Shown: positions 1-64,000 of the stretch, one piece after another
How the letters are laid out: each line of letters opens with the position of its first letter
Position numbering within the stretch: the first letter of the stretch is position 1
Virus record (IMG/VR): IMGVR_UViG_2859725622_000004
Location: 1-64,000 of that record
Source of the DNA: a virus
Taxonomy: Duplodnaviria; Caudoviricetes
Length of the DNA: 64,000 bases
Strand: one strand, 5' to 3'
Made by a program: the position numbers and the translations under genes
Notes under the pieces: generated by a model
What the model was told of the DNA's origin: nothing
Databases searched by the model: none
The model's input: only the letters and a program-made list of their open reading frames with translations

Positions 1-168
1 ATGAAAAAGGTTTCGACCTCAAAAGCTCCTAGCCGAGATTCATTAACCAAGGCAATCCCTTACGGGAATGAGCAGTATTTTGATGAACAATCGAAGCAGC
101 AGGCGGCGAATGACTTTGCTCGGCGGGTCGTCGGAACATCAAGTGGCGTCTATTTAACCCGAAAATAG
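1..168 (+). CDS. Short hypothetical ORF or 3' end of a gene entering from the left (55 codons)
   Basis: Open frame from base 1 to TAG at 166-168, followed by a terminator hairpin. Confidence 0.3.
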   Translation: MKKVSTSKAPSRDSLTKAIPYGNEQYFDEQSKQQAANDFARRVVGTSSGVYLTRK

Positions 169-173
169 CTCCT

Positions 174-200
174 AACCCGGCCCCGCAGCCGGGTTTTATT
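174..200. terminator. Intrinsic terminator between convergent genes
   Basis: AACCCGGC/GCCGGGTT stem followed by TTATT. Confidence 0.7.
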
Positions 201-408
201 ACTTCCTAGCCAGCGCTTCCACCACAGCCCTCATCGCCTCTTCTGTAGTCTCTGAACGCTTTATCTTTTTATTAGCTAATGATGTCCTCAACACTCCCGC
301 AATGACCACATGCTTTGGCTCTTGTCCAAGATCACGCATCTCAAGCACCACCTTCCCCACTACTCTGCACATTTCGTTATATAGCGCGTCTGAATCTTTT
401 GTGCTCAT
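199..408 (-). CDS. fumD: FumD/YdhZ (DUF2767) family protein, 69 aa
   Basis: LYNEMCRVVGKVVLEMRDLGQEPKHVVIAGVLRTSLANK closely matches E. coli YdhZ/FumD as recalled; GGGAG RBS before ATG at 408. Confidence 0.8.
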   Translation of the reverse strand: MSTKDSDALYNEMCRVVGKVVLEMRDLGQEPKHVVIAGVLRTSLANKKIKRSETTEEAMRAVVEALARK

Positions 409-508
409 AGCCACTCCCATCTCAATTCCACCAAATTTAGCACAACTATCATCGTTTTCACTCAATAGCGGAAAAGAATAGACCGGGCCATTAAGCCCGG
501 TTTTGTAT

Positions 509-1144
509 TTATGCTTCAGTTGAAACGGCACCAGGTGCAACTGGCCACTCGATGTTTGGCGCTTTTGTGTCAATACGACTCAGCAAGACGCGGTAAGTTT
601 TCCATGCAATGAGCTGTCCTTTCTCTTCATCCGTTGCCATGCCCGTATCGACCGCATCTTGTAGCGGGGCGATTTTCACTGTTGCGTCGTTCAATAATTG
701 AGATTTTGTTTCTTCTGCTGTCTGCACTGCTGCGGCTTGCTGTAACCCCTTATCCGTCACCCACTTGCTGCCGCTCCATTTGTCGTAAATAGTGAGTGGT
801 GCTAGTAAAGTGAGTGTATCTGGCAATTCACCAATTGTTGTTACTTCCTCCGGCTGACCAGTTTCAGTGCTATATGCCACTTTGCCACGCAAATCATCAA
901 CAATTTCCCATGCAGTTCCAGTAGCATTTCGGCGCACTGCTTTATCATCCCTCGCGGGCAGGGTTGGCGCGTCAGCATATCCGCAAGCTGGCAAGCCTAC
1001 ACCGACAGGGAGATACTCATTACTTGCGCCGGTATATTCGCGTGAGTCAGGGCTTGCGCTATAAACTGCTATCCAGCCCTCAGTGATAGATAAACCATCT
1101 TGTCCCAACTGCGCTGCGGTGATTTCTAGTGAATATTTTGTCAT
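509..1144 (-). CDS. Tail fibre assembly chaperone (Tfa family)
   Basis: C-terminal LQDAVDTGMATDEE...WKTYRVLLSRID...WP motif; follows tail fibre. Confidence 0.9.
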   Translation of the reverse strand: MTKYSLEITAAQLGQDGLSITEGWIAVYSASPDSREYTGASNEYLPVGVGLPACGYADAPTLPARDDKAVRRNATGTAWEIVDDLRGKVAYSTETGQPEEVTTIGELPDTLTLLAPLTIYDKWSGSKWVTDKGLQQAAAVQTAEETKSQLLNDATVKIAPLQDAVDTGMATDEEKGQLIAWKTYRVLLSRIDTKAPNIEWPVAPGAVSTEA

Positions 1145-2679
1145 TATATAGCTCTCACAATGTAGTTAAATGCAATGTTCCGTGGGCGAGTTTCATCACC
1201 ACCGGAATTACTTGTTGAAAGGCCGTTCACGCTTGTAAACCAACCTGATGTGGGGCCGCCTGTTATTCCGCGAATCTCAAAATTCGAGAGGCCGTGGTTA
1301 TGGCTTTGTATCCCGCCACCCTGCCATTCCAATAAGTGTTGGTCTGCCCTAACACCACGCCCATCATCAAAGCCACGAATAAACTCGCCGCGCAAATCCG
1401 GCAATACACCAGACGGATACGCCAGGGCTAATTTTGGATATGTTGCTGTGCTAAACGATGAACCGTTTACTTTCAGAAACCCCGCAGGAGGGGTCGCGAG
1501 CGGGTAAGGAAGAGGTACACCGATGGGCACCAAACTTCCATCGCCTAAACCGAGGTTTGCAATAGCGCCTGCAACTGTATTCGCACCTGTTCCGCCATCT
1601 TCAATTGCAATGGGTATTGCCGAGTTCTGTATCTTGCGATAAGTAAATGTTCGAGAGCCTTTGTCACCTATGATGAGTACTTTATAAATCACGTAATTGG
1701 CATTCAGCGACGTATCCGGGGTTAGAGTCAGACCAATACGCTTGCTCGCATTTCCTGATATATAATCCACGGCAATGCTGACGCCGGTACCTGTATTGTA
1801 AACGATGCCTGCTGGCGTATTAGACCACGTATTAAAATTGGAAAAATAATTAGAGCCGGTAAGGAAATCCTGTTGCTGCCAATCGAGAGCCGTTAATCCT
1901 GTTAACGTCGTCAAGCCAATACCCATACCTGCGAATCCAAGGTTTGACCGTGCGCCATCAGGGGTGAGTGCACCCGTACCGCCACAAGAAATTGATACTG
2001 GATTTGCTGATGTTTGGATTTCTCTTGCTGTAAATGTCCGAGAGCCAGGGTAACCGCCAAGCCGAAGATACCAAGCCCTAAAGTTTGAACTTGATACCGT
2101 GCTGGGCTTTATCTCAAGCCCAATCTGGGTGCCGGTGACGTAATCAACTTTTATGCTAATAGCTAATCCCGCAGGGTAACTAATTTCACTTGGAACATTT
2201 ATCCAATTTGTAGAGGATGCGATGTAATTCGCACCGGATGTAAATACAAATGTTTGAAAATCAAAGTTATCTATCCCGGTCATGCTTGACAAGCCAATGC
2301 CATTTGTTGAAAGGTCATTGACCACTTTCGTAACTGCATCATTCGCTGCTTTAACAGCCTTAGGTGTCGCAGCTAATGCCTCGCTGGTGCTGGTTATAGA
2401 ACTGCTAAGCTGAACAATTCCTTTTTGGGTTAATGAGGCGTCTTTAATATCAGGAATTCCCTCGCCAATCAGCTTCTGTATAGATAAAAGAACTTGATTA
2501 AACTGAGTGCTGTCGGCATCAATCTCTGCAGCAGAAAGAACACTCATCAATTCACGCTGAATGGTATTAAACCACTTAGCCGGTAATATCGTAGGCGGAA
2601 CACCACTAGCAACATTGCCGTCTGTAAATTCGCCGTTACTGTCCGCGCGCGTATTCGGTATATCTCCAATTTTTTGCAT
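1144..2679 (-). CDS. Tail fibre protein with two internal ~125-aa repeats and C-terminal collar domain
   Basis: Mu/SfV-type N-terminus; ASLTQKGIVQLSS...AATPKAV fibre repeat; PDLRGEFIRGFDDGRG collar motif. Confidence 0.9.
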   Translation of the reverse strand: MQKIGDIPNTRADSNGEFTDGNVASGVPPTILPAKWFNTIQRELMSVLSAAEIDADSTQFNQVLLSIQKLIGEGIPDIKDASLTQKGIVQLSSSITSTSEALAATPKAVKAANDAVTKVVNDLSTNGIGLSSMTGIDNFDFQTFVFTSGANYIASSTNWINVPSEISYPAGLAISIKVDYVTGTQIGLEIKPSTVSSSNFRAWYLRLGGYPGSRTFTAREIQTSANPVSISCGGTGALTPDGARSNLGFAGMGIGLTTLTGLTALDWQQQDFLTGSNYFSNFNTWSNTPAGIVYNTGTGVSIAVDYISGNASKRIGLTLTPDTSLNANYVIYKVLIIGDKGSRTFTYRKIQNSAIPIAIEDGGTGANTVAGAIANLGLGDGSLVPIGVPLPYPLATPPAGFLKVNGSSFSTATYPKLALAYPSGVLPDLRGEFIRGFDDGRGVRADQHLLEWQGGGIQSHNHGLSNFEIRGITGGPTSGWFTSVNGLSTSNSGGDETRPRNIAFNYIVRAI

Positions 2680-2728
2680 AGATAATCCTCGCCAGGTAAG
2701 GCGCTTTAAATGAATAGATATTGATTAG

Positions 2729-3325
2729 TTAGCTAACGTAGCCAAATTTAAGAATGGTGTGAGAAGGGTTTAATACGGTTAATCGGCATTCAAGCTGTTT
2801 GTTTCCCCACGACCGCAGAGGATCACTGCAATAAGTTAAACCGCATTGGGCATAATTAATCGTGGTTTCTGGCGCAGCGATCAGCCAGGTGAAAGGCCAT
2901 TCGTCACCGTTTAAAGCATCCCCACAAACGGACATCCCCGCACATGCCTGCCTATATTGGGTTATTGAGATGGTGTAACCTAGCGCCTCAGCAACCCGAA
3001 TAAAATAAGCCATTGACTGGCCGCCAATGCCGAACAGCTTAGATATCACGGCCCGCTGGCGCTGAATCATGCTGTCAATCTCACCTATCGCGCATAAATC
3101 AGGTAATCCGAGCGTCGCTTCCCATTCAGGAAGCATTGCAGTGGCTGTGGATGGAAAAGCCGCATCAAGCAGATCGCGGGCATCTTCATCACTGCGCTGA
3201 TAGGATCTTGCCAGTGCCCGCAAGGTACTGGTTTGAACCCCATTAAGTTGTCGGGGCCAAACTAGACCGCCCGGCATCAGCGCTTGAAGAGCTGCGGTAT
3301 ATTCATTCGCAGAATAACGACTCAT
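2729..3325 (-). CDS. Baseplate protein, Mu gp48/YmfQ (DUF2313) family
   Basis: LMPGGLVWP and LPEWEATLGLPD motifs; synteny. Confidence 0.85.
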   Translation of the reverse strand: MSRYSANEYTAALQALMPGGLVWPRQLNGVQTSTLRALARSYQRSDEDARDLLDAAFPSTATAMLPEWEATLGLPDLCAIGEIDSMIQRQRAVISKLFGIGGQSMAYFIRVAEALGYTISITQYRQACAGMSVCGDALNGDEWPFTWLIAAPETTINYAQCGLTYCSDPLRSWGNKQLECRLTVLNPSHTILKFGYVS

Positions 3326-4458
3326 AAGTAGGTCACCGTGCCCCGGACAGGTAATTTGCCGGTTTCAAGCTGAATATTTGTCGTTGGAGAATCAAGAATA
3401 AAACCACTGGTTCCATCAATATCACCGATGGCAAGCAGCAGTGACGACAGAAGAATTTCCCCACCTGGCTGACCCTCAGTAAAAAACACCTCATCAATAG
3501 CCGTATTTATTGCTACGGTAGTTTCACTGGATGCCGTAGGAATGCCACTGATAACAAAATTCACGGGCGAGGCTACTGGCGCGCAGACATAAATGATGGC
3601 GATAATAGGCTGTAAGGGATAGATATGATCTGCAACCCGCCCCTGATCGCCGGTCGCTTTTACCGCACCCCATTCCTCAAGCTGAGACACGCCGTCAGTC
3701 CCGATCGGAAAACCACCTGAATCATTGCCATCACACATGATATAAATGCCGACCGTGCCTACCCCCTGTAAGCGACGCTTCACCCAACAACGTGTCACAC
3801 CAGGCACGGCCAACGCCCAATTTCGATAATCGGTATCGTTGCCACCTTGAGGTGTATTTTGATAGGCCAGCAACATACGAGAACGAAAAGCATCTTCTGA
3901 TTCAATATCAGCGCCGCCAGATATCTTAACTGTTGCGGTGGCCACTGACAGGACACCATCAATTGCGACGTCGAGTGTAAGAGACGTTCCGGCATCCGCA
4001 TTCCCCGCGATACCGCCACCCGTAGTGTCATCCAATACACTGGGGAGTACAGCAGTAATTGAACCGGTGGCAGTACCACCAGCCCCCAGACTTAACTCAT
4101 GGTCGAGACTGTATTGATAACCATCGGCCCTGTTTAAAAGGCTACCGGCGGGAATGACACGGCCTACGGTCCCACTAAACTCGACTGCAGGAGAAGTTGC
4201 AGGGTTGGCGGGTTTGCGGAAAATATCTTTCAACGCGGCCCACGCGGCAAGATATTCGTCAGTGGCATTATAAGGCGTGGATTGCAGCGCGATATAATCC
4301 AGATAACCATAATGTAAATGCGCCATTCCGGCATCAGCATCACTGATCACACCGACATTGGAGAAGCGCAATAAATTACCGCCCGTCTTGAGTTCTGATT
4401 GAATATAAGACAGGTTGCGCTGGCGCAGTTCGCTTAATGTGGGGCGATTAAATGGCAT
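3322..4458 (-). CDS. Baseplate wedge protein J / Mu gp47
   Basis: GGADIESEDAFRSR...PQGGNDTDYRNWALAVPGV motif. Confidence 0.9.
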   Translation of the reverse strand: MPFNRPTLSELRQRNLSYIQSELKTGGNLLRFSNVGVISDADAGMAHLHYGYLDYIALQSTPYNATDEYLAAWAALKDIFRKPANPATSPAVEFSGTVGRVIPAGSLLNRADGYQYSLDHELSLGAGGTATGSITAVLPSVLDDTTGGGIAGNADAGTSLTLDVAIDGVLSVATATVKISGGADIESEDAFRSRMLLAYQNTPQGGNDTDYRNWALAVPGVTRCWVKRRLQGVGTVGIYIMCDGNDSGGFPIGTDGVSQLEEWGAVKATGDQGRVADHIYPLQPIIAIIYVCAPVASPVNFVISGIPTASSETTVAINTAIDEVFFTEGQPGGEILLSSLLLAIGDIDGTSGFILDSPTTNIQLETGKLPVRGTVTYL

Positions 4459-4461
4459 GTA

Positions 4462-4899
4462 TTAGGTCTCCCATACCCATGAGAATTTAACTGAAGCCTG
4501 TGCTTTAGCCGGTTGTTGATAGCTGATAATGAGATTGATTCGGTTGGGAAACACTATCTGAGCATTGGTACTGATTGCGGTCACCACACCATCATCAACC
4601 AGCCAGACCAAAGCTTCATTGGCGTAGTCCTCAGCCTTTAACGCGACTTTAGTCGTGAGTTTTTCGCGGCGAAGCAACCACAAACGGGAGCCTATCGGAT
4701 ATTCTGATCCGGTATCACCCCACCACCCTCGGCGATCATCGCCATCGATAGCATCATCACTACGGGCCAACCGATCCGTGAACAGGCTAATTAAAATAGC
4801 GGTTTCTAAATCATCACCATCCAGCAACCCACCGCCGCCGGTTTGCCAATCGCCCAGTAGCGTGTCCGGCTCCCAGACTGTTTTAATATCTGTTGTCAT
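4462..4899 (-). CDS. Mu gp46-like baseplate protein
   Basis: DLETAILISLFTD...RRGWWGD...IGSRLWLLRREK motif. Confidence 0.9.
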   Translation of the reverse strand: MTTDIKTVWEPDTLLGDWQTGGGGLLDGDDLETAILISLFTDRLARSDDAIDGDDRRGWWGDTGSEYPIGSRLWLLRREKLTTKVALKAEDYANEALVWLVDDGVVTAISTNAQIVFPNRINLIISYQQPAKAQASVKFSWVWET

Positions 4900-5489
4900 T
4901 CAACCACCTTGCCCGTCACTTCACTGGTTAATGTCGAACTACCACCCTGAACATTTTTAAGTTGGTGGTTGTGGGTGTTATAGGCTTCGCGCAGGTTTTT
5001 TAGTGTGGTGCTATTGCTGTCCGCGTTATCGACAATATCGCCGCTAACTTCTAACAGCGGCGTATTTAGCCGTACTTTTTCCGAGGCATTAATCGTCACC
5101 TCAGTCGCATTATTAACCGTGACCGGCTGGCTATTGGCTTCAATAATAATCCCTGTTTCAGTTAACTTGACGTATTGCCCCCATTGCGAATAAATCACCG
5201 TTTCACCCGTATTGAGTCCGGTGTGGCGAAAAGACTGATGATTTGAGCCAATAATGACTGCGCTTGATCTGTCTCCACCTAAAAACCCAATAACCACATC
5301 AGTATTGGCGGGAAGTCCTGATGAAAAACCGAATTCAGCCAGTCTTGGGGTATCATCACGCACTTCAAGCGGTGTTTGATATTGAACGGTTTGAACGGTG
5401 CCGCCATCATTACTGCCCGTCACCCGCCCCACCCCAATCATCATTTTTATTTGCCGGTATAATTTGGATAACTGCCCTGATTCACTCAT
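4896..5489 (-). CDS. Baseplate spike / Mu gp45
   Basis: EFGFSSGLP motif; HNH motif near C-terminus; synteny. Confidence 0.85.
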   Translation of the reverse strand: MSESGQLSKLYRQIKMMIGVGRVTGSNDGGTVQTVQYQTPLEVRDDTPRLAEFGFSSGLPANTDVVIGFLGGDRSSAVIIGSNHQSFRHTGLNTGETVIYSQWGQYVKLTETGIIIEANSQPVTVNNATEVTINASEKVRLNTPLLEVSGDIVDNADSNSTTLKNLREAYNTHNHQLKNVQGGSSTLTSEVTGKVVE

Positions 5490-6559
5490 CGTTGGTTTGT
5501 CTCCATAATATTTGAATAAAACTGATAAGGTTGGACAGTAAAGGCTTCAGGGGGCATCAGGACCATTTGCGCGGCGGTACCGTGGTCGTCTTTGAGGTAA
5601 GTCACCTCAGATAACAACCAAAGTTCATCCTTTAGACCAAAAATAGGTAAATCAATGGGGATCAGCGTGTTAGGTTCCCACAGTTTTCCGTCTTTATCCC
5701 GCCAGCTATCGACCGTCACCAGCAGCTCTTTAGAGCGTCCATAACGGCGGTTCATTTCCCAATCAATACATTGCTGAGCCAGTTTTAGGGCTTTCATGGT
5801 ACTTTCAACAATGATAATGCGGTTTCTATAGCGCATTTGGGCCGCTTCGGGATCGCGACTGCGAGCTAACGTAACTGAACCGTATCCCGCATCCTGAACC
5901 TGCTCTTGAAGTTGGCTAACAGACATCGAAACGCCGATATAGTCAGAAAATCGTTGATCCATTCCTGAGTTATACGCAGCGTCTTCGATATTGATACCCT
6001 GCGCTACCCCACTGGCTGCTTTTCGCGTACCCACCCGAGTTAGATATAAACTGCCATCGGGTAGATCGTAATACAGCAATGCCGCCCAGCGAGTGATGCG
6101 GTCAATAATTTCCTGAGAGGATTCCCCCCAGTTCAATGTAAATTGGGGAACAATGTCGAGGTCAGTAACATCACTGGACACCGTAATTCCGTAGGGCATC
6201 GCTAACCGTTGGGCTATCTGTAGCGCTGTCGATTGGCTGATCACATTGTTTGGCCACTCTGCGGAGCAATCAACCAAGTCCTGACACTTACTCCGTCCCG
6301 TCGCCCTCACTTCGCGGCGATTACGACTGATCATCGGTGCCCAACGGTCTATGTAGCCTGTCAGAACAACATCATCACCCAAATTAACGACACAAGCGTC
6401 TCCAGGGTTAACCCACTGTTGATTGTTACTCCCCGGATAAAGGTCCATCAATGATAGGCTGAAGTCACTGGGTAACCGCTCTATGCTGCGCGTGACCCGG
6501 ATATTATCCCAACCGGTAATCAGCTTATTACCAATGCGTAGCGTCAGATCATCACTCAT
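5486..6559 (-). CDS. Baseplate hub, Mu gpP/gp44
   Basis: GRSKCQDLVDCSA motif; synteny. Confidence 0.85.
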   Translation of the reverse strand: MSDDLTLRIGNKLITGWDNIRVTRSIERLPSDFSLSLMDLYPGSNNQQWVNPGDACVVNLGDDVVLTGYIDRWAPMISRNRREVRATGRSKCQDLVDCSAEWPNNVISQSTALQIAQRLAMPYGITVSSDVTDLDIVPQFTLNWGESSQEIIDRITRWAALLYYDLPDGSLYLTRVGTRKAASGVAQGINIEDAAYNSGMDQRFSDYIGVSMSVSQLQEQVQDAGYGSVTLARSRDPEAAQMRYRNRIIIVESTMKALKLAQQCIDWEMNRRYGRSKELLVTVDSWRDKDGKLWEPNTLIPIDLPIFGLKDELWLLSEVTYLKDDHGTAAQMVLMPPEAFTVQPYQFYSNIMETNQR

Positions 6560-7962
6560 GAGTTTAACGCCTTGAATCTAACTGGCATAAATGCCGGGTG
6601 AACGGGGTTAGCCATTTTCACTAACGCGTCACCCCGTCGTGCATCCTGATATAGCCGATTGGCAAGATTAAGCGCGGGTAATGATCGGTTAAAATTGACG
6701 GTCTCAACGCGAGACAGATTCGCGCCGGTCTGCTGCAACAGTGTGACAATAGAGCCGCGCAAGTCGTTTAATGCCTGGTATACCTCGTCATTACCCCTGT
6801 CAGCCGCAGAAAGCGCCGCACTGTCTACAACATCACAGACTCGCGTCAATATATCGACCGCATCGTCATAGCTTTCAGGTTGATATTGCGAAGCAGCAAA
6901 CACCATCGCACCGGCACACAACACAATAATGAGTTGGTAGCTGGCGGATGCGGTATTGCTGTCACTGGGGTTGGGTCGAAAAGTGTTGTCATCAACTTCC
7001 ATTAATTCTTGCATCATGCGGATTAAATCAAGGGTGCTGGCTCCGCTGGCCAAGATGGCATTCACGACAGCAAGAACAGCGTTGGCATGTTCCTCTACCG
7101 TCGCAGCCCCTGACAATGTATCAGTAGCAGCAACAAGTGAGGCCCGCCCCTCGACTGAAACAGCCATTCGTTGAGCCACCAGCGCGGACAGGTTCGTCGT
7201 GTCACTCTGCGTGCTTACGGATGCCGTGGCCCCTGATACGCTGCCGCCTACGGTACCGTGGTTGTAACGGCCATAACGATCACGCCCAAGGGTTGAACGG
7301 AGGACATTGCCGAGATTTGTCGCCTCACTGGTGGTTGAATTCACCATGTTTACCCAGAATGCTGCGGTACTTTTTAGTGTTCTGATGGTTTGAGTGACGG
7401 AACGGATCTCACCTTTTACTGTGGCGATAAATGTCGCAACAGATTTGGAGGCCAGCCCAAACCATGACGACTGAATCGACGAAACGGCATCTGCTGAACT
7501 GGTAACAGAAAATACCCGCAATCCTGATTCAATGATGGTCAGCGTAAATTCAAAAACACGCCCTGACTCAGCCCCTTCATTCAGACGAAGACCACTTTCA
7601 GGAATACTGACCGTCATTTCACCCAGCGTTGGGTGTACTAATGTTCCCGCATCCGGCATTTCACAGGCAGCAATCAGTGAATCACGCTGGGTCATGACGT
7701 CAGGCGCGTTATAAAGGCCACTACTCTGAATAAGAAAACCACGGATAGTCAGGCGGCGAGTTGCTCGTCCCAAGTCTTCAATCCATGCAGTATCTCGATA
7801 AGGATATTCATGAATGGCCTGGCGCCGGCCAAAAACACCCTCAGCAGTTAATACAGCAAAAGGAACACCACGGAAAGAGGCGGGATGCAGGTGTTCAGAC
7901 CATTGCCAACTATCACCACCAGTACCTAATAAATCAGAAAGTGCATTGCTGATCAGTGACAT
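6556..7962 (-). CDS. Mu N-like DNA circularisation/tail protein
   Basis: ASFRGVPF...HEYPYRD...EDLGR...GTLVHPTLG motif. Confidence 0.9.
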   Translation of the reverse strand: MSLISNALSDLLGTGGDSWQWSEHLHPASFRGVPFAVLTAEGVFGRRQAIHEYPYRDTAWIEDLGRATRRLTIRGFLIQSSGLYNAPDVMTQRDSLIAACEMPDAGTLVHPTLGEMTVSIPESGLRLNEGAESGRVFEFTLTIIESGLRVFSVTSSADAVSSIQSSWFGLASKSVATFIATVKGEIRSVTQTIRTLKSTAAFWVNMVNSTTSEATNLGNVLRSTLGRDRYGRYNHGTVGGSVSGATASVSTQSDTTNLSALVAQRMAVSVEGRASLVAATDTLSGAATVEEHANAVLAVVNAILASGASTLDLIRMMQELMEVDDNTFRPNPSDSNTASASYQLIIVLCAGAMVFAASQYQPESYDDAVDILTRVCDVVDSAALSAADRGNDEVYQALNDLRGSIVTLLQQTGANLSRVETVNFNRSLPALNLANRLYQDARRGDALVKMANPVHPAFMPVRFKALNS

Positions 7963-8019
7963 TTACGCCCCCTGAAAATAAAAAACCCCGCCAGAAGCGA
8001 GGTTGATGGTTGTACTTTA

Positions 8020-9822
8020 TTACGCCGGGTAACTCATTGATGTTGATATTTTTGCCCCCTTTGGCGCAGTTATTTTCTGACGCTCCCCTGTTTTATCAGT
8101 GATCAGCGTAATTTCAATTTCTGACTTATCTCCACCAATACCTTGGGTGATATCATTATTGTCTCTCCCACTTTGCTGGGATGCATTTATGGATGTTGGC
8201 GGTAGCGCGTTGATATCAGAGGTGCCGGTATTTAACTCGCCTGGCTGGGGATGAATAGCGGGTAACCCCGGCATAATCTTCTGGAGATAGTTACGCGTTT
8301 CAGCAGGGGCCTTTCCCAACCCATGCTTTTTGACATTCCCCTGCCCCCAGTTATAGGACGCAACGGCTTGATTCACATTACCATCAAAATCTTTGAGTAG
8401 GTCGGCCAAATACTTAGCCGCAGCCTCACTGGACTTATTAAAGTCCATGCGGTCTTCCCGCGTATTTAATCCGTAGTCTCTGCCTGTCGCTGGCATAAAT
8501 TGGAATGGCCCCTCAGCACCTTTGGGTGATAGTAGATTTTTACCTCGGTTAGATTCATTCAGGTAGACCCGATCAAGCAAGGTTGAAGGGAGGTTATACT
8601 GTGACTCTAACTGTTTTAGTCTCACTTGCTGCTGATCTTCGCCGGGGAGTAGGTAGGGTGATTTAACGGGAGCAACGTTTTTTTGCTTTTCTATCTCAAG
8701 CCGTTTCTTTTCCTGCGCTTCCCAATCCGCACCGTACTGATCATTTAATTTTTGGGTAAAATCCTTATCTGGATATCCAAACGTTAAATAGGCTTTCTCT
8801 TTAAACGATAATGTTTCTTTGAATTTATCGTCTACTCGCGCCCGATGAAGAATGTCTTTCTGTTTATCACCATGTGCAAACGAGTTTTCATCATCGTTCT
8901 CGCGCATCTTCATATCATGAAGCTGAGTTGCAGCACTTCCCTTGACCATATTTTCATCAGGTAAAAGTTTTTGGGCTGCCCATATTTTTCCTTTGGTCAT
9001 CAACCCATCAAGCGCGGCGCTGGCCTCCTTTAACTGAGCATTCAATTCAACCAGTTGCGCATTAATCTTGGGGTCAACCGTTAAGCCAAAACTATCCGAT
9101 TTAGCCAGCAACTCTTTGTACCTGGCACCCTCTCGCATCAATGCTAAAAGGGGGGCATCAAATCCTAAAGCATCAGCCAAAGTCTTTTGAGTTTGTGGGG
9201 AAAGTTTAGGGAATATCTTGGCAACATTGTCCAGCGTCTTGTAGACATCTGCCGTGCCATCTTTGAGGCGCTCGATGACAATCCCATTTTGAGCAAGCAA
9301 CGCTTGTGTCGTGTCATTGCGTGCCCATAAAGGGTCATTAAACGTCTTGTACAGACCCTCAACAGATTGACGGGCGGAGTCGCTATCTACCCCTAATATC
9401 TGCATAGCACCGCTAACACGGCTAAAATTATCAACTGACATACCGGCATTTTTAGCCGCCACATCAAGCGAATAGGCTGAATCAGCAGCCGCACTTAACC
9501 CCTGAGCGGCTTTGACGCCAATATAACCAACAGCGCCAAGCGCACCAAACCTGAGTACCTTGCTGCCAATCTCACCAACCATTTTTAGCGGGGGCACCAT
9601 ATCACCGACAAACTGCACACCTTCACGCGCAAACTGCCCCATTCCCTTTAGACGAGCATTGAGGTCGTCAATACCTTCAACTGATCCCTGCCCCCCTAAT
9701 TTAAGTCCATCACGGGTTTTATCCAGATCAGGAATGAGATTTTTAACGGCCTCTTCGATACGCTGAATGGAGGCCGACGCCTGATCTGTCGCGGTCAGTT
9801 CAAAATCAAATGCATTACCCAT
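8020..9822 (-). CDS. Tape measure protein with C-terminal lytic transglycosylase (SLT) domain
   Basis: Position after tube and chaperone; ESNRG...GAEGPFQFMPAT and AVASYNWGQG SLT motifs. Confidence 0.85.
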   Translation of the reverse strand: MGNAFDFELTATDQASASIQRIEEAVKNLIPDLDKTRDGLKLGGQGSVEGIDDLNARLKGMGQFAREGVQFVGDMVPPLKMVGEIGSKVLRFGALGAVGYIGVKAAQGLSAAADSAYSLDVAAKNAGMSVDNFSRVSGAMQILGVDSDSARQSVEGLYKTFNDPLWARNDTTQALLAQNGIVIERLKDGTADVYKTLDNVAKIFPKLSPQTQKTLADALGFDAPLLALMREGARYKELLAKSDSFGLTVDPKINAQLVELNAQLKEASAALDGLMTKGKIWAAQKLLPDENMVKGSAATQLHDMKMRENDDENSFAHGDKQKDILHRARVDDKFKETLSFKEKAYLTFGYPDKDFTQKLNDQYGADWEAQEKKRLEIEKQKNVAPVKSPYLLPGEDQQQVRLKQLESQYNLPSTLLDRVYLNESNRGKNLLSPKGAEGPFQFMPATGRDYGLNTREDRMDFNKSSEAAAKYLADLLKDFDGNVNQAVASYNWGQGNVKKHGLGKAPAETRNYLQKIMPGLPAIHPQPGELNTGTSDINALPPTSINASQQSGRDNNDITQGIGGDKSEIEITLITDKTGERQKITAPKGAKISTSMSYPA

Positions 9823-9988
9823 TTTTCCCCGCCTTCACCTTGTTAATTCTGACCGCCTGCTGATACCACCACTGTAATCGGCTATAGGTCAGGGACCAGG
9901 CATCTGCTGGTCCCCACCCATAGTAATAGGTCACATCTGCTAGTTCGTTACCCCATTCTCCACCTGGGGGGAGTAGGCTAAAAAACCC
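9815..9988 (-). other. Programmed -1 frameshift site (G GGT TTT, 9982-9988) and T-like extension
   Basis: -1 frame reads FSLLPPGGEWGNELADVTYYYGWGPADAWSLTYSRLQWWYQQAVRINKVKAGKNG* and stops at the tape measure start. Confidence 0.75.
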
Positions 9989-10242
9989 ATCATGTAGACC
10001 TCACAGGCTTTATAGTCGGTAAAAGCCATCTTTTTGATGGCTTCACGCGGTACATTCGACACCAGCGAAATAAGCAGCCCCATCGCACTGAGTGCACCAG
10101 ATTTAGCCTGTTCGTCATAAAACTGCTGAACCTGAATCAATATCGGCTCACTGAGTTCGATAGCCTCATAGGTGGTTTTAGTGGCTTCATGAGAAATAGG
10201 CTTAACGAGGGGGATTGTTTTAGTGCGTTCCAGTTCAGACAT
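9940..10242 (-). CDS. Tail assembly chaperone (G-like)
   Basis: Between tube and tape measure; ends just after a slippery site. Confidence 0.8.
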   Translation of the reverse strand: MSELERTKTIPLVKPISHEATKTTYEAIELSEPILIQVQQFYDEQAKSGALSAMGLLISLVSNVPREAIKKMAFTDYKACEVYMMGFLAYSPQVENGVTN

Positions 10243-10243
10243 C

Positions 10244-10618
10244 TTAGTTCTCCGTCACCGATACAGAACCACCTTCCCAGCGAATATCAGCAGTCGCCTC
10301 GGTGCTATCTACTTCTTGGGTATTTACCGACCACATACCACTGCCGATAATCGTTTTGCCATTGGCCAATTCACAGACAATATTGACATTGGTCTGGTCG
10401 TTAAAATCGCTGATCGACGTGCTGCCACTGTCACGGATTTGGCAGGAAATAAACGGGGCGCTAAAGGTTTCTTTATAACCATGCACCCCATCCATTCCCG
10501 TCAGGGTTTCACGCTTGAATTTTGAGGGGCTGTATTTAAATTGCCCCGCAACCATGATGGTCAGGCCGTCAACGGTGACATAAGCTGTTCCCGCGAGGCG
10601 ATTGGATGTATCACCCAT
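10244..10618 (-). CDS. Tail tube protein (Mu-like)
   Basis: RETLTGMDGVHGYKE motif; follows sheath. Confidence 0.85.
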   Translation of the reverse strand: MGDTSNRLAGTAYVTVDGLTIMVAGQFKYSPSKFKRETLTGMDGVHGYKETFSAPFISCQIRDSGSTSISDFNDQTNVNIVCELANGKTIIGSGMWSVNTQEVDSTEATADIRWEGGSVSVTEN

Positions 10619-10630
10619 GATAATGAATCC

Positions 10631-12121
10631 TTATGCTGATGCCTGGAGGCGGAATTGGTTGAGAACAGCGAAGATACGCAACTGATTGATCAGGACACCG
10701 GTCCACAGCACATCAACTCTATTCGGGTTACTGGCGCTTTTTTCGACCTTCAATCCCTTGGCAAACCCTTTGGCATCCTGCACATAGCCGTTAAATTCCA
10801 ACGTCTGGTACTGGGCAATCAATTCAGCGCGGATCACGTTCGGGGTAATAATCGCCGAGCCGGGGGCAAAACGGGTGCCATCGGCCGCCAGCTTCATACG
10901 GGCGAATTTCGACGTTACCTGGGTACGCAGGAATCGAGTGACAAACATCAGCAGGAATAAAGTCTCAATCTGCAAATAGCTGTCATCTTCCGCGCCATAT
11001 TTGTTCTTTTGGTAGGTGGTAATGATGTTTTCTACCTGTACCGTACCATCGTCGGTGGTAGTGACCGTGGATATCCCGCTGTGCAGCAGGTTATTACGCT
11101 CGGTCAGGGTAAAGCGGCTGGCCAGTGGGGGAGCCAGTACGCCACTGATTGCCAAGGTTTGTAACGGGCGTCCGGGGTCGTTACGCAGACTTTGCGCAAT
11201 AGCGCCAACATAAGCCGCTGACCAGATATAGCTTGGTGTTGGCGAGCCATTTACCCCCAACAGAGAAGCATGCTGATCATTGCGTAATTCGCCTGCGGAT
11301 GTCAGTTGTCCATAAGTCCCCGATTGAGCCGCAAAGCTATGGCCATAGAGCTGCTCGGCATAACTCCAGCGACCGGTACTGTCTGACAAGAAGTCTTTGA
11401 TTTTATTCAGTGACGCAGTGTCAGTGTATGGATTGATAATGAAATCAAAGGTCCTATCCTGCAAATTAGCCAGCGCATCATCCAGTTCAGGCGCACCCGC
11501 ACCGCCAGCCATTGGCGTAAATGTCAGTACCAGGCTATCTGGTGTTGTTTCGCCACCGGCGCTACCCAAATAGTTCAGCCGCAAATCAATCGTGTTACCG
11601 TGGGAACCTTTGTTTTTAGCGGTGAGCGTGATGACCGCCGCCACCGCAGCAGCAGTGACAGGCAAGGCGCTGGCGGCATTGATGGCGGAAGTTAATGCAG
11701 TGGCAATCTCTGCCACCTCATCAGTCGCCACCACCGCGACTTGCACCCGAATACCCGCGATATACAGAGAGATAACCCCAGTTGCTGATGCCTGCGTGGT
11801 CACGGTAATCTTACCCGTTGCCGCAACCATGGATTCCACATCGCTCAACGGTAAAATGTAGATCTCACCGGCGATGTCATTCGCTAAGTATGCAGCCATC
11901 TGACCATGCAACATTGAACCTGCACCAGCTTGCCCCGCCACGGTAGCCACTGAGGAAACCGGTACCGGAATATCCGCAGGTAACGAGCCTGAAGCCAACA
12001 TCTGGCCGATGATTAAAGTTCGCTGCGTCGTTGTCGCCGTGTTCGCCTGTGAGTTATCAAATTCAGCGAAGAAAAGCGGTGTCCGAAGATTGCTCGGAAT
12101 ATTAGTAAAAGGAATAGTCAT
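10631..12121 (-). CDS. Tail sheath protein (Mu gpL-like)
   Basis: IPSNLRTPLFFAEFDNSQA N-terminus; NPNRVDV C-terminus. Confidence 0.95.
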   Translation of the reverse strand: MTIPFTNIPSNLRTPLFFAEFDNSQANTATTTQRTLIIGQMLASGSLPADIPVPVSSVATVAGQAGAGSMLHGQMAAYLANDIAGEIYILPLSDVESMVAATGKITVTTQASATGVISLYIAGIRVQVAVVATDEVAEIATALTSAINAASALPVTAAAVAAVITLTAKNKGSHGNTIDLRLNYLGSAGGETTPDSLVLTFTPMAGGAGAPELDDALANLQDRTFDFIINPYTDTASLNKIKDFLSDSTGRWSYAEQLYGHSFAAQSGTYGQLTSAGELRNDQHASLLGVNGSPTPSYIWSAAYVGAIAQSLRNDPGRPLQTLAISGVLAPPLASRFTLTERNNLLHSGISTVTTTDDGTVQVENIITTYQKNKYGAEDDSYLQIETLFLLMFVTRFLRTQVTSKFARMKLAADGTRFAPGSAIITPNVIRAELIAQYQTLEFNGYVQDAKGFAKGLKVEKSASNPNRVDVLWTGVLINQLRIFAVLNQFRLQASA

Positions 12122-12312
12122 TATTTGGTTTTCTCCGCTTTGGTGGTTTCTGGCGCAGGTTTAGCCTCTTTAGGCTGTTCGCGCACCACATCACCGTCGT
12201 TTAAACGACGACGCCAAAATGAATTATCGGGAACCTCAGCGCCAGTTTCAGGCAAAAAGGTGCCCTTAACCGGGTCGCGTACAGTGCGACCGGCTACGGG
12301 TTTAACAATCAT
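12121..12312 (-). CDS. DUF2635 (Mu gp38-like) protein
   Basis: VKPVAGRTVRDP...FWRRRLNDGDV. Confidence 0.85.
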   Translation of the reverse strand: MIVKPVAGRTVRDPVKGTFLPETGAEVPDNSFWRRRLNDGDVVREQPKEAKPAPETTKAEKTK

Positions 12313-12316
12313 GGGT

Positions 12317-12862
12317 TTACTCCGGGAAGTTGATTGAAACTACGGGTTCGGTAGTGCCATCTGGCATGGCTATCGTGACATCCATACCGTCTAATCTGTC
12401 GGCATTAATGGGATAGAAGTCTTCCGGCCCTTGGTAATACTCGATATCCAGTTCCATCAATAATTGAGCCAGATGGCCTTCGCCCCCCGAGTCTAGATCA
12501 ATGGTTGAACGCACTTTGGCAAATTGCTGTATCTGGCGAGTAAGGTCATAACTGTTTATCACCGCCCGCTCAATTTGTTCTCGCAACCGTTCGAGCGCCA
12601 GTTCTGCCTTATTCGCCCCATCATTCTCATTTTCGCCGTCAAGCTCCTGCAACCGGCCAGTGATACGCACGGTGGTAATAGTATTGAACTGCGGGGCGTT
12701 GCGGCCTAATGACTGCTTTTCCTCGATAAGGGTTTGCACCAAGATAACCGGATACATCTCCTCAGTAGTTGGCCAGTCGCGCGGGGAGTAGACGCGGTTT
12801 CCCGCGTCAGTATTTCCGATGATGGCATCAACAACCAATTTCCTGACTTGCGCTGTATTCAT
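12317..12862 (-). CDS. Probable tail terminator/completion protein
   Basis: Synteny between head closure and sheath. Confidence 0.55.
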   Translation of the reverse strand: MNTAQVRKLVVDAIIGNTDAGNRVYSPRDWPTTEEMYPVILVQTLIEEKQSLGRNAPQFNTITTVRITGRLQELDGENENDGANKAELALERLREQIERAVINSYDLTRQIQQFAKVRSTIDLDSGGEGHLAQLLMELDIEYYQGPEDFYPINADRLDGMDVTIAMPDGTTEPVVSINFPE

Positions 12863-13203
12863 GGTTTCACCCGATTCAGAATGAGTTTGCTGCCGCCATG
12901 ACTGTCTGGCTGAACATCTGCTACAGCAAACAAGGTATTGACCGGTTCATTAGCAACGATGCCAATAAATACCCGGTCACCCTGTTTAGGTGGCGAACGA
13001 AACTCACTGTCCCTAACCCCTAAAACGGGATTGGTGGTATTAATGGTGCTGCCATCATCCAGCGGGTCAATGGTGGTATAGGCCCGATCAAAGATGCCGC
13101 TGATGGTATAAGTTGGCTTACCACCAGCAGGCCGGTAATCAACCGGGTCACCAAATACCGCTTGTAGGGGTGCAAGAAGATGCTGATCCCAGTTGATACC
13201 CAT
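12859..13203 (-). CDS. Head-tail joining/closure protein
   Basis: Synteny; PKQGDRV...DVQPDSHG motif. Confidence 0.65.
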   Translation of the reverse strand: MGINWDQHLLAPLQAVFGDPVDYRPAGGKPTYTISGIFDRAYTTIDPLDDGSTINTTNPVLGVRDSEFRSPPKQGDRVFIGIVANEPVNTLFAVADVQPDSHGGSKLILNRVKP

Positions 13204-13610
13204 CAGCTACCCCGATTTATCTTCACACCATCATCGACAGTGATTGAAGGGCCAATAGCGCTAGCCGCCTGCTGCCGTAACACTTTCACATCAGCAACCA
13301 CGCCCAGGCTAATCAGTCGTTCAGCATCATCATGCGGCAGGAATAAACGGCTATTATCAGCATAAGTTTTCCCGCTATGGCGCAGAGTCTGGCCTTTTAC
13401 GACAACAACCTCCAACTCGTCACTGTCGTCGGAAGGATCATCACTCTCCGTCTCGTTCTCTGTGGTACGTTCCTGAACATCAGATTCAGGCTGTGTTTCG
13501 TTATTATCCGTCACAACAGTCTGTTCCTGCGGGGTGTCAGCGTCGAACTCGGGCGGCAAGCCGCCCAGTTCGTTAATGCTGGCTTGCTGCTTGCTCGGTG
13601 TTTTTGCCAT
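13203..13610 (-). CDS. gpFI-like DNA packaging accessory protein
   Basis: Acidic low-complexity N-terminus, then VVVKGQTLRH...AERLISLGVV; follows capsid gene. Confidence 0.5.
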   Translation of the reverse strand: MAKTPSKQQASINELGGLPPEFDADTPQEQTVVTDNNETQPESDVQERTTENETESDDPSDDSDELEVVVVKGQTLRHSGKTYADNSRLFLPHDDAERLISLGVVADVKVLRQQAASAIGPSITVDDGVKINRGS

Positions 13611-13611
13611 A

Positions 13612-14658
13612 TCACACCACCGTCGCACAGAGTGAGGCGTTAACCCGGCTTGGGATCACCAATGGTGCAGATTGCATCATCAAATAACGCTGGGCGGGGT
13701 TAGGCATAACCCATGATTTAGGCGCAAACGCTAAAGGCCCATAATTAAACGCTGGGTCAAGAATGACACCAAAGGCGCGAGTACCCATTAGATCAGCACC
13801 TGACATCAACACGGCACCATCGGGGATCATCGGCTTTTCAATGCCATCAACGGGATCAACGAACCAGTCGTTATACAACCACAAATCAAAGTTGCCCCAG
13901 CGACCTTTATAGACTGCGCCTTTATTGATTCTCGGACCGGCATCGACCTGATTACCAAACGGACTCAATGCTGGGAATGTAATAGCATTGTCCTTAATGG
14001 TGGTATCGAGACGGAACGCTTTCCATGAAGAGGTCGTAAATACCAAGTCAGTGGCCACCGCCCCAGACTCTTTCAACATCAATGTTTGCCAGTCTTCAAT
14101 ATCATCGGATGGCTGGGTATTTGTCGTGCCTGCGGGAATAGATAAAGGCCATTTATCTGACCCACTCAGCGTAATCGTCAAAGAACTTGAGCGGCCAAAG
14201 TCAATCTCAGCTGTTTCAAACCCTTCACCCACGACCATGATTTTTGCTTTAGTCAGTGCACTGGCCGCCATCCATTCCAAACGACGGTTAATCATGTCAA
14301 TTTGATCTTCCATTTCAAATTGAATATTGAGCATCTCACGTTCAGTCGCGGTGAACTCCCCCCCAATACGTTCGCCCATTTGACGTCGGATTGGTTTGCG
14401 CAGATCTGGAACCCGCACATCTTTAATGTAAGCAGGCTTAAAGGTATTGGTCTGATATTTTCGGCTTTCAACCAAATGACCGGCGACTAACGGCGATACA
14501 AAAGGTGCAAGGCGGCGCTTACCGATGTCCACATCAATTGAAACCTCTTCAGTCTCATAGGTAACGATGTTGGGAAAGAAGCGATCCAATAGCCAGTTTT
14601 GGCTAGTTTTTAGGTTAGGAACAACCTGAACCAACGCGTTGGTATCAAAAATATTCAT
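13612..14658 (-). CDS. Major capsid protein, lambda gpE family
   Basis: FLDRFFP-like LLDRFFP, APFVSP, FKPAYIK, MMQSAPL motifs. Confidence 0.95.
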   Translation of the reverse strand: MNIFDTNALVQVVPNLKTSQNWLLDRFFPNIVTYETEEVSIDVDIGKRRLAPFVSPLVAGHLVESRKYQTNTFKPAYIKDVRVPDLRKPIRRQMGERIGGEFTATEREMLNIQFEMEDQIDMINRRLEWMAASALTKAKIMVVGEGFETAEIDFGRSSSLTITLSGSDKWPLSIPAGTTNTQPSDDIEDWQTLMLKESGAVATDLVFTTSSWKAFRLDTTIKDNAITFPALSPFGNQVDAGPRINKGAVYKGRWGNFDLWLYNDWFVDPVDGIEKPMIPDGAVLMSGADLMGTRAFGVILDPAFNYGPLAFAPKSWVMPNPAQRYLMMQSAPLVIPSRVNASLCATVV

Positions 14659-14767
14659 GTAGTGTCTCTTTTGATTTTCTGGCAGCCAGAGCCGCCAGAC
14701 AAAGATTGAGGACGAGTAAGCCCCTACCAGGTGAATGGCATTGGGTGCACAGTAAGGAATTTAGATT

Positions 14768-15169
14768 TTAGACTGGAGCCTGGATACTGTCTTCGAGGAA
14801 GATTGAGTAGGTCCGCAGATCGGTTTTTAATTCAGCCAGCGTCCATGAAACATCATGAATAATGCGGTTTTGATTGAATTGCCCCATCAAATAAATGCCT
14901 CCGCGCTGAGATGTTGTTGTTGTATCCACATCATCGACGAGGATGGCGACCGGTACTTCACTGCCATCGGTGGCAGTCTTAACAGACTTGACGTACTCAC
15001 CTGATGCCGTAATTTTACCCAATACAGTGCCCCGCAAATGTATCGCAGCCGCCTGAGCAATAACGCCAGTATCAGTGACCAGTTGCAATGTCCCTGAGAC
15101 TAACTGATCTGGCACAAACAACGATGAGCTCATGCCCGGTTGAAATGCATTTTGTCCGAAGTTATCCAT
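14768..15169 (-). CDS. Head decoration protein (gpD-like)
   Basis: LRGTVLGKIT...DGSEVPVAIL...Y.MGQFN. Confidence 0.85.
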   Translation of the reverse strand: MDNFGQNAFQPGMSSSLFVPDQLVSGTLQLVTDTGVIAQAAAIHLRGTVLGKITASGEYVKSVKTATDGSEVPVAILVDDVDTTTTSQRGGIYLMGQFNQNRIIHDVSWTLAELKTDLRTYSIFLEDSIQAPV

Positions 15170-15753
15170 TATTTTTTACCTTTTGCAGAGTCATAGAGGC
15201 TGGTCATCTTATTGACCAGTGACGCGCCTTTTGATGCGGCGGCGGTGTCTTGTCCAGGCTGTGCATTACCGTGGGCTTGCATCCGCTCATCCAAAGAACG
15301 TTTACGAGGGGATGATGCAGGTGAAGTAGCTGCGGTTGAGGCAAGAACACGGATCACAGCAGCAGAACTCATGCCGGAATTAAGCGCCAGAGAGACCGCT
15401 AAATCACCGCGCCCAGTAGCATGCTTACTGCCAAAGATACGAGCACAGCGCTGGCGCTCAGCACTGCGGCCTTTTTTGACGTTACGGTCTTCGGTATCAT
15501 CATCGCCGTCATCGTCACTCCCTTCATCAGCGTCAGCATCATCGGGGTCGTCCTCAGCATCAGGGTCCTTATTATCCTGATCATCGGGATTATCGTTTGA
15601 GTCGTCATCGTTCTCTTCGGCTTCAGGGTCTTTTTCATCCTCTTCAGCCTGACGACCTTTGGCCTTTTTGACCTTGTCCTTATCGTCCTCTGTCTCTTCT
15701 GACGCCTTGGCCCCACGGCCAAACAGGTGTGAAAAACCTTTAATTTTCGCCAT
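15169..15753 (-). CDS. Acidic scaffolding-like protein (Nu3-like, separate ORF)
   Basis: D/E-rich tract followed by AERQRCARIF...; between protease and decoration gene. Confidence 0.6.
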   Translation of the reverse strand: MAKIKGFSHLFGRGAKASEETEDDKDKVKKAKGRQAEEDEKDPEAEENDDDSNDNPDDQDNKDPDAEDDPDDADADEGSDDDGDDDTEDRNVKKGRSAERQRCARIFGSKHATGRGDLAVSLALNSGMSSAAVIRVLASTAATSPASSPRKRSLDERMQAHGNAQPGQDTAAASKGASLVNKMTSLYDSAKGKK

Positions 15754-16610
15754 TACTTTTCTCCAACCAATGTTAATAAATCGCGGAATGCGACATCAGG
15801 CGGGGCGACTTGATCAGCCAGCCCCAACTGCACACCATCAGCGGCCAAGAAACATGCCGCCTCGGTGTCCCTGATAGTTCTTTCTGCTATCCCGCGATTG
15901 CGGGAAACGGTACTCACAAACAGGCGGCCCATCTCGTCAACATCAGATTGAATGGCCTTCTTTGCCTCTTCGCTTAATGCTTCATAGGGATTTGATTCGG
16001 CTTTTCTGCTGCCAAAAGTGATTATCGTAACCTGTACCCCATCGCTTTTTATGCGCTGCGACCAGTCAACATGCATCACGATGACGCCGATAGAACCAAC
16101 CCCGCCGGTGCGAGGAACGATAATCCGATCCGCTGCACTGGCCAGCGCATAAGCAGCCGAATAAGCATTTTCGGACAGGATTGACCAAATGGGTTTAGCG
16201 CCTCGGGCGGCATAAATTTCATCGACCAAATCAAAACAACCGGCGACTTCACCGCCCGGTGAATCGATATCAAAACAAATGCCCTTCACCGCATCATCAT
16301 TCATTGCTGTCAGAAAGCTGGCCCGAATACCGTCATAGCCTGTCATGCCGCTATAAGGTCGCAGGGTGCCTAACTTTTGCACCAACGTGCCCTGAATCGG
16401 AATGACCGCCACGCCCTCGATAACGTCATAGCCACAATCACGACCCTTGCGTGAAAAGAAATCATCCTCTTCGTCGGCCCAATCGGCATTAGACTGGATA
16501 CGCGTCAGTCCGAACCGGTCAGTCAATGCCGCCATAACCACTTCAGCCTTGTGTGGGTGAAGTGCCAACGGGGTGTTAAATAGCCGCTGGGCTAAATGTG
16601 GAAGATTCAC
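15753..16610 (-). CDS. S49 family prohead protease
   Basis: DIDSPGGEV, AYSAAYALAS, GGVGSIGV motifs. Confidence 0.95.
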   Translation of the reverse strand: MNLPHLAQRLFNTPLALHPHKAEVVMAALTDRFGLTRIQSNADWADEEDDFFSRKGRDCGYDVIEGVAVIPIQGTLVQKLGTLRPYSGMTGYDGIRASFLTAMNDDAVKGICFDIDSPGGEVAGCFDLVDEIYAARGAKPIWSILSENAYSAAYALASAADRIIVPRTGGVGSIGVIVMHVDWSQRIKSDGVQVTIITFGSRKAESNPYEALSEEAKKAIQSDVDEMGRLFVSTVSRNRGIAERTIRDTEAACFLAADGVQLGLADQVAPPDVAFRDLLTLVGEK

Positions 16611-18244
16611 TGTGCCTCCGGTTTTTGTTGTTGATCGGGTGCAAAGGTGTCAGCTTGCAACCATGTAGGGATCGGCAGTCCGCGCTCAATGTAGGCCTCG
16701 CGTTCTCGCTGGCGCTGATCCAGTAGCTCTTCCCAGTCTTCGCCCACGTTCTCAGCCGCTTCCATTTCGAGAGTAGACAATCCAGCCTCCATCCCGAGAA
16801 TGGCCCCTTTTTTCTCAGCCACCGGATCAACCCAACCACGACCGGGGCCCATCCACTGCGCACGGCAATATGCCGCTTTCGCTGTGAGAAAATCAGGTGC
16901 GCCATCAGGCAAGGGAACCTCACCTAAATCATGCAATTCTTCGATAAAACACGACAATATTGGCTGGGCGAAACCTGTAGCAAAATCATCGCGCCGGCGG
17001 GTCAGGGTTTTCCAAGCTTCCAGCATTGCTGAACGGGCTGAGCTGTAGTTAACATCCGACCAGTCTTGTGTCAGTTGCTGGGTAGAAATTCCCAATGATG
17101 CGGCTATGTTCCGTAACGCCGCGCTTTCAAAAGCAACAAAGTTACTGGTTGGTCGAACCGCGTTTAGGGTGGTCATTTCCTCACCGGGTGCCAGTATCGG
17201 AATACGTGCGCCACCCTGTAGTGACAGGCGTTTTTCGTCGTGATACTCGCGGCGCATGTCTTGATATCGGTTAACTTCCTCACCCGTATCAAGGGCGTCC
17301 GCTACCAAACTTGGGTCATAAGGTGATGTGATAAAGGCGGCAAAAATGGAGTTCAGGATTGACGACTGCAACTCAACCTCATCGTACTTAATCAGCATTT
17401 TAAGACGCTGAACGATGGGAGTGAAAATACTGATACCCCGATGCTGGGAGGCCCGGTCACTATCAAAATCATGGATGACGATTGGGCGACCCCAGTCAGT
17501 TTCACGCGGGATACGCTCCCAAGTCATGGTTTCTTTACCGCTCCACCAGTCGCCCATGTGAGCTTTTCGGATGTGATAAGCAATAGGTACCCCATCCTCA
17601 TCAATCTCTACCCCACCGCGAATATTCGGCATGTCGAAATTTTGCTGAGGATTGCTTAATCTATCCGGGTCGATGATCTGCATGGTCGTGGCATACTGCG
17701 CGCGCCCATAGCCCAGACGGTCAGGTCGATATTGCATAACGCAGAGCGCATCACCGTCAGTTAGTTTGTGGCGAAAACCAAGCCGGAGCAGTTGAGCGAC
17801 TGTTTTCTTCCTTTCCACATCACAATAACGGTTCGGATCATTCGCCCACGTTCGCCAGCCTGATTCAATGGCCCGTCCATATTCATCAGCCCATTTTGCG
17901 TCAAATTTAGGATTCCCGGTCATCAGTGCCAAAGTCCGGTAATCAACCTTGGCAAGCGGCCGGAAAGACGCCCCCACAGCATTATCCAAAATGCGGGTAA
18001 CGCTGCCCGATGCCCAACCATCGTTACGTACCATGTCGCGAACGCGGGCAACAACCTGATCGCGGGAGGTATTGATTTCGTTATCCGGTGACCACAAGGA
18101 CGGCTGCCAATTGGCCATAGAATCACTGAATGAATCAGCAGCGTCATACGGAACCCCTCGGGAACCACTCAACATTGATGCCCTTGATTTGGATGGCGGC
18201 AAGGGGCCACCGTCAGGACCTAAAATCCTTACTGGGTTTTTCAT
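16607..18244 (-). CDS. Portal protein, lambda family
   Basis: RVRDMVRNDG, DWSDVNYSSAR, WVDPVAE motifs. Confidence 0.95.
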   Translation of the reverse strand: MKNPVRILGPDGGPLPPSKSRASMLSGSRGVPYDAADSFSDSMANWQPSLWSPDNEINTSRDQVVARVRDMVRNDGWASGSVTRILDNAVGASFRPLAKVDYRTLALMTGNPKFDAKWADEYGRAIESGWRTWANDPNRYCDVERKKTVAQLLRLGFRHKLTDGDALCVMQYRPDRLGYGRAQYATTMQIIDPDRLSNPQQNFDMPNIRGGVEIDEDGVPIAYHIRKAHMGDWWSGKETMTWERIPRETDWGRPIVIHDFDSDRASQHRGISIFTPIVQRLKMLIKYDEVELQSSILNSIFAAFITSPYDPSLVADALDTGEEVNRYQDMRREYHDEKRLSLQGGARIPILAPGEEMTTLNAVRPTSNFVAFESAALRNIAASLGISTQQLTQDWSDVNYSSARSAMLEAWKTLTRRRDDFATGFAQPILSCFIEELHDLGEVPLPDGAPDFLTAKAAYCRAQWMGPGRGWVDPVAEKKGAILGMEAGLSTLEMEAAENVGEDWEELLDQRQREREAYIERGLPIPTWLQADTFAPDQQQKPEAQ

Positions 18245-18507
18245 CAGTAACGAAACCTTATCGCCCTGCGTGGACGCTTAACGATGCCTAGCTGAGCCTG
18301 AAGAAGCTGAATTAACCCCATGAGTGTCCCAATATCTGTTTGCTGATAGGTAACCGATCGGGTGCCATCCCCTTGCGCATAGGAGAACGAAACGCCCTTC
18401 GCGCCGGACGATAATTCGATATAGGCTTGCTGCGCTCGGTTTAATGCCTCTTCTAATTGGGCGCGACTCATCGCACCGGCCAGTAGGCTAGTGTTTGCAT
18501 TGAACAT
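18244..18507 (-). CDS. gpW head completion protein
   Basis: Small gene between terL and portal; RSVTYQQTD...RR motif. Confidence 0.8.
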   Translation of the reverse strand: MFNANTSLLAGAMSRAQLEEALNRAQQAYIELSSGAKGVSFSYAQGDGTRSVTYQQTDIGTLMGLIQLLQAQLGIVKRPRRAIRFRY

Positions 18508-18515
18508 GGATATCC

Positions 18516-20495
18516 TTACGCCAGCCTTCTGGCTCTACTTTTGGGTGTAGTGGGTTGTGACTCTGGAATAATGACGCCCGGAAAACGCAAGTTGGGCTTG
18601 TCTTCTGTAACGTCAGAAGGAGGCAGTAATTTTTCAGGATGACTTAAAAGGCTGTCAGCATATTGGTTAAGACTTAATCCAAAATGCAGCAACCCTTTCA
18701 ATGCTGCATAGCTGTATACCCGGCAATCTAATGCCTCATTTGCGCGCCCGGGCAATAATTCCCAAACGCGATAACGTTGCCCGCCCGCCGTTTTAACAAC
18801 GGAGCGCTCTGCAAGTAATTGGCTAAAATAGTGTAAATCACGCTCAACTGGGTAGTGCATATACCCAGCAGAAGGGATACCCGCCGCCGGTTGCTCCATG
18901 TGAAGACGGGAACGAATGGCGTCTTTTGCAGCATTAACACCCAGTATAATGGGCTTGAATTGAGACTTTGACCGAGAAGATGGTCGCTTTGTTGGCCAGA
19001 TGGGTGAACGCTTACCGCCTCTTGCCGACTCGCCTTTTATCGCCCATATCCGCCGTCCAATACGCTCTTTGGAAAACTCATACACTTTCTGTGTATGATG
19101 CCCGCCGGAGTCGTGACAGGCAGCCATAATCGTAAAACCTCGCCCGTCCGCTCTCCGCCATGTCTGCTTCAGGTAAGCATCAAGCCGACGCCAGGGTTCG
19201 TCAGTTTCTAAATCCCCCTCAATAACGTCATAAGCGATAGACCAGCTTTCTTCATTCCTGCCCCAACCCACCACCTCAATCTCAAGTCGTCCGTCTTGTG
19301 TATCGATACCGGCGGTGACGACGGCAACACCATCAGGGACTTCAGCGGAATAAACCTCACAACGTTCTGCCAGGCTTTTTTCACTGAGCGCCTTTTCACC
19401 GCGATCTTCATAGGGTTCACCCAAGACAAGGTTAATAAATGTCTGGCGCATCAAAGGGTCGTCTTTTACCCGCAACCACTCGGCAACCAGATACTTCCAT
19501 GCCGCGTTAGGGAAGAGACTGTATCCCGCCCAAATATGAAAACCCGCATGCCCTTTAAAGGGCATAGTTGCCTGCCACCTTCCCGCTTTCACCATTCCGG
19601 CTTTATCGTTGTGATGGATCACACAACCGTTATGGCGGCAAACATAATAGGCGGTATCGGGTAATCCATTACCGTCAGAGTCTTTATCCCACTTAATTCC
19701 GTATGGCGTTGTTGGCCCACCCCATTCCAGCGTTTGGAATTCACCACAGTGAGGGCATGGAACATAATATTTACGCTGATCACTTTCAGCATAAGCCTTC
19801 TCAATGCGGCTAATGCCTTTAACCGTCGGGGTTGATCCTAATATTATTTTTCTATTCCAGAATGTCTCTGAACGCTTGGTACCCAATGCTATCTGATCAC
19901 CATCAACACCGGCCCCCGCTATCGGATACCCATCGACTTCATCAAAAGCAATGATTCGACAAGTTATACGACGGAAGCCACCAGGACTGTTTGCCCCTAC
20001 CAGCGTTAAATTAGAACCGTTGAGAAACTGCTTTTTAAGGATGGTCTGGTTACTGCTCTTGGCTTTCGGATCACCGGATATCTCAGCGAGAACAGGGGTA
20101 TCCCTGAGCATGGGAGAAATTTCAGTCTTACTGTAATCCTCCGCATCTTCAACACGGGGTTGCACAACTAAAATGGGTGAAGGGTCATGTACCAGGTAAT
20201 AGCCGATAACATGATCCAAAATCTTGGTGTAACCCACTCGGGCAGATTTCATGACGGACACCTGAGTAACCAGTGGGTCAGTTACTGCATCCATAATGCC
20301 ATCCTGATAAGCAAAAGAGCGAAATCGTCCAGTCTGTGCACTGGTCTCTTTTGACAATACCGCATGCTTATTGGCCCACTCACTCAATGATAGAGGTTCG
20401 GGGGGCTTTAAGTTCTTGCGTCGTTGATGCAGTTCCGTGGAGAAGTTTTGCCAAGCGGCCGGGTCAACTGCTCTCTCCGTTGTTATTGTTATCAA
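18516..20495 (-). CDS. Terminase large subunit, lambda gpA family
   Basis: MKSARVGYT Walker A, DEVD Walker B, STPT, CPHCG, NEALDCRVY. Confidence 0.97.
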   Translation of the reverse strand: MITITTERAVDPAAWQNFSTELHQRRKNLKPPEPLSLSEWANKHAVLSKETSAQTGRFRSFAYQDGIMDAVTDPLVTQVSVMKSARVGYTKILDHVIGYYLVHDPSPILVVQPRVEDAEDYSKTEISPMLRDTPVLAEISGDPKAKSSNQTILKKQFLNGSNLTLVGANSPGGFRRITCRIIAFDEVDGYPIAGAGVDGDQIALGTKRSETFWNRKIILGSTPTVKGISRIEKAYAESDQRKYYVPCPHCGEFQTLEWGGPTTPYGIKWDKDSDGNGLPDTAYYVCRHNGCVIHHNDKAGMVKAGRWQATMPFKGHAGFHIWAGYSLFPNAAWKYLVAEWLRVKDDPLMRQTFINLVLGEPYEDRGEKALSEKSLAERCEVYSAEVPDGVAVVTAGIDTQDGRLEIEVVGWGRNEESWSIAYDVIEGDLETDEPWRRLDAYLKQTWRRADGRGFTIMAACHDSGGHHTQKVYEFSKERIGRRIWAIKGESARGGKRSPIWPTKRPSSRSKSQFKPIILGVNAAKDAIRSRLHMEQPAAGIPSAGYMHYPVERDLHYFSQLLAERSVVKTAGGQRYRVWELLPGRANEALDCRVYSYAALKGLLHFGLSLNQYADSLLSHPEKLLPPSDVTEDKPNLRFPGVIIPESQPTTPKSRARRLA

Positions 20496-21075
20496 GGCTT
20501 AGCTCCTCCATTGCCTCGTAAACCACTTCTTGCAGTGCTTCAACAAACTCCGCATCGTTAGTGGTTGAGGCCAGCACCCGCAAGCGGGGACCATGTTCGG
20601 GAGCGATGGCAATCAGGCGGGTACGCATACGTGAATATTCGCTACCTACCGCCTCAATCATCTCTTTGTAAGGAAGTACCTGACCTGATTTAATGTCATA
20701 TTCCAACCGAGTGAGCAGCGCCAGAAAGTTTTCTTTCATTTCTCTGGCTTCATCGATTGTCATCTCGACGCCGCTTTCAGCAATCATTTTCTTCACAACG
20801 TCTGCGGGAGAATCCACCGGATCTTTATCAGGTCTGTTACCTGATCTGTTACCTTTGGCTCTGTTACCCGTCTTGTTACCTGCTTTGTTACCCTGCGTGT
20901 TACCTGCAACTTTTTTCTCTGGTCGGGTAACAGTTTTCCGAAAGCGCTCAATGTTGGCATTTGATGCCTCAACATCAATGTCATCACCCGCTAAAACCAG
21001 CCACCCACGCGCCTTCCATGCTGTAACCGTCTTTCGGCTGACATTGTGAAGTTTGGCAAAATCTGACTGGTTCAT
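20464..21075 (-). CDS. Terminase small subunit (Nu1-like)
   Basis: N-terminal HTH MNQSDFAKLHNVSRKTVTAWKARG; overlaps terL start; follows cos. Confidence 0.85.
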   Translation of the reverse strand: MNQSDFAKLHNVSRKTVTAWKARGWLVLAGDDIDVEASNANIERFRKTVTRPEKKVAGNTQGNKAGNKTGNRAKGNRSGNRPDKDPVDSPADVVKKMIAESGVEMTIDEAREMKENFLALLTRLEYDIKSGQVLPYKEMIEAVGSEYSRMRTRLIAIAPEHGPRLRVLASTTNDAEFVEALQEVVYEAMEELSLDNNNNGESS

Positions 21076-21102
21076 GTGTTACCTCAGTTGTTACCTGTTA
21101 CC
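20836..21102 (-). repeat. GGTAACA repeats: six inside terS, three upstream of its ATG, one inverted
   Basis: GTTACC on + strand at 20836, 20848, 20863, 20875, 20887, 20899, 21078, 21090, 21097; GGTAAC at 20926. Confidence 0.9.
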
Positions 21103-21133
21103 CAAATTTCAAAAGTTGAAAGCTAGACGCAGA

Positions 21134-21180
21134 ACGGGGCGCGCAATGTCCCGTGTAATAAATGTTGCCAGGAGGGACCC
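21134..21180 (-). other. Putative cos site (cosQ-like GGGTCCC plus dyad cosN-like ACGGG-N11-CCCGT)
   Basis: Resembles lambda cosQ GGGTCCT and spacing; upstream of terS. Confidence 0.6.
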
Positions 21181-21186
21181 ATTTTT

Positions 21187-21711
21187 TTATTGATACTGAT
21201 TATCAACTGAACGGGCCGAACTATGGTGATAAAACTCCCCATAAGACTGCTGGCAAAACGAGTCGTATGCCTTGGCAGCATCATCAACGCTAACAAAGCT
21301 ACCTAATCGGTATTTCTTCCCGTCCATCTGCGCCTGAGCAATCCAGCGATTACCTTGCTTATAGACACCCTTTGCGCCTGATGTATTGGCTTTAGTGATA
21401 CCAACATTCCTTTTGTTTTCTGCTCGAGTAGCAACGCGAAGATTGCTAATGCGATTATCTACCTTTACCTCATTCACATGGTCAATCTGACTGTTGGCTT
21501 GCTCACCTGTCATATAGAGCCATGCAAGGCGATGCCCCTTATAGCGACGACCATCAATTTGTATTTCTACATAGCCTGTTGTCATATTGGTGCGCCCAGC
21601 CACTGAGCCAGCTACAGCCCTAAAGTTACGATAGACCAGCCACATAAATGCACCTGTATCAGGATCATAGTGAAGTAGCTCTTTCAGTCTTTCTTGGGTT
21701 AACTCTTTCAT
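21187..21711 (-). CDS. HNH endonuclease with AP2-like C-terminal domain
   Basis: HRLAWLY, IDHVNEVKVDNRISNLR; YRLGSF...AAKAYD. Confidence 0.9.
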   Translation of the reverse strand: MKELTQERLKELLHYDPDTGAFMWLVYRNFRAVAGSVAGRTNMTTGYVEIQIDGRRYKGHRLAWLYMTGEQANSQIDHVNEVKVDNRISNLRVATRAENKRNVGITKANTSGAKGVYKQGNRWIAQAQMDGKKYRLGSFVSVDDAAKAYDSFCQQSYGEFYHHSSARSVDNQYQ

Positions 21712-21787
21712 GTATCACCTGCAATTTAGGCAATAAAAAACCCCGCATAGGCGAGGCATGTTAGTTATACAATGGTTGAGTAGTTTG

Positions 21788-22432
21788 TTATTTAGCCGTC
21801 GTCAACGCCTGCTCGATTGCCAGGCTTAACGCGCCAGGCATTAAAGCCTGTGCCATTGCATTCGCCCGGTCGAAGTATCCAAGCGTTGGTTTAACTGCCA
21901 ATGCGTCACCAAACTGAATCAGCAGCTTAGGTGCTCTTTGTTTCTCTCTGGCGCGATGCACACCGTTAGGAGAGCGCTTCTGACGTTTCTTAACCTTTTT
22001 GCTCTTCTTGCCTTTTTTTCGCTGGAAGAAACCACTAACGCCATTCACCTCACCAACAAAGACATTTTCCTTAGCCTTGAGCTGCTGCGTTTTATTACGG
22101 GCTAAGTTCCCAAACTTATTCAACTTAATGTTCTTGGGGTTAAGCAGCGCCTGACCATTGAGCTTGTGCTGACCGCCGAACTCGAACGGTTCGAGATAAC
22201 TGGCAGCAATATCACGCACAAATACTTTGGCCTGCAATCGGTCTTTGCGGGCACCAAACGAGCCAACAGAATTAACAGTGAAAGGGGTCGGATTATCCAG
22301 ATTGCGCTGCATACCCACTTTTTGAGCATCTGCAATCTGGCGAGCAACACTTGTTAGTGCCTGAGCAGTAGCAAAGGGGATCTGCTTTTTTATCGACTGC
22401 AACTGATTGGATAAATCTTTAAGAGTTGCCAT
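21788..22432 (-). CDS. gpZ-like minor tail/neck protein
   Basis: KQIPFATAQALT...LDNPTPFT motif; basic. Confidence 0.55.
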   Translation of the reverse strand: MATLKDLSNQLQSIKKQIPFATAQALTSVARQIADAQKVGMQRNLDNPTPFTVNSVGSFGARKDRLQAKVFVRDIAASYLEPFEFGGQHKLNGQALLNPKNIKLNKFGNLARNKTQQLKAKENVFVGEVNGVSGFFQRKKGKKSKKVKKRQKRSPNGVHRAREKQRAPKLLIQFGDALAVKPTLGYFDRANAMAQALMPGALSLAIEQALTTAK

Positions 22433-22476
22433 GATCTATCCCAAAATAGAAAAGCCACCGGCTTCGGTTGTGTGTC

Positions 22477-22509
22477 TTAGATGACCACAGTCAGTGTAGT
22501 ATACTACAC
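22477..22509 (+). promoter_or_regulatory. Sigma70-like promoter TTAGAT-N17-TATACT overlapped by 16-bp perfect palindrome GTGTAGTATACTACAC
   Basis: Read directly: palindrome at 22494-22509. Confidence 0.5.
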
Positions 22510-22580
22510 CGCTCAGGGACGATTTTCTTAACCACTACAATAGATAAATCAAATACTTACTTTAACTATTGGAGTGCCAT

Positions 22581-22697
22581 ATGAAATTTATAATCAAATT
22601 ACTATTAGCTATTGACGACTTATCATCGGTAAACATCATTCTGAAAACGATCTATCATTTGGTTCAATACTACTTCCCACTCCCTCCGGCCGCTTAA
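22581..22697 (+). CDS. 38-aa hydrophobic small protein
   Basis: GGAG RBS then MKFIIKLLLAIDDLSSVNIILKTIYHLVQYYFPLPPAA*; absent from ORF track because of size. Confidence 0.45.
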   Translation: MKFIIKLLLAIDDLSSVNIILKTIYHLVQYYFPLPPAA

Positions 22698-22779
22698 GGC
22701 GCCGATATAGAAGCATCACCAATGAAACAGGCGATCACCTCCATCGAGAGAAGCTATCTATTCCTTGTCGGGGGAATTC

Positions 22780-23061
22780 TCAGCAGTCAGCATCCGGACG
22801 AGCTACTGCGCGACAGGCCCACATACAAGCCTCCTGCATTTTGGTACGAGCAATAGATAGACAGCGACCAGCCTCATGCGCATCAGCAGAGTGATTGCCT
22901 GTCACTATCAGCTCGTCATTTACCCATGCTTTCTGTTTTTCAAGAAGTAAGCAAAATTCACGACTTACCCCTTTTAATTGATTCATGTCGTCAATTTCTT
23001 TCGGTCCGAGCGTCCGATAGCCTTTTACTGTACTGCCGTCTTGTGGCTTTGCTTCACTCAT
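22780..23061 (-). CDS. acb2: Acb2-like cyclic-oligonucleotide sponge (anti-CBASS)
   Basis: KGYRTL..KEIDDMNQLK and GRCLSIARTKMQEACMWACRAVARPD align with Pseudomonas phage Acb2 KGYRDLSQEEIDMMNRVK / [26 protein letters not shown] as recalled. Confidence 0.75.
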   Translation of the reverse strand: MSEAKPQDGSTVKGYRTLGPKEIDDMNQLKGVSREFCLLLEKQKAWVNDELIVTGNHSADAHEAGRCLSIARTKMQEACMWACRAVARPDADC

Positions 23062-23093
23062 GATTTATCCTGTGGGGTTACTTCAGGCACATG

Positions 23094-23615
23094 CTATTGA
23101 TGTGTGGTGCTGTTAATTATTAACCGGCCGTCAGCGACAACCTTTTGTAGCGCGGTGACCTTCTCGACTAACTTGTCGGCTCGTTCAGCGATTGAAATAA
23201 GAAACCCGACATCTGCGTCTGAAAATCCGCAGTCTCTGGCTGCATCAGTGAGCTGTCCACTGGCGGGAGTAACGGGCATATCCCCAACTGAAGCGGCGAG
23301 ACACTCGAAACGCTTTTGCAGCTTGATATTGCCAGCACGGTAAGCAGCAATAGTGCCTTTTGCTTTGTTCTCAGCATCTACTACCCCTTGTTGATATGCC
23401 TTTAATCCGGCTGACTGGGCAGCCTGAAGTTGAGCCTCTTTTTCGGTAGCACTTTTTTTGGCGGCTATTTCTGCCGTTAGGTCTGATTTATCGCGCTTAG
23501 TCCACTTGAGAGACCATTCCGAGTTTTTACTATCGCTACCCCACCAGTACCCGCCGCCGACTAAAACTGAAATCGTCAGTGCGACGGCTATCAATCTCAA
23601 TAGGGTTTCTTTCAT
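23094..23615 (-). CDS. i-spanin (Rz-like)
   Basis: N-terminal TM helix, coiled coil; after endolysin. Confidence 0.85.
   Translation of the reverse strand: MKETLLRLIAVALTISVLVGGGYWWGSDSKNSEWSLKWTKRDKSDLTAEIAAKKSATEKEAQLQAAQSAGLKAYQQGVVDAENKAKGTIAAYRAGNIKLQKRFECLAASVGDMPVTPASGQLTDAARDCGFSDADVGFLISIAERADKLVEKVTALQKVVADGRLIINSTTHQ
23168..23377 (-). CDS. o-spanin (Rz1-like) embedded lipoprotein
   Basis: Nested in Rz in another frame; signal peptide with LAISSC lipobox; Pro-rich. Confidence 0.75.
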   Translation of the reverse strand: MLRTKQKALLLLTVLAISSCKSVSSVSPLQLGICPLLPPVDSSLMQPETADFQTQMSGFLFQSLNEPTS

Positions 23616-24007
23616 GCGGGTATCTCAATGTGAGGCGCATCTAAGAACTTAGCGGGCTTGTCATTTGGGTTATCAGTCCAACTGATACCAAAACGCAGCT
23701 TAATGCCCAGCTCTTTACCCGCACGGTGCATGGCATCCAATACCGGCAGCCAGCACTTATAGTTATTCCAGTCACCGCCAACGGGGAACAGATCAACCGC
23801 ATTCCCAGAGATATGACGGCTGTTCATTGTTTGACTCTTGCCAGTGGCCACCAGCTCTTTTTGCCGTTCTACCGTGCGGACACCTTCGATCACGCCAAAA
23901 TCTACGATTGATAGCTCAAGGGCGCGGCGGACTACTTTCACCAATACAGGGTTAACACCTTTGAGGTTATTATCACTCCGCTGGCTGAATCTGAAATTAC
24001 TTGTCAT
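23612..24007 (-). CDS. Endolysin, M15 family (L-Ala-D-Glu peptidase)
   Basis: EGVRTVERQKEL...SRHISGNAVD...DAPHIE. Confidence 0.9.
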   Translation of the reverse strand: MTSNFRFSQRSDNNLKGVNPVLVKVVRRALELSIVDFGVIEGVRTVERQKELVATGKSQTMNSRHISGNAVDLFPVGGDWNNYKCWLPVLDAMHRAGKELGIKLRFGISWTDNPNDKPAKFLDAPHIEIPA

Positions 24008-24335
24008 TCTCTTTTCCTTCTTCCATTGGCCTGCCCGTTACCTTCCACTTGAACAAGCTGGATAAATAATCCGTGCCGAGATAACCAATAATTACACTAG
24101 AGAGGTATGCGAGGTCGGTCGATAACCCGAAGAAATTAAGTAGGTCACGCACCGCAAAAGCTATCGCAGCACACATCAGTGCATCCAAAAAACATCTACG
24201 CCATGGCTTCTCGTTATACCGGCCACGTAACCAGGCGATAATCCCAGCGATCCCGCCATAGCCCAACTCGGGACGATGTGCGGCTATCCATCGGGTAATG
24301 ATGTCCATAAGGTCAGGGTTGTTATGCATTTTCAT
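23997..24335 (-). CDS. Holin, lambda S family, with Met-Lys-Met dual start
   Basis: MKM start (24335/24329); three hydrophobic segments; IIGYLGTD motif. Confidence 0.85.
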   Translation of the reverse strand: MKMHNNPDLMDIITRWIAAHRPELGYGGIAGIIAWLRGRYNEKPWRRCFLDALMCAAIAFAVRDLLNFFGLSTDLAYLSSVIIGYLGTDYLSSLFKWKVTGRPMEEGKENDK

Positions 24336-24584
24336 ATCTCCCCCTCCCATACGGGCTGGGCGTGTAGTTAAGGACTTTAGCCCACCAGTGCAGCCACTCA
24401 TCTGTTAATAGTGTGTGTGGAGTTGATTGGGTGACTGATGGGCTAAAACTGAAAAAGGCCACGAATTAACACTGTCTAATAGTTGCCTGCTTTTAACCAC
24501 GTCAGGCGAGGTGCATCCTGTCATTCCCCAACAACATGGATTCGGTTAATCTGAATACCCCCAACAATATGAAGAGTATTTATT

Positions 24585-25106
24585 GTGATCGCAGAATTGA
24601 CGGCTGTAATGACAGCAATCCGTGAAACGGCAAATCTAGCTAAAGTAATAAATGATGCAAAAACAGACGCTGAAATTAAGAAGGCAATTTCAGAACTACA
24701 GTCGCGATTATTAATGCTCCAGCATGAGAGCTTCACACTTGGAGATCTGATCCGCTCTCGTGATGAAGAGCTGTCCCATGTCAAAGCAAAACTGGCAGAG
24801 GCTGAAAATTTCACAAAGGAGTCTGAAGGTTACGTTCTTAACAAAGCGGAGTCGGGAACGTTGATGTACTCCAAGAAGCAAGCGATGAACGGTGAAGAGT
24901 TGATAGTGAATGTATGCCCACAGTGCTTTCATCATCATAAAATATCTATACTTCAACCTGGCATAACTACCGGTGTAAAAGGCGGCTTTTTTGTTCATTA
25001 TTGCCCTACATGCAAGAGTGAATTTAAAATGAATAAGCTACCTCCAGCAAAGCCACTTCGCATTGCTGGGTCAGGCCCTCGGTTTGGTGGTAATGGCGGC
25101 TGGTAA
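24585..25106 (+). CDS. Hypothetical moron: coiled coil plus CPQC...CPTC zinc ribbon
   Basis: ORF with RBS, antisense to the late operon. Confidence 0.7.
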   Translation: MIAELTAVMTAIRETANLAKVINDAKTDAEIKKAISELQSRLLMLQHESFTLGDLIRSRDEELSHVKAKLAEAENFTKESEGYVLNKAESGTLMYSKKQAMNGEELIVNVCPQCFHHHKISILQPGITTGVKGGFFVHYCPTCKSEFKMNKLPPAKPLRIAGSGPRFGGNGGW

Positions 25107-25252
25107 AAACAATTTAAGTATTAGAAAAAAGGCCTACCGAGATGAGCCCTGAATGGGCACCAGAGAGAATCTGGCATTATCCCTTTGCTTTCCACAGTCA
25201 AGGGAAGCTGATAAATTGACTATTCCATAGTAAACCTAAGGGATTGAGAATC

Positions 25253-25444
25253 ATGGTAAAACAGACGAAATGCCCTAAATGCGAATCCACTTCATTTGAG
25301 TTAAACAGTGGTACTAAAGTTGACGGTTGCAGGCACAACATTCATTTTATTCAGTGTGCGTCGTGTGGTGCGGCTATTTCTGTAGTTAGTGATAGACACA
25401 ATTTTCTTTTCGAAGAAATAGCTAAAAAGCTTGGAATCAGCTAA
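25253..25444 (+). CDS. Small zinc-ribbon protein (CPKC...CASC)
   Basis: ORF followed by terminator hairpin CCCTGACAGATGTCGGGG plus T-run. Confidence 0.65.
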   Translation: MVKQTKCPKCESTSFELNSGTKVDGCRHNIHFIQCASCGAAISVVSDRHNFLFEEIAKKLGIS

Positions 25445-25504
25445 GTGTGGGCACATTCCACAAATAATTATGCCCTGACAGATGTCGGGGCTTTTATTTT
25501 TTGA

Positions 25505-25650
25505 AGCCGGTTACGGTTCCGGCGTCAACATCTACCAATGTGCTGACCGCATACCTTTCAGTGTACTTCTGTGGTGGTGGGGAATTCGCCGACGTCGTTT
25601 CACTGGTGTTCCACTTGTATCCCCACACATCGGTGCCTGCTTTCACCACA
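25505..25650 (-). ncRNA. Candidate structured RNA in the late leader
   Basis: Nested stems TGTGGTG/CACCACA (25570-25650) and GTGGGG/CCCCAC; GCCGG hairpin 25505-25522. Confidence 0.35.
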
Positions 25651-25716
25651 TTCGGCTGGATACTGTTTCACAACGATTGGATTAACCAATCCAGTACCCA
25701 TGCGAATGTAGAAAGC

Positions 25717-25832
25717 AAAAAGCCCCGGCGATTAACCGAGGCTTAAAATTTAGTGCAGCAGTATTACTGACTTGCTAATTCTACATAGGGGATAATCCCG
25801 CATGTAAAAAAGCCCCGCGATATGCGAGGCTT
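25717..25832 (-). terminator. Two tandem intrinsic terminators
   Basis: GC hairpins with A-runs on + strand at 25717-25744 and 25806-25832. Confidence 0.65.
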
Positions 25833-25861
25833 ATAATGCGAAAAGAATGTGGGCTTATTTA

Positions 25862-26278
25862 TTAATTAACATATTTTTCTGCCCAAGATCTATGTACTGG
25901 GGTCATACCTGAAAAATTTTGAACCTGCTTGGCTCTTGAAGACGTAACATGAAAAAAACGCCAACACGCAGAGATCATTTCTCCCCACGATAAACCTGTA
26001 TAAGGATAGTGCGAATCGCCAACATCGGACTCCAAGTACCATGCATGGAAACCCTCAGAAGGGGCGCAATCTGTAATATTTATTATTAGGGCATTAAGGA
26101 GGGGATAATTATTGTCTATACAGAACTTCCCAACAGCTCCTGCATATTCTCCGACCATGTTATGGCTTAGTCCAAAAGCATTTTCCAACTCATGGTATGG
26201 AACGACTCTTTTATCTTGTGCAACTTGCGATAGGTGGCGCAAAAAATAGTCAAAAGTAGTAGGGTTTATAGCAAACAT
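25862..26278 (-). CDS. Hypothetical protein, winged-helix-like
   Basis: PYHELENAFG...GKFCIDNNYPLLNALII...PSEGF pattern; ATG at 26278. Confidence 0.6.
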   Translation of the reverse strand: MFAINPTTFDYFLRHLSQVAQDKRVVPYHELENAFGLSHNMVGEYAGAVGKFCIDNNYPLLNALIINITDCAPSEGFHAWYLESDVGDSHYPYTGLSWGEMISACWRFFHVTSSRAKQVQNFSGMTPVHRSWAEKYVN

Positions 26279-26880
26279 AATCAATCTCCGAAAGAAGGTA
26301 TGTACTTGAATGAAGGCATAAAGCAGCTTCGGTAGACAGCATAACACTTCATTAAGTGAACCTAATGATTAGGGTCAAGTAAATGATATAAACAGTGGAC
26401 GTCTAATCTAAGACTTTAACCAACCTACCAGTATAAACTTGCCAACCTCAGGATTTAATACCGTTTTTTCGATCTGATACATAATGTTAAAACTAGTGTT
26501 TTTGATTGTGTAAGCTACGTGACAAAGTAACCACTCTTAGCAGAGTAATAGGTAAAATTCGTAACGAATAGTTTTTTATACGTTTTTTTATTAGTTCATA
26601 CTTACTGTTACACCCATTGAACTCTGGGCCAATCAGATCTGACAGCCAGCTCGGTGCCAATACCGGACATTCAACGCACTAAAACATACTAATACAGCGA
26701 GGCAACACTTACTTGTCAGAAGATAACGCCCCAGATAAATCGTGTGATTAACTACAGGAAGTAGCACTGATTTAATATTTGGTATTATGAATATTGGTTT
26801 CCTGACTTTTCATATTCTTCCTGGCAAATTACACTCCTGAATTAGCTTTTCAAAATATTCTCAATCTGGGAGACAACCTC

Positions 26881-27803
26881 ATGACTCTGGAGCCGGCAAT
26901 CGCTAGGCTTGTTGACGACTTTATCGCAGCAGGTCGCCCGTCATCTCGTAATCAGACATTTGAAGAACGTCGTGCCACGTATGTTGCAAGCACAGCTCTG
27001 TCCGGTGATATTGAGCAGCGCGTAAATGTTGAAGATATGGTTATTCAAGGGATTTCGTTGCGTATCGTATCGCCCTTAAATGAGGGGGGGGGGTTTTGCC
27101 TGCGATTGTCTATTATCATGGTGGTTGTTTTGTGAGTGGCGGTTTTTTAACACATGATAATCAGCTGCGACAACTTGCCTTCCTGAGTGGTTGTAGAGTC
27201 GTTGCGGTACAATATCGTTTAGCTCCAGAACATACTTATCCAGCTGCACATGATGATGCGGAACATGCTGCGAACATTGTTTGGCAACACGCACAAGCGT
27301 TGGGCATTGATCGAAACCATATAACATTAATGGGGGATAGCGCGGGAGGCCATCTTGCCCTGATAACAGCACTTCGATTGAGAAACACCAAACAATGGCT
27401 GCCCCAGCAGTTGGTACTTATTTACCCCATGCTGGATGCAACTGCATCATTTGAAAGCCACAAGCTAAATGGTAACGATTATGTGCTAACAAGCGACACG
27501 CTACTTAGCGGTTTCGAAGCCTATTTTCCTCATACTGAATTTACTCATCCTGAAGTCAGCCCGTTACTGCATGGTGATTTATCTGCGTTGCCACCAGTGC
27601 ATATCGTTACAGCGGAATACGACCCGTTGCGCGATGAAGGTGAAGCGCTATTTGTTCGCCTTACTCAGCAAGGGGTAAATTGCACAGCACAACGCTATTT
27701 CGGCGTCATTCACGGTTTCTTTCAGCTTGGGGGGATAAGCCCGACAGCACGGAATCTAATGCGGGACATTTGCGCGCTTATTCGTTCATTGGTTAAGCCG
27801 TAA
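26881..27803 (+). pseudogene. Alpha/beta hydrolase (HSL/Aes-like esterase) frameshifted at a G10 tract
   Basis: HGGC, GDSAGG, YDPLRDEG, IHGFF motifs; N- and C-terminal parts in different frames joined at G10 (27084-27093). Confidence 0.85.
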
Positions 27804-28120
27804 TATCCCGCATTTTCCAGACCATCATCCATCTGTTCATATCGCTTGATAAGAAATGGAGTTGTTGAATGATAGTTTGCTGACATAAAGTCTGCATTTC
27901 GTTCATAGCGGTACCTTTGGTGCTGAAGTGGGCAGTTTCGTGCTAGAAAGAAGACGTTACAAACAGTTAATTGTGTTAATCAAGCGGGAGCAGATCAACT
28001 CCAAGTAAAGGGGGATTTTATTTGACTAGGACGACGCTAAGTTGATCTGCTTCCCAATGAATAGCTCAGTTAGCGTCTACTTCTCGCCCTTAACCGACGC
28101 TAATATTTATCCAATCCTTG

Positions 28121-28546
28121 CTACAGAGCATTGTCAGAACAGGTCTGATACAGTTTTGTACTATCAGATTTATGCGTCCACTCATCCATTTCTAACTTAG
28201 CCCCTGCCATAATCAAACAGGCATCTACAAAAGTTTCAGCCAGCATGAGTTTTAACCGAATCTTACCCTCTGAGCATTTATGCTTCCTGGCAATCGCTGA
28301 CTTTGATATACCCTTTTTATAATGCTGCTCTATCAGATTATACTCTTCGCTGCGTCCTGCCTTTTTTAGCCTGCCTATAGCAGCATCGACTAACAACCCA
28401 TCATTATCACAGCACGACAACCGTGATTTTGTGGTACTGGGTAACAGACCTTTAAATCCTGCTGCAATGGGGGAGTAACCTACGCCACTATCTTCATTTG
28501 CTGCCCAACCGCCCCAGCGTTCTAATACCAATTGAATATCACGCAT
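28121..28546 (-). CDS. Late antiterminator Q
   Basis: MRDIQLVLERWGGWAA...YSPIAAGFKGLLP...CCDNDGL. Confidence 0.9.
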   Translation of the reverse strand: MRDIQLVLERWGGWAANEDSGVGYSPIAAGFKGLLPSTTKSRLSCCDNDGLLVDAAIGRLKKAGRSEEYNLIEQHYKKGISKSAIARKHKCSEGKIRLKLMLAETFVDACLIMAGAKLEMDEWTHKSDSTKLYQTCSDNAL

Positions 28547-28585
28547 ATTATGGATACCCCTCTGAATCCCTGGACGTTACCCAAT

Positions 28586-28616
28586 AAAAAAGCGAGCCGT
28601 ATTTAATATACGACTC
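28586..28616 (-). terminator. Intrinsic terminator directly upstream of Q
   Basis: GAGTCGTAT/ATACGGCTC stem then GCTTTTTT on minus strand. Confidence 0.7.
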
Positions 28617-28807
28617 ACTATTTATATTGATTAGCTATGTAGACATATTACCATAAATCGTAACGATAAATGAGTAAATAACGGTAATATCTTCCATGAT
28701 GGCAGCACGTTAGGCGACGTTAATTGAATTATTTAACAAAGTTAATTCTTAGCGGTGCATTCATCACCAGATCCCCGTCTATTCCAATGCTTCTGCTTTT
28801 GCATCCC

Positions 28808-29800
28808 CTATACGCACTCATGCACGCCTATCAAATTCAGATATACCGCATCATTATCTGATCCTGAAAAACTCTGATGTCGCTCACTTTGCAAATACCA
28901 TTTCAATACATCCAGTGCCTCTCGTTGATGGCGAGGGCGGATGATTTCAAGCTTCTTATCAAGGTAGGTTTCACGATCAGATATAGGCCCTTCACAATCA
29001 TAACCATATCCACCAGGGTCCATTTCTTTGCAAGCAGCATTACGCACCGTATATAACCATTGCCAATACTGAAATTCTCTTACAACATCAGACAGTGTAT
29101 GAGGCTCTGGTAAAACCCCAGCGAAACCCTTTGACGCTTGCGCTCGCAGGTCCCATACATCAGTAACTCGCTTACCCTCAATACATCCCTTCTTTTTTTC
29201 CTCAGGTGTCCAGCCAAAATCATTATCATAAATATCACCACAGACCATCTCCATGAGTTGTTCGGCTCTAGTAGGCTCCAGTGCTGCCTCATAGCTGCCA
29301 AATGTTCCCCTGACCTCTGCTGCGCGGGAATATTGTGTTCTAGCTCGGTCTATATAATGCTGTGGGTCGCCCATCATTAGTGTGGAAAAGCCAGCAGTCC
29401 ACCCAGCGCCATTCGCTTCTAAATAACGAGTGTAATTATCTCGAGCATCTTTAGGGGATATAGTCAGCTTGTGCAAGGCTTCCTCAGCCGCTGCAATATG
29501 TCCCGGTTCGCCGGTATTGATAACTTCCAACACCCACAAATAGGCGTCGGTCTGCTTATCTCCCGTAATACGCCGCTGTACGGGTAACGGCTTTGGCACT
29601 ATAAGTGCAGTGCTGTATTGCTTCTCTGGTATCTCAAACATCGCTGTATGCTCGGGATTATCAGCAAATAACCCCGACCGCTTACAGGCGCTTTTGACCG
29701 TGCTCAAATTCAAATTAGTCATATCGGCTATCCGTTTATAACCGATGCCTGATTGTTTAAGCCGAAATACCTCAGCACGTAATTCTTTTGTCATTCTCAT
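28808..29800 (-). CDS. Satellite-associated protein with N-terminal HTH, function unknown
   Basis: GIGYKRIADMTNLNLSTVKS HTH; follows primase. Confidence 0.7.
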   Translation of the reverse strand: MRMTKELRAEVFRLKQSGIGYKRIADMTNLNLSTVKSACKRSGLFADNPEHTAMFEIPEKQYSTALIVPKPLPVQRRITGDKQTDAYLWVLEVINTGEPGHIAAAEEALHKLTISPKDARDNYTRYLEANGAGWTAGFSTLMMGDPQHYIDRARTQYSRAAEVRGTFGSYEAALEPTRAEQLMEMVCGDIYDNDFGWTPEEKKKGCIEGKRVTDVWDLRAQASKGFAGVLPEPHTLSDVVREFQYWQWLYTVRNAACKEMDPGGYGYDCEGPISDRETYLDKKLEIIRPRHQREALDVLKWYLQSERHQSFSGSDNDAVYLNLIGVHECV

Positions 29801-29908
29801 GATATGCATACCCTGTATTCTTTTACTCTCTGTCAGGGCATTGGTGTAATACCCCACCAGAGAGAATGATTTATCCGATTCAGGTCAGTTCAAATGGAGG
29901 CGATCCGC

Positions 29909-32584
29909 TTATTCCTCCAAATCATCAGGCATCATGAGCACCACAAAACGGGGTTGCTTACCGTCAATTCTGAGCGTTTTCTTGGTGATCCCCTTGCTCG
30001 GTTTATCCAACATACCGGCATCTGCCAGAACCTGAGCAAAAGCCACTGCATTAGCACCTACGGCTATCTCGTCGCGAAACACCGACGGGAAGGTATGGAA
30101 TACCAATGTGTCGAGTCCCTGCTTTTTCTCCCGATACCCCGCTAAATCCTTTATTGGTAAATCTCGTGGATCCGTTTCAGGGTGTGGTAAATAACGGCTA
30201 TAACCGAAGCGTTGCAAGAAAGACTCAGCCTGTTCCGCCCATGCTTTTGACTCTCGGTTCCCCATACCAAAATCATTAACCCATGCATTAAAGCCATGCT
30301 GTAAAGCATCACGACACTCTTGTTCATTCCAACTGGTAAGGTGTTTGGAAAGTAGCAAAGCGGCTTCCAGTATGGCGAACCTCGATGCAACACGGCGTAC
30401 CTGCTCACTGGCTTCATCGGGTAATAATGCTATCCACCGACGTTCCGCATCCCTGACAGCTTGCGCTGCCGCCTCTTTCTGACTGGCTAGACATTTTATC
30501 CATGCCCGCCCTACCGCACCGTAGTGGTCTTTACAGGCATCTCGCATAGCATCTGCATGCGCTTTACCGTCCTTATAGCCATGGTATTCAGTTGCTTTGG
30601 TAATAGGGACATTTAATAACCGCACCAGTTGGCCAGCGTTTACTTTGCCACCATCAGCTCTGATATAACTTTCGAGATCGATCTCACCGGTACTGAATGC
30701 CATTGCGCGCCAGCGTTTCACATCCCGATTACCGCCCTCCTTGGCCCCCTGAATTTTGCCGACGCCGTTAAACAAAGCATAAGCAGCATCAGCAACTGCG
30801 CGTTTATTGCTGCCTTGCCCTATCTCATCCAGTGGCATAAAACCGTCATTGTGCGCCGCAGCTTCATTTACCAATCCCAACGCTGTTGAGTACCACGTCA
30901 GCTTCAGCGCTTCGGGTTCGCCATAAACAGTGGTAGCTGCATTACCCGTCGTGGTTTTACCCGCGGAGGAGCCACCGAATAAATGAACACCAAAACCATC
31001 TGCACCAGCCAGACCAATCAGCGGAGCAGCAAAGGCGCAGGCAATACCCAACATCATGGAGGGATTACCTCGAGCAAGTTTGGCCACATTGTTGCGCCAG
31101 CTTTCTGGAGTCCCCTTGGTGGTGTAGCCTTTTGCCGCCGATGAGCGACCATTAAAGAGTACCGGGGTTGCAGGTGCGCCAATCACCGAACCATCCGGCA
31201 TGATGTATGCCCCACACTGCCAGCCAGTAGCATTGGCAACTGTCCAAAGCTGCCGCTCTCCACTGCGTTGCAGGTAGTCAGCCAGTATTGCCCGTAATCC
31301 ACTTTTGGCTGTGATAGATAAACCACCAGCCCGCAGCCGCGACCAACCTTCCCGTTCGCCAATGTCACGCATAGGTAAAGCTTCTGAACGTTTGGTATTG
31401 TTACCCTCCGGCGTCCAGGAGAGGATCAGATACCGCTCGTTATCGTCTTCACCTATCCCCGCAACTGATATCGGGTCACTCAGCCAGCTTTCTCTTTCCG
31501 TAATATTGCCGTTACTTTTATCCAGTTTGGGTTCAACCCAATACATGCCCCCTTTACGCTCATCAACATATGGACGCCTGACATCCTGAGGCTCCGCTAC
31601 CGGAGGCTCCTCTTCTGCCAAAATATGTGGTTGATATAGAGAATCAGCAAACGCGGTAATACTCGCATCCAGTCCATACTGCTGACGATAATCATCCCAG
31701 TCGGCTTTATGGTCTGTCGGTGGTAAGGCAACCCAGCCATTCACCGCGGTAGCCGCTTTCTCAGCAGATTCTTTCCCGACATTCTTTTCACCGGGTTTAA
31801 GATCGTTATCAGCAGCAATGATAATTTTCGCATCAGGCCAACGTTCCCGGCTGGCTTTCGCTATATGGATCAGGTTCCCTTCATCAATAGCGGCCAGCAC
31901 AACCCCATCACTCAGTAACGAAACTGTAACGCCGGTTGCGTTACCCTCCGCAATTAACACCGTTACAACCAGCTCATCATTCAGTGCAGTTGGAAGTCTC
32001 ACTGGAATGAATGAACCTTTCTTGATGGTGCCGGATATCAGTCGTTTGGTGCCATCAGGCTTAATCACCTGCGCACCCTTTACTACGCCCTCCATTGTTT
32101 GCAGTACCAGCAGCAAAGAACCGTCACTCAATAAGGCTTGAGGGGGGCTTGGAAGCCCCTTATTAAGTAGGTACTGAGATTCGCCAGGTACCGTTTTCGC
32201 CACCAGCTCCGCAACCTTATCCGCTATCGGGATACTGGGTTGTACCGGCTGTTTTACAGATTTAGCAGGTACCGTCGCAGACACTCGCGAGTCGGGATCC
32301 ATTCCCAGTGCATCTGCTACCATGACCGCCGCCTCAGTGGAGGTGCATTGCTTAACTTTCTGTACCAGCTCAAGCCCATCACCGGCACCACACTGATTAC
32401 AGAAATGGGTCCCACGTCCATCCTGATCATCAAATCGGAATCTGTCTTTGCCACCACATGCCGGACAAGCAGAATGGTCGCGAGGTCGTTCCGGTACATC
32501 AATACCGAGGTAACCAAGAATATCGCGCCAACGGTTGGTAGCCTGAGCCGTAACTTCACGGATCATGTCGATGGATGGCTTCAT
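29909..32584 (-). CDS. Primase-helicase: zinc finger, Toprim, DUF927/SF3-like helicase
   Basis: CPACGGKDRF, AEGNATG, IAADND, GGSSAGKTT Walker A, LDEIG. Confidence 0.95.
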   Translation of the reverse strand: MKPSIDMIREVTAQATNRWRDILGYLGIDVPERPRDHSACPACGGKDRFRFDDQDGRGTHFCNQCGAGDGLELVQKVKQCTSTEAAVMVADALGMDPDSRVSATVPAKSVKQPVQPSIPIADKVAELVAKTVPGESQYLLNKGLPSPPQALLSDGSLLLVLQTMEGVVKGAQVIKPDGTKRLISGTIKKGSFIPVRLPTALNDELVVTVLIAEGNATGVTVSLLSDGVVLAAIDEGNLIHIAKASRERWPDAKIIIAADNDLKPGEKNVGKESAEKAATAVNGWVALPPTDHKADWDDYRQQYGLDASITAFADSLYQPHILAEEEPPVAEPQDVRRPYVDERKGGMYWVEPKLDKSNGNITERESWLSDPISVAGIGEDDNERYLILSWTPEGNNTKRSEALPMRDIGEREGWSRLRAGGLSITAKSGLRAILADYLQRSGERQLWTVANATGWQCGAYIMPDGSVIGAPATPVLFNGRSSAAKGYTTKGTPESWRNNVAKLARGNPSMMLGIACAFAAPLIGLAGADGFGVHLFGGSSAGKTTTGNAATTVYGEPEALKLTWYSTALGLVNEAAAHNDGFMPLDEIGQGSNKRAVADAAYALFNGVGKIQGAKEGGNRDVKRWRAMAFSTGEIDLESYIRADGGKVNAGQLVRLLNVPITKATEYHGYKDGKAHADAMRDACKDHYGAVGRAWIKCLASQKEAAAQAVRDAERRWIALLPDEASEQVRRVASRFAILEAALLLSKHLTSWNEQECRDALQHGFNAWVNDFGMGNRESKAWAEQAESFLQRFGYSRYLPHPETDPRDLPIKDLAGYREKKQGLDTLVFHTFPSVFRDEIAVGANAVAFAQVLADAGMLDKPSKGITKKTLRIDGKQPRFVVLMMPDDLEE

Positions 32585-32997
32585 GCTGCACCGTCCTGAC
32601 TGAATACCAGCCCATGCCGGTTATCGTGAGGATTAGCCAAAGTCTCTACGACTGTAGCCTTCATGACTTCCGTCATTGTCTCGACGCCGTGCGGTGTCAA
32701 TTTACTGTTATCCTTACTCAGCATCTGAGTGTAGGTTTCCACAAGGATCCGCGAGCCGTCATCACGCCCGAATTCCTGAAAACAAAGCACTTCCAAAGAA
32801 TGAATAAGGCAATTACAAATTGCTGCCTCAGTTAAATTTTCCAGAACAACAACCTTTCTAGAATTAATAATGACATTGGCAATGGATTCGCCTCTATTTC
32901 GTTTCTGACAATAAGCGATAAATGCCACTGCAATATGTTTACGATTTAATTCGATTGAATGATTCAGGTTCGTCATAAATATATCCTTTCCTTTCAT
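32581..32997 (-). CDS. Hypothetical protein
   Basis: ORF in operon; overlaps primase start. Confidence 0.55.
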   Translation of the reverse strand: MKGKDIFMTNLNHSIELNRKHIAVAFIAYCQKRNRGESIANVIINSRKVVVLENLTEAAICNCLIHSLEVLCFQEFGRDDGSRILVETYTQMLSKDNSKLTPHGVETMTEVMKATVVETLANPHDNRHGLVFSQDGAA

Positions 32998-33089
32998 CAG
33001 GCCGAGCGAGTCCCCAGCCTGATGGCTGTTATTTTTGAGATGTTGGAATGCTAACTAATTAAATACAGAGCATTTAGCTATTGGCTTTA

Positions 33090-33293
33090 TCAAGGCGCTC
33101 CATTTTGTCCAGCCTCCCGCTCAAGCAAATGAACCGCAACTGGCCCGGCGAGATCCAGTGCTAGACCTAGTAATTCCTTTTCGTCAGTAGTATCTAATTC
33201 AACATTGGATTCAAACATCAACAGCAAGAGAGCATTTAATTGACCAGCCTTATGCGTGGCAATATCCAGAGGTACTGATTCATTGGCTTTCAT
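33090..33293 (-). CDS. Hypothetical satellite protein
   Basis: Compact operon ORF. Confidence 0.6.
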   Translation of the reverse strand: MKANESVPLDIATHKAGQLNALLLLMFESNVELDTTDEKELLGLALDLAGPVAVHLLEREAGQNGAP

Positions 33294-33295
33294 GG

Positions 33296-33466
33296 TTATG
33301 CTCTCCCGATAAAGGTAAATTCAGCGACGAACCGTGCCAGTGGCATAATGCAGGGCGATGAATATCCGTCACGGCTAAAAGTAACGCGATTAAAGGCAAC
33401 ATTATCGACAGTGACCAATGAGCCATGACTGTCTTTGTAACGATCATTTGGCAGCGGTTCGCGCAT
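33296..33466 (-). CDS. DUF4222-like protein, 56 aa
   Basis: MREPLPNDRYKDSHGSLVTV...RVTFSRDGY..PC..P...F..EF, translated by hand. Confidence 0.7.
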   Translation of the reverse strand: MREPLPNDRYKDSHGSLVTVDNVAFNRVTFSRDGYSSPCIMPLARFVAEFTFIGRA

Positions 33467-33641
33467 AATTCACCCCCTCGATATTTTTCGCCGCTTTTTC
33501 AGCGCGATCCATAGCAATCCAAAGAAGTTCGTAACCCGTGTCGTTACCATCCTCACTAGCAATCAGCATTGAACTGACTTTTAAAATTGAAGCAATTTGA
33601 CTGAGAAGATCGGAAACTTCGCAGGGCGCTAATTTATCCAT
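33444..33641 (-). CDS. Hypothetical satellite protein
   Basis: Overlapping operon ORF. Confidence 0.55.
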   Translation of the reverse strand: MDKLAPCEVSDLLSQIASILKVSSMLIASEDGNDTGYELLWIAMDRAEKAAKNIEGVNYARTAAK

Positions 33642-34428
33642 GAGTCACCCCCATAACATCGGACAGATTGATGCTATGTACTGCCAGCCATGCTTCGCGA
33701 GGCCATGATTTTACAGAGCCATACTGTGGATCCGGCACAATCTCAGGTTTAAAGTCATTCTCAAGACACCATTTCCGCAACGGATGCCACGCAAACTTCT
33801 GATGAGTCACATTTTCTACAGCTTTCACCGTGGCATGCTTTGTACTTTCCCCCAACCGTTCTTCCAGTACACGACATTTGCGAGTAGCTGCACTTAGTTT
33901 GCCGAGGGCGCTGGCTTCACGTTTACGGCTAATCTGACCTTTGGTACGAATAGCTTTATCAGCACGCTGCTTTTCAGCTAAGCGGCCTTGCTCGGAGTCG
34001 ATAGCCAGTTGAAGGATTTCCAAGCGACTGAGGTCGGGAATAGTTGCAGGTGCTGGCAATGCATCCCGTCGGGAAAAGTAAAACTCAGTGAGGTCATTGA
34101 AGTAGTCCCACGCCTGATCCGTTTCTAACATCTTCGCGTGATTGGCCGCACCGCGCTCAGTCCAGAGCATAAGTGAGCGAGTTTTTGGCGAGATTTGCAG
34201 TTCGCTTAAAACTAGTCGCAAATTGTTGAGTTCAGTACCAACCACTTTGAAGAAGTGCTTACCCTCAACAAAGCGGGATTTATTTTCATGGTGGTTTTGC
34301 TGAATACGGATCACCGTTGTGCCATACCCAGCCGCCAGCTGCTCAGTAGTTGCCACACGCTGACGGCGATACTCAATAACCTGCAAATCTTTGGCCGCTA
34401 CCAGAGCCAACTCAGTTTTTTTAGACAT
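33634..34428 (-). CDS. ORF6N-domain antirepressor-like protein
   Basis: IEYRRQRVATTEQLAAGYG...RFVEGKHFF...LWTERGAANHAKMLETDQAW. Confidence 0.85.
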   Translation of the reverse strand: MSKKTELALVAAKDLQVIEYRRQRVATTEQLAAGYGTTVIRIQQNHHENKSRFVEGKHFFKVVGTELNNLRLVLSELQISPKTRSLMLWTERGAANHAKMLETDQAWDYFNDLTEFYFSRRDALPAPATIPDLSRLEILQLAIDSEQGRLAEKQRADKAIRTKGQISRKREASALGKLSAATRKCRVLEERLGESTKHATVKAVENVTHQKFAWHPLRKWCLENDFKPEIVPDPQYGSVKSWPREAWLAVHSINLSDVMGVTHG

Positions 34429-34879
34429 TGCACACCCCCTGCTCATTTTTCGCGTCATGCTCTTCAAACCGTACGATGTTATGTACCGCCTCAGCCCACC
34501 AATACACCTGCAATCGTTGCTGCTCGTTCTCAATCAGAGGAATAACAACCGTCAACAAATGAAGCAGACCTTCTTTAACGCGAAGTAACCGAGTGCGAGA
34601 TATATTCTCGCTGGTATCAGGGATTGGCTTACCACGGCTGCCCATCAGTTCAGCAATCAGGGCTTGAGTTTCTTTGTATGAAGGTGGGTAGATATCATCC
34701 TCATCAAGGAGCTGCATGATGCTGGTGATCTGAACGTTGCTTAACCGGCGCTCTGTAGCCCCCAAGAGAACAGTGACAGATGCTTTATCAAGGCTTTCAG
34801 CTTCACCACACCATGACAGTTTGAGAGCACCACCAGCAGCGTCTAATGCGCTAAATTCAACACGGTATTTTTTAAGCAT
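34421..34879 (-). CDS. Hypothetical protein
   Basis: ATG overlapping the icd-like stop. Confidence 0.55.
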   Translation of the reverse strand: MLKKYRVEFSALDAAGGALKLSWCGEAESLDKASVTVLLGATERRLSNVQITSIMQLLDEDDIYPPSYKETQALIAELMGSRGKPIPDTSENISRTRLLRVKEGLLHLLTVVIPLIENEQQRLQVYWWAEAVHNIVRFEEHDAKNEQGVCNV

Positions 34880-35066
34880 TGCATACCCCCTGTGCAGGAA
34901 TACGACCAGCAAAGGAAAGTACGAACTGACCAGCCAGAAAGCGGCGGGCATCTTGTTCAGAATGGGCAGTGACTGATTCACGGTGTGGCTTAGCGTTCAA
35001 GTCAGAACGGCACACGGCGAGAAAGAGATACTGAAATTTAGGGCGAGTTTGGGTATGATTTAACAT
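34872..35066 (-). CDS. Host cell division inhibitor Icd-like protein
   Basis: FQYLFLAVCRSD...PHRESVTAHSEQDARR..AGQFVLSFAGRIP; GAGG RBS. Confidence 0.85.
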   Translation of the reverse strand: MLNHTQTRPKFQYLFLAVCRSDLNAKPHRESVTAHSEQDARRFLAGQFVLSFAGRIPAQGVCNA

Positions 35067-35165
35067 AGCTACCTCGATACTCAATCTATCGTTGGTGGTA
35101 AGAGGCCCGGTTAGTGTTAGCGCACTGCTGGGCTTCGTTATTTTGTGTACTGCCTGTGCCTTATC

Positions 35166-35253
35166 TGTGGATAAGGTGTGATTTAAATTACAATCAAATG
35201 AATCACACATCAAGTGTTTTGTGTGATTTGATTTCATGTATACTGAATCACAC
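35166..35253. promoter_or_regulatory. Divergent promoter region with DnaA box and two GTGTGATT-N17-AATCACAC operators
   Basis: TTATCCACA (minus) 35166-35174; inverted repeats at 35176-35208 and 35221-35253. Confidence 0.7.
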
Positions 35254-35274
35254 GTTTTATTCAAGGTGCTGAAC

Positions 35275-35607
35275 ATGGCAACAAATACGGTTAACGACAA
35301 ATCAAAACAAATATCCATTCGCATTCCACACGATGTAATGGACGGAATGGAAGCGGTAAAAATGGATGGTGAAAGTAATGCCGGTTTTATCGTTTCCGCT
35401 ATGCAGGGTGAGATAGCCCGCCGCCAACTCAAAGAGAGCGACGAAAATAAGTTGCTGTCCAACCTCAATGGCGCACTAGAAGCACTAGCTCGTATCGAAG
35501 AGATCGGTACGAAGGCAGGGGAAAATATCAAGGCCATCGTTGACGTAGCGCAGAGTGAGATCAAACGCCGCCAGCGCAAAAAGGCCAAGGCCGAACCATC
35601 TGAGTAA
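35275..35607 (+). CDS. YlcI/YnfO family ribbon-helix-helix regulator
   Basis: KSKQISIRIPHDVM...GESNAGFIVSAMQGEIARRQ. Confidence 0.8.
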   Translation: MATNTVNDKSKQISIRIPHDVMDGMEAVKMDGESNAGFIVSAMQGEIARRQLKESDENKLLSNLNGALEALARIEEIGTKAGENIKAIVDVAQSEIKRRQRKKAKAEPSE

Positions 35608-35944
35608 CCCAGAAGGGTAGCATTCACAGTGCTACCCTTTTCTTTGCCTGAACCCGAATACTGTTCGTGTTTGGTTAAACTCGGTGAGTTGCCGTTTTTG
35701 AGCAGTGTTTGCTGAGCCAAATATTTGGCTGAGCGGTAATCTCCATTATATTCTGGAGATTGGTATAGATTGCTTGCTCCAGGTACTACGGAAGTTTCGT
35801 AGTTTAAATTTTGAGCGTCAGTATTACTGACTTTCAACTGCTCCGAAATTAACGGGTTAGTCTCCGACTCGCTCAAAGATAGTCGGTTCAGGGTGCCAGC
35901 CAAGGGAAATGCCTTTTTCTGGCTGGCTACTGGAGTTGTAAGCA

Positions 35945-36457
35945 TCATGCCACCACCTCCACACGCAGACCTTTAGCCGTGTAGCCCTGAACCTGCTTAC
36001 CATTCACACGAACCCTCTTTTTAGTCAGTAAGCGGATGTGGTCACCGTATACATGAAGTAATTTTCCATCTAAAGCGACCTCGTTATAACCATATCGAGG
36101 CTTATGTGACACCTGCACAAATAGGCCACAAGCCTTGCTATTAGCGGGAACTGGTGCGACAACCCCCTTATCTTTGCCGGTTACTCGATACAACCAGAAT
36201 CGTCCGTCTTTCCCTGTCAGCTTCCGAGTACGAACCGGCACATAGCCAGCTTTGTGCATGGCTACACTGAACGCTGAATCATCGGGATAATACTGGCGAC
36301 GAATATTGGCAGGGACAGAAATAGCGAAACTTTGCTTAGTCCAATACTCTGTCCATTGATCTACAAACTCGATAGGCAAACCATTAACGTTAATACCGCT
36401 GAGTACGATTTTAGGCTGAGTTTGGGTACTGCCAATTAAGGCATTTAATTTTTTCAT
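35945..36457 (-). CDS. Hypothetical protein
   Basis: ORF downstream of alpA. Confidence 0.6.
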   Translation of the reverse strand: MKKLNALIGSTQTQPKIVLSGINVNGLPIEFVDQWTEYWTKQSFAISVPANIRRQYYPDDSAFSVAMHKAGYVPVRTRKLTGKDGRFWLYRVTGKDKGVVAPVPANSKACGLFVQVSHKPRYGYNEVALDGKLLHVYGDHIRLLTKKRVRVNGKQVQGYTAKGLRVEVVA

Positions 36458-36565
36458 GTTTAATTACTCTTCGTTAAATCGTTTGGTGTCTGTAGCGACG
36501 GAAATCAAATATTGGATTAAACCAAATGCAAGTACACGCAAGTAATGCACACCCTATATGCTTAA

Positions 36566-36772
36566 TTAGGCGACCTCCTTGCGGGATTCAGCAATGCGTT
36601 GGTTGATCCATTCGTCAATTTCGCTTTCAACGAAGGCAATAGCACGTATGCCGATTTTTACGGAAGTGGGGAATTTCCCATGGGAAATAAGGCGGTATAT
36701 CCAAGCTTTGCTGTAACCGGTACGGCGCTGGACCTCTCCAAGGCGGATCAGTGAGTGTGTACTTTGTGGCAT
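36566..36772 (-). CDS. alpA: AlpA family regulator/excisionase
   Basis: LIRLGEVQRRTGYSKAWIYRLI..GKFP..VKIG.RAIAFVESEIDEWI. Confidence 0.95.
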   Translation of the reverse strand: MPQSTHSLIRLGEVQRRTGYSKAWIYRLISHGKFPTSVKIGIRAIAFVESEIDEWINQRIAESRKEVA

Positions 36773-36881
36773 ATAGCCCCCTGTATTAGTCTATTGAGGA
36801 TGACAGGGGGATTCTCCGTTCAATTCTTGTTACTCGATAGATATGTACACAAAAAACATTCCTCTATGTTTTATGTCGCTA

Positions 36882-37850
36882 TCAGTTTTCAGCGAGTTTC
36901 AGTATATCTGAAAATCTCATATTTTTGAGATACTCATTTTTCTTAACGAAAAAAATCATCTCCCGAAGGAGATCATTGCTAACTATCTTTTCAATAAAAG
37001 GTTTTACAGTATCTTTAATTTGAGAACTACTTATTACATCATAATCATATTCAGACAAGGGGAATAATATCCTTGCATACATCTCGTTACTGATCTTCTT
37101 TTTACAGGCCTTTTCCCAAATCATTAAATCAATAAATGGAATTACTTTGTAAGTTATTATTTTCTTTAAGGTAGAAAGTCCAACTCTATTTACGGCCCTA
37201 TCTGGTTCATCAATACCAGACTCAACCCTCCAATTTTTTATCATTTCCTTGAATTCAGTAATCAATTCTTCATCAGAGAATTCTTCAAGGTTAAGTTTAA
37301 TAACCACCTCTCCACTAAAACTCTCCCCTAAATAATCAACATTGGTAATTTCCCTACCAACATGTGTACCCTGAACCTCCACAAAACCGTTTTGGTTATC
37401 AACTATATAACCGTGTCGTCTTAGAGCGTTATAGTATGAAATTAAGTCACCAACCATAAATGGAGCGCATGCCAATCCAGAAGTAAATGGTTCATCCTTG
37501 GACACATTATGATAATCGCGAGAGACAATGGGCCATCCATTAAACTGCAATGTGATATCTTTGATATTTTCTTCAGTATCATTCTCACTCTCTGAACAAC
37601 CTTCTCCAAGGTTATGTAAGTAGGCTGATAGTGAATTAATATGGCCTTTTTTCAAACCATCGATAAAACTTAATCTTGATTCATTCATTTCTTTAGCACG
37701 CATTAACGTGTCACTGTCATCACCTTCAAAGAGCAAGAAAATCCTGAACTCAATATCTTTCAAAATTTCATCTATTGTGAATTCCAATAACTCTTCATAT
37801 CTTGATACATTAAACCAAGAAAGGATTTCCTGTGCCTTCACTCTAACCAT
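36882..37850 (-). CDS. DUF6387-like protein
   Basis: WFNVSRYE N-terminus and LNLEEFSDEELITEFK...YKVIPFIDLMIWEK...ILFP C-terminus; between int and alpA. Confidence 0.65.
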   Translation of the reverse strand: MVRVKAQEILSWFNVSRYEELLEFTIDEILKDIEFRIFLLFEGDDSDTLMRAKEMNESRLSFIDGLKKGHINSLSAYLHNLGEGCSESENDTEENIKDITLQFNGWPIVSRDYHNVSKDEPFTSGLACAPFMVGDLISYYNALRRHGYIVDNQNGFVEVQGTHVGREITNVDYLGESFSGEVVIKLNLEEFSDEELITEFKEMIKNWRVESGIDEPDRAVNRVGLSTLKKIITYKVIPFIDLMIWEKACKKKISNEMYARILFPLSEYDYDVISSSQIKDTVKPFIEKIVSNDLLREMIFFVKKNEYLKNMRFSDILKLAEN

Positions 37851-38116
37851 AATGCTACCTCCCGCCCTCTTTAAATTAGGGACCATACCCGCCAGTAAAA
37901 ATACTGGTTTTCGGAAACCGCCTAGACATAGCCTTATTCTCTTGAGGTCTACTATAAATCACCACTGTATACTCGTCCAGCATCCACCCTCCCCATGCGC
38001 AGCATCACTTCACATTTTCACATCAAACTGTAGTGAAAAATTTCGGCTTATCGATTACAGATTTAGGGTGATTTAGCTGAGAAAAAGCCAGGTTTTCGGG
38101 AGATAACGCGATTAGG

Positions 38117-38225
38117 GTCGGTTCAAATGGCCTAAAGTCGGTTCAGGGTCGGTTCAAAAAATGAATTAATTAACCTATAAATCAACAAACTAAAATATTG
38201 AACCGACTGAACCTACTGAACCGAC
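38117..38225. repeat. Putative replication origin: 3 + 3 inverted 9-bp iterons around an AT-rich core
   Basis: GTCGGTTCA at 38117, 38137, 38148; TGAACCGAC at 38199, 38217 and variant at 38208. Confidence 0.7.
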
Positions 38226-38261
38226 CCTTTTTTATTCCTCACGGAAGAATTTTATCCAAAA

Positions 38262-39449
38262 CTAATCTTTTGACTGACGTTCCAGGCTATCCATATAGTC
38301 GGCATACCACTGAAGCATTTCCCTGCGACCATCAAGATACTGAGCGTGATTATAGGTGCCACGAATGCTGTTCTTATCGACGTGGGCCAACTGTGTTTCT
38401 ATCCACGCAGTATTAAACCCCTGTTCATGCAAAATGGTACTCATAGTGTGACGGAAACCATGACCAGTGGCTTTACCATGATAACCAATACGTTTTATGA
38501 CCTGATTAATACTGGCTTCGCTCATTGGCTTTAAGCTGTCATTACGACCGGGGAATACCAGTTTAAATCGCCCAGTAATCTCATGTAATTGACGCAGTAA
38601 TGCCAAAACTTGCTCTGATAAGGGAACCAAGTGAGGACGACGCATTTTCATTCTGGCGGTGGGAACTTCCCAGACGGCTTTGTCCAAGTCAAATTCTAGC
38701 CACTCAGCGGCCCGTAGTTCAGTTGTACGAACACCAGTAAGCATCAGTAGCCGTGTTGCTATTCGAGTGACTGTACTGCCACTATAGGCATTGAGAGCGT
38801 TAAGGTATGCGGGAAGCTCGTTAGCTAAGAGGTGGGGGTAATGCGTGTGCTTCTGAACCGCCAGAGCGCCAGCTAGTTCACTTGCTGGATTGTTCTCTGC
38901 CCTGCCGGTTACGATTGCATAACGGAAAGTTTGGCTGCATGCCTGACGGATCTTACGCATTTTATCGAGGACGCCGCGCTTTTCTAACTTGCGTAGGGTT
39001 TCGAGAATTTCTAGAGGTTTGATTTCGGCAATTGGACGTTTTCCAACGTAAGGGAATATGTCTTTTTCGAACGACTCCATTAAATCATCAGCATAACCTT
39101 TGGACCAATTGGGCCTTTTGTAGGCATGCCATTCTCTGGCTAGAGCTTCGAACGTGTTATCAATGCTGACTTTTCTGGTTTGTTTTTCTACTTTTTTTTC
39201 TTCACCAGGGTCGCCGCCCACAGCAAGTATACGCTTAGCCTCATCTCTTTTTGCTCTGGCTTCAGCGAGAGTGATATCAGGATAGACCCCAAATGCTAGC
39301 AATTTTTCTTTACCGGCGATCCGATACTTCAGCCGCCAACAACGTGAACCAGTAGTTTTTACTAACAAAAATAATCCACCTCCATCAGATAGCTTATAGG
39401 GCTTCTCTTTTGGCTTTGCAGTATCGACCTGTCGGGCGTTCAGTTTCAT
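38262..39449 (-). CDS. int: P4-family tyrosine integrase
   Basis: DGGGLFL arm domain; TGVRTTELR, HGFRH, LAH...Y catalytic motifs. Confidence 0.97.
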   Translation of the reverse strand: MKLNARQVDTAKPKEKPYKLSDGGGLFLLVKTTGSRCWRLKYRIAGKEKLLAFGVYPDITLAEARAKRDEAKRILAVGGDPGEEKKVEKQTRKVSIDNTFEALAREWHAYKRPNWSKGYADDLMESFEKDIFPYVGKRPIAEIKPLEILETLRKLEKRGVLDKMRKIRQACSQTFRYAIVTGRAENNPASELAGALAVQKHTHYPHLLANELPAYLNALNAYSGSTVTRIATRLLMLTGVRTTELRAAEWLEFDLDKAVWEVPTARMKMRRPHLVPLSEQVLALLRQLHEITGRFKLVFPGRNDSLKPMSEASINQVIKRIGYHGKATGHGFRHTMSTILHEQGFNTAWIETQLAHVDKNSIRGTYNHAQYLDGRREMLQWYADYMDSLERQSKD

Positions 39450-39451
39450 GT

Positions 39452-39500
39452 GGGGGTATCTCACTTCATTGAACCTAGACATACCCCCAATAGTACCCCC
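39452..39500. promoter_or_regulatory. Probable integrase arm-type sites of element 1
   Basis: GGGGGTAT, ATACCCCC, GTACCCCC repeats next to int start. Confidence 0.55.
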
Positions 39501-39614
39501 ACTTTGTTGTTGATTGCAGTGGATGCAGGTAGACGTTGGGATGCTAGGAATTGTCAGAGAGGCTGATTATATAAGGGATTAGTAGACTTAGATAGACGTT
39601 AGAAGAGGTATAGA

Positions 39615-39659
39615 TGGTACGCCCTACAGGATTCGAACCTGTGACCTACGGCTTAGAAG
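39615..39659 (-). other. att site: 3' half of tRNA-Arg(UCU), not a complete tRNA
   Basis: Minus strand CTTCTAAGCCGTAGGTCACAGGTTCGAATCCTGTAGGGCGTACCA; upstream sequence lacks D arm and 5' acceptor strand. Confidence 0.9.
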
Positions 39660-39730
39660 AACGTCGTAGTGCATATAACCCATTGTAAATACTGGCCTAA
39701 TTTGCATTCACAAGCGACATTATGGCTAAT

Positions 39731-39786
39731 AGTGACATACCAGTGACACTTCTTCGGCACTATAGATGCGTCACTAATATGTCACC
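39731..39786. promoter_or_regulatory. Probable arm-type sites of element 2 att
   Basis: AGTGACAT (39731), AGTGACAC (39742), inverted GTCACT (39770) and ATGTCACC (39779). Confidence 0.5.
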
Positions 39787-39946
39787 CCACCTCGATAGGC
39801 ATCCCTAGAAAACCACACAAACAATCAATCATGCTAAAAATAATCTCATAGTATTCCTAGCTTAATGGCTAGAAAATCATAACTATTCAAGTAATTTTAA
39901 AGTAAAATGCCGGAAATATTTACACTCAAATCTTGCGTTAGGATGA

Positions 39947-41782
39947 ATGTTTGCCATGTCTTATAAAGTATTCAGGTATGATATCAATGCGCTAAGGGCA
40001 ATAGCAGTAATTAGCGTTGTATTGTTCCATTTTTCATTTACTTACGTGAGGGGCGGATTTACAGGGGTAGATGTTTTTTTTGTCATATCTGGCTTTTTGA
40101 TGACAGGAATAGTTCTAGATAAAATAGATAAAAAAGAAATAATTTCATTCTACATATCAAGGTTTCAAAGAATAGTTCCTGCTTTGCTTGTTGTAATTGC
40201 TTCTCTAATGATTTTTGGATATCTAACTCTTGGTTCTGATGGGTACAGAACGCTGTCTAAGAATGCATTATCATCAATTTTTTTCTTTTCAAATTACTAC
40301 TACTCATATAATTCAGGGTATTTTGATCAATCATCTGATTCGAATTATTTGCTTCATACGTGGTCACTTTCAGTAGAATGGCAATTTTATTTATTGTACC
40401 CATTAATTATTTTTTTATCTAAAAAAGTTCGATTATCTCTTATTGGATTCATTTCTTTAATAACAATAATTTCTTTGTTATTTTGTTTATTTAAGTTATC
40501 AGCAACACAAGAGCAATCATTTTATAGCCTAGTAACCAGAGCTTGGGAGATGCTATCAGGTGGTATTGCATATGTCTTACAAAAACGAATACAAAAAATA
40601 CATTATAATAAATTACTTAGTTATATCGGATTTGCTGTAGTTGTCATTTCAACTATGAAGATAACAAGCGCAGAATACTGGCCGAGTGCATATACATTAA
40701 TCCCAGTATGTGGCGCAATCTTGATTTTGCTTTCAAATAACAATAGCTCAATTTTAATAACTAACCCGCTGCTTCAGTGGTTAGGAAGAATATCTTATTC
40801 TTTATATCTATGGCATTGGCCGGTTATAGTTGTAATGCATGGCTATGGCATTGAGTTTAATTTATTAAATTCTACGCTTGGTATTTTCGCATCTATAATT
40901 TTAGCTCAAATATCATATTCAATTATAGAGTCTAAATTCAACAAAAAACAAAACTTACAATTCAATGTAATTTGCTTTTCCATTGTGTCATTTATGGTTG
41001 TAGCTGTTTACCTCACAGATGGTGCTAAGTTTAGATTTTCAAAAACGCTTAGTGAGATTGCAGAATACAAAAATGATATGTCATCATGGAGGGGTGGGGA
41101 ATGTTTCTTATCTCCAGAGCAAGATTACAATACATTTAAAAAGTGCAAAGACGAGATGAAATCAAGTTCTATTGTTATATGGGGTGATTCTCATGCAGCA
41201 CAGATGATGCCTGGATTAAACAAGTATTTTGTGGGTGAAAATATAACTCAGCGCACCGCTAGTCTTTGTCCTCCATTAATAGGTCAGCCAACATTAGACA
41301 GACCGTTTTGTCAGGGTATTAACAAATATATAATATCTGAAATTGAGAAAAATAAACCTGAGATTGTAATACTATCAGCCTTGTGGTCTCAGTATGATGT
41401 AAGTACGTATCTTCCAGAAACCTTGAATTTTTTGAAAAGTGCTGGAGTGAAAAAGGTTATAATTATTGGGTCGGTGCCATTCTGGTCAGAACCTATACCA
41501 AGCTTAATCGAAAAAAATAAAATGAATAGTAGTGGTTATATTTCAAAGGAATTATTAGACAATATTCACACCACTAAAGGCAGTGATGAAGTAATAATTC
41601 AAAGTTTAAAAGGATTTAATGATGTTAAGTTTGTATCCGCTGTGGATGTTATTTGTGGGTTTTCAACCTGCAAAGCAATTGTTAATGCTGGGAAAGATGC
41701 TCCATTCCAGTTTGATAATGCACACATGACAACAGAAGGATCTATTTGGTTAATTGATAAGATTAAAAATAACATCAGGTAA
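39947..41782 (+). CDS. O-antigen/surface polysaccharide O-acetyltransferase (AT3 plus SGNH; OafA-like)
   Basis: RYDINALRAIAV, GFTGVDVFFVISG, HTWSLSVEWQFY, WGDSHA, DNAH motifs; multiple TM helices; AT-rich. Confidence 0.92.
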   Translation: MFAMSYKVFRYDINALRAIAVISVVLFHFSFTYVRGGFTGVDVFFVISGFLMTGIVLDKIDKKEIISFYISRFQRIVPALLVVIASLMIFGYLTLGSDGYRTLSKNALSSIFFFSNYYYSYNSGYFDQSSDSNYLLHTWSLSVEWQFYLLYPLIIFLSKKVRLSLIGFISLITIISLLFCLFKLSATQEQSFYSLVTRAWEMLSGGIAYVLQKRIQKIHYNKLLSYIGFAVVVISTMKITSAEYWPSAYTLIPVCGAILILLSNNNSSILITNPLLQWLGRISYSLYLWHWPVIVVMHGYGIEFNLLNSTLGIFASIILAQISYSIIESKFNKKQNLQFNVICFSIVSFMVVAVYLTDGAKFRFSKTLSEIAEYKNDMSSWRGGECFLSPEQDYNTFKKCKDEMKSSSIVIWGDSHAAQMMPGLNKYFVGENITQRTASLCPPLIGQPTLDRPFCQGINKYIISEIEKNKPEIVILSALWSQYDVSTYLPETLNFLKSAGVKKVIIIGSVPFWSEPIPSLIEKNKMNSSGYISKELLDNIHTTKGSDEVIIQSLKGFNDVKFVSAVDVICGFSTCKAIVNAGKDAPFQFDNAHMTTEGSIWLIDKIKNNIR

Positions 41783-41800
41783 AGTGACTATTTATATTTC

Positions 41801-41823
41801 TGGAGGGGTATATAACCCCTCCA
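41801..41823. terminator. Hairpin between convergent acetyltransferase and tailspike genes
   Basis: TGGAGGGGT/ACCCCTCCA stem. Confidence 0.7.
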
Positions 41824-41838
41824 ATGTGTTTATTCTAT

Positions 41839-43881
41839 TTAAACCGCCGTCCATATCCCATGCCATACTATTTGAGCACCTATAGTGGTATCAAAGTAAC
41901 TATCCCCATAAAGTGCGTTTATTGGTCGCTGAGCAGTTGTTCCACTTTGTGGTGCTGGTCGCTCAAAACCAACTGATGATGTTCCAGATTTTGAGTATCG
42001 TTCATCATATAAAAGGTATGGTACTGAAGTATTTGATTGGAAAAATAACGCCCCAACATCGCCATTTGTCAATCCGATTGGTTTCGCAATAGTCGTAGAT
42101 GTTTTGTTAATTTCAAGTTTAGATATTTTTGAATTAACCACCTGGACGTAACTATTTAATGAATCACTAACAACAGATCCAATTCTTATTTTATCAACTA
42201 ATATAACTCCGGAACCTTCTACTCTTATAAGGTTCCCATATGCTCCAGATTCAGGACGTGAATTAATCCTTTTGAACTTATCAACGTTTAGCTCAACGCC
42301 TCCCTTTGGGTTTGGCATGTATACTGTTGTGCTATTTGAACAGTTATTTTCAGATATCAATCCAATATTTAGTAATGTTCTTGATCCTACAAATGTTATT
42401 GTTGGCCTGTTTTGACCATCAACATCTTCTTGTTTTCTAAAAACCTTACCAATTGTAATATCACTAAAAAGTGAAGAATTATTATTAGTGGTACTAATAT
42501 GAACCATGCCAAATGTTGCACCAGAATAAGGTCGTGTTTTAAAGTTACAATTTATAGATCCTATGTTTATGTTTTCATAATGAGATCCAGAACCAAGCCC
42601 ATAGTCATCAGCAACTAATGCGTATGCTGACACGTCACCAGAAATGCTATTTATGTTAACGTTGCGGATTGAAACATTAGCAGAAAGTAACCTGACCCCG
42701 TTTCTTGTTGAACCTTTTAGAATTATCTGGTCAACACATACGTCTTGGATTGGGCCAGTTACGTGCGCAGGAGTAAATACCCCTCCAAAATTTCCATCAT
42801 CTGCATTTAACGCTAACGCATCATCATCTGAGTTATTGGCAATAATTGAACCAGCCTTAAACCCTAATGTGTACCCGTTAACATGCCAACCATCTTTGTT
42901 TGTAGATGGAATATCCACATCATTTTCTATAATTGATTTCTCAATATCGACATTTATACAATTGCAAACTAATGCATTAAATCTACGGGAATTTCTAAAC
43001 GTTGTAACACCTTGGAAATTTAATCCATTGACACCAACAAAAGTCATTCCGATTTGCCATTCTCCGGTTGATGTGGTGTCAGCCTGGTTAATGCCATTAA
43101 AATCAAAAGTCCCACCAAATATTGTGATATTTTTATCAATCGGTGTTGAGCCAGCAAAAACTATATTCTTATTAGAAAATAATGGGACATTTGAGTTATC
43201 TTTAAGTTTAAGAGTGACATTAGGCATTATGATGGTTGTATTACTCCCAATCTTAAGGCCGCCAACAGTTATATTTGGAGTTTTTATTACAACTGGTACT
43301 TGTGCTGAACTAGCGTCATCTAATGCCGACTGTAACAGCTCAGTTGCATTGATAGATGTAAGGTCTCCATAGTCTTCAGCTTGAATAAATCCTCTTCCCC
43401 ACAATAATTGCAATTCACTATGTACGGTTCCAACTCTTCCGTTGATTGACGATCCTACTAAAGCATCTCCCTCTCCATCCGCATTGCTGGATAAATTACC
43501 TCTTAATGCAGCATCACCGACACTCAACCACGCACCAATCCCAATACCACCAGATGTTTCAGGAGTAGACGCTGCCGGGACAACTTTAGGGAATGACCCG
43601 TCCCAGCGGTAATACTCACCATTACTTTCCCAGCGCAGTACTTGGCTGGAGTTATCTAGCGTAGCCCCGTCCTCAAACGAATCCATAGTAACAAAGCCAA
43701 ATGCTTTAATGGCCTTTTCAATAATATCCCTCATCCCCTCAATAGTTAAATGTTCTCTTCCAAGTCGATCTGTGTATTTAAGTAAAAATGAGGTAACGAA
43801 TTCGTCTATCTTTCCTGCGTTAAACTTTAAATCAACAGCAGCTTCGCTCGGTACAGGATTTTGCGTAGGTGTAGTAGTCAT
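41839..43881 (-). CDS. Tailspike with beta-helix (pectate-lyase-like) depolymerase domain
   Basis: NAGKIDEFVTS and YYRWDGSFPKVVP N-terminal modules; NKDGWHV and DDDALAL beta-helix motifs. Confidence 0.85.
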   Translation of the reverse strand: MTTTPTQNPVPSEAAVDLKFNAGKIDEFVTSFLLKYTDRLGREHLTIEGMRDIIEKAIKAFGFVTMDSFEDGATLDNSSQVLRWESNGEYYRWDGSFPKVVPAASTPETSGGIGIGAWLSVGDAALRGNLSSNADGEGDALVGSSINGRVGTVHSELQLLWGRGFIQAEDYGDLTSINATELLQSALDDASSAQVPVVIKTPNITVGGLKIGSNTTIIMPNVTLKLKDNSNVPLFSNKNIVFAGSTPIDKNITIFGGTFDFNGINQADTTSTGEWQIGMTFVGVNGLNFQGVTTFRNSRRFNALVCNCINVDIEKSIIENDVDIPSTNKDGWHVNGYTLGFKAGSIIANNSDDDALALNADDGNFGGVFTPAHVTGPIQDVCVDQIILKGSTRNGVRLLSANVSIRNVNINSISGDVSAYALVADDYGLGSGSHYENINIGSINCNFKTRPYSGATFGMVHISTTNNNSSLFSDITIGKVFRKQEDVDGQNRPTITFVGSRTLLNIGLISENNCSNSTTVYMPNPKGGVELNVDKFKRINSRPESGAYGNLIRVEGSGVILVDKIRIGSVVSDSLNSYVQVVNSKISKLEINKTSTTIAKPIGLTNGDVGALFFQSNTSVPYLLYDERYSKSGTSSVGFERPAPQSGTTAQRPINALYGDSYFDTTIGAQIVWHGIWTAV

Positions 43882-43938
43882 ATTTTTTCCATAAAAAACC
43901 CAGCACATTGGCTGGGTATTATTGGTTAATGATGCTAA

Positions 43939-46434
43939 TTATGAGATTACATAATCATGTATCTTGTCGCTATACTCGGCTAGCGTTAAGGATGTTGTCC
44001 CGTCGGTGTTTGGTGTCTTATCTGTTATTGTCCACTTCGTTAATTCTATTTCAGACTCAGCAGCAATAAAAAATCGCGAAGATGATTGAGTTTCATATCC
44101 ATCCCATATATTTAAACTTACTTCTGGAATTTCAGCAGTAAACCCAAAGTCGGTATCCTCTCTTTTATGTGCAAGATACTTTCCTGTTGGGTATCCCATG
44201 CTATCTGTTATTACGACGAATAATGGACTTGAAGAAAATTCTATTCTTTCATTGGTGTCAAAATCATTACCTTCGCGCTGTACGATATAACCTTGCTGGT
44301 GAAGCTCATCGTACATATCAGGAACCTGAACCATATCCCCAAGATTTACCCACTCGCCGTCAGACATCACAGTTGCTGTCATCGACATCCTTGAGTAGAT
44401 TAACCGCCTCGCCTCCTTATTGGCCCTGTCTAAAGCCTGAAACCGATTCCTGACATACAATATATCAATCTGCTTCCCTTTAACTGGAGTTCCTTCCGTG
44501 ACAACGCCATCCACTATCTTCATACGGACAAAATCTTGTTTATTCGTTGTCGGGTTCCGATACTTAACAACAACACCGTCATAAGTCCCTGGTAGTGATA
44601 TATCGTAACTAAGCGAATAGTTATCTGGCTTCATGTTCGATGTGGTGAACACTGTCGCCGGGTAAATCTTTTTCTCATCACGTGTAAATGATAGAACGCC
44701 ACTATTTCCATAGGCCGTCACCGTAGCCGCATCGCAGATTATTTTTATGCGCTCACCAAGCGATGCATCCTCATCATCAAATGTGAAGTCAAAATAGCCC
44801 AGCCTTGGATCCGATAGAGAATCAGATATCTCATACAGTCCATCTATATCAATTGATGATGGATCCTGACTGCCTACGACTATCCAGTTATGAAGAACTA
44901 TGTCAGCAAAGCTGCGACTCGCAGACTCTACATAATTAATAGTTTTTGTTGTTCGGTTATAAGAGATAACGTGGCGATAGATCATCGCATTGAATTTTAG
45001 CTGCCTGGATTGGGTTGCGTTTTTCGTCCCCCGTATTTTGATTGTTATGATTGTATCTTCTGGATAGATAACGTTATTTCTGATGTTTATCCCTTGGATT
45101 GATTCAACTATTAATCTATTTGAATCTGAGCTGTTATCTGGTCGCTGAAACTTAATTGCGTACCGACCAATCCCGGCAGCAGGGGTGATTTTAACCGTCT
45201 TGTATATACTATCGCTCTTGCCTGTTGAATTTGATAGTGTTGATTGCATGGCACCTTCAGTGCCGGGGATTTGCACATTATCATCATCGACCTTAACCCA
45301 ATTTATATTTACGTTGGCAGAGGAATCATTACCAAGGTCAGCTTTTAAGTTAACCCAAAGCTGTGATGAGGCTATTGGCGAATACATCGGCCCTACAATC
45401 AGCGCTTCATTATCATTTATTGTGAAAAGTGTTGTATTAACTACTGTTGTTGCAGGTAACTGATCATAATCAGAACCACCTAATCCTGAAAATGTGAAAA
45501 CATAGTAATAAATTGGAGAGATGACAGCCCCATTATCGGTTGTCTGCGCCCCGGTAAGGTTAGCGCTTAATGTCACGTTTCTGGTTGTACTTCCTGATGC
45601 TGTGGGATAGGTTACGTTCAAAATCACAGTTACAGCATGCGGCTTTTCTAAATCATAAAAGTAATCAAAATCGCTATTCTTGACGATCTTAACTACAGCT
45701 TCATTTCCTGCAATACTGCCTGAAACAATTGTATTGGTGGTTGCTGTTTCTGCTGGGAAATCTGATGATTCGTTAGCACCGGGTATTTCCTGCCCATCAA
45801 CATCATCAAAAAGTATCGGTTCAATGATTTGTGGGATTGTTTCACCTGGTTGGTAAATTTGGTAAGACGAACCAGGCATTGAACCAATATTTGATTCTGA
45901 ATACCTGATAGATGAAATTGTGTATTTCCCTAATCCGAAGTTCATCCATTGAGTAACGTACTGGTCATTACTGATATATTCAGTAAGCCCGGACTGAATA
46001 AGGTCAGGGAACGATCTGATTAGTCCAAAACTATCCGGCCTTGCCTCTCCGTTTCTTGCGGTATTCGTTTGAGCCTTAATGCTGTTGTTTGTTGACGTTT
46101 TTGAATTTACATCAGCAGCAAATGAAGCTGACGGGGTTTTAATTAAGAATCCGAGGATTTTCTTGGTAAATTTTATCGGGTTGAAGTGCTCCAAGGGGTT
46201 TAACAGCGTCTTGAAAAGCCCCCCTTTCGGTTGGTCAATGATGGTTAATACGTCATGCTCACCAAGCGGATATGAAACATCAAAGTCATCATCGAGGATC
46301 ACGCCGTTCAGCAAAAAATAGGCATCATGGAATAGGTTTACTTTATCAATCACTGACTGGATGCTATCACCAGCATTAGCAGATATGGTTTTGTTAGGCA
46401 CGCCGGGTATTGCCGTAATTTTAACTTTCGGCAT
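43939..46434 (-). CDS. Tail tip/host specificity protein (J-like)
   Basis: NTARNGEARPDSFG, FDFTFDD, large size, synteny. Confidence 0.85.
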   Translation of the reverse strand: MPKVKITAIPGVPNKTISANAGDSIQSVIDKVNLFHDAYFLLNGVILDDDFDVSYPLGEHDVLTIIDQPKGGLFKTLLNPLEHFNPIKFTKKILGFLIKTPSASFAADVNSKTSTNNSIKAQTNTARNGEARPDSFGLIRSFPDLIQSGLTEYISNDQYVTQWMNFGLGKYTISSIRYSESNIGSMPGSSYQIYQPGETIPQIIEPILFDDVDGQEIPGANESSDFPAETATTNTIVSGSIAGNEAVVKIVKNSDFDYFYDLEKPHAVTVILNVTYPTASGSTTRNVTLSANLTGAQTTDNGAVISPIYYYVFTFSGLGGSDYDQLPATTVVNTTLFTINDNEALIVGPMYSPIASSQLWVNLKADLGNDSSANVNINWVKVDDDNVQIPGTEGAMQSTLSNSTGKSDSIYKTVKITPAAGIGRYAIKFQRPDNSSDSNRLIVESIQGINIRNNVIYPEDTIITIKIRGTKNATQSRQLKFNAMIYRHVISYNRTTKTINYVESASRSFADIVLHNWIVVGSQDPSSIDIDGLYEISDSLSDPRLGYFDFTFDDEDASLGERIKIICDAATVTAYGNSGVLSFTRDEKKIYPATVFTTSNMKPDNYSLSYDISLPGTYDGVVVKYRNPTTNKQDFVRMKIVDGVVTEGTPVKGKQIDILYVRNRFQALDRANKEARRLIYSRMSMTATVMSDGEWVNLGDMVQVPDMYDELHQQGYIVQREGNDFDTNERIEFSSSPLFVVITDSMGYPTGKYLAHKREDTDFGFTAEIPEVSLNIWDGYETQSSSRFFIAAESEIELTKWTITDKTPNTDGTTSLTLAEYSDKIHDYVIS

Positions 46435-46813
46435 ATTGATAAAACTCCAATTTAGTATAAACCCGCTCAAAGACAGTCAGCCTGTCAAGTCGCGTAGCAC
46501 TTGACTCACCACGACTATGAAGCACCCTATTACCGATAAGAATACCAACGTGAACCGGCTGGTTACCGTAATAGGCAACAACCATCCCATTATCTACCGC
46601 AGAATTTGCAAGCCCCCATTGCTTAATGACAATTGAGAAGCACTGGCCAAATTCAGAATTATTTAGATAGTCATCAATAATAGGGATATCTATATTCATA
46701 ACGTGCTTGTAATAAAGGACGACCAAGCCCCAGCAATCACATTCCTCAAACGTGTAGGCACGGTTAACCCACGGAACGCCAATCATCCGTTTAATAAAGT
46801 CTGATTTATTCAC
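46421..46813 (-). CDS. NlpC/P60 tail tip protein
   Basis: DCWGLV...HVGI..LH. Confidence 0.9.
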   Translation of the reverse strand: MNKSDFIKRMIGVPWVNRAYTFEECDCWGLVVLYYKHVMNIDIPIIDDYLNNSEFGQCFSIVIKQWGLANSAVDNGMVVAYYGNQPVHVGILIGNRVLHSRGESSATRLDRLTVFERVYTKLEFYQYAES

Positions 46814-46848
46814 GTTATTCTCATTAGCCGATAAGAAAGGTCGAGTGA

Positions 46849-47319
46849 TTAGATGTTAATTAGCCCTGGGAAATCAGTTGTGTTGTAAAGCTTTCCGACA
46901 TTGTTAACCATCGGATTTTTAAGCGCGATGGTCGCCGTTACGTCATTTTCATCCATGGATATATCTTTAACAAACAGTGACCAGGTACTAATTGCCACTG
47001 TCATGTCGATAGAATCCCATTTTTGATATACAGCCGTAATGGGGATCATCCGTTGTGCTCCTGTCCATCCCTTAAGTCCTTGCTTTATGTCTTGAGCCAC
47101 ACGACTCAGCTTCACTGCACACTGGATGATAGGGATGTCGCTTTGTTCGCTTTCAGATACTTCCATCCGGCAGGGTGAATAGACTTCCCCTCCGAGCGTT
47201 TTTTGAAATACCTGATCAGCGACGAGGCGAACCTGTTCGAATACCGGATGTGTAAACTTAAGCGTTATATACATCACCCGGTTAGGTCGATGAGAAAGGT
47301 ACTCTCTTAGTCCTGGCAT
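46849..47319 (-). CDS. DUF1833-like tail protein
   Basis: YITLKFTHP...VRLV; synteny. Confidence 0.7.
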   Translation of the reverse strand: MPGLREYLSHRPNRVMYITLKFTHPVFEQVRLVADQVFQKTLGGEVYSPCRMEVSESEQSDIPIIQCAVKLSRVAQDIKQGLKGWTGAQRMIPITAVYQKWDSIDMTVAISTWSLFVKDISMDENDVTATIALKNPMVNNVGKLYNTTDFPGLINI

Positions 47320-47792
47320 TATTCGCTCCGGGGTAATGTTTCTGTAACGATGACATCCAGCCAGCTCCCCCATGGGGCTGGAAGCTCGATAATTACGTCA
47401 TCAAGGTCATCATCAGCACTGATTATCTGCTTGGCCACTACATTTCCAGTCCACGTAAAAATACTGCCGCTCTGGTTAAACTGTGGGTAGCTAGTGAAGT
47501 GCAATACTTGCTCTTCAACTCCTGAATCACCAGTACCGGTAGAAACTTTTAGCCGAAACCAGCGATTACAGTTATCAAGGTAATTAGGGCTTCTTAGCCA
47601 CTGGTAAAAAGCCCTGTGCTGAGCAGTAGTGCAGATAAACGTAACCGAAAACGACGCTTTTAAATCATCGGTCAATTTCTGGAAGATTGGCGCGCCAACC
47701 GTGGGCTGGTCTGTCCTGAACCCTGTATCTTTGGTTATGTTCTTACCAGATTTTTGCGCAAGTGGAAGCCAGTCAGGATATTCGATAATCAT
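47319..47792 (-). CDS. Distal/minor tail protein
   Basis: After tape measure; IEYPDWLPL motif. Confidence 0.7.
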   Translation of the reverse strand: MIIEYPDWLPLAQKSGKNITKDTGFRTDQPTVGAPIFQKLTDDLKASFSVTFICTTAQHRAFYQWLRSPNYLDNCNRWFRLKVSTGTGDSGVEEQVLHFTSYPQFNQSGSIFTWTGNVVAKQIISADDDLDDVIIELPAPWGSWLDVIVTETLPRSE

Positions 47793-50700
47793 CCGTTAGC
47801 TCTCCTTGACGCCGTGGTGTTTCTGGTGATTGATTGGGACATTGGGCCACCTTCTTCAAGGTCAGAAATGAACGCGGTAACGGTGAGATTGTTTCCGCTC
47901 ATTGATGACTGGGCATCGAATGATTTTCTACCTGTGGATTGGTCGATAAACTGAATGGAAACGTTAGGAGCAGAACCGCTACCTTGCATATCCTTGTTGC
48001 TTATTACCTTGCCATTGTCGCCTGGGATCATGTACTGCTTGCCGGTACCCGCTTGGTAAATCTCAGGCATACCTCCCTCACCGACTTGGTACATGCTGCC
48101 AGCGCTAACCGGTCCACCATTCTTCCGTTTACCGGATAAACTTCCACTTAACGCCATTGCTGCTACAACAGCACCGATACCGATAGCGGCGGCCCCACCA
48201 AATGACCCTATGGAAGCAACGATAGCTGCTGGAGTCCATGCTGTGGTTGTTGCTGCTGCTGAAGATACACTCGCTGCCGTGGTTGTCGCGGTTCCTGCTA
48301 CGGCCGCTGCAGTTGTCGTGGCTGTGGCTGCAACTTGAGCTGTAGATCCAGTAATTGCAGACTTAACCCACTCAATGCCCATCTGAACAAAACCATTAAT
48401 CAGGCTATTAAGGGCATTGCTAGCAAGAGAACTCATTGCCTCCTCTGCCGTCATGCTTTGGGTAATGATTCCAGTAAACGCATTTGACGCATTACCAGCC
48501 AGCGAATCAAATGCTGCTGCCAGAGACTCATTTCCTACGCTTTGATTACGGAATATTTCCCATTGGGCCGCTATCCTTGCCTGCTCGTACTGGGTATTCG
48601 CAGCATTCATTAACGCCAACCCATTAGCTGTTATCACGCCCTTCTGCGTTTCAAACTGTTGGATTAGTGCCAGCTTCTTGGCGTGCTCATTTGCCAACGC
48701 TTGAATAGGATCAATTTTGGCTAAATTCTCCTGCTGAGGCGTTACTACTGATTTAGCATTAGCTTCTGCTATCTTGCTAGCGTATTCGCCAGCAATCTGT
48801 AGCCTCCTCTGCTTGTAGGTATCCTCATCTATCAGTTTGAGGTCTAACTGGCGTTTGGCCTGCGCTAAGTCCTCATCGCGAATTCTAGTAAGGTTAGTGT
48901 TGGTTTCTTGTGCAAGAGCGGCACTCCTGTCCTTCTTCTGCCGCTCTATTTCAAAGATTTGTCCTGCTTGTTTTCTTGCTGCCTCAACTTGTTTCGGTGA
49001 TGCGCTAGCACCCAACTCTTGCACTGCTGCTAACTGAGCCGCTTCCTTTCTTAACCCCTTAGCCTGCAATTCAGCAACTGCCATTTCATTGCTTAAATCC
49101 TGCAATGATTTAACACGGCGCTTCTCTGCTGCTTCGGCGGCGGTTTCTTCCTTAGCTGCTGCGGCAGTTTCTTTCTTGGTATTCTTTTTTGCTTCGCCTA
49201 AATTGTATTCTTCAACCGCTAAATCTTGTGTTCTTTTAATGGCCCTGTCGTCAGTGACTCCAGCGTCTTCAGCAGCGTATTGAGCCTGAAGCTTTGCCCT
49301 TTCAGTGCCCTCTGCTTTCGCTAATGCAACGCGACGCTCCGCCGCCTTAATTAGCTTTTGCGAGTCATCACTAAGAGGCTTCGTTAGTGATACGGCTTTG
49401 TTATATCCAGTTACTGCATCTGTTGAGACGCCAAAAGCGCTGGCAACTTTATTTTGTATTCCAGCAAGAACGCCACCTTTTTCTATTGCCACGTCAGTCG
49501 CAGTAGCATTGTTCCGCATCGTTGTGACGTACTGCTCGGTAATGATCGATAGGTTTGATTGAGTTGAGGTCAATTTATTTTGTGCGCTCTCATACTCTGC
49601 CGACTTTTTGGCGACCTCATCCGTAAGTTCTCTGGCCTTGGCCTGTGCATTGCTATATGCCCAAGATCCTGCTGTGGAGTTCTCCATGGCTGAATTAGCG
49701 TTATATAGCTGGTTTTTTAACTCGGCCAGTTCCAATGAAAGCTTGGAGGCATTCTCTGTTTGGGCGGTTAATGATTGGTTAGTTTCAGCAATAGTGGCGC
49801 GTAATTGTACGGCGCTCATTTCTTTCATTTTGCCAATAACACCATCCAGGGAATCAGCGAACTTAATTGATTCTTCTCTGGCTTGAACTGACGACTGATA
49901 GAAATAAAATATTGCAGCGGCTGCCAAGGTAGCTAATCCTACCGGCCCACCTACCAGAGCCAGCGCTCCACTGGCAACCTTTGCGGCAACTGCTAGAGCG
50001 CCTTGCGCGGATGCTGCTGCATAGGCGGTAGCCGCCAACCTGACTTGTGATGATGTCGCCAGAACTAGTGCAGATACATATCTGGAACCCACTACAGCAG
50101 CAACAACACCGATAATATTGGCAATTGTCCCAAGGTTCTCGCTGAGAGCGATCACACCCTGGTTGAAAATATTTAGAGCAGTATTAACCGATGATGACTC
50201 ACCGATAAACTTGGTGATGTTATTAGAGGCAACTGTAAATGCCTGACCCATAGTGAGAACGGTATTTCCGAACTCTTTGGCAATCGCATCGCTTTGTTTC
50301 AGCAACCCATTAACAACAACATCGGTTGTTAACTTACCTTCAGCCGCCATCGCTCGGAGCTGGCCAACTGTAACACCGAGAGAATCAGCCAGAGCCACAG
50401 CCAACCGGCTGCCGTTCTCTGAAATGGAATTGAACTCTTCCCCACGTAGTACGCCAGAGGCTAATGCTTGCGAGAGCTGGATCATGGTCGAGCTAGCTTC
50501 TTCTGCTGTTGCGCCAGAAACTACCAGCCCTTTGTTAATCGTGGTTGTTAATTTGGCTAGGTCTGCCGTACTGGTTCCCGCACTTCTCGTGGCCCTTTCC
50601 AGTCGCCCGTATAGTGTGGCGGTTGCCTCAAGACCGGCGCGTGTATCCTGAGAAATATCAAATACACGATTGGTTACGGTGAATAAATCTTCATTAGCCC

Positions 50701-50971
50701 TTACTGCGTTTACCAGCTTGTTGCTGACAGTAACCCACGCATTACCATATGCAGCTATTTGCTGAACAGAAATAGCCGCTGATAGTGCGGTAGCAACACG
50801 GCTTAATGAAAGAAATGATTTCTCCGCCCGGTCTACAGATTTTGCTGTTGAATTGAACTTCCCCTCCATCTGATCAAGGCGGTTATTCACTTGCTGCTGG
50901 GAAGTGATCAGCTTGCCGACTTCCATCTCAACCTGATAAACGATATTGCCGACCTGATTGTCGCTAGCCAT
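47789..50971 (-). CDS. Tape measure protein
   Basis: Ala-rich; QLSQALASGVLRGEEFNSI tape-measure motif; GGPVSAG...VGEGG.PE C-terminus. Confidence 0.95.
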   Translation of the reverse strand: MASDNQVGNIVYQVEMEVGKLITSQQQVNNRLDQMEGKFNSTAKSVDRAEKSFLSLSRVATALSAAISVQQIAAYGNAWVTVSNKLVNAVRANEDLFTVTNRVFDISQDTRAGLEATATLYGRLERATRSAGTSTADLAKLTTTINKGLVVSGATAEEASSTMIQLSQALASGVLRGEEFNSISENGSRLAVALADSLGVTVGQLRAMAAEGKLTTDVVVNGLLKQSDAIAKEFGNTVLTMGQAFTVASNNITKFIGESSSVNTALNIFNQGVIALSENLGTIANIIGVVAAVVGSRYVSALVLATSSQVRLAATAYAAASAQGALAVAAKVASGALALVGGPVGLATLAAAAIFYFYQSSVQAREESIKFADSLDGVIGKMKEMSAVQLRATIAETNQSLTAQTENASKLSLELAELKNQLYNANSAMENSTAGSWAYSNAQAKARELTDEVAKKSAEYESAQNKLTSTQSNLSIITEQYVTTMRNNATATDVAIEKGGVLAGIQNKVASAFGVSTDAVTGYNKAVSLTKPLSDDSQKLIKAAERRVALAKAEGTERAKLQAQYAAEDAGVTDDRAIKRTQDLAVEEYNLGEAKKNTKKETAAAAKEETAAEAAEKRRVKSLQDLSNEMAVAELQAKGLRKEAAQLAAVQELGASASPKQVEAARKQAGQIFEIERQKKDRSAALAQETNTNLTRIRDEDLAQAKRQLDLKLIDEDTYKQRRLQIAGEYASKIAEANAKSVVTPQQENLAKIDPIQALANEHAKKLALIQQFETQKGVITANGLALMNAANTQYEQARIAAQWEIFRNQSVGNESLAAAFDSLAGNASNAFTGIITQSMTAEEAMSSLASNALNSLINGFVQMGIEWVKSAITGSTAQVAATATTTAAAVAGTATTTAASVSSAAATTTAWTPAAIVASIGSFGGAAAIGIGAVVAAMALSGSLSGKRKNGGPVSAGSMYQVGEGGMPEIYQAGTGKQYMIPGDNGKVISNKDMQGSGSAPNVSIQFIDQSTGRKSFDAQSSMSGNNLTVTAFISDLEEGGPMSQSITRNTTASRRANG

Positions 50972-51082
50972 TCTATTCTCCGGGCAATAAAAAACCCGCA
51001 CTAGGCGGGGTCTGGTTATAGGGTGAGATTTAGGTAATAAAAAACCCCGCATTAGCGAGGATTATTGGATGGTTAATTAGAA

Positions 51083-51442
51083 CTATAACTTTAGGCTTCT
51101 AGATTGAAATGAAATAAATGTTTTTGAATCTGTGGTTGCCATGAATTTTCTTTCACCAGACAACTCAGCAATAAATGTAACATCTTTTTTATTACCACCA
51201 AGCAAAACTCCTGCAATTAATCCTACAGGTCCCATTAACACCCCACCAATAACACCCCATCCCATAGCACCACCGACTTTCTTGACGCTATCCTCTGAGG
51301 CGACTTCAACAGTAATTACGTCTGTAGGAAGTACAATGTCTCCAGACACCTGGTACCATTTCGTTTTTATAAAAAGACTTCCTGACGTAATGCTCATTTC
51401 CTCATAGGGAAAGTTGGCAGCATGAACCTTAATTTTTGCCAT
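51083..51442 (-). CDS. Moron protein with glycine-zipper hydrophobic hairpin
   Basis: GGAMGWGVIGGVLMGPVGLIAGVLLGG; AT-richer; followed by two terminator-like hairpins (50988-51060). Confidence 0.7.
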   Translation of the reverse strand: MAKIKVHAANFPYEEMSITSGSLFIKTKWYQVSGDIVLPTDVITVEVASEDSVKKVGGAMGWGVIGGVLMGPVGLIAGVLLGGNKKDVTFIAELSGERKFMATTDSKTFISFQSRSLKL

Positions 51443-51520
51443 TTTTTGCGCTCTATCCATAACGGTTCGTTACATGATAGCAGGGAGATGGTGCAAGGCA
51501 ACGCAAAACGGTGGGATATA

Positions 51521-52201
51521 TTATGCTGCTTTCTTGGCTTTTTCTGCGGCTATTCTTTCTTCTCGCCGCTTAAAGTAATCATCGCGAACAGTGTCGTATT
51601 CTTCCCGTGTAAATCCTTTCTGATCTGGGTATTTGGCGTTAAGCATTAACTGAAACTCAGTCATTGTTAACAGCTCTGCCTCTGCTCGACTTATTCCAAA
51701 ATGAATCCTTGCTGAGTTGATGTATTCAATAGCCCGGAACTCGTTAACGTAACTATTAGTTTCAGCTCGTTGAGGCTTTCTTATTTTTGCCTTACCCATC
51801 ACGCCATGCTCAATTAGCGTGTGGGCTATCAGAATTATTTCACCGGTAGACATGCTTCCGCGATGATATATCACACCTTTTTTACCCACTCTCCACTCAC
51901 CGATTAACGGGGTGACATCTTCATCACAACATGACTGCATCACGTGCATAGCAGTGGATAAAATCTTTCTTCCATAGGCTGGCTTGCGCAGTGTTTTAAT
52001 GAGCCATTCGGGTGTTTTCCCATAGCTATCCTGCGCCATGGCTATCACTTGAGAGACCTCATAGCCGTTTAGATTGGCATAGGCCTCAACAATATCTACA
52101 GGGCTTCCAATGCGAGACATGGACGTGAAAGATGGACGAAAAAAGTAATCGGTATATCTGTCGGAGATTAATATCTCTCCTATCTCTACCATTGGGTTCA
52201 T
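51521..52201 (-). CDS. Tail assembly chaperone (DUF6246-like)
   Basis: YFFRPSF..MSRIGSP.DIV; ARIHFGISRAEAELLTMTEF. Confidence 0.7.
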   Translation of the reverse strand: MNPMVEIGEILISDRYTDYFFRPSFTSMSRIGSPVDIVEAYANLNGYEVSQVIAMAQDSYGKTPEWLIKTLRKPAYGRKILSTAMHVMQSCCDEDVTPLIGEWRVGKKGVIYHRGSMSTGEIILIAHTLIEHGVMGKAKIRKPQRAETNSYVNEFRAIEYINSARIHFGISRAEAELLTMTEFQLMLNAKYPDQKGFTREEYDTVRDDYFKRREERIAAEKAKKAA

Positions 52202-52253
52202 AGGATTCTCCATAGTCATTATCAAGGGCGACACTCGCCGCCCTTTGGAATAA

Positions 52254-52997
52254 CTACGCGGTAACAGTAGCCGTATGGGTTGCGACGAAGTTGCCATCTT
52301 CGGTAGAAATGACGATTTGGGCGGATCCGGTAGCAACGCGGGTAACTGTCACAACATTACCGACTGCCGCCGCCGTTGCCTTGGTTGCATCAGTTGTTGC
52401 CACATCGAATGCTTTATTAGTCGCGCCAGAAGGCAGCACTGTGACAGTAAAGGTGCTAGAACCACCTGCCGCACCAGTGCTTGTAGTTGGGGTTAACGTC
52501 ACGCCAGTAACCGGTACAGTGTCAATAAGCGTAACTTCTACAGTATCACCATCGGAAACCTTGAACTCAGTTGAGAAAGTTACAATATCGTTAGTGCCGC
52601 CATCAGTGCTCAGGGCGGTAGTAACCATATAACCAACAAATTCAATCGGCCCAATAACAACACGCACCCATAAAGTAGGCTGGCGCTTTGCATTCACTTC
52701 ATCGACAAAATATTTAAAGAATTTGCCAAAGCCGAATTGGTCGAGAGAGTCTTTCTTTCTGACCTCCCCCTCAAAAGAGATAGTGATATCAGCGTTGGTC
52801 ACCGCACTTTCAACCCAAGCGCCCTTATCATCTGCGTCAGAGGTTACCGTGTTCGGCGATAAGTCAGCAGTCTTAGACGTGCCGGCCGCAAGCGCTTTCC
52901 AGTCCTGTTCGGTCGGTACGGTGTCAGCACACCCTAGCGCAACTTCGAGAACGACGTTTTTACCGACCAGTAAGCCGGAATCGTTACATCCTTCCAT
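52254..52997 (-). CDS. Major tail protein with C-terminal Ig-like (Big-2) domain
   Basis: VPVTGVTLTP...TVLPSGATNK...TEDGNF Ig motif. Confidence 0.9.
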   Translation of the reverse strand: MEGCNDSGLLVGKNVVLEVALGCADTVPTEQDWKALAAGTSKTADLSPNTVTSDADDKGAWVESAVTNADITISFEGEVRKKDSLDQFGFGKFFKYFVDEVNAKRQPTLWVRVVIGPIEFVGYMVTTALSTDGGTNDIVTFSTEFKVSDGDTVEVTLIDTVPVTGVTLTPTTSTGAAGGSSTFTVTVLPSGATNKAFDVATTDATKATAAAVGNVVTVTRVATGSAQIVISTEDGNFVATHTATVTA

Positions 52998-53053
52998 TGT
53001 ATAGCCTCTTATGGAATTGAAATAAAAAACGGCCCAGAGGCCGCCAGGGAAAA

Positions 53054-53428
53054 TCAGGATATGATTTCGAAGCGAAGCCGGATAATAGTTCGGCCCTCTT
53101 CGGTGGGGATTGGAGTTGGGAATCCGCCAGTGTTGGCAATAAAGTTGAGCGCATCGTCATCGGAGTTATTAGTGACGAACTCCATAATTGTCTGCGCCTG
53201 GGTGATCGCCGGTGCCGGGTCATTCTTAGCGCTGATAATGTTAACCAGCACATAATCGTAAGCACCTAAGCATCGATACCGCGCTGTGCCTCCATCTGGT
53301 TGCACAACTATGTATTTCATTGCGCCAGTGTCAGTTTTCTGCTCTTCCCAGTATGCAAGCTGCACCTTATAACCATCAGTCAACCCGGCTGACTCCAGCC
53401 AATCAGATACCTTTTCAAATATCGTCAT
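53054..53428 (-). CDS. Tail terminator-like protein
   Basis: Synteny. Confidence 0.6.
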   Translation of the reverse strand: MTIFEKVSDWLESAGLTDGYKVQLAYWEEQKTDTGAMKYIVVQPDGGTARYRCLGAYDYVLVNIISAKNDPAPAITQAQTIMEFVTNNSDDDALNFIANTGGFPTPIPTEEGRTIIRLRFEIIS

Positions 53429-53796
53429 AGGGACATTTCCTTTTTGACTGCGGCGTCAATTTGTTCTTTGGACTCACGAAATCCATCTTTCAAGAATTCC
53501 TTTTTTGCAGTAGAGCGACGGAAAACTTGCTTTACAGTAGGGTCATGCACATACATGGCATAATTTGCCGAGTAACCCACCCGTCCAGTTAATCGAGTGC
53601 CTTTCACAATTAATTCTCGAAATTGGCTATTGATGAGCGTTGAGGTATCAATCGGGGTATAAAGCGCAGCCAGGGAACTGCCAATTATCATTGCTGACTG
53701 GATAGCCCTAGTTGCTTTTCGCCCCTTAATCTCGCCAACCAATACAGCAAGCTGTCTTTGTGACTCACGAATGCCAGTTACCTTGACCTTTGCCAT
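53425..53796 (-). CDS. HK97 gp10-like neck protein
   Basis: TPIDTSTLINSQF...GYSANYAMYVH. Confidence 0.8.
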   Translation of the reverse strand: MAKVKVTGIRESQRQLAVLVGEIKGRKATRAIQSAMIIGSSLAALYTPIDTSTLINSQFRELIVKGTRLTGRVGYSANYAMYVHDPTVKQVFRRSTAKKEFLKDGFRESKEQIDAAVKKEMSL

Positions 53797-53797
53797 A

Positions 53798-54139
53798 TCA
53801 AACCCCGGTAGCCAATTCGTAATCGTCAATCAGGCGTTCGAAAGTGTCAGCATCTCTGCCAACGGCAATAATTGAGTCAGCATCTGCGATAGGGGCTAAA
53901 TCTGCATAAGCACCGATGGCTATCATGTCGCCCTCTTTCGCATCTGCATACTCAGTCCAGAAGTACAACTTGACGGAGATTTCGTTGCCTATCACGTTAG
54001 ATTTACGTTTACTTCGGCTGCCATAGTCACAATCAATAACAACCGGTGCGCCATAGGTAGGCTTGTTCCACTTATCCGTCCCAGTAATGGGCCAAACAGT
54101 GGCTTCAGCTGTGTATGACCATGAGGCTAGTGATGACAT
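53798..54139 (-). CDS. Head closure protein
   Basis: Synteny; SLASWSYT motif. Confidence 0.65.
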   Translation of the reverse strand: MSSLASWSYTAEATVWPITGTDKWNKPTYGAPVVIDCDYGSRSKRKSNVIGNEISVKLYFWTEYADAKEGDMIAIGAYADLAPIADADSIIAVGRDADTFERLIDDYELATGV

Positions 54140-54148
54140 AGCTACCTC

Positions 54149-54367
54149 CTACGGCGCGGCTACTCGCTCAATCTCAAACCATTCAATATTGAGCGCGTTT
54201 ACTTGCTGTCCATTGCCGACAGGAACAAACAGCCCAACGGTATCGCCTGATTCAAGTTTCAGGTAACGTTCAATGACAAGCGCGGCAACAACCTTTTTAT
54301 TAAACACGCGAACTTCGCCATCGACTCTGTACACAACATTCACATTTAGCGCGGTTATTCTTTCCAT
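54149..54367 (-). CDS. Small hypothetical protein
   Basis: ORF between adaptor and closure genes. Confidence 0.5.
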   Translation of the reverse strand: MERITALNVNVVYRVDGEVRVFNKKVVAALVIERYLKLESGDTVGLFVPVGNGQQVNALNIEWFEIERVAAP

Positions 54368-54372
54368 CACAC

Positions 54373-54543
54373 TTACCCTCTCCACTTCACGATTGTGGGC
54401 TTCTCCGCCGCAATCTTCCGGCAAAATAGAAACCACTCGCCGCCTTTCCTGATGTAAGCCGTAGTCTGTTTGCCGCTATCGGTTAGCACCCAAACGCGAA
54501 TAAGTGGCTTCGGCAATCGGTCAGTGACAGATATCCAACCCAT
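54373..54543 (-). CDS. DUF551-like small protein, 56 aa
   Basis: MGWISVTDRLPKP...VWV...W...KWR, translated by hand; ATG overlaps adaptor stop. Confidence 0.6.
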   Translation of the reverse strand: MGWISVTDRLPKPLIRVWVLTDSGKQTTAYIRKGGEWFLFCRKIAAEKPTIVKWRG

Positions 54544-54941
54544 TACTTACTCCCGCACATGCAGCCGCCCTTGCCAATCCAAACCCCAGCAAACGCTGTA
54601 TTGTTTGGGTTAGGTGGCGTTATGGCAGCGGCGCAACCATGCTTATCAAGGCCTCTTAGTAATGAGAGAGAGCCATTCCACCGGTCAGCGAATGATTGAT
54701 ATCGAAACGAGCGCGACGCACCAGACGGGGCTGTTTGAGAGCTGATGTATTTATCGCCCTGCCCCAGCCCCATCAATCCGAGCAGGTAGAGCTGAATAAG
54801 TAGCGCTGTTGATGCTGGGTAATGTTCATCCAGGCATTCCTGAATGCTATTAACCTGCTCAATAAGCGCCTGTAAAATGAAGTCTGGAAGAGTGATACCA
54901 ACCGTCTCCAGATACTGTTTGGCCTGCTCGAGGGTCACCAT
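54543..54941 (-). CDS. Head-tail adaptor
   Basis: Synteny; ISSQTAPSGASRSF motif. Confidence 0.7.
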   Translation of the reverse strand: MVTLEQAKQYLETVGITLPDFILQALIEQVNSIQECLDEHYPASTALLIQLYLLGLMGLGQGDKYISSQTAPSGASRSFRYQSFADRWNGSLSLLRGLDKHGCAAAITPPNPNNTAFAGVWIGKGGCMCGSK

Positions 54942-55004
54942 GACTCACTCCAGAATAAAAACCCTCCGAAGAGGGCATTAAAAAAGCCGCTCAAATATGG
55001 CGGC

Positions 55005-55190
55005 TTATTCGTCTTCTTTTTTCTGCTTGCCTGGTTTGGGTGATTTGGCCCCTGGCGTTGCTGGTGATAACTCACCTTCACCGCCGACCTTTCTAACGTG
55101 ACTCTGCAATGCAGGGTGCAAGCTATCCAAATCAATTACATCACCAACAACGACCCCATTCCACGCTCTAACTACTTCGTACTTTGGCAT
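55005..55190 (-). CDS. Small head accessory protein
   Basis: MPKYEVVRAWNGV...; directly after capsid gene. Confidence 0.55.
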   Translation of the reverse strand: MPKYEVVRAWNGVVVGDVIDLDSLHPALQSHVRKVGGEGELSPATPGAKSPKPGKQKKEDE

Positions 55191-55200
55191 GAGCCACCTC

Positions 55201-56298
55201 TTAAGCCAGATTAGCGCCGTAAAGCACGCCTGACTTGCCCTCACTATCTCGCTTAATCTGCAAGCCCATCGCTGCCATGATCTGGAAGTTCCAGTTTGAC
55301 TGCGGCATAGGACGCGGCAGAGGAACAACGCCAGTAGCCATACCAACCAGCGGCGAAATGACATCCTGACGGCGCTGGTAAGCAATAAACTCATTGCCTG
55401 ACAATGCGAAGGTTTGACGAACTGCACGCGCCGGAATGAAACCAGTGATAACGCTTAGAACAGTACCACCTGACAGCAGAGTGTTGCCGCCGATGGTTAC
55501 CGTTGCAGGCTTCATCAAGTTGGCCCAAATCTGCGGAGATACCCACAGGACGTCGTAGGCTTCAACGAAGTTATTGCGCGCGGTTTGACCGAATGCTCCA
55601 GACGTGAAGAACGCAGCAATATCAGCTTGTGCAGCAGTGGTCAGGTCAATGTTTGCACCGCCAGCTCCTGCGCCAAGGTTCAGCTTAATGGTGTTGCGGT
55701 GGTTGCGCATACCCTGCGCCGGATAGTTCTGCACCTGAATAGTGCTATCACCGTCCAGAACATAGGAGACGATACGTTTATTAAACTTGCGCAGTTTTGC
55801 CGCTTGAGAATCGAGGACCAAATCGATACCAACGGTATTTAGCCCAGCAGCCAAACGCCAGTTAACACCGTAACCAGCAGTGAACACCGGGATCGGGTCA
55901 CCATCACTGGAATATTCAGTGTGATCGAATGAATATGGCGGCTGCCCATCCAGGCTGATAGATACATCATCAGCGATATCACCAACCATGTTGTACAGTT
56001 TCGCGGTTTTCCCAATAGGGAGAACGGTCTGGATCCCCATCAGATCAGTGACAATTTCCATACCGGTTTCTTGGTCGCGCAACTGAATAATTTGACGGTC
56101 AATTTCAGCCCAGAAATCACGGCCCAAACCATCACCAAGCAGTGCGTTTGCAGCCAGCATTTCTGGCGTCATTAAGCTCTGGTTAGCGGCAACCATGCCA
56201 CGGTGTTGCGCATCGAACATATTGCGGTTAGCCCACAATTCATTCCAGTGACCGCGCAGTCGGCTATTCGTAGCCAGCGTATTAGCATCAAAATACAT
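55201..56298 (-). CDS. Major capsid protein
   Basis: Size and position after decoration gene. Confidence 0.85.
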   Translation of the reverse strand: MYFDANTLATNSRLRGHWNELWANRNMFDAQHRGMVAANQSLMTPEMLAANALLGDGLGRDFWAEIDRQIIQLRDQETGMEIVTDLMGIQTVLPIGKTAKLYNMVGDIADDVSISLDGQPPYSFDHTEYSSDGDPIPVFTAGYGVNWRLAAGLNTVGIDLVLDSQAAKLRKFNKRIVSYVLDGDSTIQVQNYPAQGMRNHRNTIKLNLGAGAGGANIDLTTAAQADIAAFFTSGAFGQTARNNFVEAYDVLWVSPQIWANLMKPATVTIGGNTLLSGGTVLSVITGFIPARAVRQTFALSGNEFIAYQRRQDVISPLVGMATGVVPLPRPMPQSNWNFQIMAAMGLQIKRDSEGKSGVLYGANLA

Positions 56299-56308
56299 CT
56301 GATTCTCC

Positions 56309-56749
56309 TTAGGATACAGTTACGCTGTCAGCGCGAACGCGGATGCGGATAAAATCAACTGCCGCAGTAACTACGGCATCTTGGCAATAGCCAATAATTT
56401 TGTATGTGCCAGCAGCGGCGGGGACAGCAGCAGCCAATCCTGCAACAACGGTGATCGGCTGGTCTTTGGTGTAAGTTCCTGCCGCAACACGCACAGCAAA
56501 CTCGCGCCCCTCTTCCAGGTAGTTACCAATTGCGGAGTGGCCGGAAGGGATCTGATCAGTGATGCCCAGACCTTCATGGTATGCATTATCCAGCACGTAC
56601 ATGCGGCCAACAGGAGTAGTAGCCTGTGCAAACAGTTTGCTACCGTTGATCACAACAAAAGTGCCGGGATAAAATGCGGCGGCGGTTTTACGGGTTTCCG
56701 TTTTGAACAGGGAATCACCGTCAATATTAACGCGACGATAACGAGTCAT
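56309..56749 (-). CDS. Head decoration/cement protein
   Basis: Between scaffold and capsid. Confidence 0.65.
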   Translation of the reverse strand: MTRYRRVNIDGDSLFKTETRKTAAAFYPGTFVVINGSKLFAQATTPVGRMYVLDNAYHEGLGITDQIPSGHSAIGNYLEEGREFAVRVAAGTYTKDQPITVVAGLAAAVPAAAGTYKIIGYCQDAVVTAAVDFIRIRVRADSVTVS

Positions 56750-58026
56750 TATTTAGCACCTCCGAAATGGGTTGCTGGATCTGGCGCTCCGGTTTCCACC
56801 TGAGTTTGTGCTGAGTTGGTACCCAGCGGGGCCGCTTTGCCGAGCGACTTAAACATTGCATCCAGAGCTTCGCCAGACAGCGCGTTAGCCACAATTTCAC
56901 CGTGAACTTTTGCTACTTCAGCACGCTTTGTTACTTCTTCTGCGCGTGAGTTAGCGGTCAGTGTGTCTGATAGCGCTTTGTGGTTAGCTTGTAGCGCATC
57001 AACCTTGTCAGAAAGTGGCTTCAATGCCTTTTCTGTATTGGTAGCCACAGCCTCACCAATCATGCTGCCGATTTGTTCCATTTCTTCTTTGGTTAAAGGC
57101 ATGTCGCCCTCCGTATTATTGCTATTGTTTGCAGGTGAATCCTGCGGAGTAAAAAGGGATTTAACTTTGTTTGCGATTATGGAAACCCATGACTCTTGAC
57201 GGGTTACCGCTGTTCCTGTGTCGGAAAAAGTAATTTTCCCACCTTCAGATTTGTAGCCGTAGACTTGTGCGTCGCCGCCGTTCTTGATGATGACTGCCTG
57301 AGAATCTGTGAAGTCAGCAATCCATGCGTAGTCGTTATCTCCAGGTGCAAACCGGTCCTTTGCGGCTTTCTCTAACCGGCGCTCACGTTCACGAAACGAC
57401 TCGCCAATCAGCGCACCAGAATTAGCCTGTAATGGCGTTGCCAGGTCAGCGTTAACCATGAGGCCAACACCTTGCTCTGGAGTTGCGGCCCCGATCTCAT
57501 GAAGCAGGATTGCGTCGTGATCCATGCGAACAATATCCGCCACCCAGTTAGCCCCCAGCGCACGCTGCTGCTCATTCGGCTCAAGTTCATTAAGGAACGC
57601 GGCAACGCTGCTGTGAATTGGCGGGACATCCTCACCTCGTTCGATAGCTTCTACCCGCGCCAGTAATTCGCGACCACCTTCAGATCGGCTGGCGACCTCA
57701 ACATCAACCCATTTCTCTACATAGATGCGGTTGCCTGATTTCTTAACGTTGCGGTTCCATGCACCAATGTGACCCTGGTTAATACCTTCAGCACTGAATG
57801 CTGAGACGAAAGCACCATTAACCTCTGGATGCCCGAGCGGCGCTAATGTCCCCTCAAGCCCAGAATAATGAGCGTCAATCTGTTCTGATGTGTACAGACC
57901 GCCATTCATGACCACATTTGCTGGAAGTGTGTAACTCGGCAAAACCCAGTGCTCTTTGCCGTTGTATTTCTCACGACGAATTGATTTGTTATTCACCCTT
58001 GTGGTGATGTTTACCTGAATTGACAT
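56749..58026 (-). CDS. Prohead protease/scaffold (DUF2213-like)
   Basis: APLGHP, DHDAILL..GA motifs; coiled-coil C-terminus. Confidence 0.75.
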   Translation of the reverse strand: MSIQVNITTRVNNKSIRREKYNGKEHWVLPSYTLPANVVMNGGLYTSEQIDAHYSGLEGTLAPLGHPEVNGAFVSAFSAEGINQGHIGAWNRNVKKSGNRIYVEKWVDVEVASRSEGGRELLARVEAIERGEDVPPIHSSVAAFLNELEPNEQQRALGANWVADIVRMDHDAILLHEIGAATPEQGVGLMVNADLATPLQANSGALIGESFRERERRLEKAAKDRFAPGDNDYAWIADFTDSQAVIIKNGGDAQVYGYKSEGGKITFSDTGTAVTRQESWVSIIANKVKSLFTPQDSPANNSNNTEGDMPLTKEEMEQIGSMIGEAVATNTEKALKPLSDKVDALQANHKALSDTLTANSRAEEVTKRAEVAKVHGEIVANALSGEALDAMFKSLGKAAPLGTNSAQTQVETGAPDPATHFGGAK

Positions 58027-58029
58027 GAT

Positions 58030-58953
58030 TTATTCCTCAGCCCACGGATAGCCTCGTTCAGCCATTTTTTTTCGTTCCTCTTTGAGCTTTTCGATAATTG
58101 AAGGGGCTAACGGCTTACCTTTGTCGTCAACCAGCGTTTCAACCTGGCTGCAATGGCAGTTGATTGAGTTACCGTTAATGGAGTACCAGTCGCGAACCTC
58201 TTCGACGGTGTACAGATGTGAATGCCGTGCTGCGTGTGTCCTGCGTGTGGTAGGCAATAATGCAGAGATATGAACGAGCATTGTTTTCAGTCCAAGGCTC
58301 TGCGCATCTTCTGCCTCTTCCCATCTCGCCCGCCTCAATGCGCCTGGTATTTCTGTTTGCGCTATGCGATTAGCTCGCCGCGTTTCAATACCGACTTGGT
58401 CACGCAGGTTACGTCTAACCTCTCTCGGATTAAGTCCTCGCCCTATTCCATCGGTGAGAACTCTAGCCATTTGCTGCTTGGTTTTAGCTGTAAACCCCTT
58501 CATCTCTTCAAATACTCGCGCATAAGTCAGAGCCATGCGGCGCTGGTACGGAGTACTTAATAGAATGGCTTGCAGAGATTCGCGACTGGCGGCGTATGTT
58601 GCTGATTGCTGGCTAAGGTTGACGTATGCCTGATTTGTACCTCGTATCGCAGCAGGCTCGACATAATCCTCAGAAAACCACAGATAGTTTTGTCCGCCTT
58701 CCAATAGAACAGCATCGACGAGAACACTCGCATCGTTCAGCACGATGTTGAGTAGTAGCGGGTCGAGTTGGTATTCATATCTGCGATTGACTGCGGGTGA
58801 GGCGGGGAATCTATCAAGTGCGTCGGTGTATGCTTTCTGAACCTTCTTTAGCCGCCTGGCAAAATCAGCCATCGCCTTTCGCTCTAAAGAACTTAACCCG
58901 GTCGGGTCACTCTTATTCTTCGGTATTATCGCCGGTTTCGGTTTCGCGGCCAT
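58030..58953 (-). CDS. Minor head protein (SPP1 gp7 / Mu F-like)
   Basis: RANRIAQTE...RRTHAARH...NCHCS. Confidence 0.9.
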   Translation of the reverse strand: MAAKPKPAIIPKNKSDPTGLSSLERKAMADFARRLKKVQKAYTDALDRFPASPAVNRRYEYQLDPLLLNIVLNDASVLVDAVLLEGGQNYLWFSEDYVEPAAIRGTNQAYVNLSQQSATYAASRESLQAILLSTPYQRRMALTYARVFEEMKGFTAKTKQQMARVLTDGIGRGLNPREVRRNLRDQVGIETRRANRIAQTEIPGALRRARWEEAEDAQSLGLKTMLVHISALLPTTRRTHAARHSHLYTVEEVRDWYSINGNSINCHCSQVETLVDDKGKPLAPSIIEKLKEERKKMAERGYPWAEE

Positions 58954-60283
58954 CGTCAGTCTCTCCTAATGGTTCTATACCATCCGGCTCGTAACCTGCC
59001 GCAACGCGAATCTCTTCACCACTAAATACCGCCTCGCCGGTTGACATTGATGTGCTATTGATTTGAGACATCTTCACAGCGCTGTCCAATTTCTCAGATG
59101 CTGTTTGCTCGTTCAGTTCATCCCAGATAACCGTTTTCATTGAAACTGAATCAATGATGCCAAGGTCGATTAACTTGTTGCAGAAATCCTCGATATCAAA
59201 TGACAGAGCGCGATTACGGCGGGATTGGCATCGCGTGTTGAAGTAACGATTATCTTCTGTGCTGGCCCGCTCACCTGTTTGTGACATAGCCAAGATTCGC
59301 GCAGGGATATCAACAGCAGATGAAGCAGTTTGTAGATTGACGTTATAGGTCGGTTCAGGGTCAGCAACTGCGGTAACAAGCGGCGTTACACTCGCACCCT
59401 GCGTCGTCAAAAGAACATCATTCCCGCGATTAATCTCAGTGGCCGCTTCGTTAAACTTATCCTGAAGCTCATCAACACTTACCCCATACAGGGAAGCGAG
59501 ATTGCTAAAGTTAATTTCTTTTTCGAAGTTGAGATTAAGCTGCCTTGCTGCGTTCTTGAGGAATGACTCACCAGACCCACCCTCAACCTTTTCTAAGCTA
59601 ACAAAGGCGTTATATGCAGGCTCAAGGAATCCGATAGCGTCACGACTGTAATCACCCAAGATGAAAACGCGGTCAGGGTGAATCCTCACACGCCGACTTG
59701 CCCCGTTAGGGAGCATTTCGGTGTATTGCCACATCTTCGGATTGCCGTATGAGGTGGAATTAAGGTCAGTATCCCACTCAGCCGGAACTAATGAACCTGC
59801 CCATACAGGCGTTAGCTTCTCTAACCCGCGTCCTTTGACTACTGGCGTATTCCAGGCACCACTATCGCGGACATGAAGCAAAATCCCCGAATAGCGCCCA
59901 ACCAAGCGACGTATGTCAGCATCAGCGAATTGTTGCCACAGGCGATTATTGAATACGGCTTTAAGGCTTTTTTCCCACGGAGTTACAGCGCCTGATTCGT
60001 CCTTTTTCTCACCCTCTATAATTTCTGGATTACTCAGCCAGCATGTACCAACAAGCTTGTTTACCGCGCCATGGGCGATACCACCACGGCGGTAGAGCTT
60101 GTACAGATCATCAAAGGTTAATTCCTCTTTGAATCCGTACTCACACCATGCGTTAGCACGTTTGGCGTCAAGGCCCATACCAGTATTGAGTAGTCCCATA
60201 CGAGCGCGAGCCATGGCTGAATCACTGATTGCGCTGTTAATCTGCAATGCATGGTTAACAGCAAGCTGTAATTTGTCTGTCAT
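58913..60283 (-). CDS. Portal protein (DUF1073 family)
   Basis: Position after terL; RIHPDRV, DIPARIL..Q.GE.ASTED. Confidence 0.85.
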   Translation of the reverse strand: MTDKLQLAVNHALQINSAISDSAMARARMGLLNTGMGLDAKRANAWCEYGFKEELTFDDLYKLYRRGGIAHGAVNKLVGTCWLSNPEIIEGEKKDESGAVTPWEKSLKAVFNNRLWQQFADADIRRLVGRYSGILLHVRDSGAWNTPVVKGRGLEKLTPVWAGSLVPAEWDTDLNSTSYGNPKMWQYTEMLPNGASRRVRIHPDRVFILGDYSRDAIGFLEPAYNAFVSLEKVEGGSGESFLKNAARQLNLNFEKEINFSNLASLYGVSVDELQDKFNEAATEINRGNDVLLTTQGASVTPLVTAVADPEPTYNVNLQTASSAVDIPARILAMSQTGERASTEDNRYFNTRCQSRRNRALSFDIEDFCNKLIDLGIIDSVSMKTVIWDELNEQTASEKLDSAVKMSQINSTSMSTGEAVFSGEEIRVAAGYEPDGIEPLGETDDGRETETGDNTEE

Positions 60284-60311
60284 GCTGTTTCCATTCGTTG
60301 GTTGTTAAGCA

Positions 60312-60336
60312 ATAAAAAGGCCGCCTGAGCGACCTT
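60312..60336 (-). terminator. Intrinsic terminator after the tRNA-like RNA
   Basis: AAGGTCGC-TCAG-GCGGCCTT then TTTATT. Confidence 0.75.
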
Positions 60337-60343
60337 ATTGGAT

Positions 60344-60472
60344 TGGTGAGGTGACTGGACTCGAACCAGCACTCAGGATCGGCAAAAGCATCATGCCTAA
60401 CCTGCTGGCGTTAACCAGTTGATGCATTACTCTACCCATCTAACCCGCAAGCGGGAATTGAGTTACACCTCA
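60344..60472 (-). ncRNA. tRNA-like RNA with expanded D-loop and non-canonical anticodon region
   Basis: TGAGGTG/CACCTCA acceptor-like stem, CCA end, ACTC/GAGT D stem, GCTGG-TTCGAGT-CCAGT T arm. Confidence 0.65.
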
Positions 60473-60480
60473 TTTTCAGT

Positions 60481-61800
60481 TTATCTACCCATTAGTCGCT
60501 TCGGAATCATCATGCCCATAGACTGCGGCTTATGTTTTATATATCCATCTAAACCGTAACGAACACCATCCCAGCAGTGGTTGTTCTTGTCCTCGATCAC
60601 TGGCAACACTTCGCCAGTAGTCCGGTCTGTTTTGTACGAATACAGCCTGGCCTCTTTTGCTGTCTCTTTGCAGCGAGGATGGATGATGATCTGCTTAAAC
60701 CCACGAAGGCAGGTTATTCCGTCCTCAACGCTACCGGCCCACTTCTGAGCAGCGGCAATGTTGAAGCCTTGCGTCTTGATGTGGCTGATAGTCTCAGGCC
60801 GTGAGTTATCAGCCTTGATGGGCCACTTGCGAGCCTGTGGTATACCAGGGAACTTCGCCTCGTCAGTGACCTTCCACTCTTCAAGCTGCTTAGGTTTGGC
60901 ACCATCAACGCCAGCGTAGAATTTCCACATATCATCCAGCTCGACGCCGTGACCGTAAGCCTCGTATTCGATGTACAGATTGCTGTTGAGGATAAACATG
61001 CGGATAAGCGTGCTAGGGTCTTTCGCAAAGCCAAAGTCAGCACCGAACAGTAGTCGTTCTGATTGCTCCCACAGGTCATCAGCAAAGCTTTGGACGACGT
61101 ACTTGTTCGCCAGCACTTGCTTGTCAGAGTTTTCAAGGTAAGCGCCTTCCCATATCCACGCGTAATCGGCATAGTCCAGGGTAGCTAAATCTTCGAGACG
61201 CTCCTCTTCAAGAACGTCAGGGAACCACGGATTGTCGCTGTAGTTCATTTCGACAATCATTGAATTTTTTGGCGGAGTTTTCCGGTAGCGTTTATCGGTC
61301 GCGCTGCCGTCTTTCTCTGGGTTCCACGTTACCCAGATTTCAGAATTATTCTCACGTACGGTGGGGCGGAGCTTTTTCCAGGCGATGTCCGATACAGACT
61401 CAGCTTCATCTACCCAGGCTACCAATATACGGGCCTTGGATTTAATGCTGTCTAGGTTATGGCGCAGGCCGCAGAACACGTAACTCACGCACCTGTTTTT
61501 GGTACGAATGTATTTCTCGCCAATGTCGAAGTAATCATCCAGCCATGGAACGGAGCGGATTGCCTGCTTCACCTCTTCCATAGAGGACTCTTCGAGCGAG
61601 TTCATATACTCGCGAGCGCAGAGAATAACGCCGCTTATGCCTGACTCGGCTGCCTGGTAAGCCTTAATCGCAGTCATCAACGCAAATGTGCGTGTCTTCG
61701 CGGAACCACGCCCGCCGTATGCGCCACGGTAACGAACGCCTTCAGTGGCGAATACAGGTACTAACTTAGCGGGGATTTGGAGATCAACTTGGCTTTCCAT
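60481..61800 (-). CDS. Terminase large subunit (PBSX/SPP1-type)
   Basis: GGRGSAKT Walker A, WVDEAE, DFGF, NHCWDGVRY. Confidence 0.95.
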   Translation of the reverse strand: MESQVDLQIPAKLVPVFATEGVRYRGAYGGRGSAKTRTFALMTAIKAYQAAESGISGVILCAREYMNSLEESSMEEVKQAIRSVPWLDDYFDIGEKYIRTKNRCVSYVFCGLRHNLDSIKSKARILVAWVDEAESVSDIAWKKLRPTVRENNSEIWVTWNPEKDGSATDKRYRKTPPKNSMIVEMNYSDNPWFPDVLEEERLEDLATLDYADYAWIWEGAYLENSDKQVLANKYVVQSFADDLWEQSERLLFGADFGFAKDPSTLIRMFILNSNLYIEYEAYGHGVELDDMWKFYAGVDGAKPKQLEEWKVTDEAKFPGIPQARKWPIKADNSRPETISHIKTQGFNIAAAQKWAGSVEDGITCLRGFKQIIIHPRCKETAKEARLYSYKTDRTTGEVLPVIEDKNNHCWDGVRYGLDGYIKHKPQSMGMMIPKRLMGR

Positions 61801-62251
61801 TTAATGGCTCGACCCCTACCAATCTGATTGTTGTTGGCTTTGGTGCCATACTGCCGTCAGATGACGTGTGATCTACCTTCTGGCGGTTGGTATAGGCATC
61901 GCCAACTTCTTTGGCCGCCTGCTCCATTAGCTGGGCTGTCATTCCGAAGTTCTTCATTTTTTCAGTGCTCGCCGCCATACGATTCAAGGCGCGGAGCCGG
62001 TACGCTTTATTAGCGATTGGAATATCAGATATTTCGGTTTGAAATCGAGTGCGAGTTGAGTTGAAAAGGTCTATCCATTTCTGCCCCAGATTCTTCGCGA
62101 TGGCCTTTGTCGGGTCGTATGAAGAAACCTGCTGAAGAGTCAAGGTGAGGTTGAATTCTTGTTTCACCTGCGCGACCACTTGCGATGGTGTGTCATAGCA
62201 GGCCAAGGCTTGAACTATGAAGGCTTTGACCTCTGGTTTTAGTGCAGCCAT
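61784..62251 (-). CDS. Terminase small subunit (DUF2280-like)
   Basis: VKAFIVQALACYDTPSQV...YDPTK...IPIANKAYRL. Confidence 0.85.
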   Translation of the reverse strand: MAALKPEVKAFIVQALACYDTPSQVVAQVKQEFNLTLTLQQVSSYDPTKAIAKNLGQKWIDLFNSTRTRFQTEISDIPIANKAYRLRALNRMAASTEKMKNFGMTAQLMEQAAKEVGDAYTNRQKVDHTSSDGSMAPKPTTIRLVGVEPLNGKPS

Positions 62252-62284
62252 TGGCATCCTCCATGACTAACGTAATGTAACTAA

Positions 62285-62920
62285 TCAGGCCAGTTTCAGC
62301 AGGCATGTTCCACACGCCCTGGCAACGTTAAGATGGGCTACCTCAGCAGGTTTGTTTGCCGCATCAATCATTTCCTGTACTTCAATGCTCGCACCATATC
62401 TGCGAACTACACCGACAAACTCTTCAACGTCATGTCCGCGCAGTTTCAATGTCGGTTGCCCTTCTTTGTTGAACTTGGGTGCTCCGAATTCGTCCTTTGC
62501 GTGACTGATGTGATAAAGCTCATGTTCTATCAGCGCACAGAACTGGAGGTCAGAACATTGAGCGCAATAATCAGCAGCCAGGGTAATGATGAATGTCGGT
62601 ACATCGCCGAACCATTCGTACATCTGCTGTTCCATTCGGGCTTTTTGCCAGCCGCCAGCTCTCATTGCTACCTGCTCAGCTTGACCAAGAACAGTGCGAC
62701 CCTGCTTTTCAAACGCAGATGATGCCCACATGATTTTTATGTCAGCGTCAATTAAGTGTCCGTGGTCGGGATTGTGTAGCTCGCCTTCGTCACTGAGTAT
62801 TTGGCTGTTAACCCACTCAAGAACTTCAGTGGCGGGGACTAATTCAATGTGCGGTCTGAACTCATTGACGAATGACAATGGCGGATATGGCCGCTTCATT
62901 TGTGTGTCTGAATTAGCCAT
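62285..62920 (-). CDS. Putative phage metallopeptidase
   Basis: ALIEHELYH...HDVEEF motif. Confidence 0.8.
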   Translation of the reverse strand: MANSDTQMKRPYPPLSFVNEFRPHIELVPATEVLEWVNSQILSDEGELHNPDHGHLIDADIKIMWASSAFEKQGRTVLGQAEQVAMRAGGWQKARMEQQMYEWFGDVPTFIITLAADYCAQCSDLQFCALIEHELYHISHAKDEFGAPKFNKEGQPTLKLRGHDVEEFVGVVRRYGASIEVQEMIDAANKPAEVAHLNVARACGTCLLKLA

Positions 62921-63103
62921 AACAGAATATTCCACTGGTTGGTAAAGTCTCCCGCTCAGTAATGGTGAGACCGACATGATTGCAAACATCTATAAGATTC
63001 TGTCAAAGGCACTTAATCAGCACATTTTGCAGAGTTTTATAAATTGAGAGCCGTTGTGAAAGTGGCTCTCAATTTTAGGTTTCTAATTTCACGCGGATTT
63101 TGC

Positions 63104-63274
63104 TTATTTCTTTGCCTGATTCTGATCTTCCGTCGCTAGTAGAACATCGAGAAGGACCTCAGCCTTCTCAACATTCGATAGGCCAATAGATATCCGGCCA
63201 CAATTCAAATACTGGAAACCATCCTTCAAATAACGGCAGATAGTTTCCAGTTGCTGTTTCTCGCCGTTGGTCAT
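63104..63274 (-). CDS. Small hypothetical protein, 56 aa
   Basis: ATG overlaps antirepressor stop; MTNGEKQQLETICRYL... Confidence 0.5.
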   Translation of the reverse strand: MTNGEKQQLETICRYLKDGFQYLNCGRISIGLSNVEKAEVLLDVLLATEDQNQAKK

Positions 63275-63846
63275 GTTCGGGTTACCTTCCCTTTCCCTGT
63301 TTCAGCCAGCACGTAACAAATCAGCTCATTGGCTTCCTGAACCAGTGATTTGATCTTTGATACATGCCCCGCTTTCACACTCTTCCACTCATTAAGTCCG
63401 GTGCCGAACATGCTAGCAATGCGCTTATCATGCTTCATATCCGCACAAGCCTGGTTAAGTTCTTCCATGATGCTTTGTTTGCGGGGATTGATTGCTACGC
63501 CTTTAGTCCAGTAGTCATGCAGAACAGCAAAACATTCCTCTTGATACTGGATCAGCTTGTCGCGAATGTCGGCACGTACTTTTGCGGGGTTAATGCTGAA
63601 TAACCAGCCGTTAAGTTTGCGAATGGGGATACAGAGCATTTCCTGAACTCCGCCACGCGAAGGCATGGTCATATGACCACACCCATACTTTCCCTTTTGA
63701 GCTATTAATTTTCTATGCTGTGATTTCCAGTCCAGCCCGATAGCCTCAATAACAGGCTTCATTGCCACATACTCAACACCGCCTTCACGGACAGTCGTCA
63801 GTTTGTCTCCATTAAATTCAATTTCTGTAATGACTGGATATTCCAT
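63271..63846 (-). CDS. Phage antirepressor, P22 Ant N-terminal domain
   Basis: YVAMKPVIEAIGLDWKSQ...LCIPIRKLNGWLFSINPAKV...YQEECF.VLHDYW. Confidence 0.9.
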   Translation of the reverse strand: MEYPVITEIEFNGDKLTTVREGGVEYVAMKPVIEAIGLDWKSQHRKLIAQKGKYGCGHMTMPSRGGVQEMLCIPIRKLNGWLFSINPAKVRADIRDKLIQYQEECFAVLHDYWTKGVAINPRKQSIMEELNQACADMKHDKRIASMFGTGLNEWKSVKAGHVSKIKSLVQEANELICYVLAETGKGKVTRT

Positions 63847-63857
63847 TGTGTATTCCT

Positions 63858-63943
63858 TTTGGAAATGACCCTCAGTGCCCAGAAATGACAGCCCATAGAA
63901 GCTCACCAGCTATACCGGCATTCCTCTGAGGCTCATTTCCAAA
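63858..63943 (-). promoter_or_regulatory. Long hairpin in the antirepressor 5' leader
   Basis: 18-bp inverted repeat with one mismatch abutting the RBS. Confidence 0.6.
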
Positions 63944-64000
63944 CAGGATCTATGGTTGGTTACGCCGGGCGTGGCGTTAGATTTACTGCATAAAAAAAGC

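Follow-up and report, generated by a model that had tools for sequence, protein, structure and literature searches.

Gram-negative PICI satellites are about 10–20 kb long, lack tail and lysis genes, integrate into tRNA genes and follow four ordered zones: an inward-facing integrase with AlpA, a Bro-network zone, a primase replication zone and a late zone. 'Elongated PICIs' of more than 22 kb, in which as many as 17 late genes have been captured in a row, were described by Tommasini, Mageeney & Williams in 2023 (PMC10111431). The cfPICIs (e.g. EcCIEDL933; PMC10085698, PMC11389934) are by definition without tails and holins and need the tails of a helper; both gene types are forbidden components in SatelliteFinder, which rejects elements carrying them (PMC10085698). 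TIGER-based work uses AlpA and tail-L as opposite signatures. Satellite catalogues treat satellites and phages as cleanly separable, and whether PICIs and cfPICIs originated through phage reduction or through late-gene capture is an open question (reviewed in PMC11389934).

The element described here blurs this line. The window, a stretch of 64,000 nucleotides from IMG/VR record IMGVR_UViG_2859725622_000004, contains from position 39659 to position 1, on the minus strand, a single co-directional unit in which an early module leads into a late module. From the att site, the order is inward integrase, DUF6387 gene, AlpA, a divergent YlcI/YnfO-type gene, Icd-like gene, ORF6N/Bro gene and primase-helicase, followed by an HTH protein gene, Q, lysis genes, cos and 23 virion genes. 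In the early half, the four-zone organisation of Gram-negative PICI satellites replaces the lambda int-xis/cI-cro/O-P layout; the late half has a Q-dependent late operon, a lysis cassette, cos/terminase, and head and tail genes in lambda order. Positions 1-39659 (minus strand) are probably one integrated temperate cos-packaging phage genome with a lambda-type head and a Mu-type contractile tail, and we are confident that they form a single, conserved and complete phage-type unit. Judged from sequence comparison, the element most likely belongs to a temperate phage lineage with PICI-type early architecture and is not a one-off fusion.

The integration and control zones comprise the following features.
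39614..39659, minus strand: att copy, a 46-bp 3' fragment of tRNA-Arg(TCT), matching tRNA-Arg 3' ends and prophage termini in phage records
38262..39482, minus strand: tyrosine integrase, P4/Sf6-type (Arm-DNA-bind_3, Phage_int_M, Phage_integrase; Pfam), read inward from att
38114..38228, unstranded: 14-nt direct repeats AGGGTCGGTTCAAA (two copies) with inverted copies, just downstream of int (repeat search)
36882..37886, minus strand: DUF6387 cargo gene (Pfam, E 1e-40)
36566..36772, minus strand: AlpA-family HTH protein, excisionase or activator (PF05930, E 6e-18)
35275..35607, plus strand: divergent YlcI/YnfO-type gene, YlcI/YnfO_N family (NF041551, E 5e-19)
35176..35253, unstranded: two 33-nt palindromic repeats (GTGTGATT...AATCACAC) between the divergent repressor-like and Icd-like genes (repeat search)
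34872..35075, minus strand: Icd-like small protein, first gene of the early operon (NF033153, E 9e-21)

Position 39659 is the edge of the tRNA-Arg 3'-end match and the junction with a second, classical lambdoid prophage (element 2), which stands in tandem with the element at the same tRNA. ARAGORN detected no full tRNA at the att fragment, and in a Megablast search of 28000-39700 against phage genomes the tRNA-Arg core was the only match. The initial annotation had reasoned from a tRNA-Arg att site, correctly in view of this fragment. No second copy was present in the 87-kb record or internally in the element when up to 25% mismatches were allowed, including between the early and late parts and specifically at 28546-29900. 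The record begins at window position 1; the other att copy must be located beyond that end, to the left of the window. In a related provirus, G006, the att sequence runs on into an intact tRNA-Arg(TCT), with a second att copy at a distance of 48.1 kb and no internal copy. The integrated element has a length of at least 39.7 kb (about 40 kb; 40–48 kb for genomes of the lineage), compatible with a BZS1-type capsid with a capacity of 45 kb.

The integrase does not have the outward int-xis arrangement; it faces inward from the att site next to it and is followed by AlpA, as in the first PICI zone. Its sequence is 100% identical (amino acids) in G006 and 86% identical in a Serratia silvae island, with a dN/dS of 0.01–0.04. 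The 14-nt repeats may be the 'iterons' from which an origin had been proposed; the repeats themselves were recovered, their reading as an origin is doubtful, and they possibly represent a candidate regulator-binding site.

Among the ORFs profiled in 28–39.7 kb, no match to O/P or to classical cI/cro was found, in agreement with the initial annotation, and their place is occupied by the divergent RHH-like/Icd-like pair and the primase-helicase. The 'RHH repressor' named in that annotation corresponds to the plus-strand YlcI/YnfO-type gene, which does have an RHH-like pattern. The protein combines an RHH-like N-terminal domain (beta-alpha-alpha in the alignment) with a long C-terminal helix; the AF2 monomer consists of a helix (residues 19-29), a loop and a second helix (35-106), with low pLDDT in the N-terminal, DNA-binding part. 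No significant match was obtained in Pfam or PDB sequence searches. Across about 40 loci the plus-strand frame of 35275-35607 is conserved far better than the antisense frame, by which a 358-aa minus-strand ORF over these positions was set aside as largely a shadow ORF. Based on its position, this pattern and the swapping of the cassette among close relatives, the protein is a candidate immunity repressor, and the palindromes at 35176..35253 are its candidate operators. Icd-like homologues occur in more than 100 related loci. A scan of 20000-42000 with Rfam gave no C4/isrK immunity RNA match at E<=1 and only a sub-threshold match to an int-alpA RNA. LexA-box searches yielded nothing credible and no S24-type repressor was found; an SOS induction route is therefore not visible. 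Induction could depend on another phage, as in PICIs.

The replication zone and the passage to the late genes contain six features.
33634..34533, minus strand: ORF6N/Bro-network protein (PF10543, E 4e-20; phrog_4936, phrog_1760), labelled 'anti-repressor' in PHROGs
33296-33466, minus strand: DUF4222 (profile search)
29909..32584, minus strand: primase-helicase, Zn_Ribbon_Prim + Toprim_3 + DUF927 (Pfam)
28808..29857, minus strand: 349-aa protein with N-terminal HTH, between primase and Q (phrog_6204, E 8e-101)
28591..28619, minus strand: terminator-like hairpin between the HTH gene and Q (consensus scan only)
28121..28546, minus strand: late antiterminator Q (PF06530, E 1e-45)

The Bro-network zone precedes the primase replication zone, as in PICIs, and G006 has a Bro-N protein in the same zone. 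Profile searches confirmed the satellite-type early genes of the initial annotation (int, alpA, icd-like, DUF927 primase-helicase). The N-terminal 319 aa of the primase-helicase are 35% identical to P4 alpha, and homologues were collected from 62 + 80 loci (142 in total), with a dN/dS of 0.04–0.07. None of 50,697 deposited phage genomes contains a full-length close homologue, so no cultured phage shows the build of the window element. The best matches in phage genomes reach 57–58% over the DUF927 half; one is in what looks like a cfPICI-like segment, the other in a fragment from E. coli EDL933. The latter, a helicase fragment with 58% identity, may correspond to EcCIEDL933. The 349-aa HTH protein, all-alpha in its AF2 model, had no sequence match in Pfam, NCBIfam or PDB and no Foldseek match at E <= 0.001. 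It is 50% identical to the product of the gene between a P4-like primase and Q in Fels-1, ENT39118 and phi467. Q is 99% identical in G006 and 57% in a Yokenella element. No N-like function was seen; the terminator-like hairpin stands before Q.

Three features make up the late region.
23094..24401, minus strand: lysis cassette with holin, endolysin and spanin (DUF2514; Pfam)
21138..21151 (about), minus strand: cos site (aligned locally with the BZS1 phage terminus and its annotated cosL)
2395..21075, minus strand: virion module (BZS1 gene matches)

The virion module encodes terS, terL, portal, protease, decoration protein, major capsid protein and connectors for head and packaging, and a Mu-type sheath, tube, tape measure, baseplate and fibre for the tail. 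All 23 genes p01-p23 of Serratia myophage BZS1 (vB_SspM_BZS1) were matched, collinear and uninterrupted, at 30–83% amino acid identity, three of the matches covering part of the gene only. The major capsid protein has the 83% identity; terL is 81.5% identical to that of BZS1 and 79% to that of Citrobacter phage phiNP (dN/dS 0.02–0.07). The cos match to BZS1 cosL is near-identical with one inserted base, and the lysis cassette has about 88% nucleotide identity in relatives. The late genes, from Q through lysis and cos to the virion module, are intact, as first noted. BZS1 and phiNP share the collinear virion module with lambda-type head, Mu-type tail and cos, but have a classical lambdoid early region (outward int-xis, a long pL operon, cI/cro and O) and a different Q and lysis cassette.

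The early module is not exclusive to satellites, which weakens the reading in the initial annotation. Fels-1 (Salmonella), ENT39118 (Cronobacter) and phi467 (Escherichia) share with the element the order P4-type primase, HTH homologue, Q, lysis and terminase. What sets them apart from the window element is a cI/cro switch, int-xis in outward orientation, a helicase and a primase that are separate, and the lack of an int-adjacent AlpA, an Icd-like gene and the DUF927 fusion. With P4, the element has in common a P4-type integrase, an AlpA/Vis-type HTH protein and the Zn-ribbon/Toprim N-terminus of the primase. It differs in having a DUF927 helicase half and not D5/DUF5906, in the lack of a CI RNA match, in its fourfold size and in its own virion genes; Psu, Delta and Sid had no match among the ORFs submitted to Pfam/PHROGs, a set outside which several late-leader ORFs fall. 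The left arm (int-AlpA-primase) is homologous to that of cfPICIs, and like these the element encodes terS and terL as well as portal, protease, capsid and connectors of its own, but both tail and holin genes are present in addition. The primase has cfPICI-like relatives (L005, L029, L061/L063), some with Q.

The arrangement recurs in related genomes. Eleven IMG/VR proviruses keep window positions 28075-35055, including primase, HTH gene and Q, at 92–97% nucleotide identity; the junction is therefore not unique to this strain. G006, one of these eleven, is identical or nearly so in the early proteins (int 100%, primase 99% amino acid identity) and has a lambda/Fels-1-type tail module in its late genes, not the Mu-tailed module of the window. 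In another relative, G010, collinearity with the window spans about 480-38750; nucleotide identity there is 74–93%, with 88–93% over the virion and replication blocks. Elements of Serratia sp., Symbiopectobacterium purcellii (two) and Yokenella carry the same early module with complete siphovirus modules, joined through Q genes of family PF03589, PF06323 or PF06530. The Serratia sp. element is flanked by a 22-bp direct repeat with copies 42.0 kb apart; for the Yokenella and Symbiopectobacterium elements, no right att turned up in the stretch of sequence searched. Overall, the order primase, (SSB), HTH, Q, lysis, terL was present in about 19 loci, representing at least three or four lineages of the helicase tree. 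Every relative was a provirus by classification, the metagenome-derived ones included, and none of the latter was circular or had terminal repeats.

For int, primase, HTH, Q, terS and terL, dN/dS was 0.01–0.10 at dS of 0.1–1.0, which indicates purifying selection on the early and late halves alike. Between this lineage and other phages there is exchange of entire late modules, of Q alleles, of immunity cassettes and of integrases, and its early module is found as well in many small PICI/cfPICI-like islands. Of the class of autonomous phages suggested in the initial annotation, a recurrent, att-bounded, phage-type class on a satellite-style early module under purifying selection is retained; we lean, with some reserve, towards full independence of a helper. 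Neither of the two findings named beforehand as speaking against the proposal was made: an internal att copy is absent, and the junction is shared with other strains. Its novelty is less than claimed, because Tommasini et al. (2023) had already described 'elongated PICIs'.

In the life cycle that these genes suggest, the integrase would recombine the 46-bp core in the 3' end of tRNA-Arg(TCT), a site that is observed while the activity is deduced, and AlpA would give directionality or activation. The divergent YlcI/YnfO-type RHH-like protein would maintain lysogeny by binding the two 33-nt palindromes, which lie over putative divergent promoters. Derepression would lead to transcription of the early operon, encoding the Icd-like protein, ORF6N/Bro, small proteins, the primase-helicase and the HTH protein, and the primase-helicase would replicate the excised circle. 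Expression of Q would allow transcription through the lysis, cos-terminase, head and tail genes, after which the 40–48-kb genome would be cut at cos and packed into its own capsids.

A different reading, in our view unlikely, is that of an 'elongated PICI', a true satellite lineage with an entire late region captured from helper prophages. Such an element would have its own virions and lysis, yet receive its inducing signal from another phage, for instance by derepression of the RHH-like protein or activation of alpA. The three early zones with inward int and AlpA are the signature by which PICIs are called (PMC10111431), the SOS link is not visible, and the window-type build is found in no cultured phage. 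Small PICI/cfPICI-like islands account for about 110 of the 142 primase homologues. The two unrelated late modules on near-identical early modules, Mu-tailed in the window and lambda/Fels-1-like in G006, are the expected result of repeated capture, and the tandem with a classical lambdoid prophage at the same tRNA points the same way. However, with Q, lysis, cos, terminase, head and tail all conserved, no structural part is left to steal. Compared with elongated PICIs, the late zone is the whole late region (Q, holin, endolysin, spanin, cos, 23 virion genes and contractile tail), a combination seen in none of the satellites of PMC10111431 and in only one of its 169 prophages. Phage-type elements form most of a deep clade of the helicase tree and are not scattered tips, at a support of 83, below the cut-off of 95. 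G010 and the window share the early/late combination at about 10% nucleotide divergence, and G006 shares its tRNA with no other element apart from the remnant of one.

Still less probable, to the point of being hard to sustain, is a dead-end chimera, now a defective remnant: a BZS1-like prophage would have stood in tandem with a satellite at tRNA-Arg, and loss of the DNA from just past the primase up to the prophage Q region would have fused the two. Both element types do occupy tRNA-Arg in tandem, and either can come first; the deletion would be compatible with gene orientation, the nearest relatives by virion genes, BZS1 and phiNP, have early regions of the classical cI/cro/O kind, and one relative (L086) is visibly degraded. 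Against this, no att scar was found, the HTH and Q genes stand behind primase genes elsewhere too, in phages as in islands, the junction persists in 11 strains and in a relative with about 10% divergence, both halves are under strong purifying selection, and the 23 virion genes are uninterrupted. The initial annotation's alternative of a satellite joined to a late region by deletion-fusion is, as a recent event, likewise unlikely, without an internal att and with a junction that is not strain-specific; if a fusion ever happened, it would be old and its product since propagated as a unit. The possibility that the satellite part is helper-embedded (HE-PICI type) was rejected, as its integration site is a tRNA att site rather than the interior of a late gene.

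Under the preferred reading of a temperate phage lineage, an early chassis with 50–86% protein identity to that of small islands is combined, in several genera and with tails of several types, with complete virion and lysis modules that selection maintains. Tentatively, these elements could stand at one end, that of autonomous phages, of a continuum that also takes in the PICI and cfPICI satellites of Enterobacterales. If so, the int-AlpA-Bro-Icd-primase chassis would exist in full phages, capsid-only satellites and minimal islands with transitions both ways, satellites having arisen by late-gene loss or regaining autonomy through capture of a whole late region, and the rule of AlpA versus tail genes that separates satellites from prophages would conceal a whole class. 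If autonomous, the elements would be natural comparators for the origin of PICIs and cfPICIs, by reduction from phages or late-gene capture, and would provide a phage with a candidate RHH-type immunity switch and a DUF927 replicon. If a helper were needed only for induction, they would define a minimal form of satellite dependence.

PADLOC returned no defence system match for the cargo genes, the DUF6387 gene included. The G+C content around this gene is low, 0.365 (37001-38000), and the slot between int and alpA that it occupies is variable, with different genes there in relatives.

Element 1, the minus-strand prophage at 1-39659, is most simply read from its sequence as a member of a temperate phage lineage with PICI architecture in its early half. 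The window covers the opening 64 kb of an IMG/VR provirus record of 87,369 bp and holds two tandem prophages. Nearly every gene of element 1 lies on the minus strand and its left end is outside the record. From about 39660 follows element 2, a classical lambdoid prophage with minus-strand late genes and a divergent early region, whose integrase is cut off at the right end of the record. The end coordinate 39659, proposed in the initial annotation, marks the border of a 46-bp stretch that matches the 3' ends of tRNA-Arg. No whole tRNA was found in the record with ARAGORN, and a second copy of this att core was absent across the 87 kb, even allowing 25% mismatch, in line with the initial annotation, in which no att duplication was noticed between the early and late genes.

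In the related provirus G006, an intact tRNA-Arg(TCT) directly adjoins the integrase. Another att copy, mismatched at 4 of 36 positions, was located 48.1 kb away, past the tail and cargo genes, with no further copy between the two. Left of the distal copy, a 166-aa remnant of an element-2-type integrase (5500-6074) is the sole survivor, so both element types use the tRNA in either order, each behaving as a separate unit. The same tRNA-Arg(TCT) site holds two prophage types in tandem with the order reversed between strains; element 2, the lambdoid one, is on the tRNA side of element 1 in the window.

Profile searches bore out the genes read earlier for the early and lysis region, and identified the following features:

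39947-41782, plus strand: AT3-SGNH acyltransferase, probably located at the distal end of element 2
Element 1, early region: integrase of the Arm-DNA-bind_3 type
Element 1, early region: DUF6387 protein
Element 1, early region: AlpA
Element 1, early region: Icd-like protein (NF033153)
Element 1, early region: ORF6N/Bro protein
Element 1, early region: DUF4222 protein
Element 1, early region: primase-helicase of 891 aa (Zn-ribbon/Toprim/DUF927)
Element 1, early region: 349-aa protein with N-terminal HTH (phrog_6204)
Element 1, late half: Q (PF06530)
Element 1, lysis cassette: holin, endolysin and spanin

The only unsubstantiated item was the iteron origin, where short repeats are present at 38114-38228 with no tie to replication. 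The Rfam int-alpA RNA motif (RF02996) has a match below its threshold at 37868-37932 on the minus strand (27.4 bits, gathering score 35.8, E 0.055); this match sits between int and the next gene, where the motif is expected. The predicted structure of the 349-aa HTH protein, of reasonable confidence (pLDDT 76.5), gave no fold match. The protein is 50% identical to the product of a gene in Fels-1, Cronobacter phage ENT39118 and phi467, where P4-type primase, HTH homologue and Q follow in this order, as in element 1; the early module is not confined to satellites.

All 23 packaging, head and Mu-type tail genes of Serratia myophage vB_SspM_BZS1 have collinear, uninterrupted counterparts at 21075-2395, in agreement with the late ORFs having been described as intact. 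The annotated cohesive end of this phage aligns nearly base for base at approximately 21138-21151. Directly adjoining cos and terS is an HNH/homing-endonuclease-like gene (21187-21711, minus strand; PADLOC HEase, E 3e-6); in many cos phages the terminase needs an HNH partner, encoded beside cos/terS. The leader separating Q from the lysis genes contains an Abhydrolase_3 esterase gene on the other strand (27096-27803, plus strand; E 7e-69), with a TTG start and a match that starts at profile position 1. The gene resembles a moron and may be truncated at its N-terminus.

At 34872-35948, the minus-strand ORF of 358 aa is for the most part a shadow of the true gene, which occupies 35275-35607 on the plus strand. 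The frame of this plus-strand gene is much better conserved over about 40 loci and encodes a YlcI/YnfO_N family protein with an RHH-like beta-alpha-alpha pattern. An AF2 monomer model fits this pattern, with low confidence in that part of the protein. The RHH repressor of the initial annotation corresponds to this plus-strand gene, a candidate immunity repressor. Two 33-nt palindromes, GTGTGATT...AATCACAC, lie between this gene and the Icd-like gene. Element 1 therefore has a divergent switch-like region, though not of the cI/cro kind. The shadow-ORF family in related loci (cluster c2; 47 members, 180-440 aa) has probably been wrongly annotated by automatic means in the same way.

Homologues of the primase-helicase were found at 62 loci in species-representative Enterobacterales genomes and 80 in IMG/VR, with genes in related loci called by a simple greedy ORF caller. 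By gene clustering and profile checks, most are small islands with the order int, variable slot, AlpA, Bro zone, Icd-like, primase, and then usually SSB, PerC and a tape-measure-like protein, which matches the four-zone organisation of Gram-negative PICIs described by Tommasini, Mageeney and Williams (PMC10111431). Islands with detectable direct repeats measure 12-18 kb, and an E. coli example (PGAP annotation) has the same build beside tRNA-Gly. Some are cfPICI-like, with capsid, protease, portal, connector, HNH, terS and terL, two of them also with Q. The early module of element 1 is largely of satellite type. In L015 (14626-18036), L040 (14678-17254), about 20 other loci and E. coli EC2001 (18612-21308), the protein after primase, SSB and PerC is 850-1250 aa long with tape-measure (TMP_3, Phage_HK97_TLTM) or SLT domains; these islands gave no terminase, portal or capsid match in the 10 kb downstream of the primase. 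The 106.5-kb 'Klebsiella phage P12620-1' (PQ569648.1) ends in a cfPICI-like segment (90062-106503), with a DUF927 protein followed by ORFs, all annotated hypothetical, whose lengths match those of capsid, protease and portal in cfPICI-like relatives; this segment suggests a co-assembled or co-packaged satellite.

Six loci were extended by 20 kb. Elements of Serratia sp., Symbiopectobacterium purcellii (two copies) and Yokenella regensburgei combine AlpA, a homologous primase-helicase and a Q of one of three Pfam families (PF03589, PF06323, PF06530) with a lysis cassette and a complete siphovirus module. Three of these elements have an inward int ahead of these genes; in the fourth, one of the Symbiopectobacterium copies, the only int is truncated and lies on the other strand. 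Direct repeats of 22 bp, 42.0 kb apart, flank the Serratia element. The Yokenella element lies at tRNA-Arg(TCT), like the window family, and has four tRNA genes (Met, Ser, Thr, Gly; 15095-15401) after Q and ahead of the lysis genes, where lambdoid phages usually carry tRNAs. The remaining two loci, from Serratia silvae and Raoultella, turned out to be small islands followed by chromosomal genes. In a helicase-domain tree (FastTree, midpoint root, from which the direction of change is not readable), 18 phage-type elements and one degraded derivative group with a support of 83, below the 95 cut-off. This group falls within a 21-row clade of good support, whose other two rows are one island and one cfPICI-like element. 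A further two phage-type lineages lie elsewhere, and at least four changes of state are needed over the tree.

The main rival reading is that these elements are 'elongated PICIs' still needing another phage for induction. Three observations speak for it: neither a LexA box nor an S24-type repressor was found, no deposited phage genome contains a close full-length homologue of the primase-helicase, and every relative is classed as a provirus. Tommasini et al. described 11 elongated genotypes of more than 22 kb in which as many as 17 late genes had been captured, argued for still counting them as PICIs, and reported AlpA and Phage_tail_L/min_tail as near-exclusive signatures (PMC10111431). The elements here go further, with complete late regions that include Q and lysis genes, and in three cases the signature rule is broken. 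In SatelliteFinder, tail and holin profiles are forbidden components, and phages and satellites were reported to separate cleanly (PMC10085698). The origin of satellites, either as reduced phages or through de novo assembly and capture, is described as an open question (PMC11389934). What was observed directly in element 1 is its att site, its cos, the identities of its genes and their conservation; how it would work is deduced from gene order and knowledge of the families.

The primase-HTH-Q junction is not unique to this strain: 28075-35055 (Q, HTH gene, primase, into the Bro zone) is kept at 92-97% nucleotide identity in 11 IMG/VR proviruses from different genomes. One of these, G010, aligns collinearly with window positions of about 480 to 38750 (74-93%, and 88-93% over the virion and replication blocks), so the early-plus-late combination has persisted through roughly 10% divergence. 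Pairwise Nei-Gojobori comparison with six relatives gave dN/dS of 0.01-0.10 at dS 0.1-1.0 for int, primase, HTH, Q, terS, terL and the p72-like gene. An ancient fusion is a conceivable origin of the lineage, and the present nature of the element would be the same either way. As to the deletion-fusion alternative of the initial annotation, a recent event yielding a dead chimera is unlikely because of this conservation and selection and the absence of an att scar.

Neighbouring genes differ in dS (Q near 1.0, primase 0.14-0.44), which indicates mosaic exchange. The early genes of G006, another of the 11 proviruses, are near-identical to those of the window (int 100%, primase 99%, Q 99% at the amino acid level), and it carries a siphovirus virion module of lambda/Fels-1 type, unlike that of the window. 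The RHH-like gene with its candidate operators, the int-alpA slot and the integrase are swapped among close relatives, the pattern that would be expected of heteroimmune, recombining phages. In the close relative IMGVR_UViG_2657245428_000002 (96% nucleotide identity), internal deletions have taken out parts of o138, of the HTH gene and of the primase N-terminus, and a capsid gene follows 2.9 kb after Q. This degraded or reduced form is nested among the phage-type elements and may be a phage on the way to becoming a satellite.

Follow-up and report, generated by a model that had tools for sequence, protein, structure and literature searches.

The gap between the terminase large subunit gene (terL) and the portal gene of a lambda-like prophage raised the question of whether a discrete RNA is encoded there and, if so, whether this RNA is a tRNA, a signal within the late mRNA or a molecule with a task of its own. 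The window, by which is meant the whole stretch of 64,000 nucleotides that was analysed, covers the initial 64 kb of a provirus record that is 87 kb long, and the record holds a single copy of the element. The first-pass annotation had noticed at this junction a tRNA-like RNA with a remodelled D loop and anticodon region.

Architecture and late-operon setting of the element

The terL gene (439 aa) was found in the ORF list on the minus strand at 60481..61800, with Pfam matches to Terminase_3 (1.5e-24) and Terminase_3C (5.4e-11), and its TAA stop codon occupies 60483-60481. After an 8-nt spacer follows a 129-nt tRNA-shaped RNA on the minus strand (60472-60344), in sense orientation to the neighbouring genes; every segment of it was checked against the sequence. 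The next late gene downstream is the portal gene (456 aa; minus strand, 58913..60283; Pfam Phage_portal_3, 6.4e-15). The head module further includes a DUF2280 gene (small terminase-like) upstream and a Mu F-like head-morphogenesis gene downstream.

The RNA begins at U1 (60472) with the acceptor 5' strand UGAGGUG (60466..60472), which forms seven pairs with CACCUCA (60347-60353), so that U1 faces A72 at 60347. U8A9 (60465-60464) is followed by the D arm (60429..60463), which consists of an ACUC/GAGU stem and a 27-nt loop that holds an inserted hairpin as well as G18G19. The inserted hairpin, CCCGCUUGCGGG (CCCG-CUUG-CGGG; 60444-60455), is missing from the type B relatives described below, and in the window copy the GG of the D loop sits in UUAGAUGGGUA, 3' of this hairpin. 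A conserved linker, AAUGCAUCAA, occupies 60419..60428. The anticodon-arm position is taken by hairpin X (CUGG-UUAACG-CCAG; 60405..60418), the loop and length of which are highly variable in the family, with loops of 4-6 nt in type A members and a stem of about 10 bp in one relative (L062). Next to it lies arm Y (31 nt; 60374..60404), which reads CAGG, UUA, GGCA, UGAUGCUUU, UGCC, GAU and CCUG, that is, an outer stem CAGG/CCUG, a 3x3 internal loop that is variable in the family, an inner stem GGCA/UGCC and a conserved 9-nt terminal loop. The junction AGU (60371-60373) stands directly 5' of the T arm GCUGG-UUCGAGU-CCAGU (60354..60370), and the acceptor 3' strand is followed by C73 (60346) and then CA, which gives an encoded CCA at 60346-60344. 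Downstream, the terminator scan showed an AU-rich 7-nt 3' trailer, AUCCAAU, and an intrinsic terminator made of a stem-loop (60336-60317) and a U tract (trailer and terminator together 60307..60343). Relatives also have a hairpin and a U tract downstream, and several have an AUUCAA-like trailer.

The features listed by the first-pass annotation (acceptor-like stem, encoded CCA, U8-A9, D stem, GG, T arm and terminator) were thus all present on the minus strand, and the departures from tRNA that it had described, namely the D-loop hairpin, the lack of a 5-bp/7-nt anticodon arm, the CTGG-TTAACG-CCAG hairpin and the 31-nt arm, were confirmed in the sequence. Its remark that the acceptor/discriminator geometry is off by one proved to be an artefact of taking the window CCA as the 3' end, since the geometry of the family is a canonical 7-bp stem. 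U1-A72 closes this stem in 60 of the 63 distinct sequences aligned and position 73 is then variable (C or A).

The same strand carries, upstream, Rz, endolysin, holin and a Q-like antiterminator, and after these come Nin-region genes. The Q-holin interval contains a promoter-like TTGCAT-17-TATATT, which is a by-eye reading that the promoter scan did not flag, and two tandem terminators, with no copy of the element. The window element therefore lies about 5.4 kb downstream of the by-eye late promoter and past both leader terminators. As the element is in a Q-dependent late operon, a terminator between terL and the portal gene would be tolerable. A consensus scan found no sigma-70-like promoter site upstream of the window copy or of three type B loci; classical morons seldom have a terminator but no promoter.

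Distribution, mobility and covariation of the family

Cronobacter phage ES2 carries the same element at the same junction with 83% identity and visible compensatory changes, and was the sole match in 50,697 phage records. Scanning IMG/VR for sequence patterns recovered 34, 39 or 83 loci depending on which of three anchors was used, and a covariance model (R1) was built from a MAFFT alignment of 29 sequences. A total of 93 loci (E<=1e-12), 12 type B loci and 26 metagenome loci were confirmed with R1, about 130 relatives in all. A search with R1 on one genome per species (185,579 species) showed six true members, all from Enterobacterales and belonging to the genera Silvania, Enterobacter, Yersinia, Atlantibacter and Izhakiella. 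Among 151 sampled Enterobacterales genomes one was positive, and this was the query's own genome, while 4 of 5,426 complete E. coli genomes carry the element, in a locus without annotation there. A BLAST search of E. coli genomes with a type B copy gave no match. None of the public sequencing runs listed was recorded as RNA, and contigs of four runs showed only related DNA. Within the reach of these searches the family is sparse, phage-borne and confined to Enterobacterales. A full-text literature search for an anticodon-less tRNA-like RNA in prophages, of incomplete coverage, found no description of the RNA family. Two copies, L109 and L032, are damaged. One phage contig carries both subtypes, a type A leader copy (L019) and a type B copy (L213).

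Three positions in late operons were distinguished. The element follows terL in 13 loci including the window, lies in the Q-to-lysis leader in the majority of loci (e.g. E. coli GB089, where it separates Q from the holin/lysozyme genes, and E. coli O22:H8 strain 154) and precedes a scaffold-like gene of the head cluster in three (L014, L082 and L089). Some of the leader copies adjoin real tRNAs, as seen with Met/Ile (CAU) at L015 and Ile (UAU) at L039. The 80 loci in IMG/VR with the closest TerL proteins (84-96% identity) showed the element in only two, and its absence from the other 78 makes it unlikely to be a necessary part of the head module. A motif search of 27 of these terL-portal junctions showed an empty gap of 18 nt in one, a 132-nt small Cys-rich ORF in nine and other inserts in four, and 11 had no recognisable portal start. 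The patchy presence of the element and the other inserts at the junction suggest that it is dispensable cargo in a known type of insertion hot spot. Read from these positions, the family appears to be an accessory module that moves between at least three late-operon sites of enterobacterial phages.

Covariation was assessed in three alignments, of which the two made with the model are biased toward R1 and the MAFFT alignment gave a concordant result. In alignment A2 (MAFFT, 25 distinct sequences) 99.4% of cells were paired and 8 pairs changed on both sides. The corresponding values were 99.1% and 14 pairs in A3 (93 sequences aligned to R1, 63 distinct) and 98.0% and 17 pairs in A4 (mixed type A and type B, 37 distinct). 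None of 500 shuffles matched the paired percentage and covariation score of A2, A3 or A4, and with the partners slid only 27-40%, 27-41% and 30-43% of cells, respectively, were paired. The compensatory pairs of A4 were distributed over the acceptor (5 of the 7 pairs, with 4-5 counted family-wide), hairpin X (all 4 pairs), the outer stem of arm Y (3 pairs) and the T stem (3 of 5 pairs). The D stem and D-loop hairpin barely vary, which makes covariation neutral for both. The first-pass annotation had staked its reading on covariation of the inserts among homologues, and the inserted arms do covary. The window copy scored 156.4 bits with R1; this score and the helices kept by compensatory changes in homologues indicate that the RNA is more than a chance resemblance. 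The single-sequence minimum-free-energy fold was rejected as a description of the structure; it pairs the D loop with the variable region, and the substitutions in ES2 break those pairs.

The T loop (entropy 0.017), D stem, U8/A9, 5' D loop and AGU junction are nearly invariant, with entropies of 0.02-0.12 for this group and 0.02-0.08 for its T loop, D stem and junction, and the linker and the loop of arm Y are also conserved (about 0.2). The variable parts are the covarying stems, the X loop, the Y internal loop and, most of all, the discriminator and trailer (1.13 in the family alignment). All nucleotides expected for an L shape are present, i.e. U8-A14, A15 with U48, G18G19, A21, and G53-C61 with A58. 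Mean column identity was 87% in the first alignment, so the family is only moderately divergent, and the invariance of the loops could come partly from recent horizontal spread instead of selection.

A candidate pseudoknot was seen between GCAUCA of the linker and UGAUGC of the Y loop, which cannot nest with the well-supported arm Y. This helix was paired in 98-99% of cells; pair 51:88 was G-C in 26, G.U in 7 and A-U in 3 of 37 sequences, and two further pairs vary to wobble only. From the sequences compared, the complementarity supports a contact or an alternative conformer. If the full 6-bp helix and the inner Y stem formed together, the 3-nt crossing would be sterically tight, and the helix may form partly.

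Non-decoding status, descent from tRNA and comparison with known RNAs

No tRNA or tmRNA was found by ARAGORN in the 64-kb window, either with default settings or with introns allowed and the tmRNA search included. The window gave no Rfam match at the gathering threshold, and a search of 60200-60600 at E<=10 returned noise only. The window copy therefore matches no Rfam family and is no ordinary tRNA; the first-pass annotation had held that its reading would fall if the RNA were either of these. When the ARAGORN threshold was lowered or introns were allowed, a different 'anticodon' was called in each homologue, and these calls are artefacts. The window copy contains no 5-bp anticodon stem with a 7-nt loop (U33, purine 37) and consistent anticodon. 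CCA is encoded in the window but unconserved, being absent from ES2 (CACAUA) and many others, and with a discriminator that can be C or A and no constant CCA, the RNA is unlikely to have a defined amino-acid identity. At the same time the tRNA core was found in the window copy in the form of the 7-bp stem closed by U1-A72, U8, A9, A14, GG and the UUCGAGU loop, and the helices covary. These comparisons support a tRNA-shaped, non-decoding RNA. The claim that this is not a decoding tRNA accordingly held up, on the null results of ARAGORN and Rfam, the inconsistent anticodons, the unconserved discriminator and CCA, and a hypothetical spliced anticodon stem of 3 pairs.

A tmRNA was not found by ARAGORN -m in 30 family members, and pair 3:70 of the mixed A4 alignment was A-U, U-A or C-G and never G.U. 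For a group I intron core there was no Rfam intron match in the window, and the insert is merely about 40-60 nt long.

The descent of the family was indicated by its rarer subtype. Type B members (L082, L089, L201-L204, L207-L214 and others) have no D-loop hairpin and an ordinary 8-nt D loop, AAUCGGUA. One of them, L082, in which about 57 nt are inserted where the 17-nt anticodon arm belongs, scored 37.2 bits against the Rfam tRNA model (threshold 29), a score that is evidence of descent and not of tRNA membership of the window copy. As type B passes the tRNA threshold of Rfam, the family is considered a tRNA derivative, and it is the D-loop hairpin of the commoner type A, to which the window copy belongs, that hides the family from the tRNA model. 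The core of the window copy shares U1-A72 with E. coli tRNA-Asn and is identical to it at 7/8 positions of the D loop and 16/17 of the T arm; these shared features are generic to tRNA, and tRNA-Asn ancestry is a lead only.

Compared with canonical tRNA (RF00005), the family has in common the 7-bp acceptor, U8/A9, 4-bp D stem, G18G19 and UUCGAGU T arm, and some of its members stand in phage late leaders beside real tRNAs. Lambdoid late leaders are known to carry phage tRNA genes, such as ileZ-argN-argO of Stx phages. The family differs from tRNA in the addition of 40-60 nt as arms X and Y and, in most members, of the D-loop hairpin.

The nearest natural analogues are the species 1 and 2 RNAs of phage T4 (rnaC and rnaD), which are not homologous. 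Both are stable small RNAs, about 120-140 nt in length, with annotated positions next to phage tRNA genes, and rnaC ends in a T-arm-like hairpin, GGGUUCGAAUCCC. However, their internal architecture differs, and T4, a lytic phage, has its tRNA genes in a cluster of their own, unlike the late operon of a temperate phage in which the present family is found. Homology was rejected, as R1 gave rnaC 18.6 bits, no better than ordinary T4 tRNAs. We know of no function assigned to the two T4 RNAs over decades.

A likeness of position was seen with the PR'-tR' leader RNAs (lambda 6S, StxS), as the majority of relatives occupy the Q-lysis interval ahead of a terminator, where they would form much of the leader transcript. 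The window copy differs in lying after terL, beyond the two terminators of the leader. StxS is described as a regulatory small RNA and not as a tRNA-shaped one (PMC7547250). Two other prophage sRNAs, svsR and Pas, were judged from their papers to be unrelated, and the tRNA-like sequence xtpA/yahM of E. coli K-12 gave no match to R1 at E<=10 with default filters.

YrlA-type Y RNAs of bacteria are non-coding RNAs whose tRNA-like module mimics the D-arm/T-arm elbow of tRNA (PMC4201824). In the window RNA the 5' and 3' ends form the acceptor. YrlA differs in this respect, as its ends lie in the Ro-binding stem and its 'acceptor' is closed. No Y-RNA match was obtained in Rfam, and annotation of the surrounding genes gave head, lysis and Nin-region functions. 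The tRNA-like domain of tmRNA, an RNase P substrate, is similar in having an acceptor and T arm without an anticodon (PMC3985003). In contrast to tmRNA, the window RNA is only about 129 nt long and has neither G3.U70 nor a conserved tag reading frame. Finally, in the 'tRNA scaffolds' reportedly engineered by Ponchon and Dardel for RNA expression in E. coli, a payload replaces the anticodon arm and the core gives processing and stability; this is a laboratory construct, and by analogy the same principle may apply to the RNA proposed here.

Possible functions of the RNA

Overall, the best explanation, which is held with moderate confidence, is that the element is an accessory gene (moron) whose product is a stable small RNA, derived in evolution from a phage tRNA and without a decoding role. 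The window RNA keeps the 7-bp acceptor, U8-A14, an A15-U48-type junction, G18G19 and the T loop, and its anticodon arm is replaced by a branched domain made of the variable hairpin X and the long arm Y. The acceptor, core, G18G19 and T loop are the parts that tRNA processing and modification enzymes read. The RNA would be transcribed with the late genes by read-through of a Q-modified, terminator-resistant RNA polymerase and excised in the manner of a tRNA, with RNase P cutting at U1, RNase E cutting the AU-rich trailer on the 3' side and exonucleases trimming the end. The tRNA core would then serve as a chassis for processing and stability, and the linker/Y-loop domain together with the D-loop insert would be the working surface, acting in trans on some protein or RNA late in infection. 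Copies in the Q-to-lysis leader would lie inside a short leader transcript and hence may also be made in lysogens. The promoter of this leader transcript is described as always active (PMC7547250).

A special case of action in trans is a decoy, in which the RNA would sequester or divert a host or competitor factor that recognises tRNAs by their acceptor end, T arm or elbow and so spare the tRNA pool late in infection; candidate targets would be toxins that modify or trim the 3' end and tRNA-binding defence sensors. Phage tRNAs can counter tRNA-cutting defences, and conservation in the family is highest in the tRNA core and at the elbow nucleotides. The RNA is predicted to be co-expressed with the late genes, and the element is accessory and horizontally moving, as counter-defence genes are. 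However, there is no anticodon loop and thus nothing for the best-known anticodon nucleases to cut, which makes a strict anticodon-nuclease decoy, one of the roles raised by the first-pass annotation, unlikely. In addition, the unconserved 3' end and discriminator weaken the case for an acceptor-end mimic, a sponge that works stoichiometrically would do little against an enzyme, and no linked defence or partner gene was seen. A decoy of this general kind is regarded as improbable. The same holds for the wider idea of a counter-defence or host-manipulation device, an anticodon-less look-alike freed by the tRNA-processing enzymes of the host that would divert a factor acting on the tRNA body or 3' end, and which we consider doubtful. 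In such a device the linker/Y-loop pseudoknot and D-loop hairpin would confer specificity toward, for example, a toxin, a sensor or a modification enzyme.

The element could instead act in cis only, as a cleavage site for RNase P and RNase E that divides the long late transcript and determines how stable the mRNAs on either side are relative to each other. For RNase P an acceptor/T-arm minihelix together with the elbow is a sufficient substrate, and the element has both. A cis role would also suit its position, always intergenic in a late operon and in sense orientation, its AU-rich trailer and the failure of the consensus scan to find an own promoter at the window and three type B loci. A cleavage signal, however, needs no invariant linker, Y loop or D-loop insert and no covarying X and Y arms. 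Sites in the 5' leader, after terL and before scaffold genes mean that no single gene pair is served, and nearly all close relatives of the head module do without the element. Action in trans is therefore preferred over a pure cis cleavage signal, on the ground of extra domains under selection and the lack of a constant gene pair, and the cis reading is thought unlikely, to about the same degree as a decoy.

Far less probable is a tRNA pseudogene in decay, or a selfish fragment that merely hitch-hikes and has no function as RNA. Its rarity and patchiness (1/50,697 phage records, 4/5,426 E. coli genomes and 1/151 Enterobacterales genomes, the last being the query's own) and the existence of damaged copies (L109 and L032) would fit such decay. 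They are set against compensatory changes that keep all helices, including the non-tRNA arms, at 98-99% pairing, against the conservation of the tertiary-core nucleotides, and against the maintenance of two subtypes, both of which occur in one phage contig.

Slightly less credible still is an intron-containing tRNA, from which removal of roughly 20-57 nt would yield a working tRNA-Ser(GCU) or tRNA-Asn(GUU). Type B copies are indeed called as one or the other by ARAGORN when introns are allowed, joining of U54 to U86 gives the canonical-looking loop UUGCUAA in most copies, and the core resembles E. coli tRNA-Asn. The ARAGORN calls, however, use three splice registers and two sources of the 'anticodon'. 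Even the best register leaves 3 pairs in the spliced stem, with 27:43 being A.G in 60 of 63 sequences and 28:42 being U.U, C.U, U.C or C.C in 59 of 63. Another objection is that one register draws the 5' half of the outer Y stem into the 'anticodon loop' and so destroys a helix that covaries well. The discriminator is unconserved, Rfam gave no group I intron signal, and to our knowledge no bacterial pathway excises such small inserts.

Finally, a packaging RNA that cooperates with terminase and portal as pRNA does in phi29 can be dismissed almost entirely: the terL-portal position in the window is all that speaks for it, the greater part of the family is found in the Q-to-lysis leader or at other sites, the element is missing from 78 of the 80 closest TerL loci, and no Rfam family was matched, phi29-type pRNA included if Rfam holds one. 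A packaging-specific RNA or dedicated terL/portal separator, both of which had been put forward by the first-pass annotation, is in general unlikely because most relatives are found in the Q-to-lysis leader and others before scaffold genes.

The accessory, non-decoding RNA that is favoured here would be an example, backed by covariation, of a tRNA converted to another use, in a family that standard annotation misses completely. Phage tRNAs matter in the arms race with tRNA-cutting defences, and the hosts of the family are temperate enterobacterial phages that are amenable to ordinary lambda-type genetics. For annotators the family is a caution that 'empty' intergenic gaps in phage late operons can hide RNA genes.

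Late operon and terL-portal junction of the prophage

The junction between the terL and portal genes is an insertion hot spot. Junction intervals were located at 60284-60480 of the window, where the anticodon-less tRNA-like RNA lies, and at L037:1736-1867 and L038:1621-1638 in two other loci. The junction of Klebsiella phage ST13-OXA48phi12.5 was 18 nt long, a small Cys-rich ORF of approximately 40 aa occupied it in SPN3UB and nine IMG/VR relatives, and the larger inserts in other loci were 300-570 nt in size. Two cargo-like genes, one P22 antirepressor-like (P22_AR_N and ORF11CD3) and one encoding a putative phage metallopeptidase, were also found inside the late operon, in the interval from the lysis cassette to the gene for the small terminase (window 62285-63906, minus strand). 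The late leader (Q-to-lysis region) of this prophage (L119:1777-2060, equivalent to record positions 65777-66060, minus strand) showed a promoter-like TTGCAT-17-TATATT directly after Q, followed downstream by two tandem intrinsic terminators, and no copy of the tRNA-like RNA was found in this region.

Other tRNA-like and interrupted tRNA sequences

The tRNA-like sequence at xtpA/yahM of E. coli K-12 (L064:5325-5410) is a different element from the anticodon-less family, shorter and with a 5-bp/7-nt arm; R1, the covariance model of the family, did not match it with default filters. Separately, two Lachnospiraceae MAG contigs each carried an array of four adjacent tRNA genes of approximately 115-140 nt apiece (L049:6598-7189 and L060:1441-2031). 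ARAGORN called no tRNA at either array with default settings and four at each when introns were allowed. In the three array genes inspected, the anticodon region was split by the same insert of approximately 35-40 nt (AAAGGAGCUUUGAYAAAAGCUCAUGCAGCAAUUUU), which looks like a shared mini-intron.

Late-leader copies and the two subtypes

Most late-leader copies of the family had a conserved 15-nt leader, CAGUGCUCUNUCCGU, on the 5' side of the RNA and a conserved extension of approximately 70 nt on its 3' side, ahead of the terminator, as at L003:7120-7210 and L004:1850-1935 (both minus strand). The extension apparently contains two small hairpins; it could represent either another structured element or a portion of a longer precursor. 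Two damaged copies were also identified on the minus strand; L109 (4904-5031) had its first ~40 nt swapped for unrelated sequence, while in L032 (1918-2059) the inner stem of arm Y was broken by a change of GGCA to GAAA. Finally, contig IMGVR_UViG_3300011678_000033 held one copy of each subtype: a type A copy (L019), with the D-loop hairpin, lay in the late leader, and a type B copy (L213), lacking it, lay ahead of a gene whose beginning matches L082's scaffold-like gene. Because a single phage contig holds both, the two subtypes may not be redundant.
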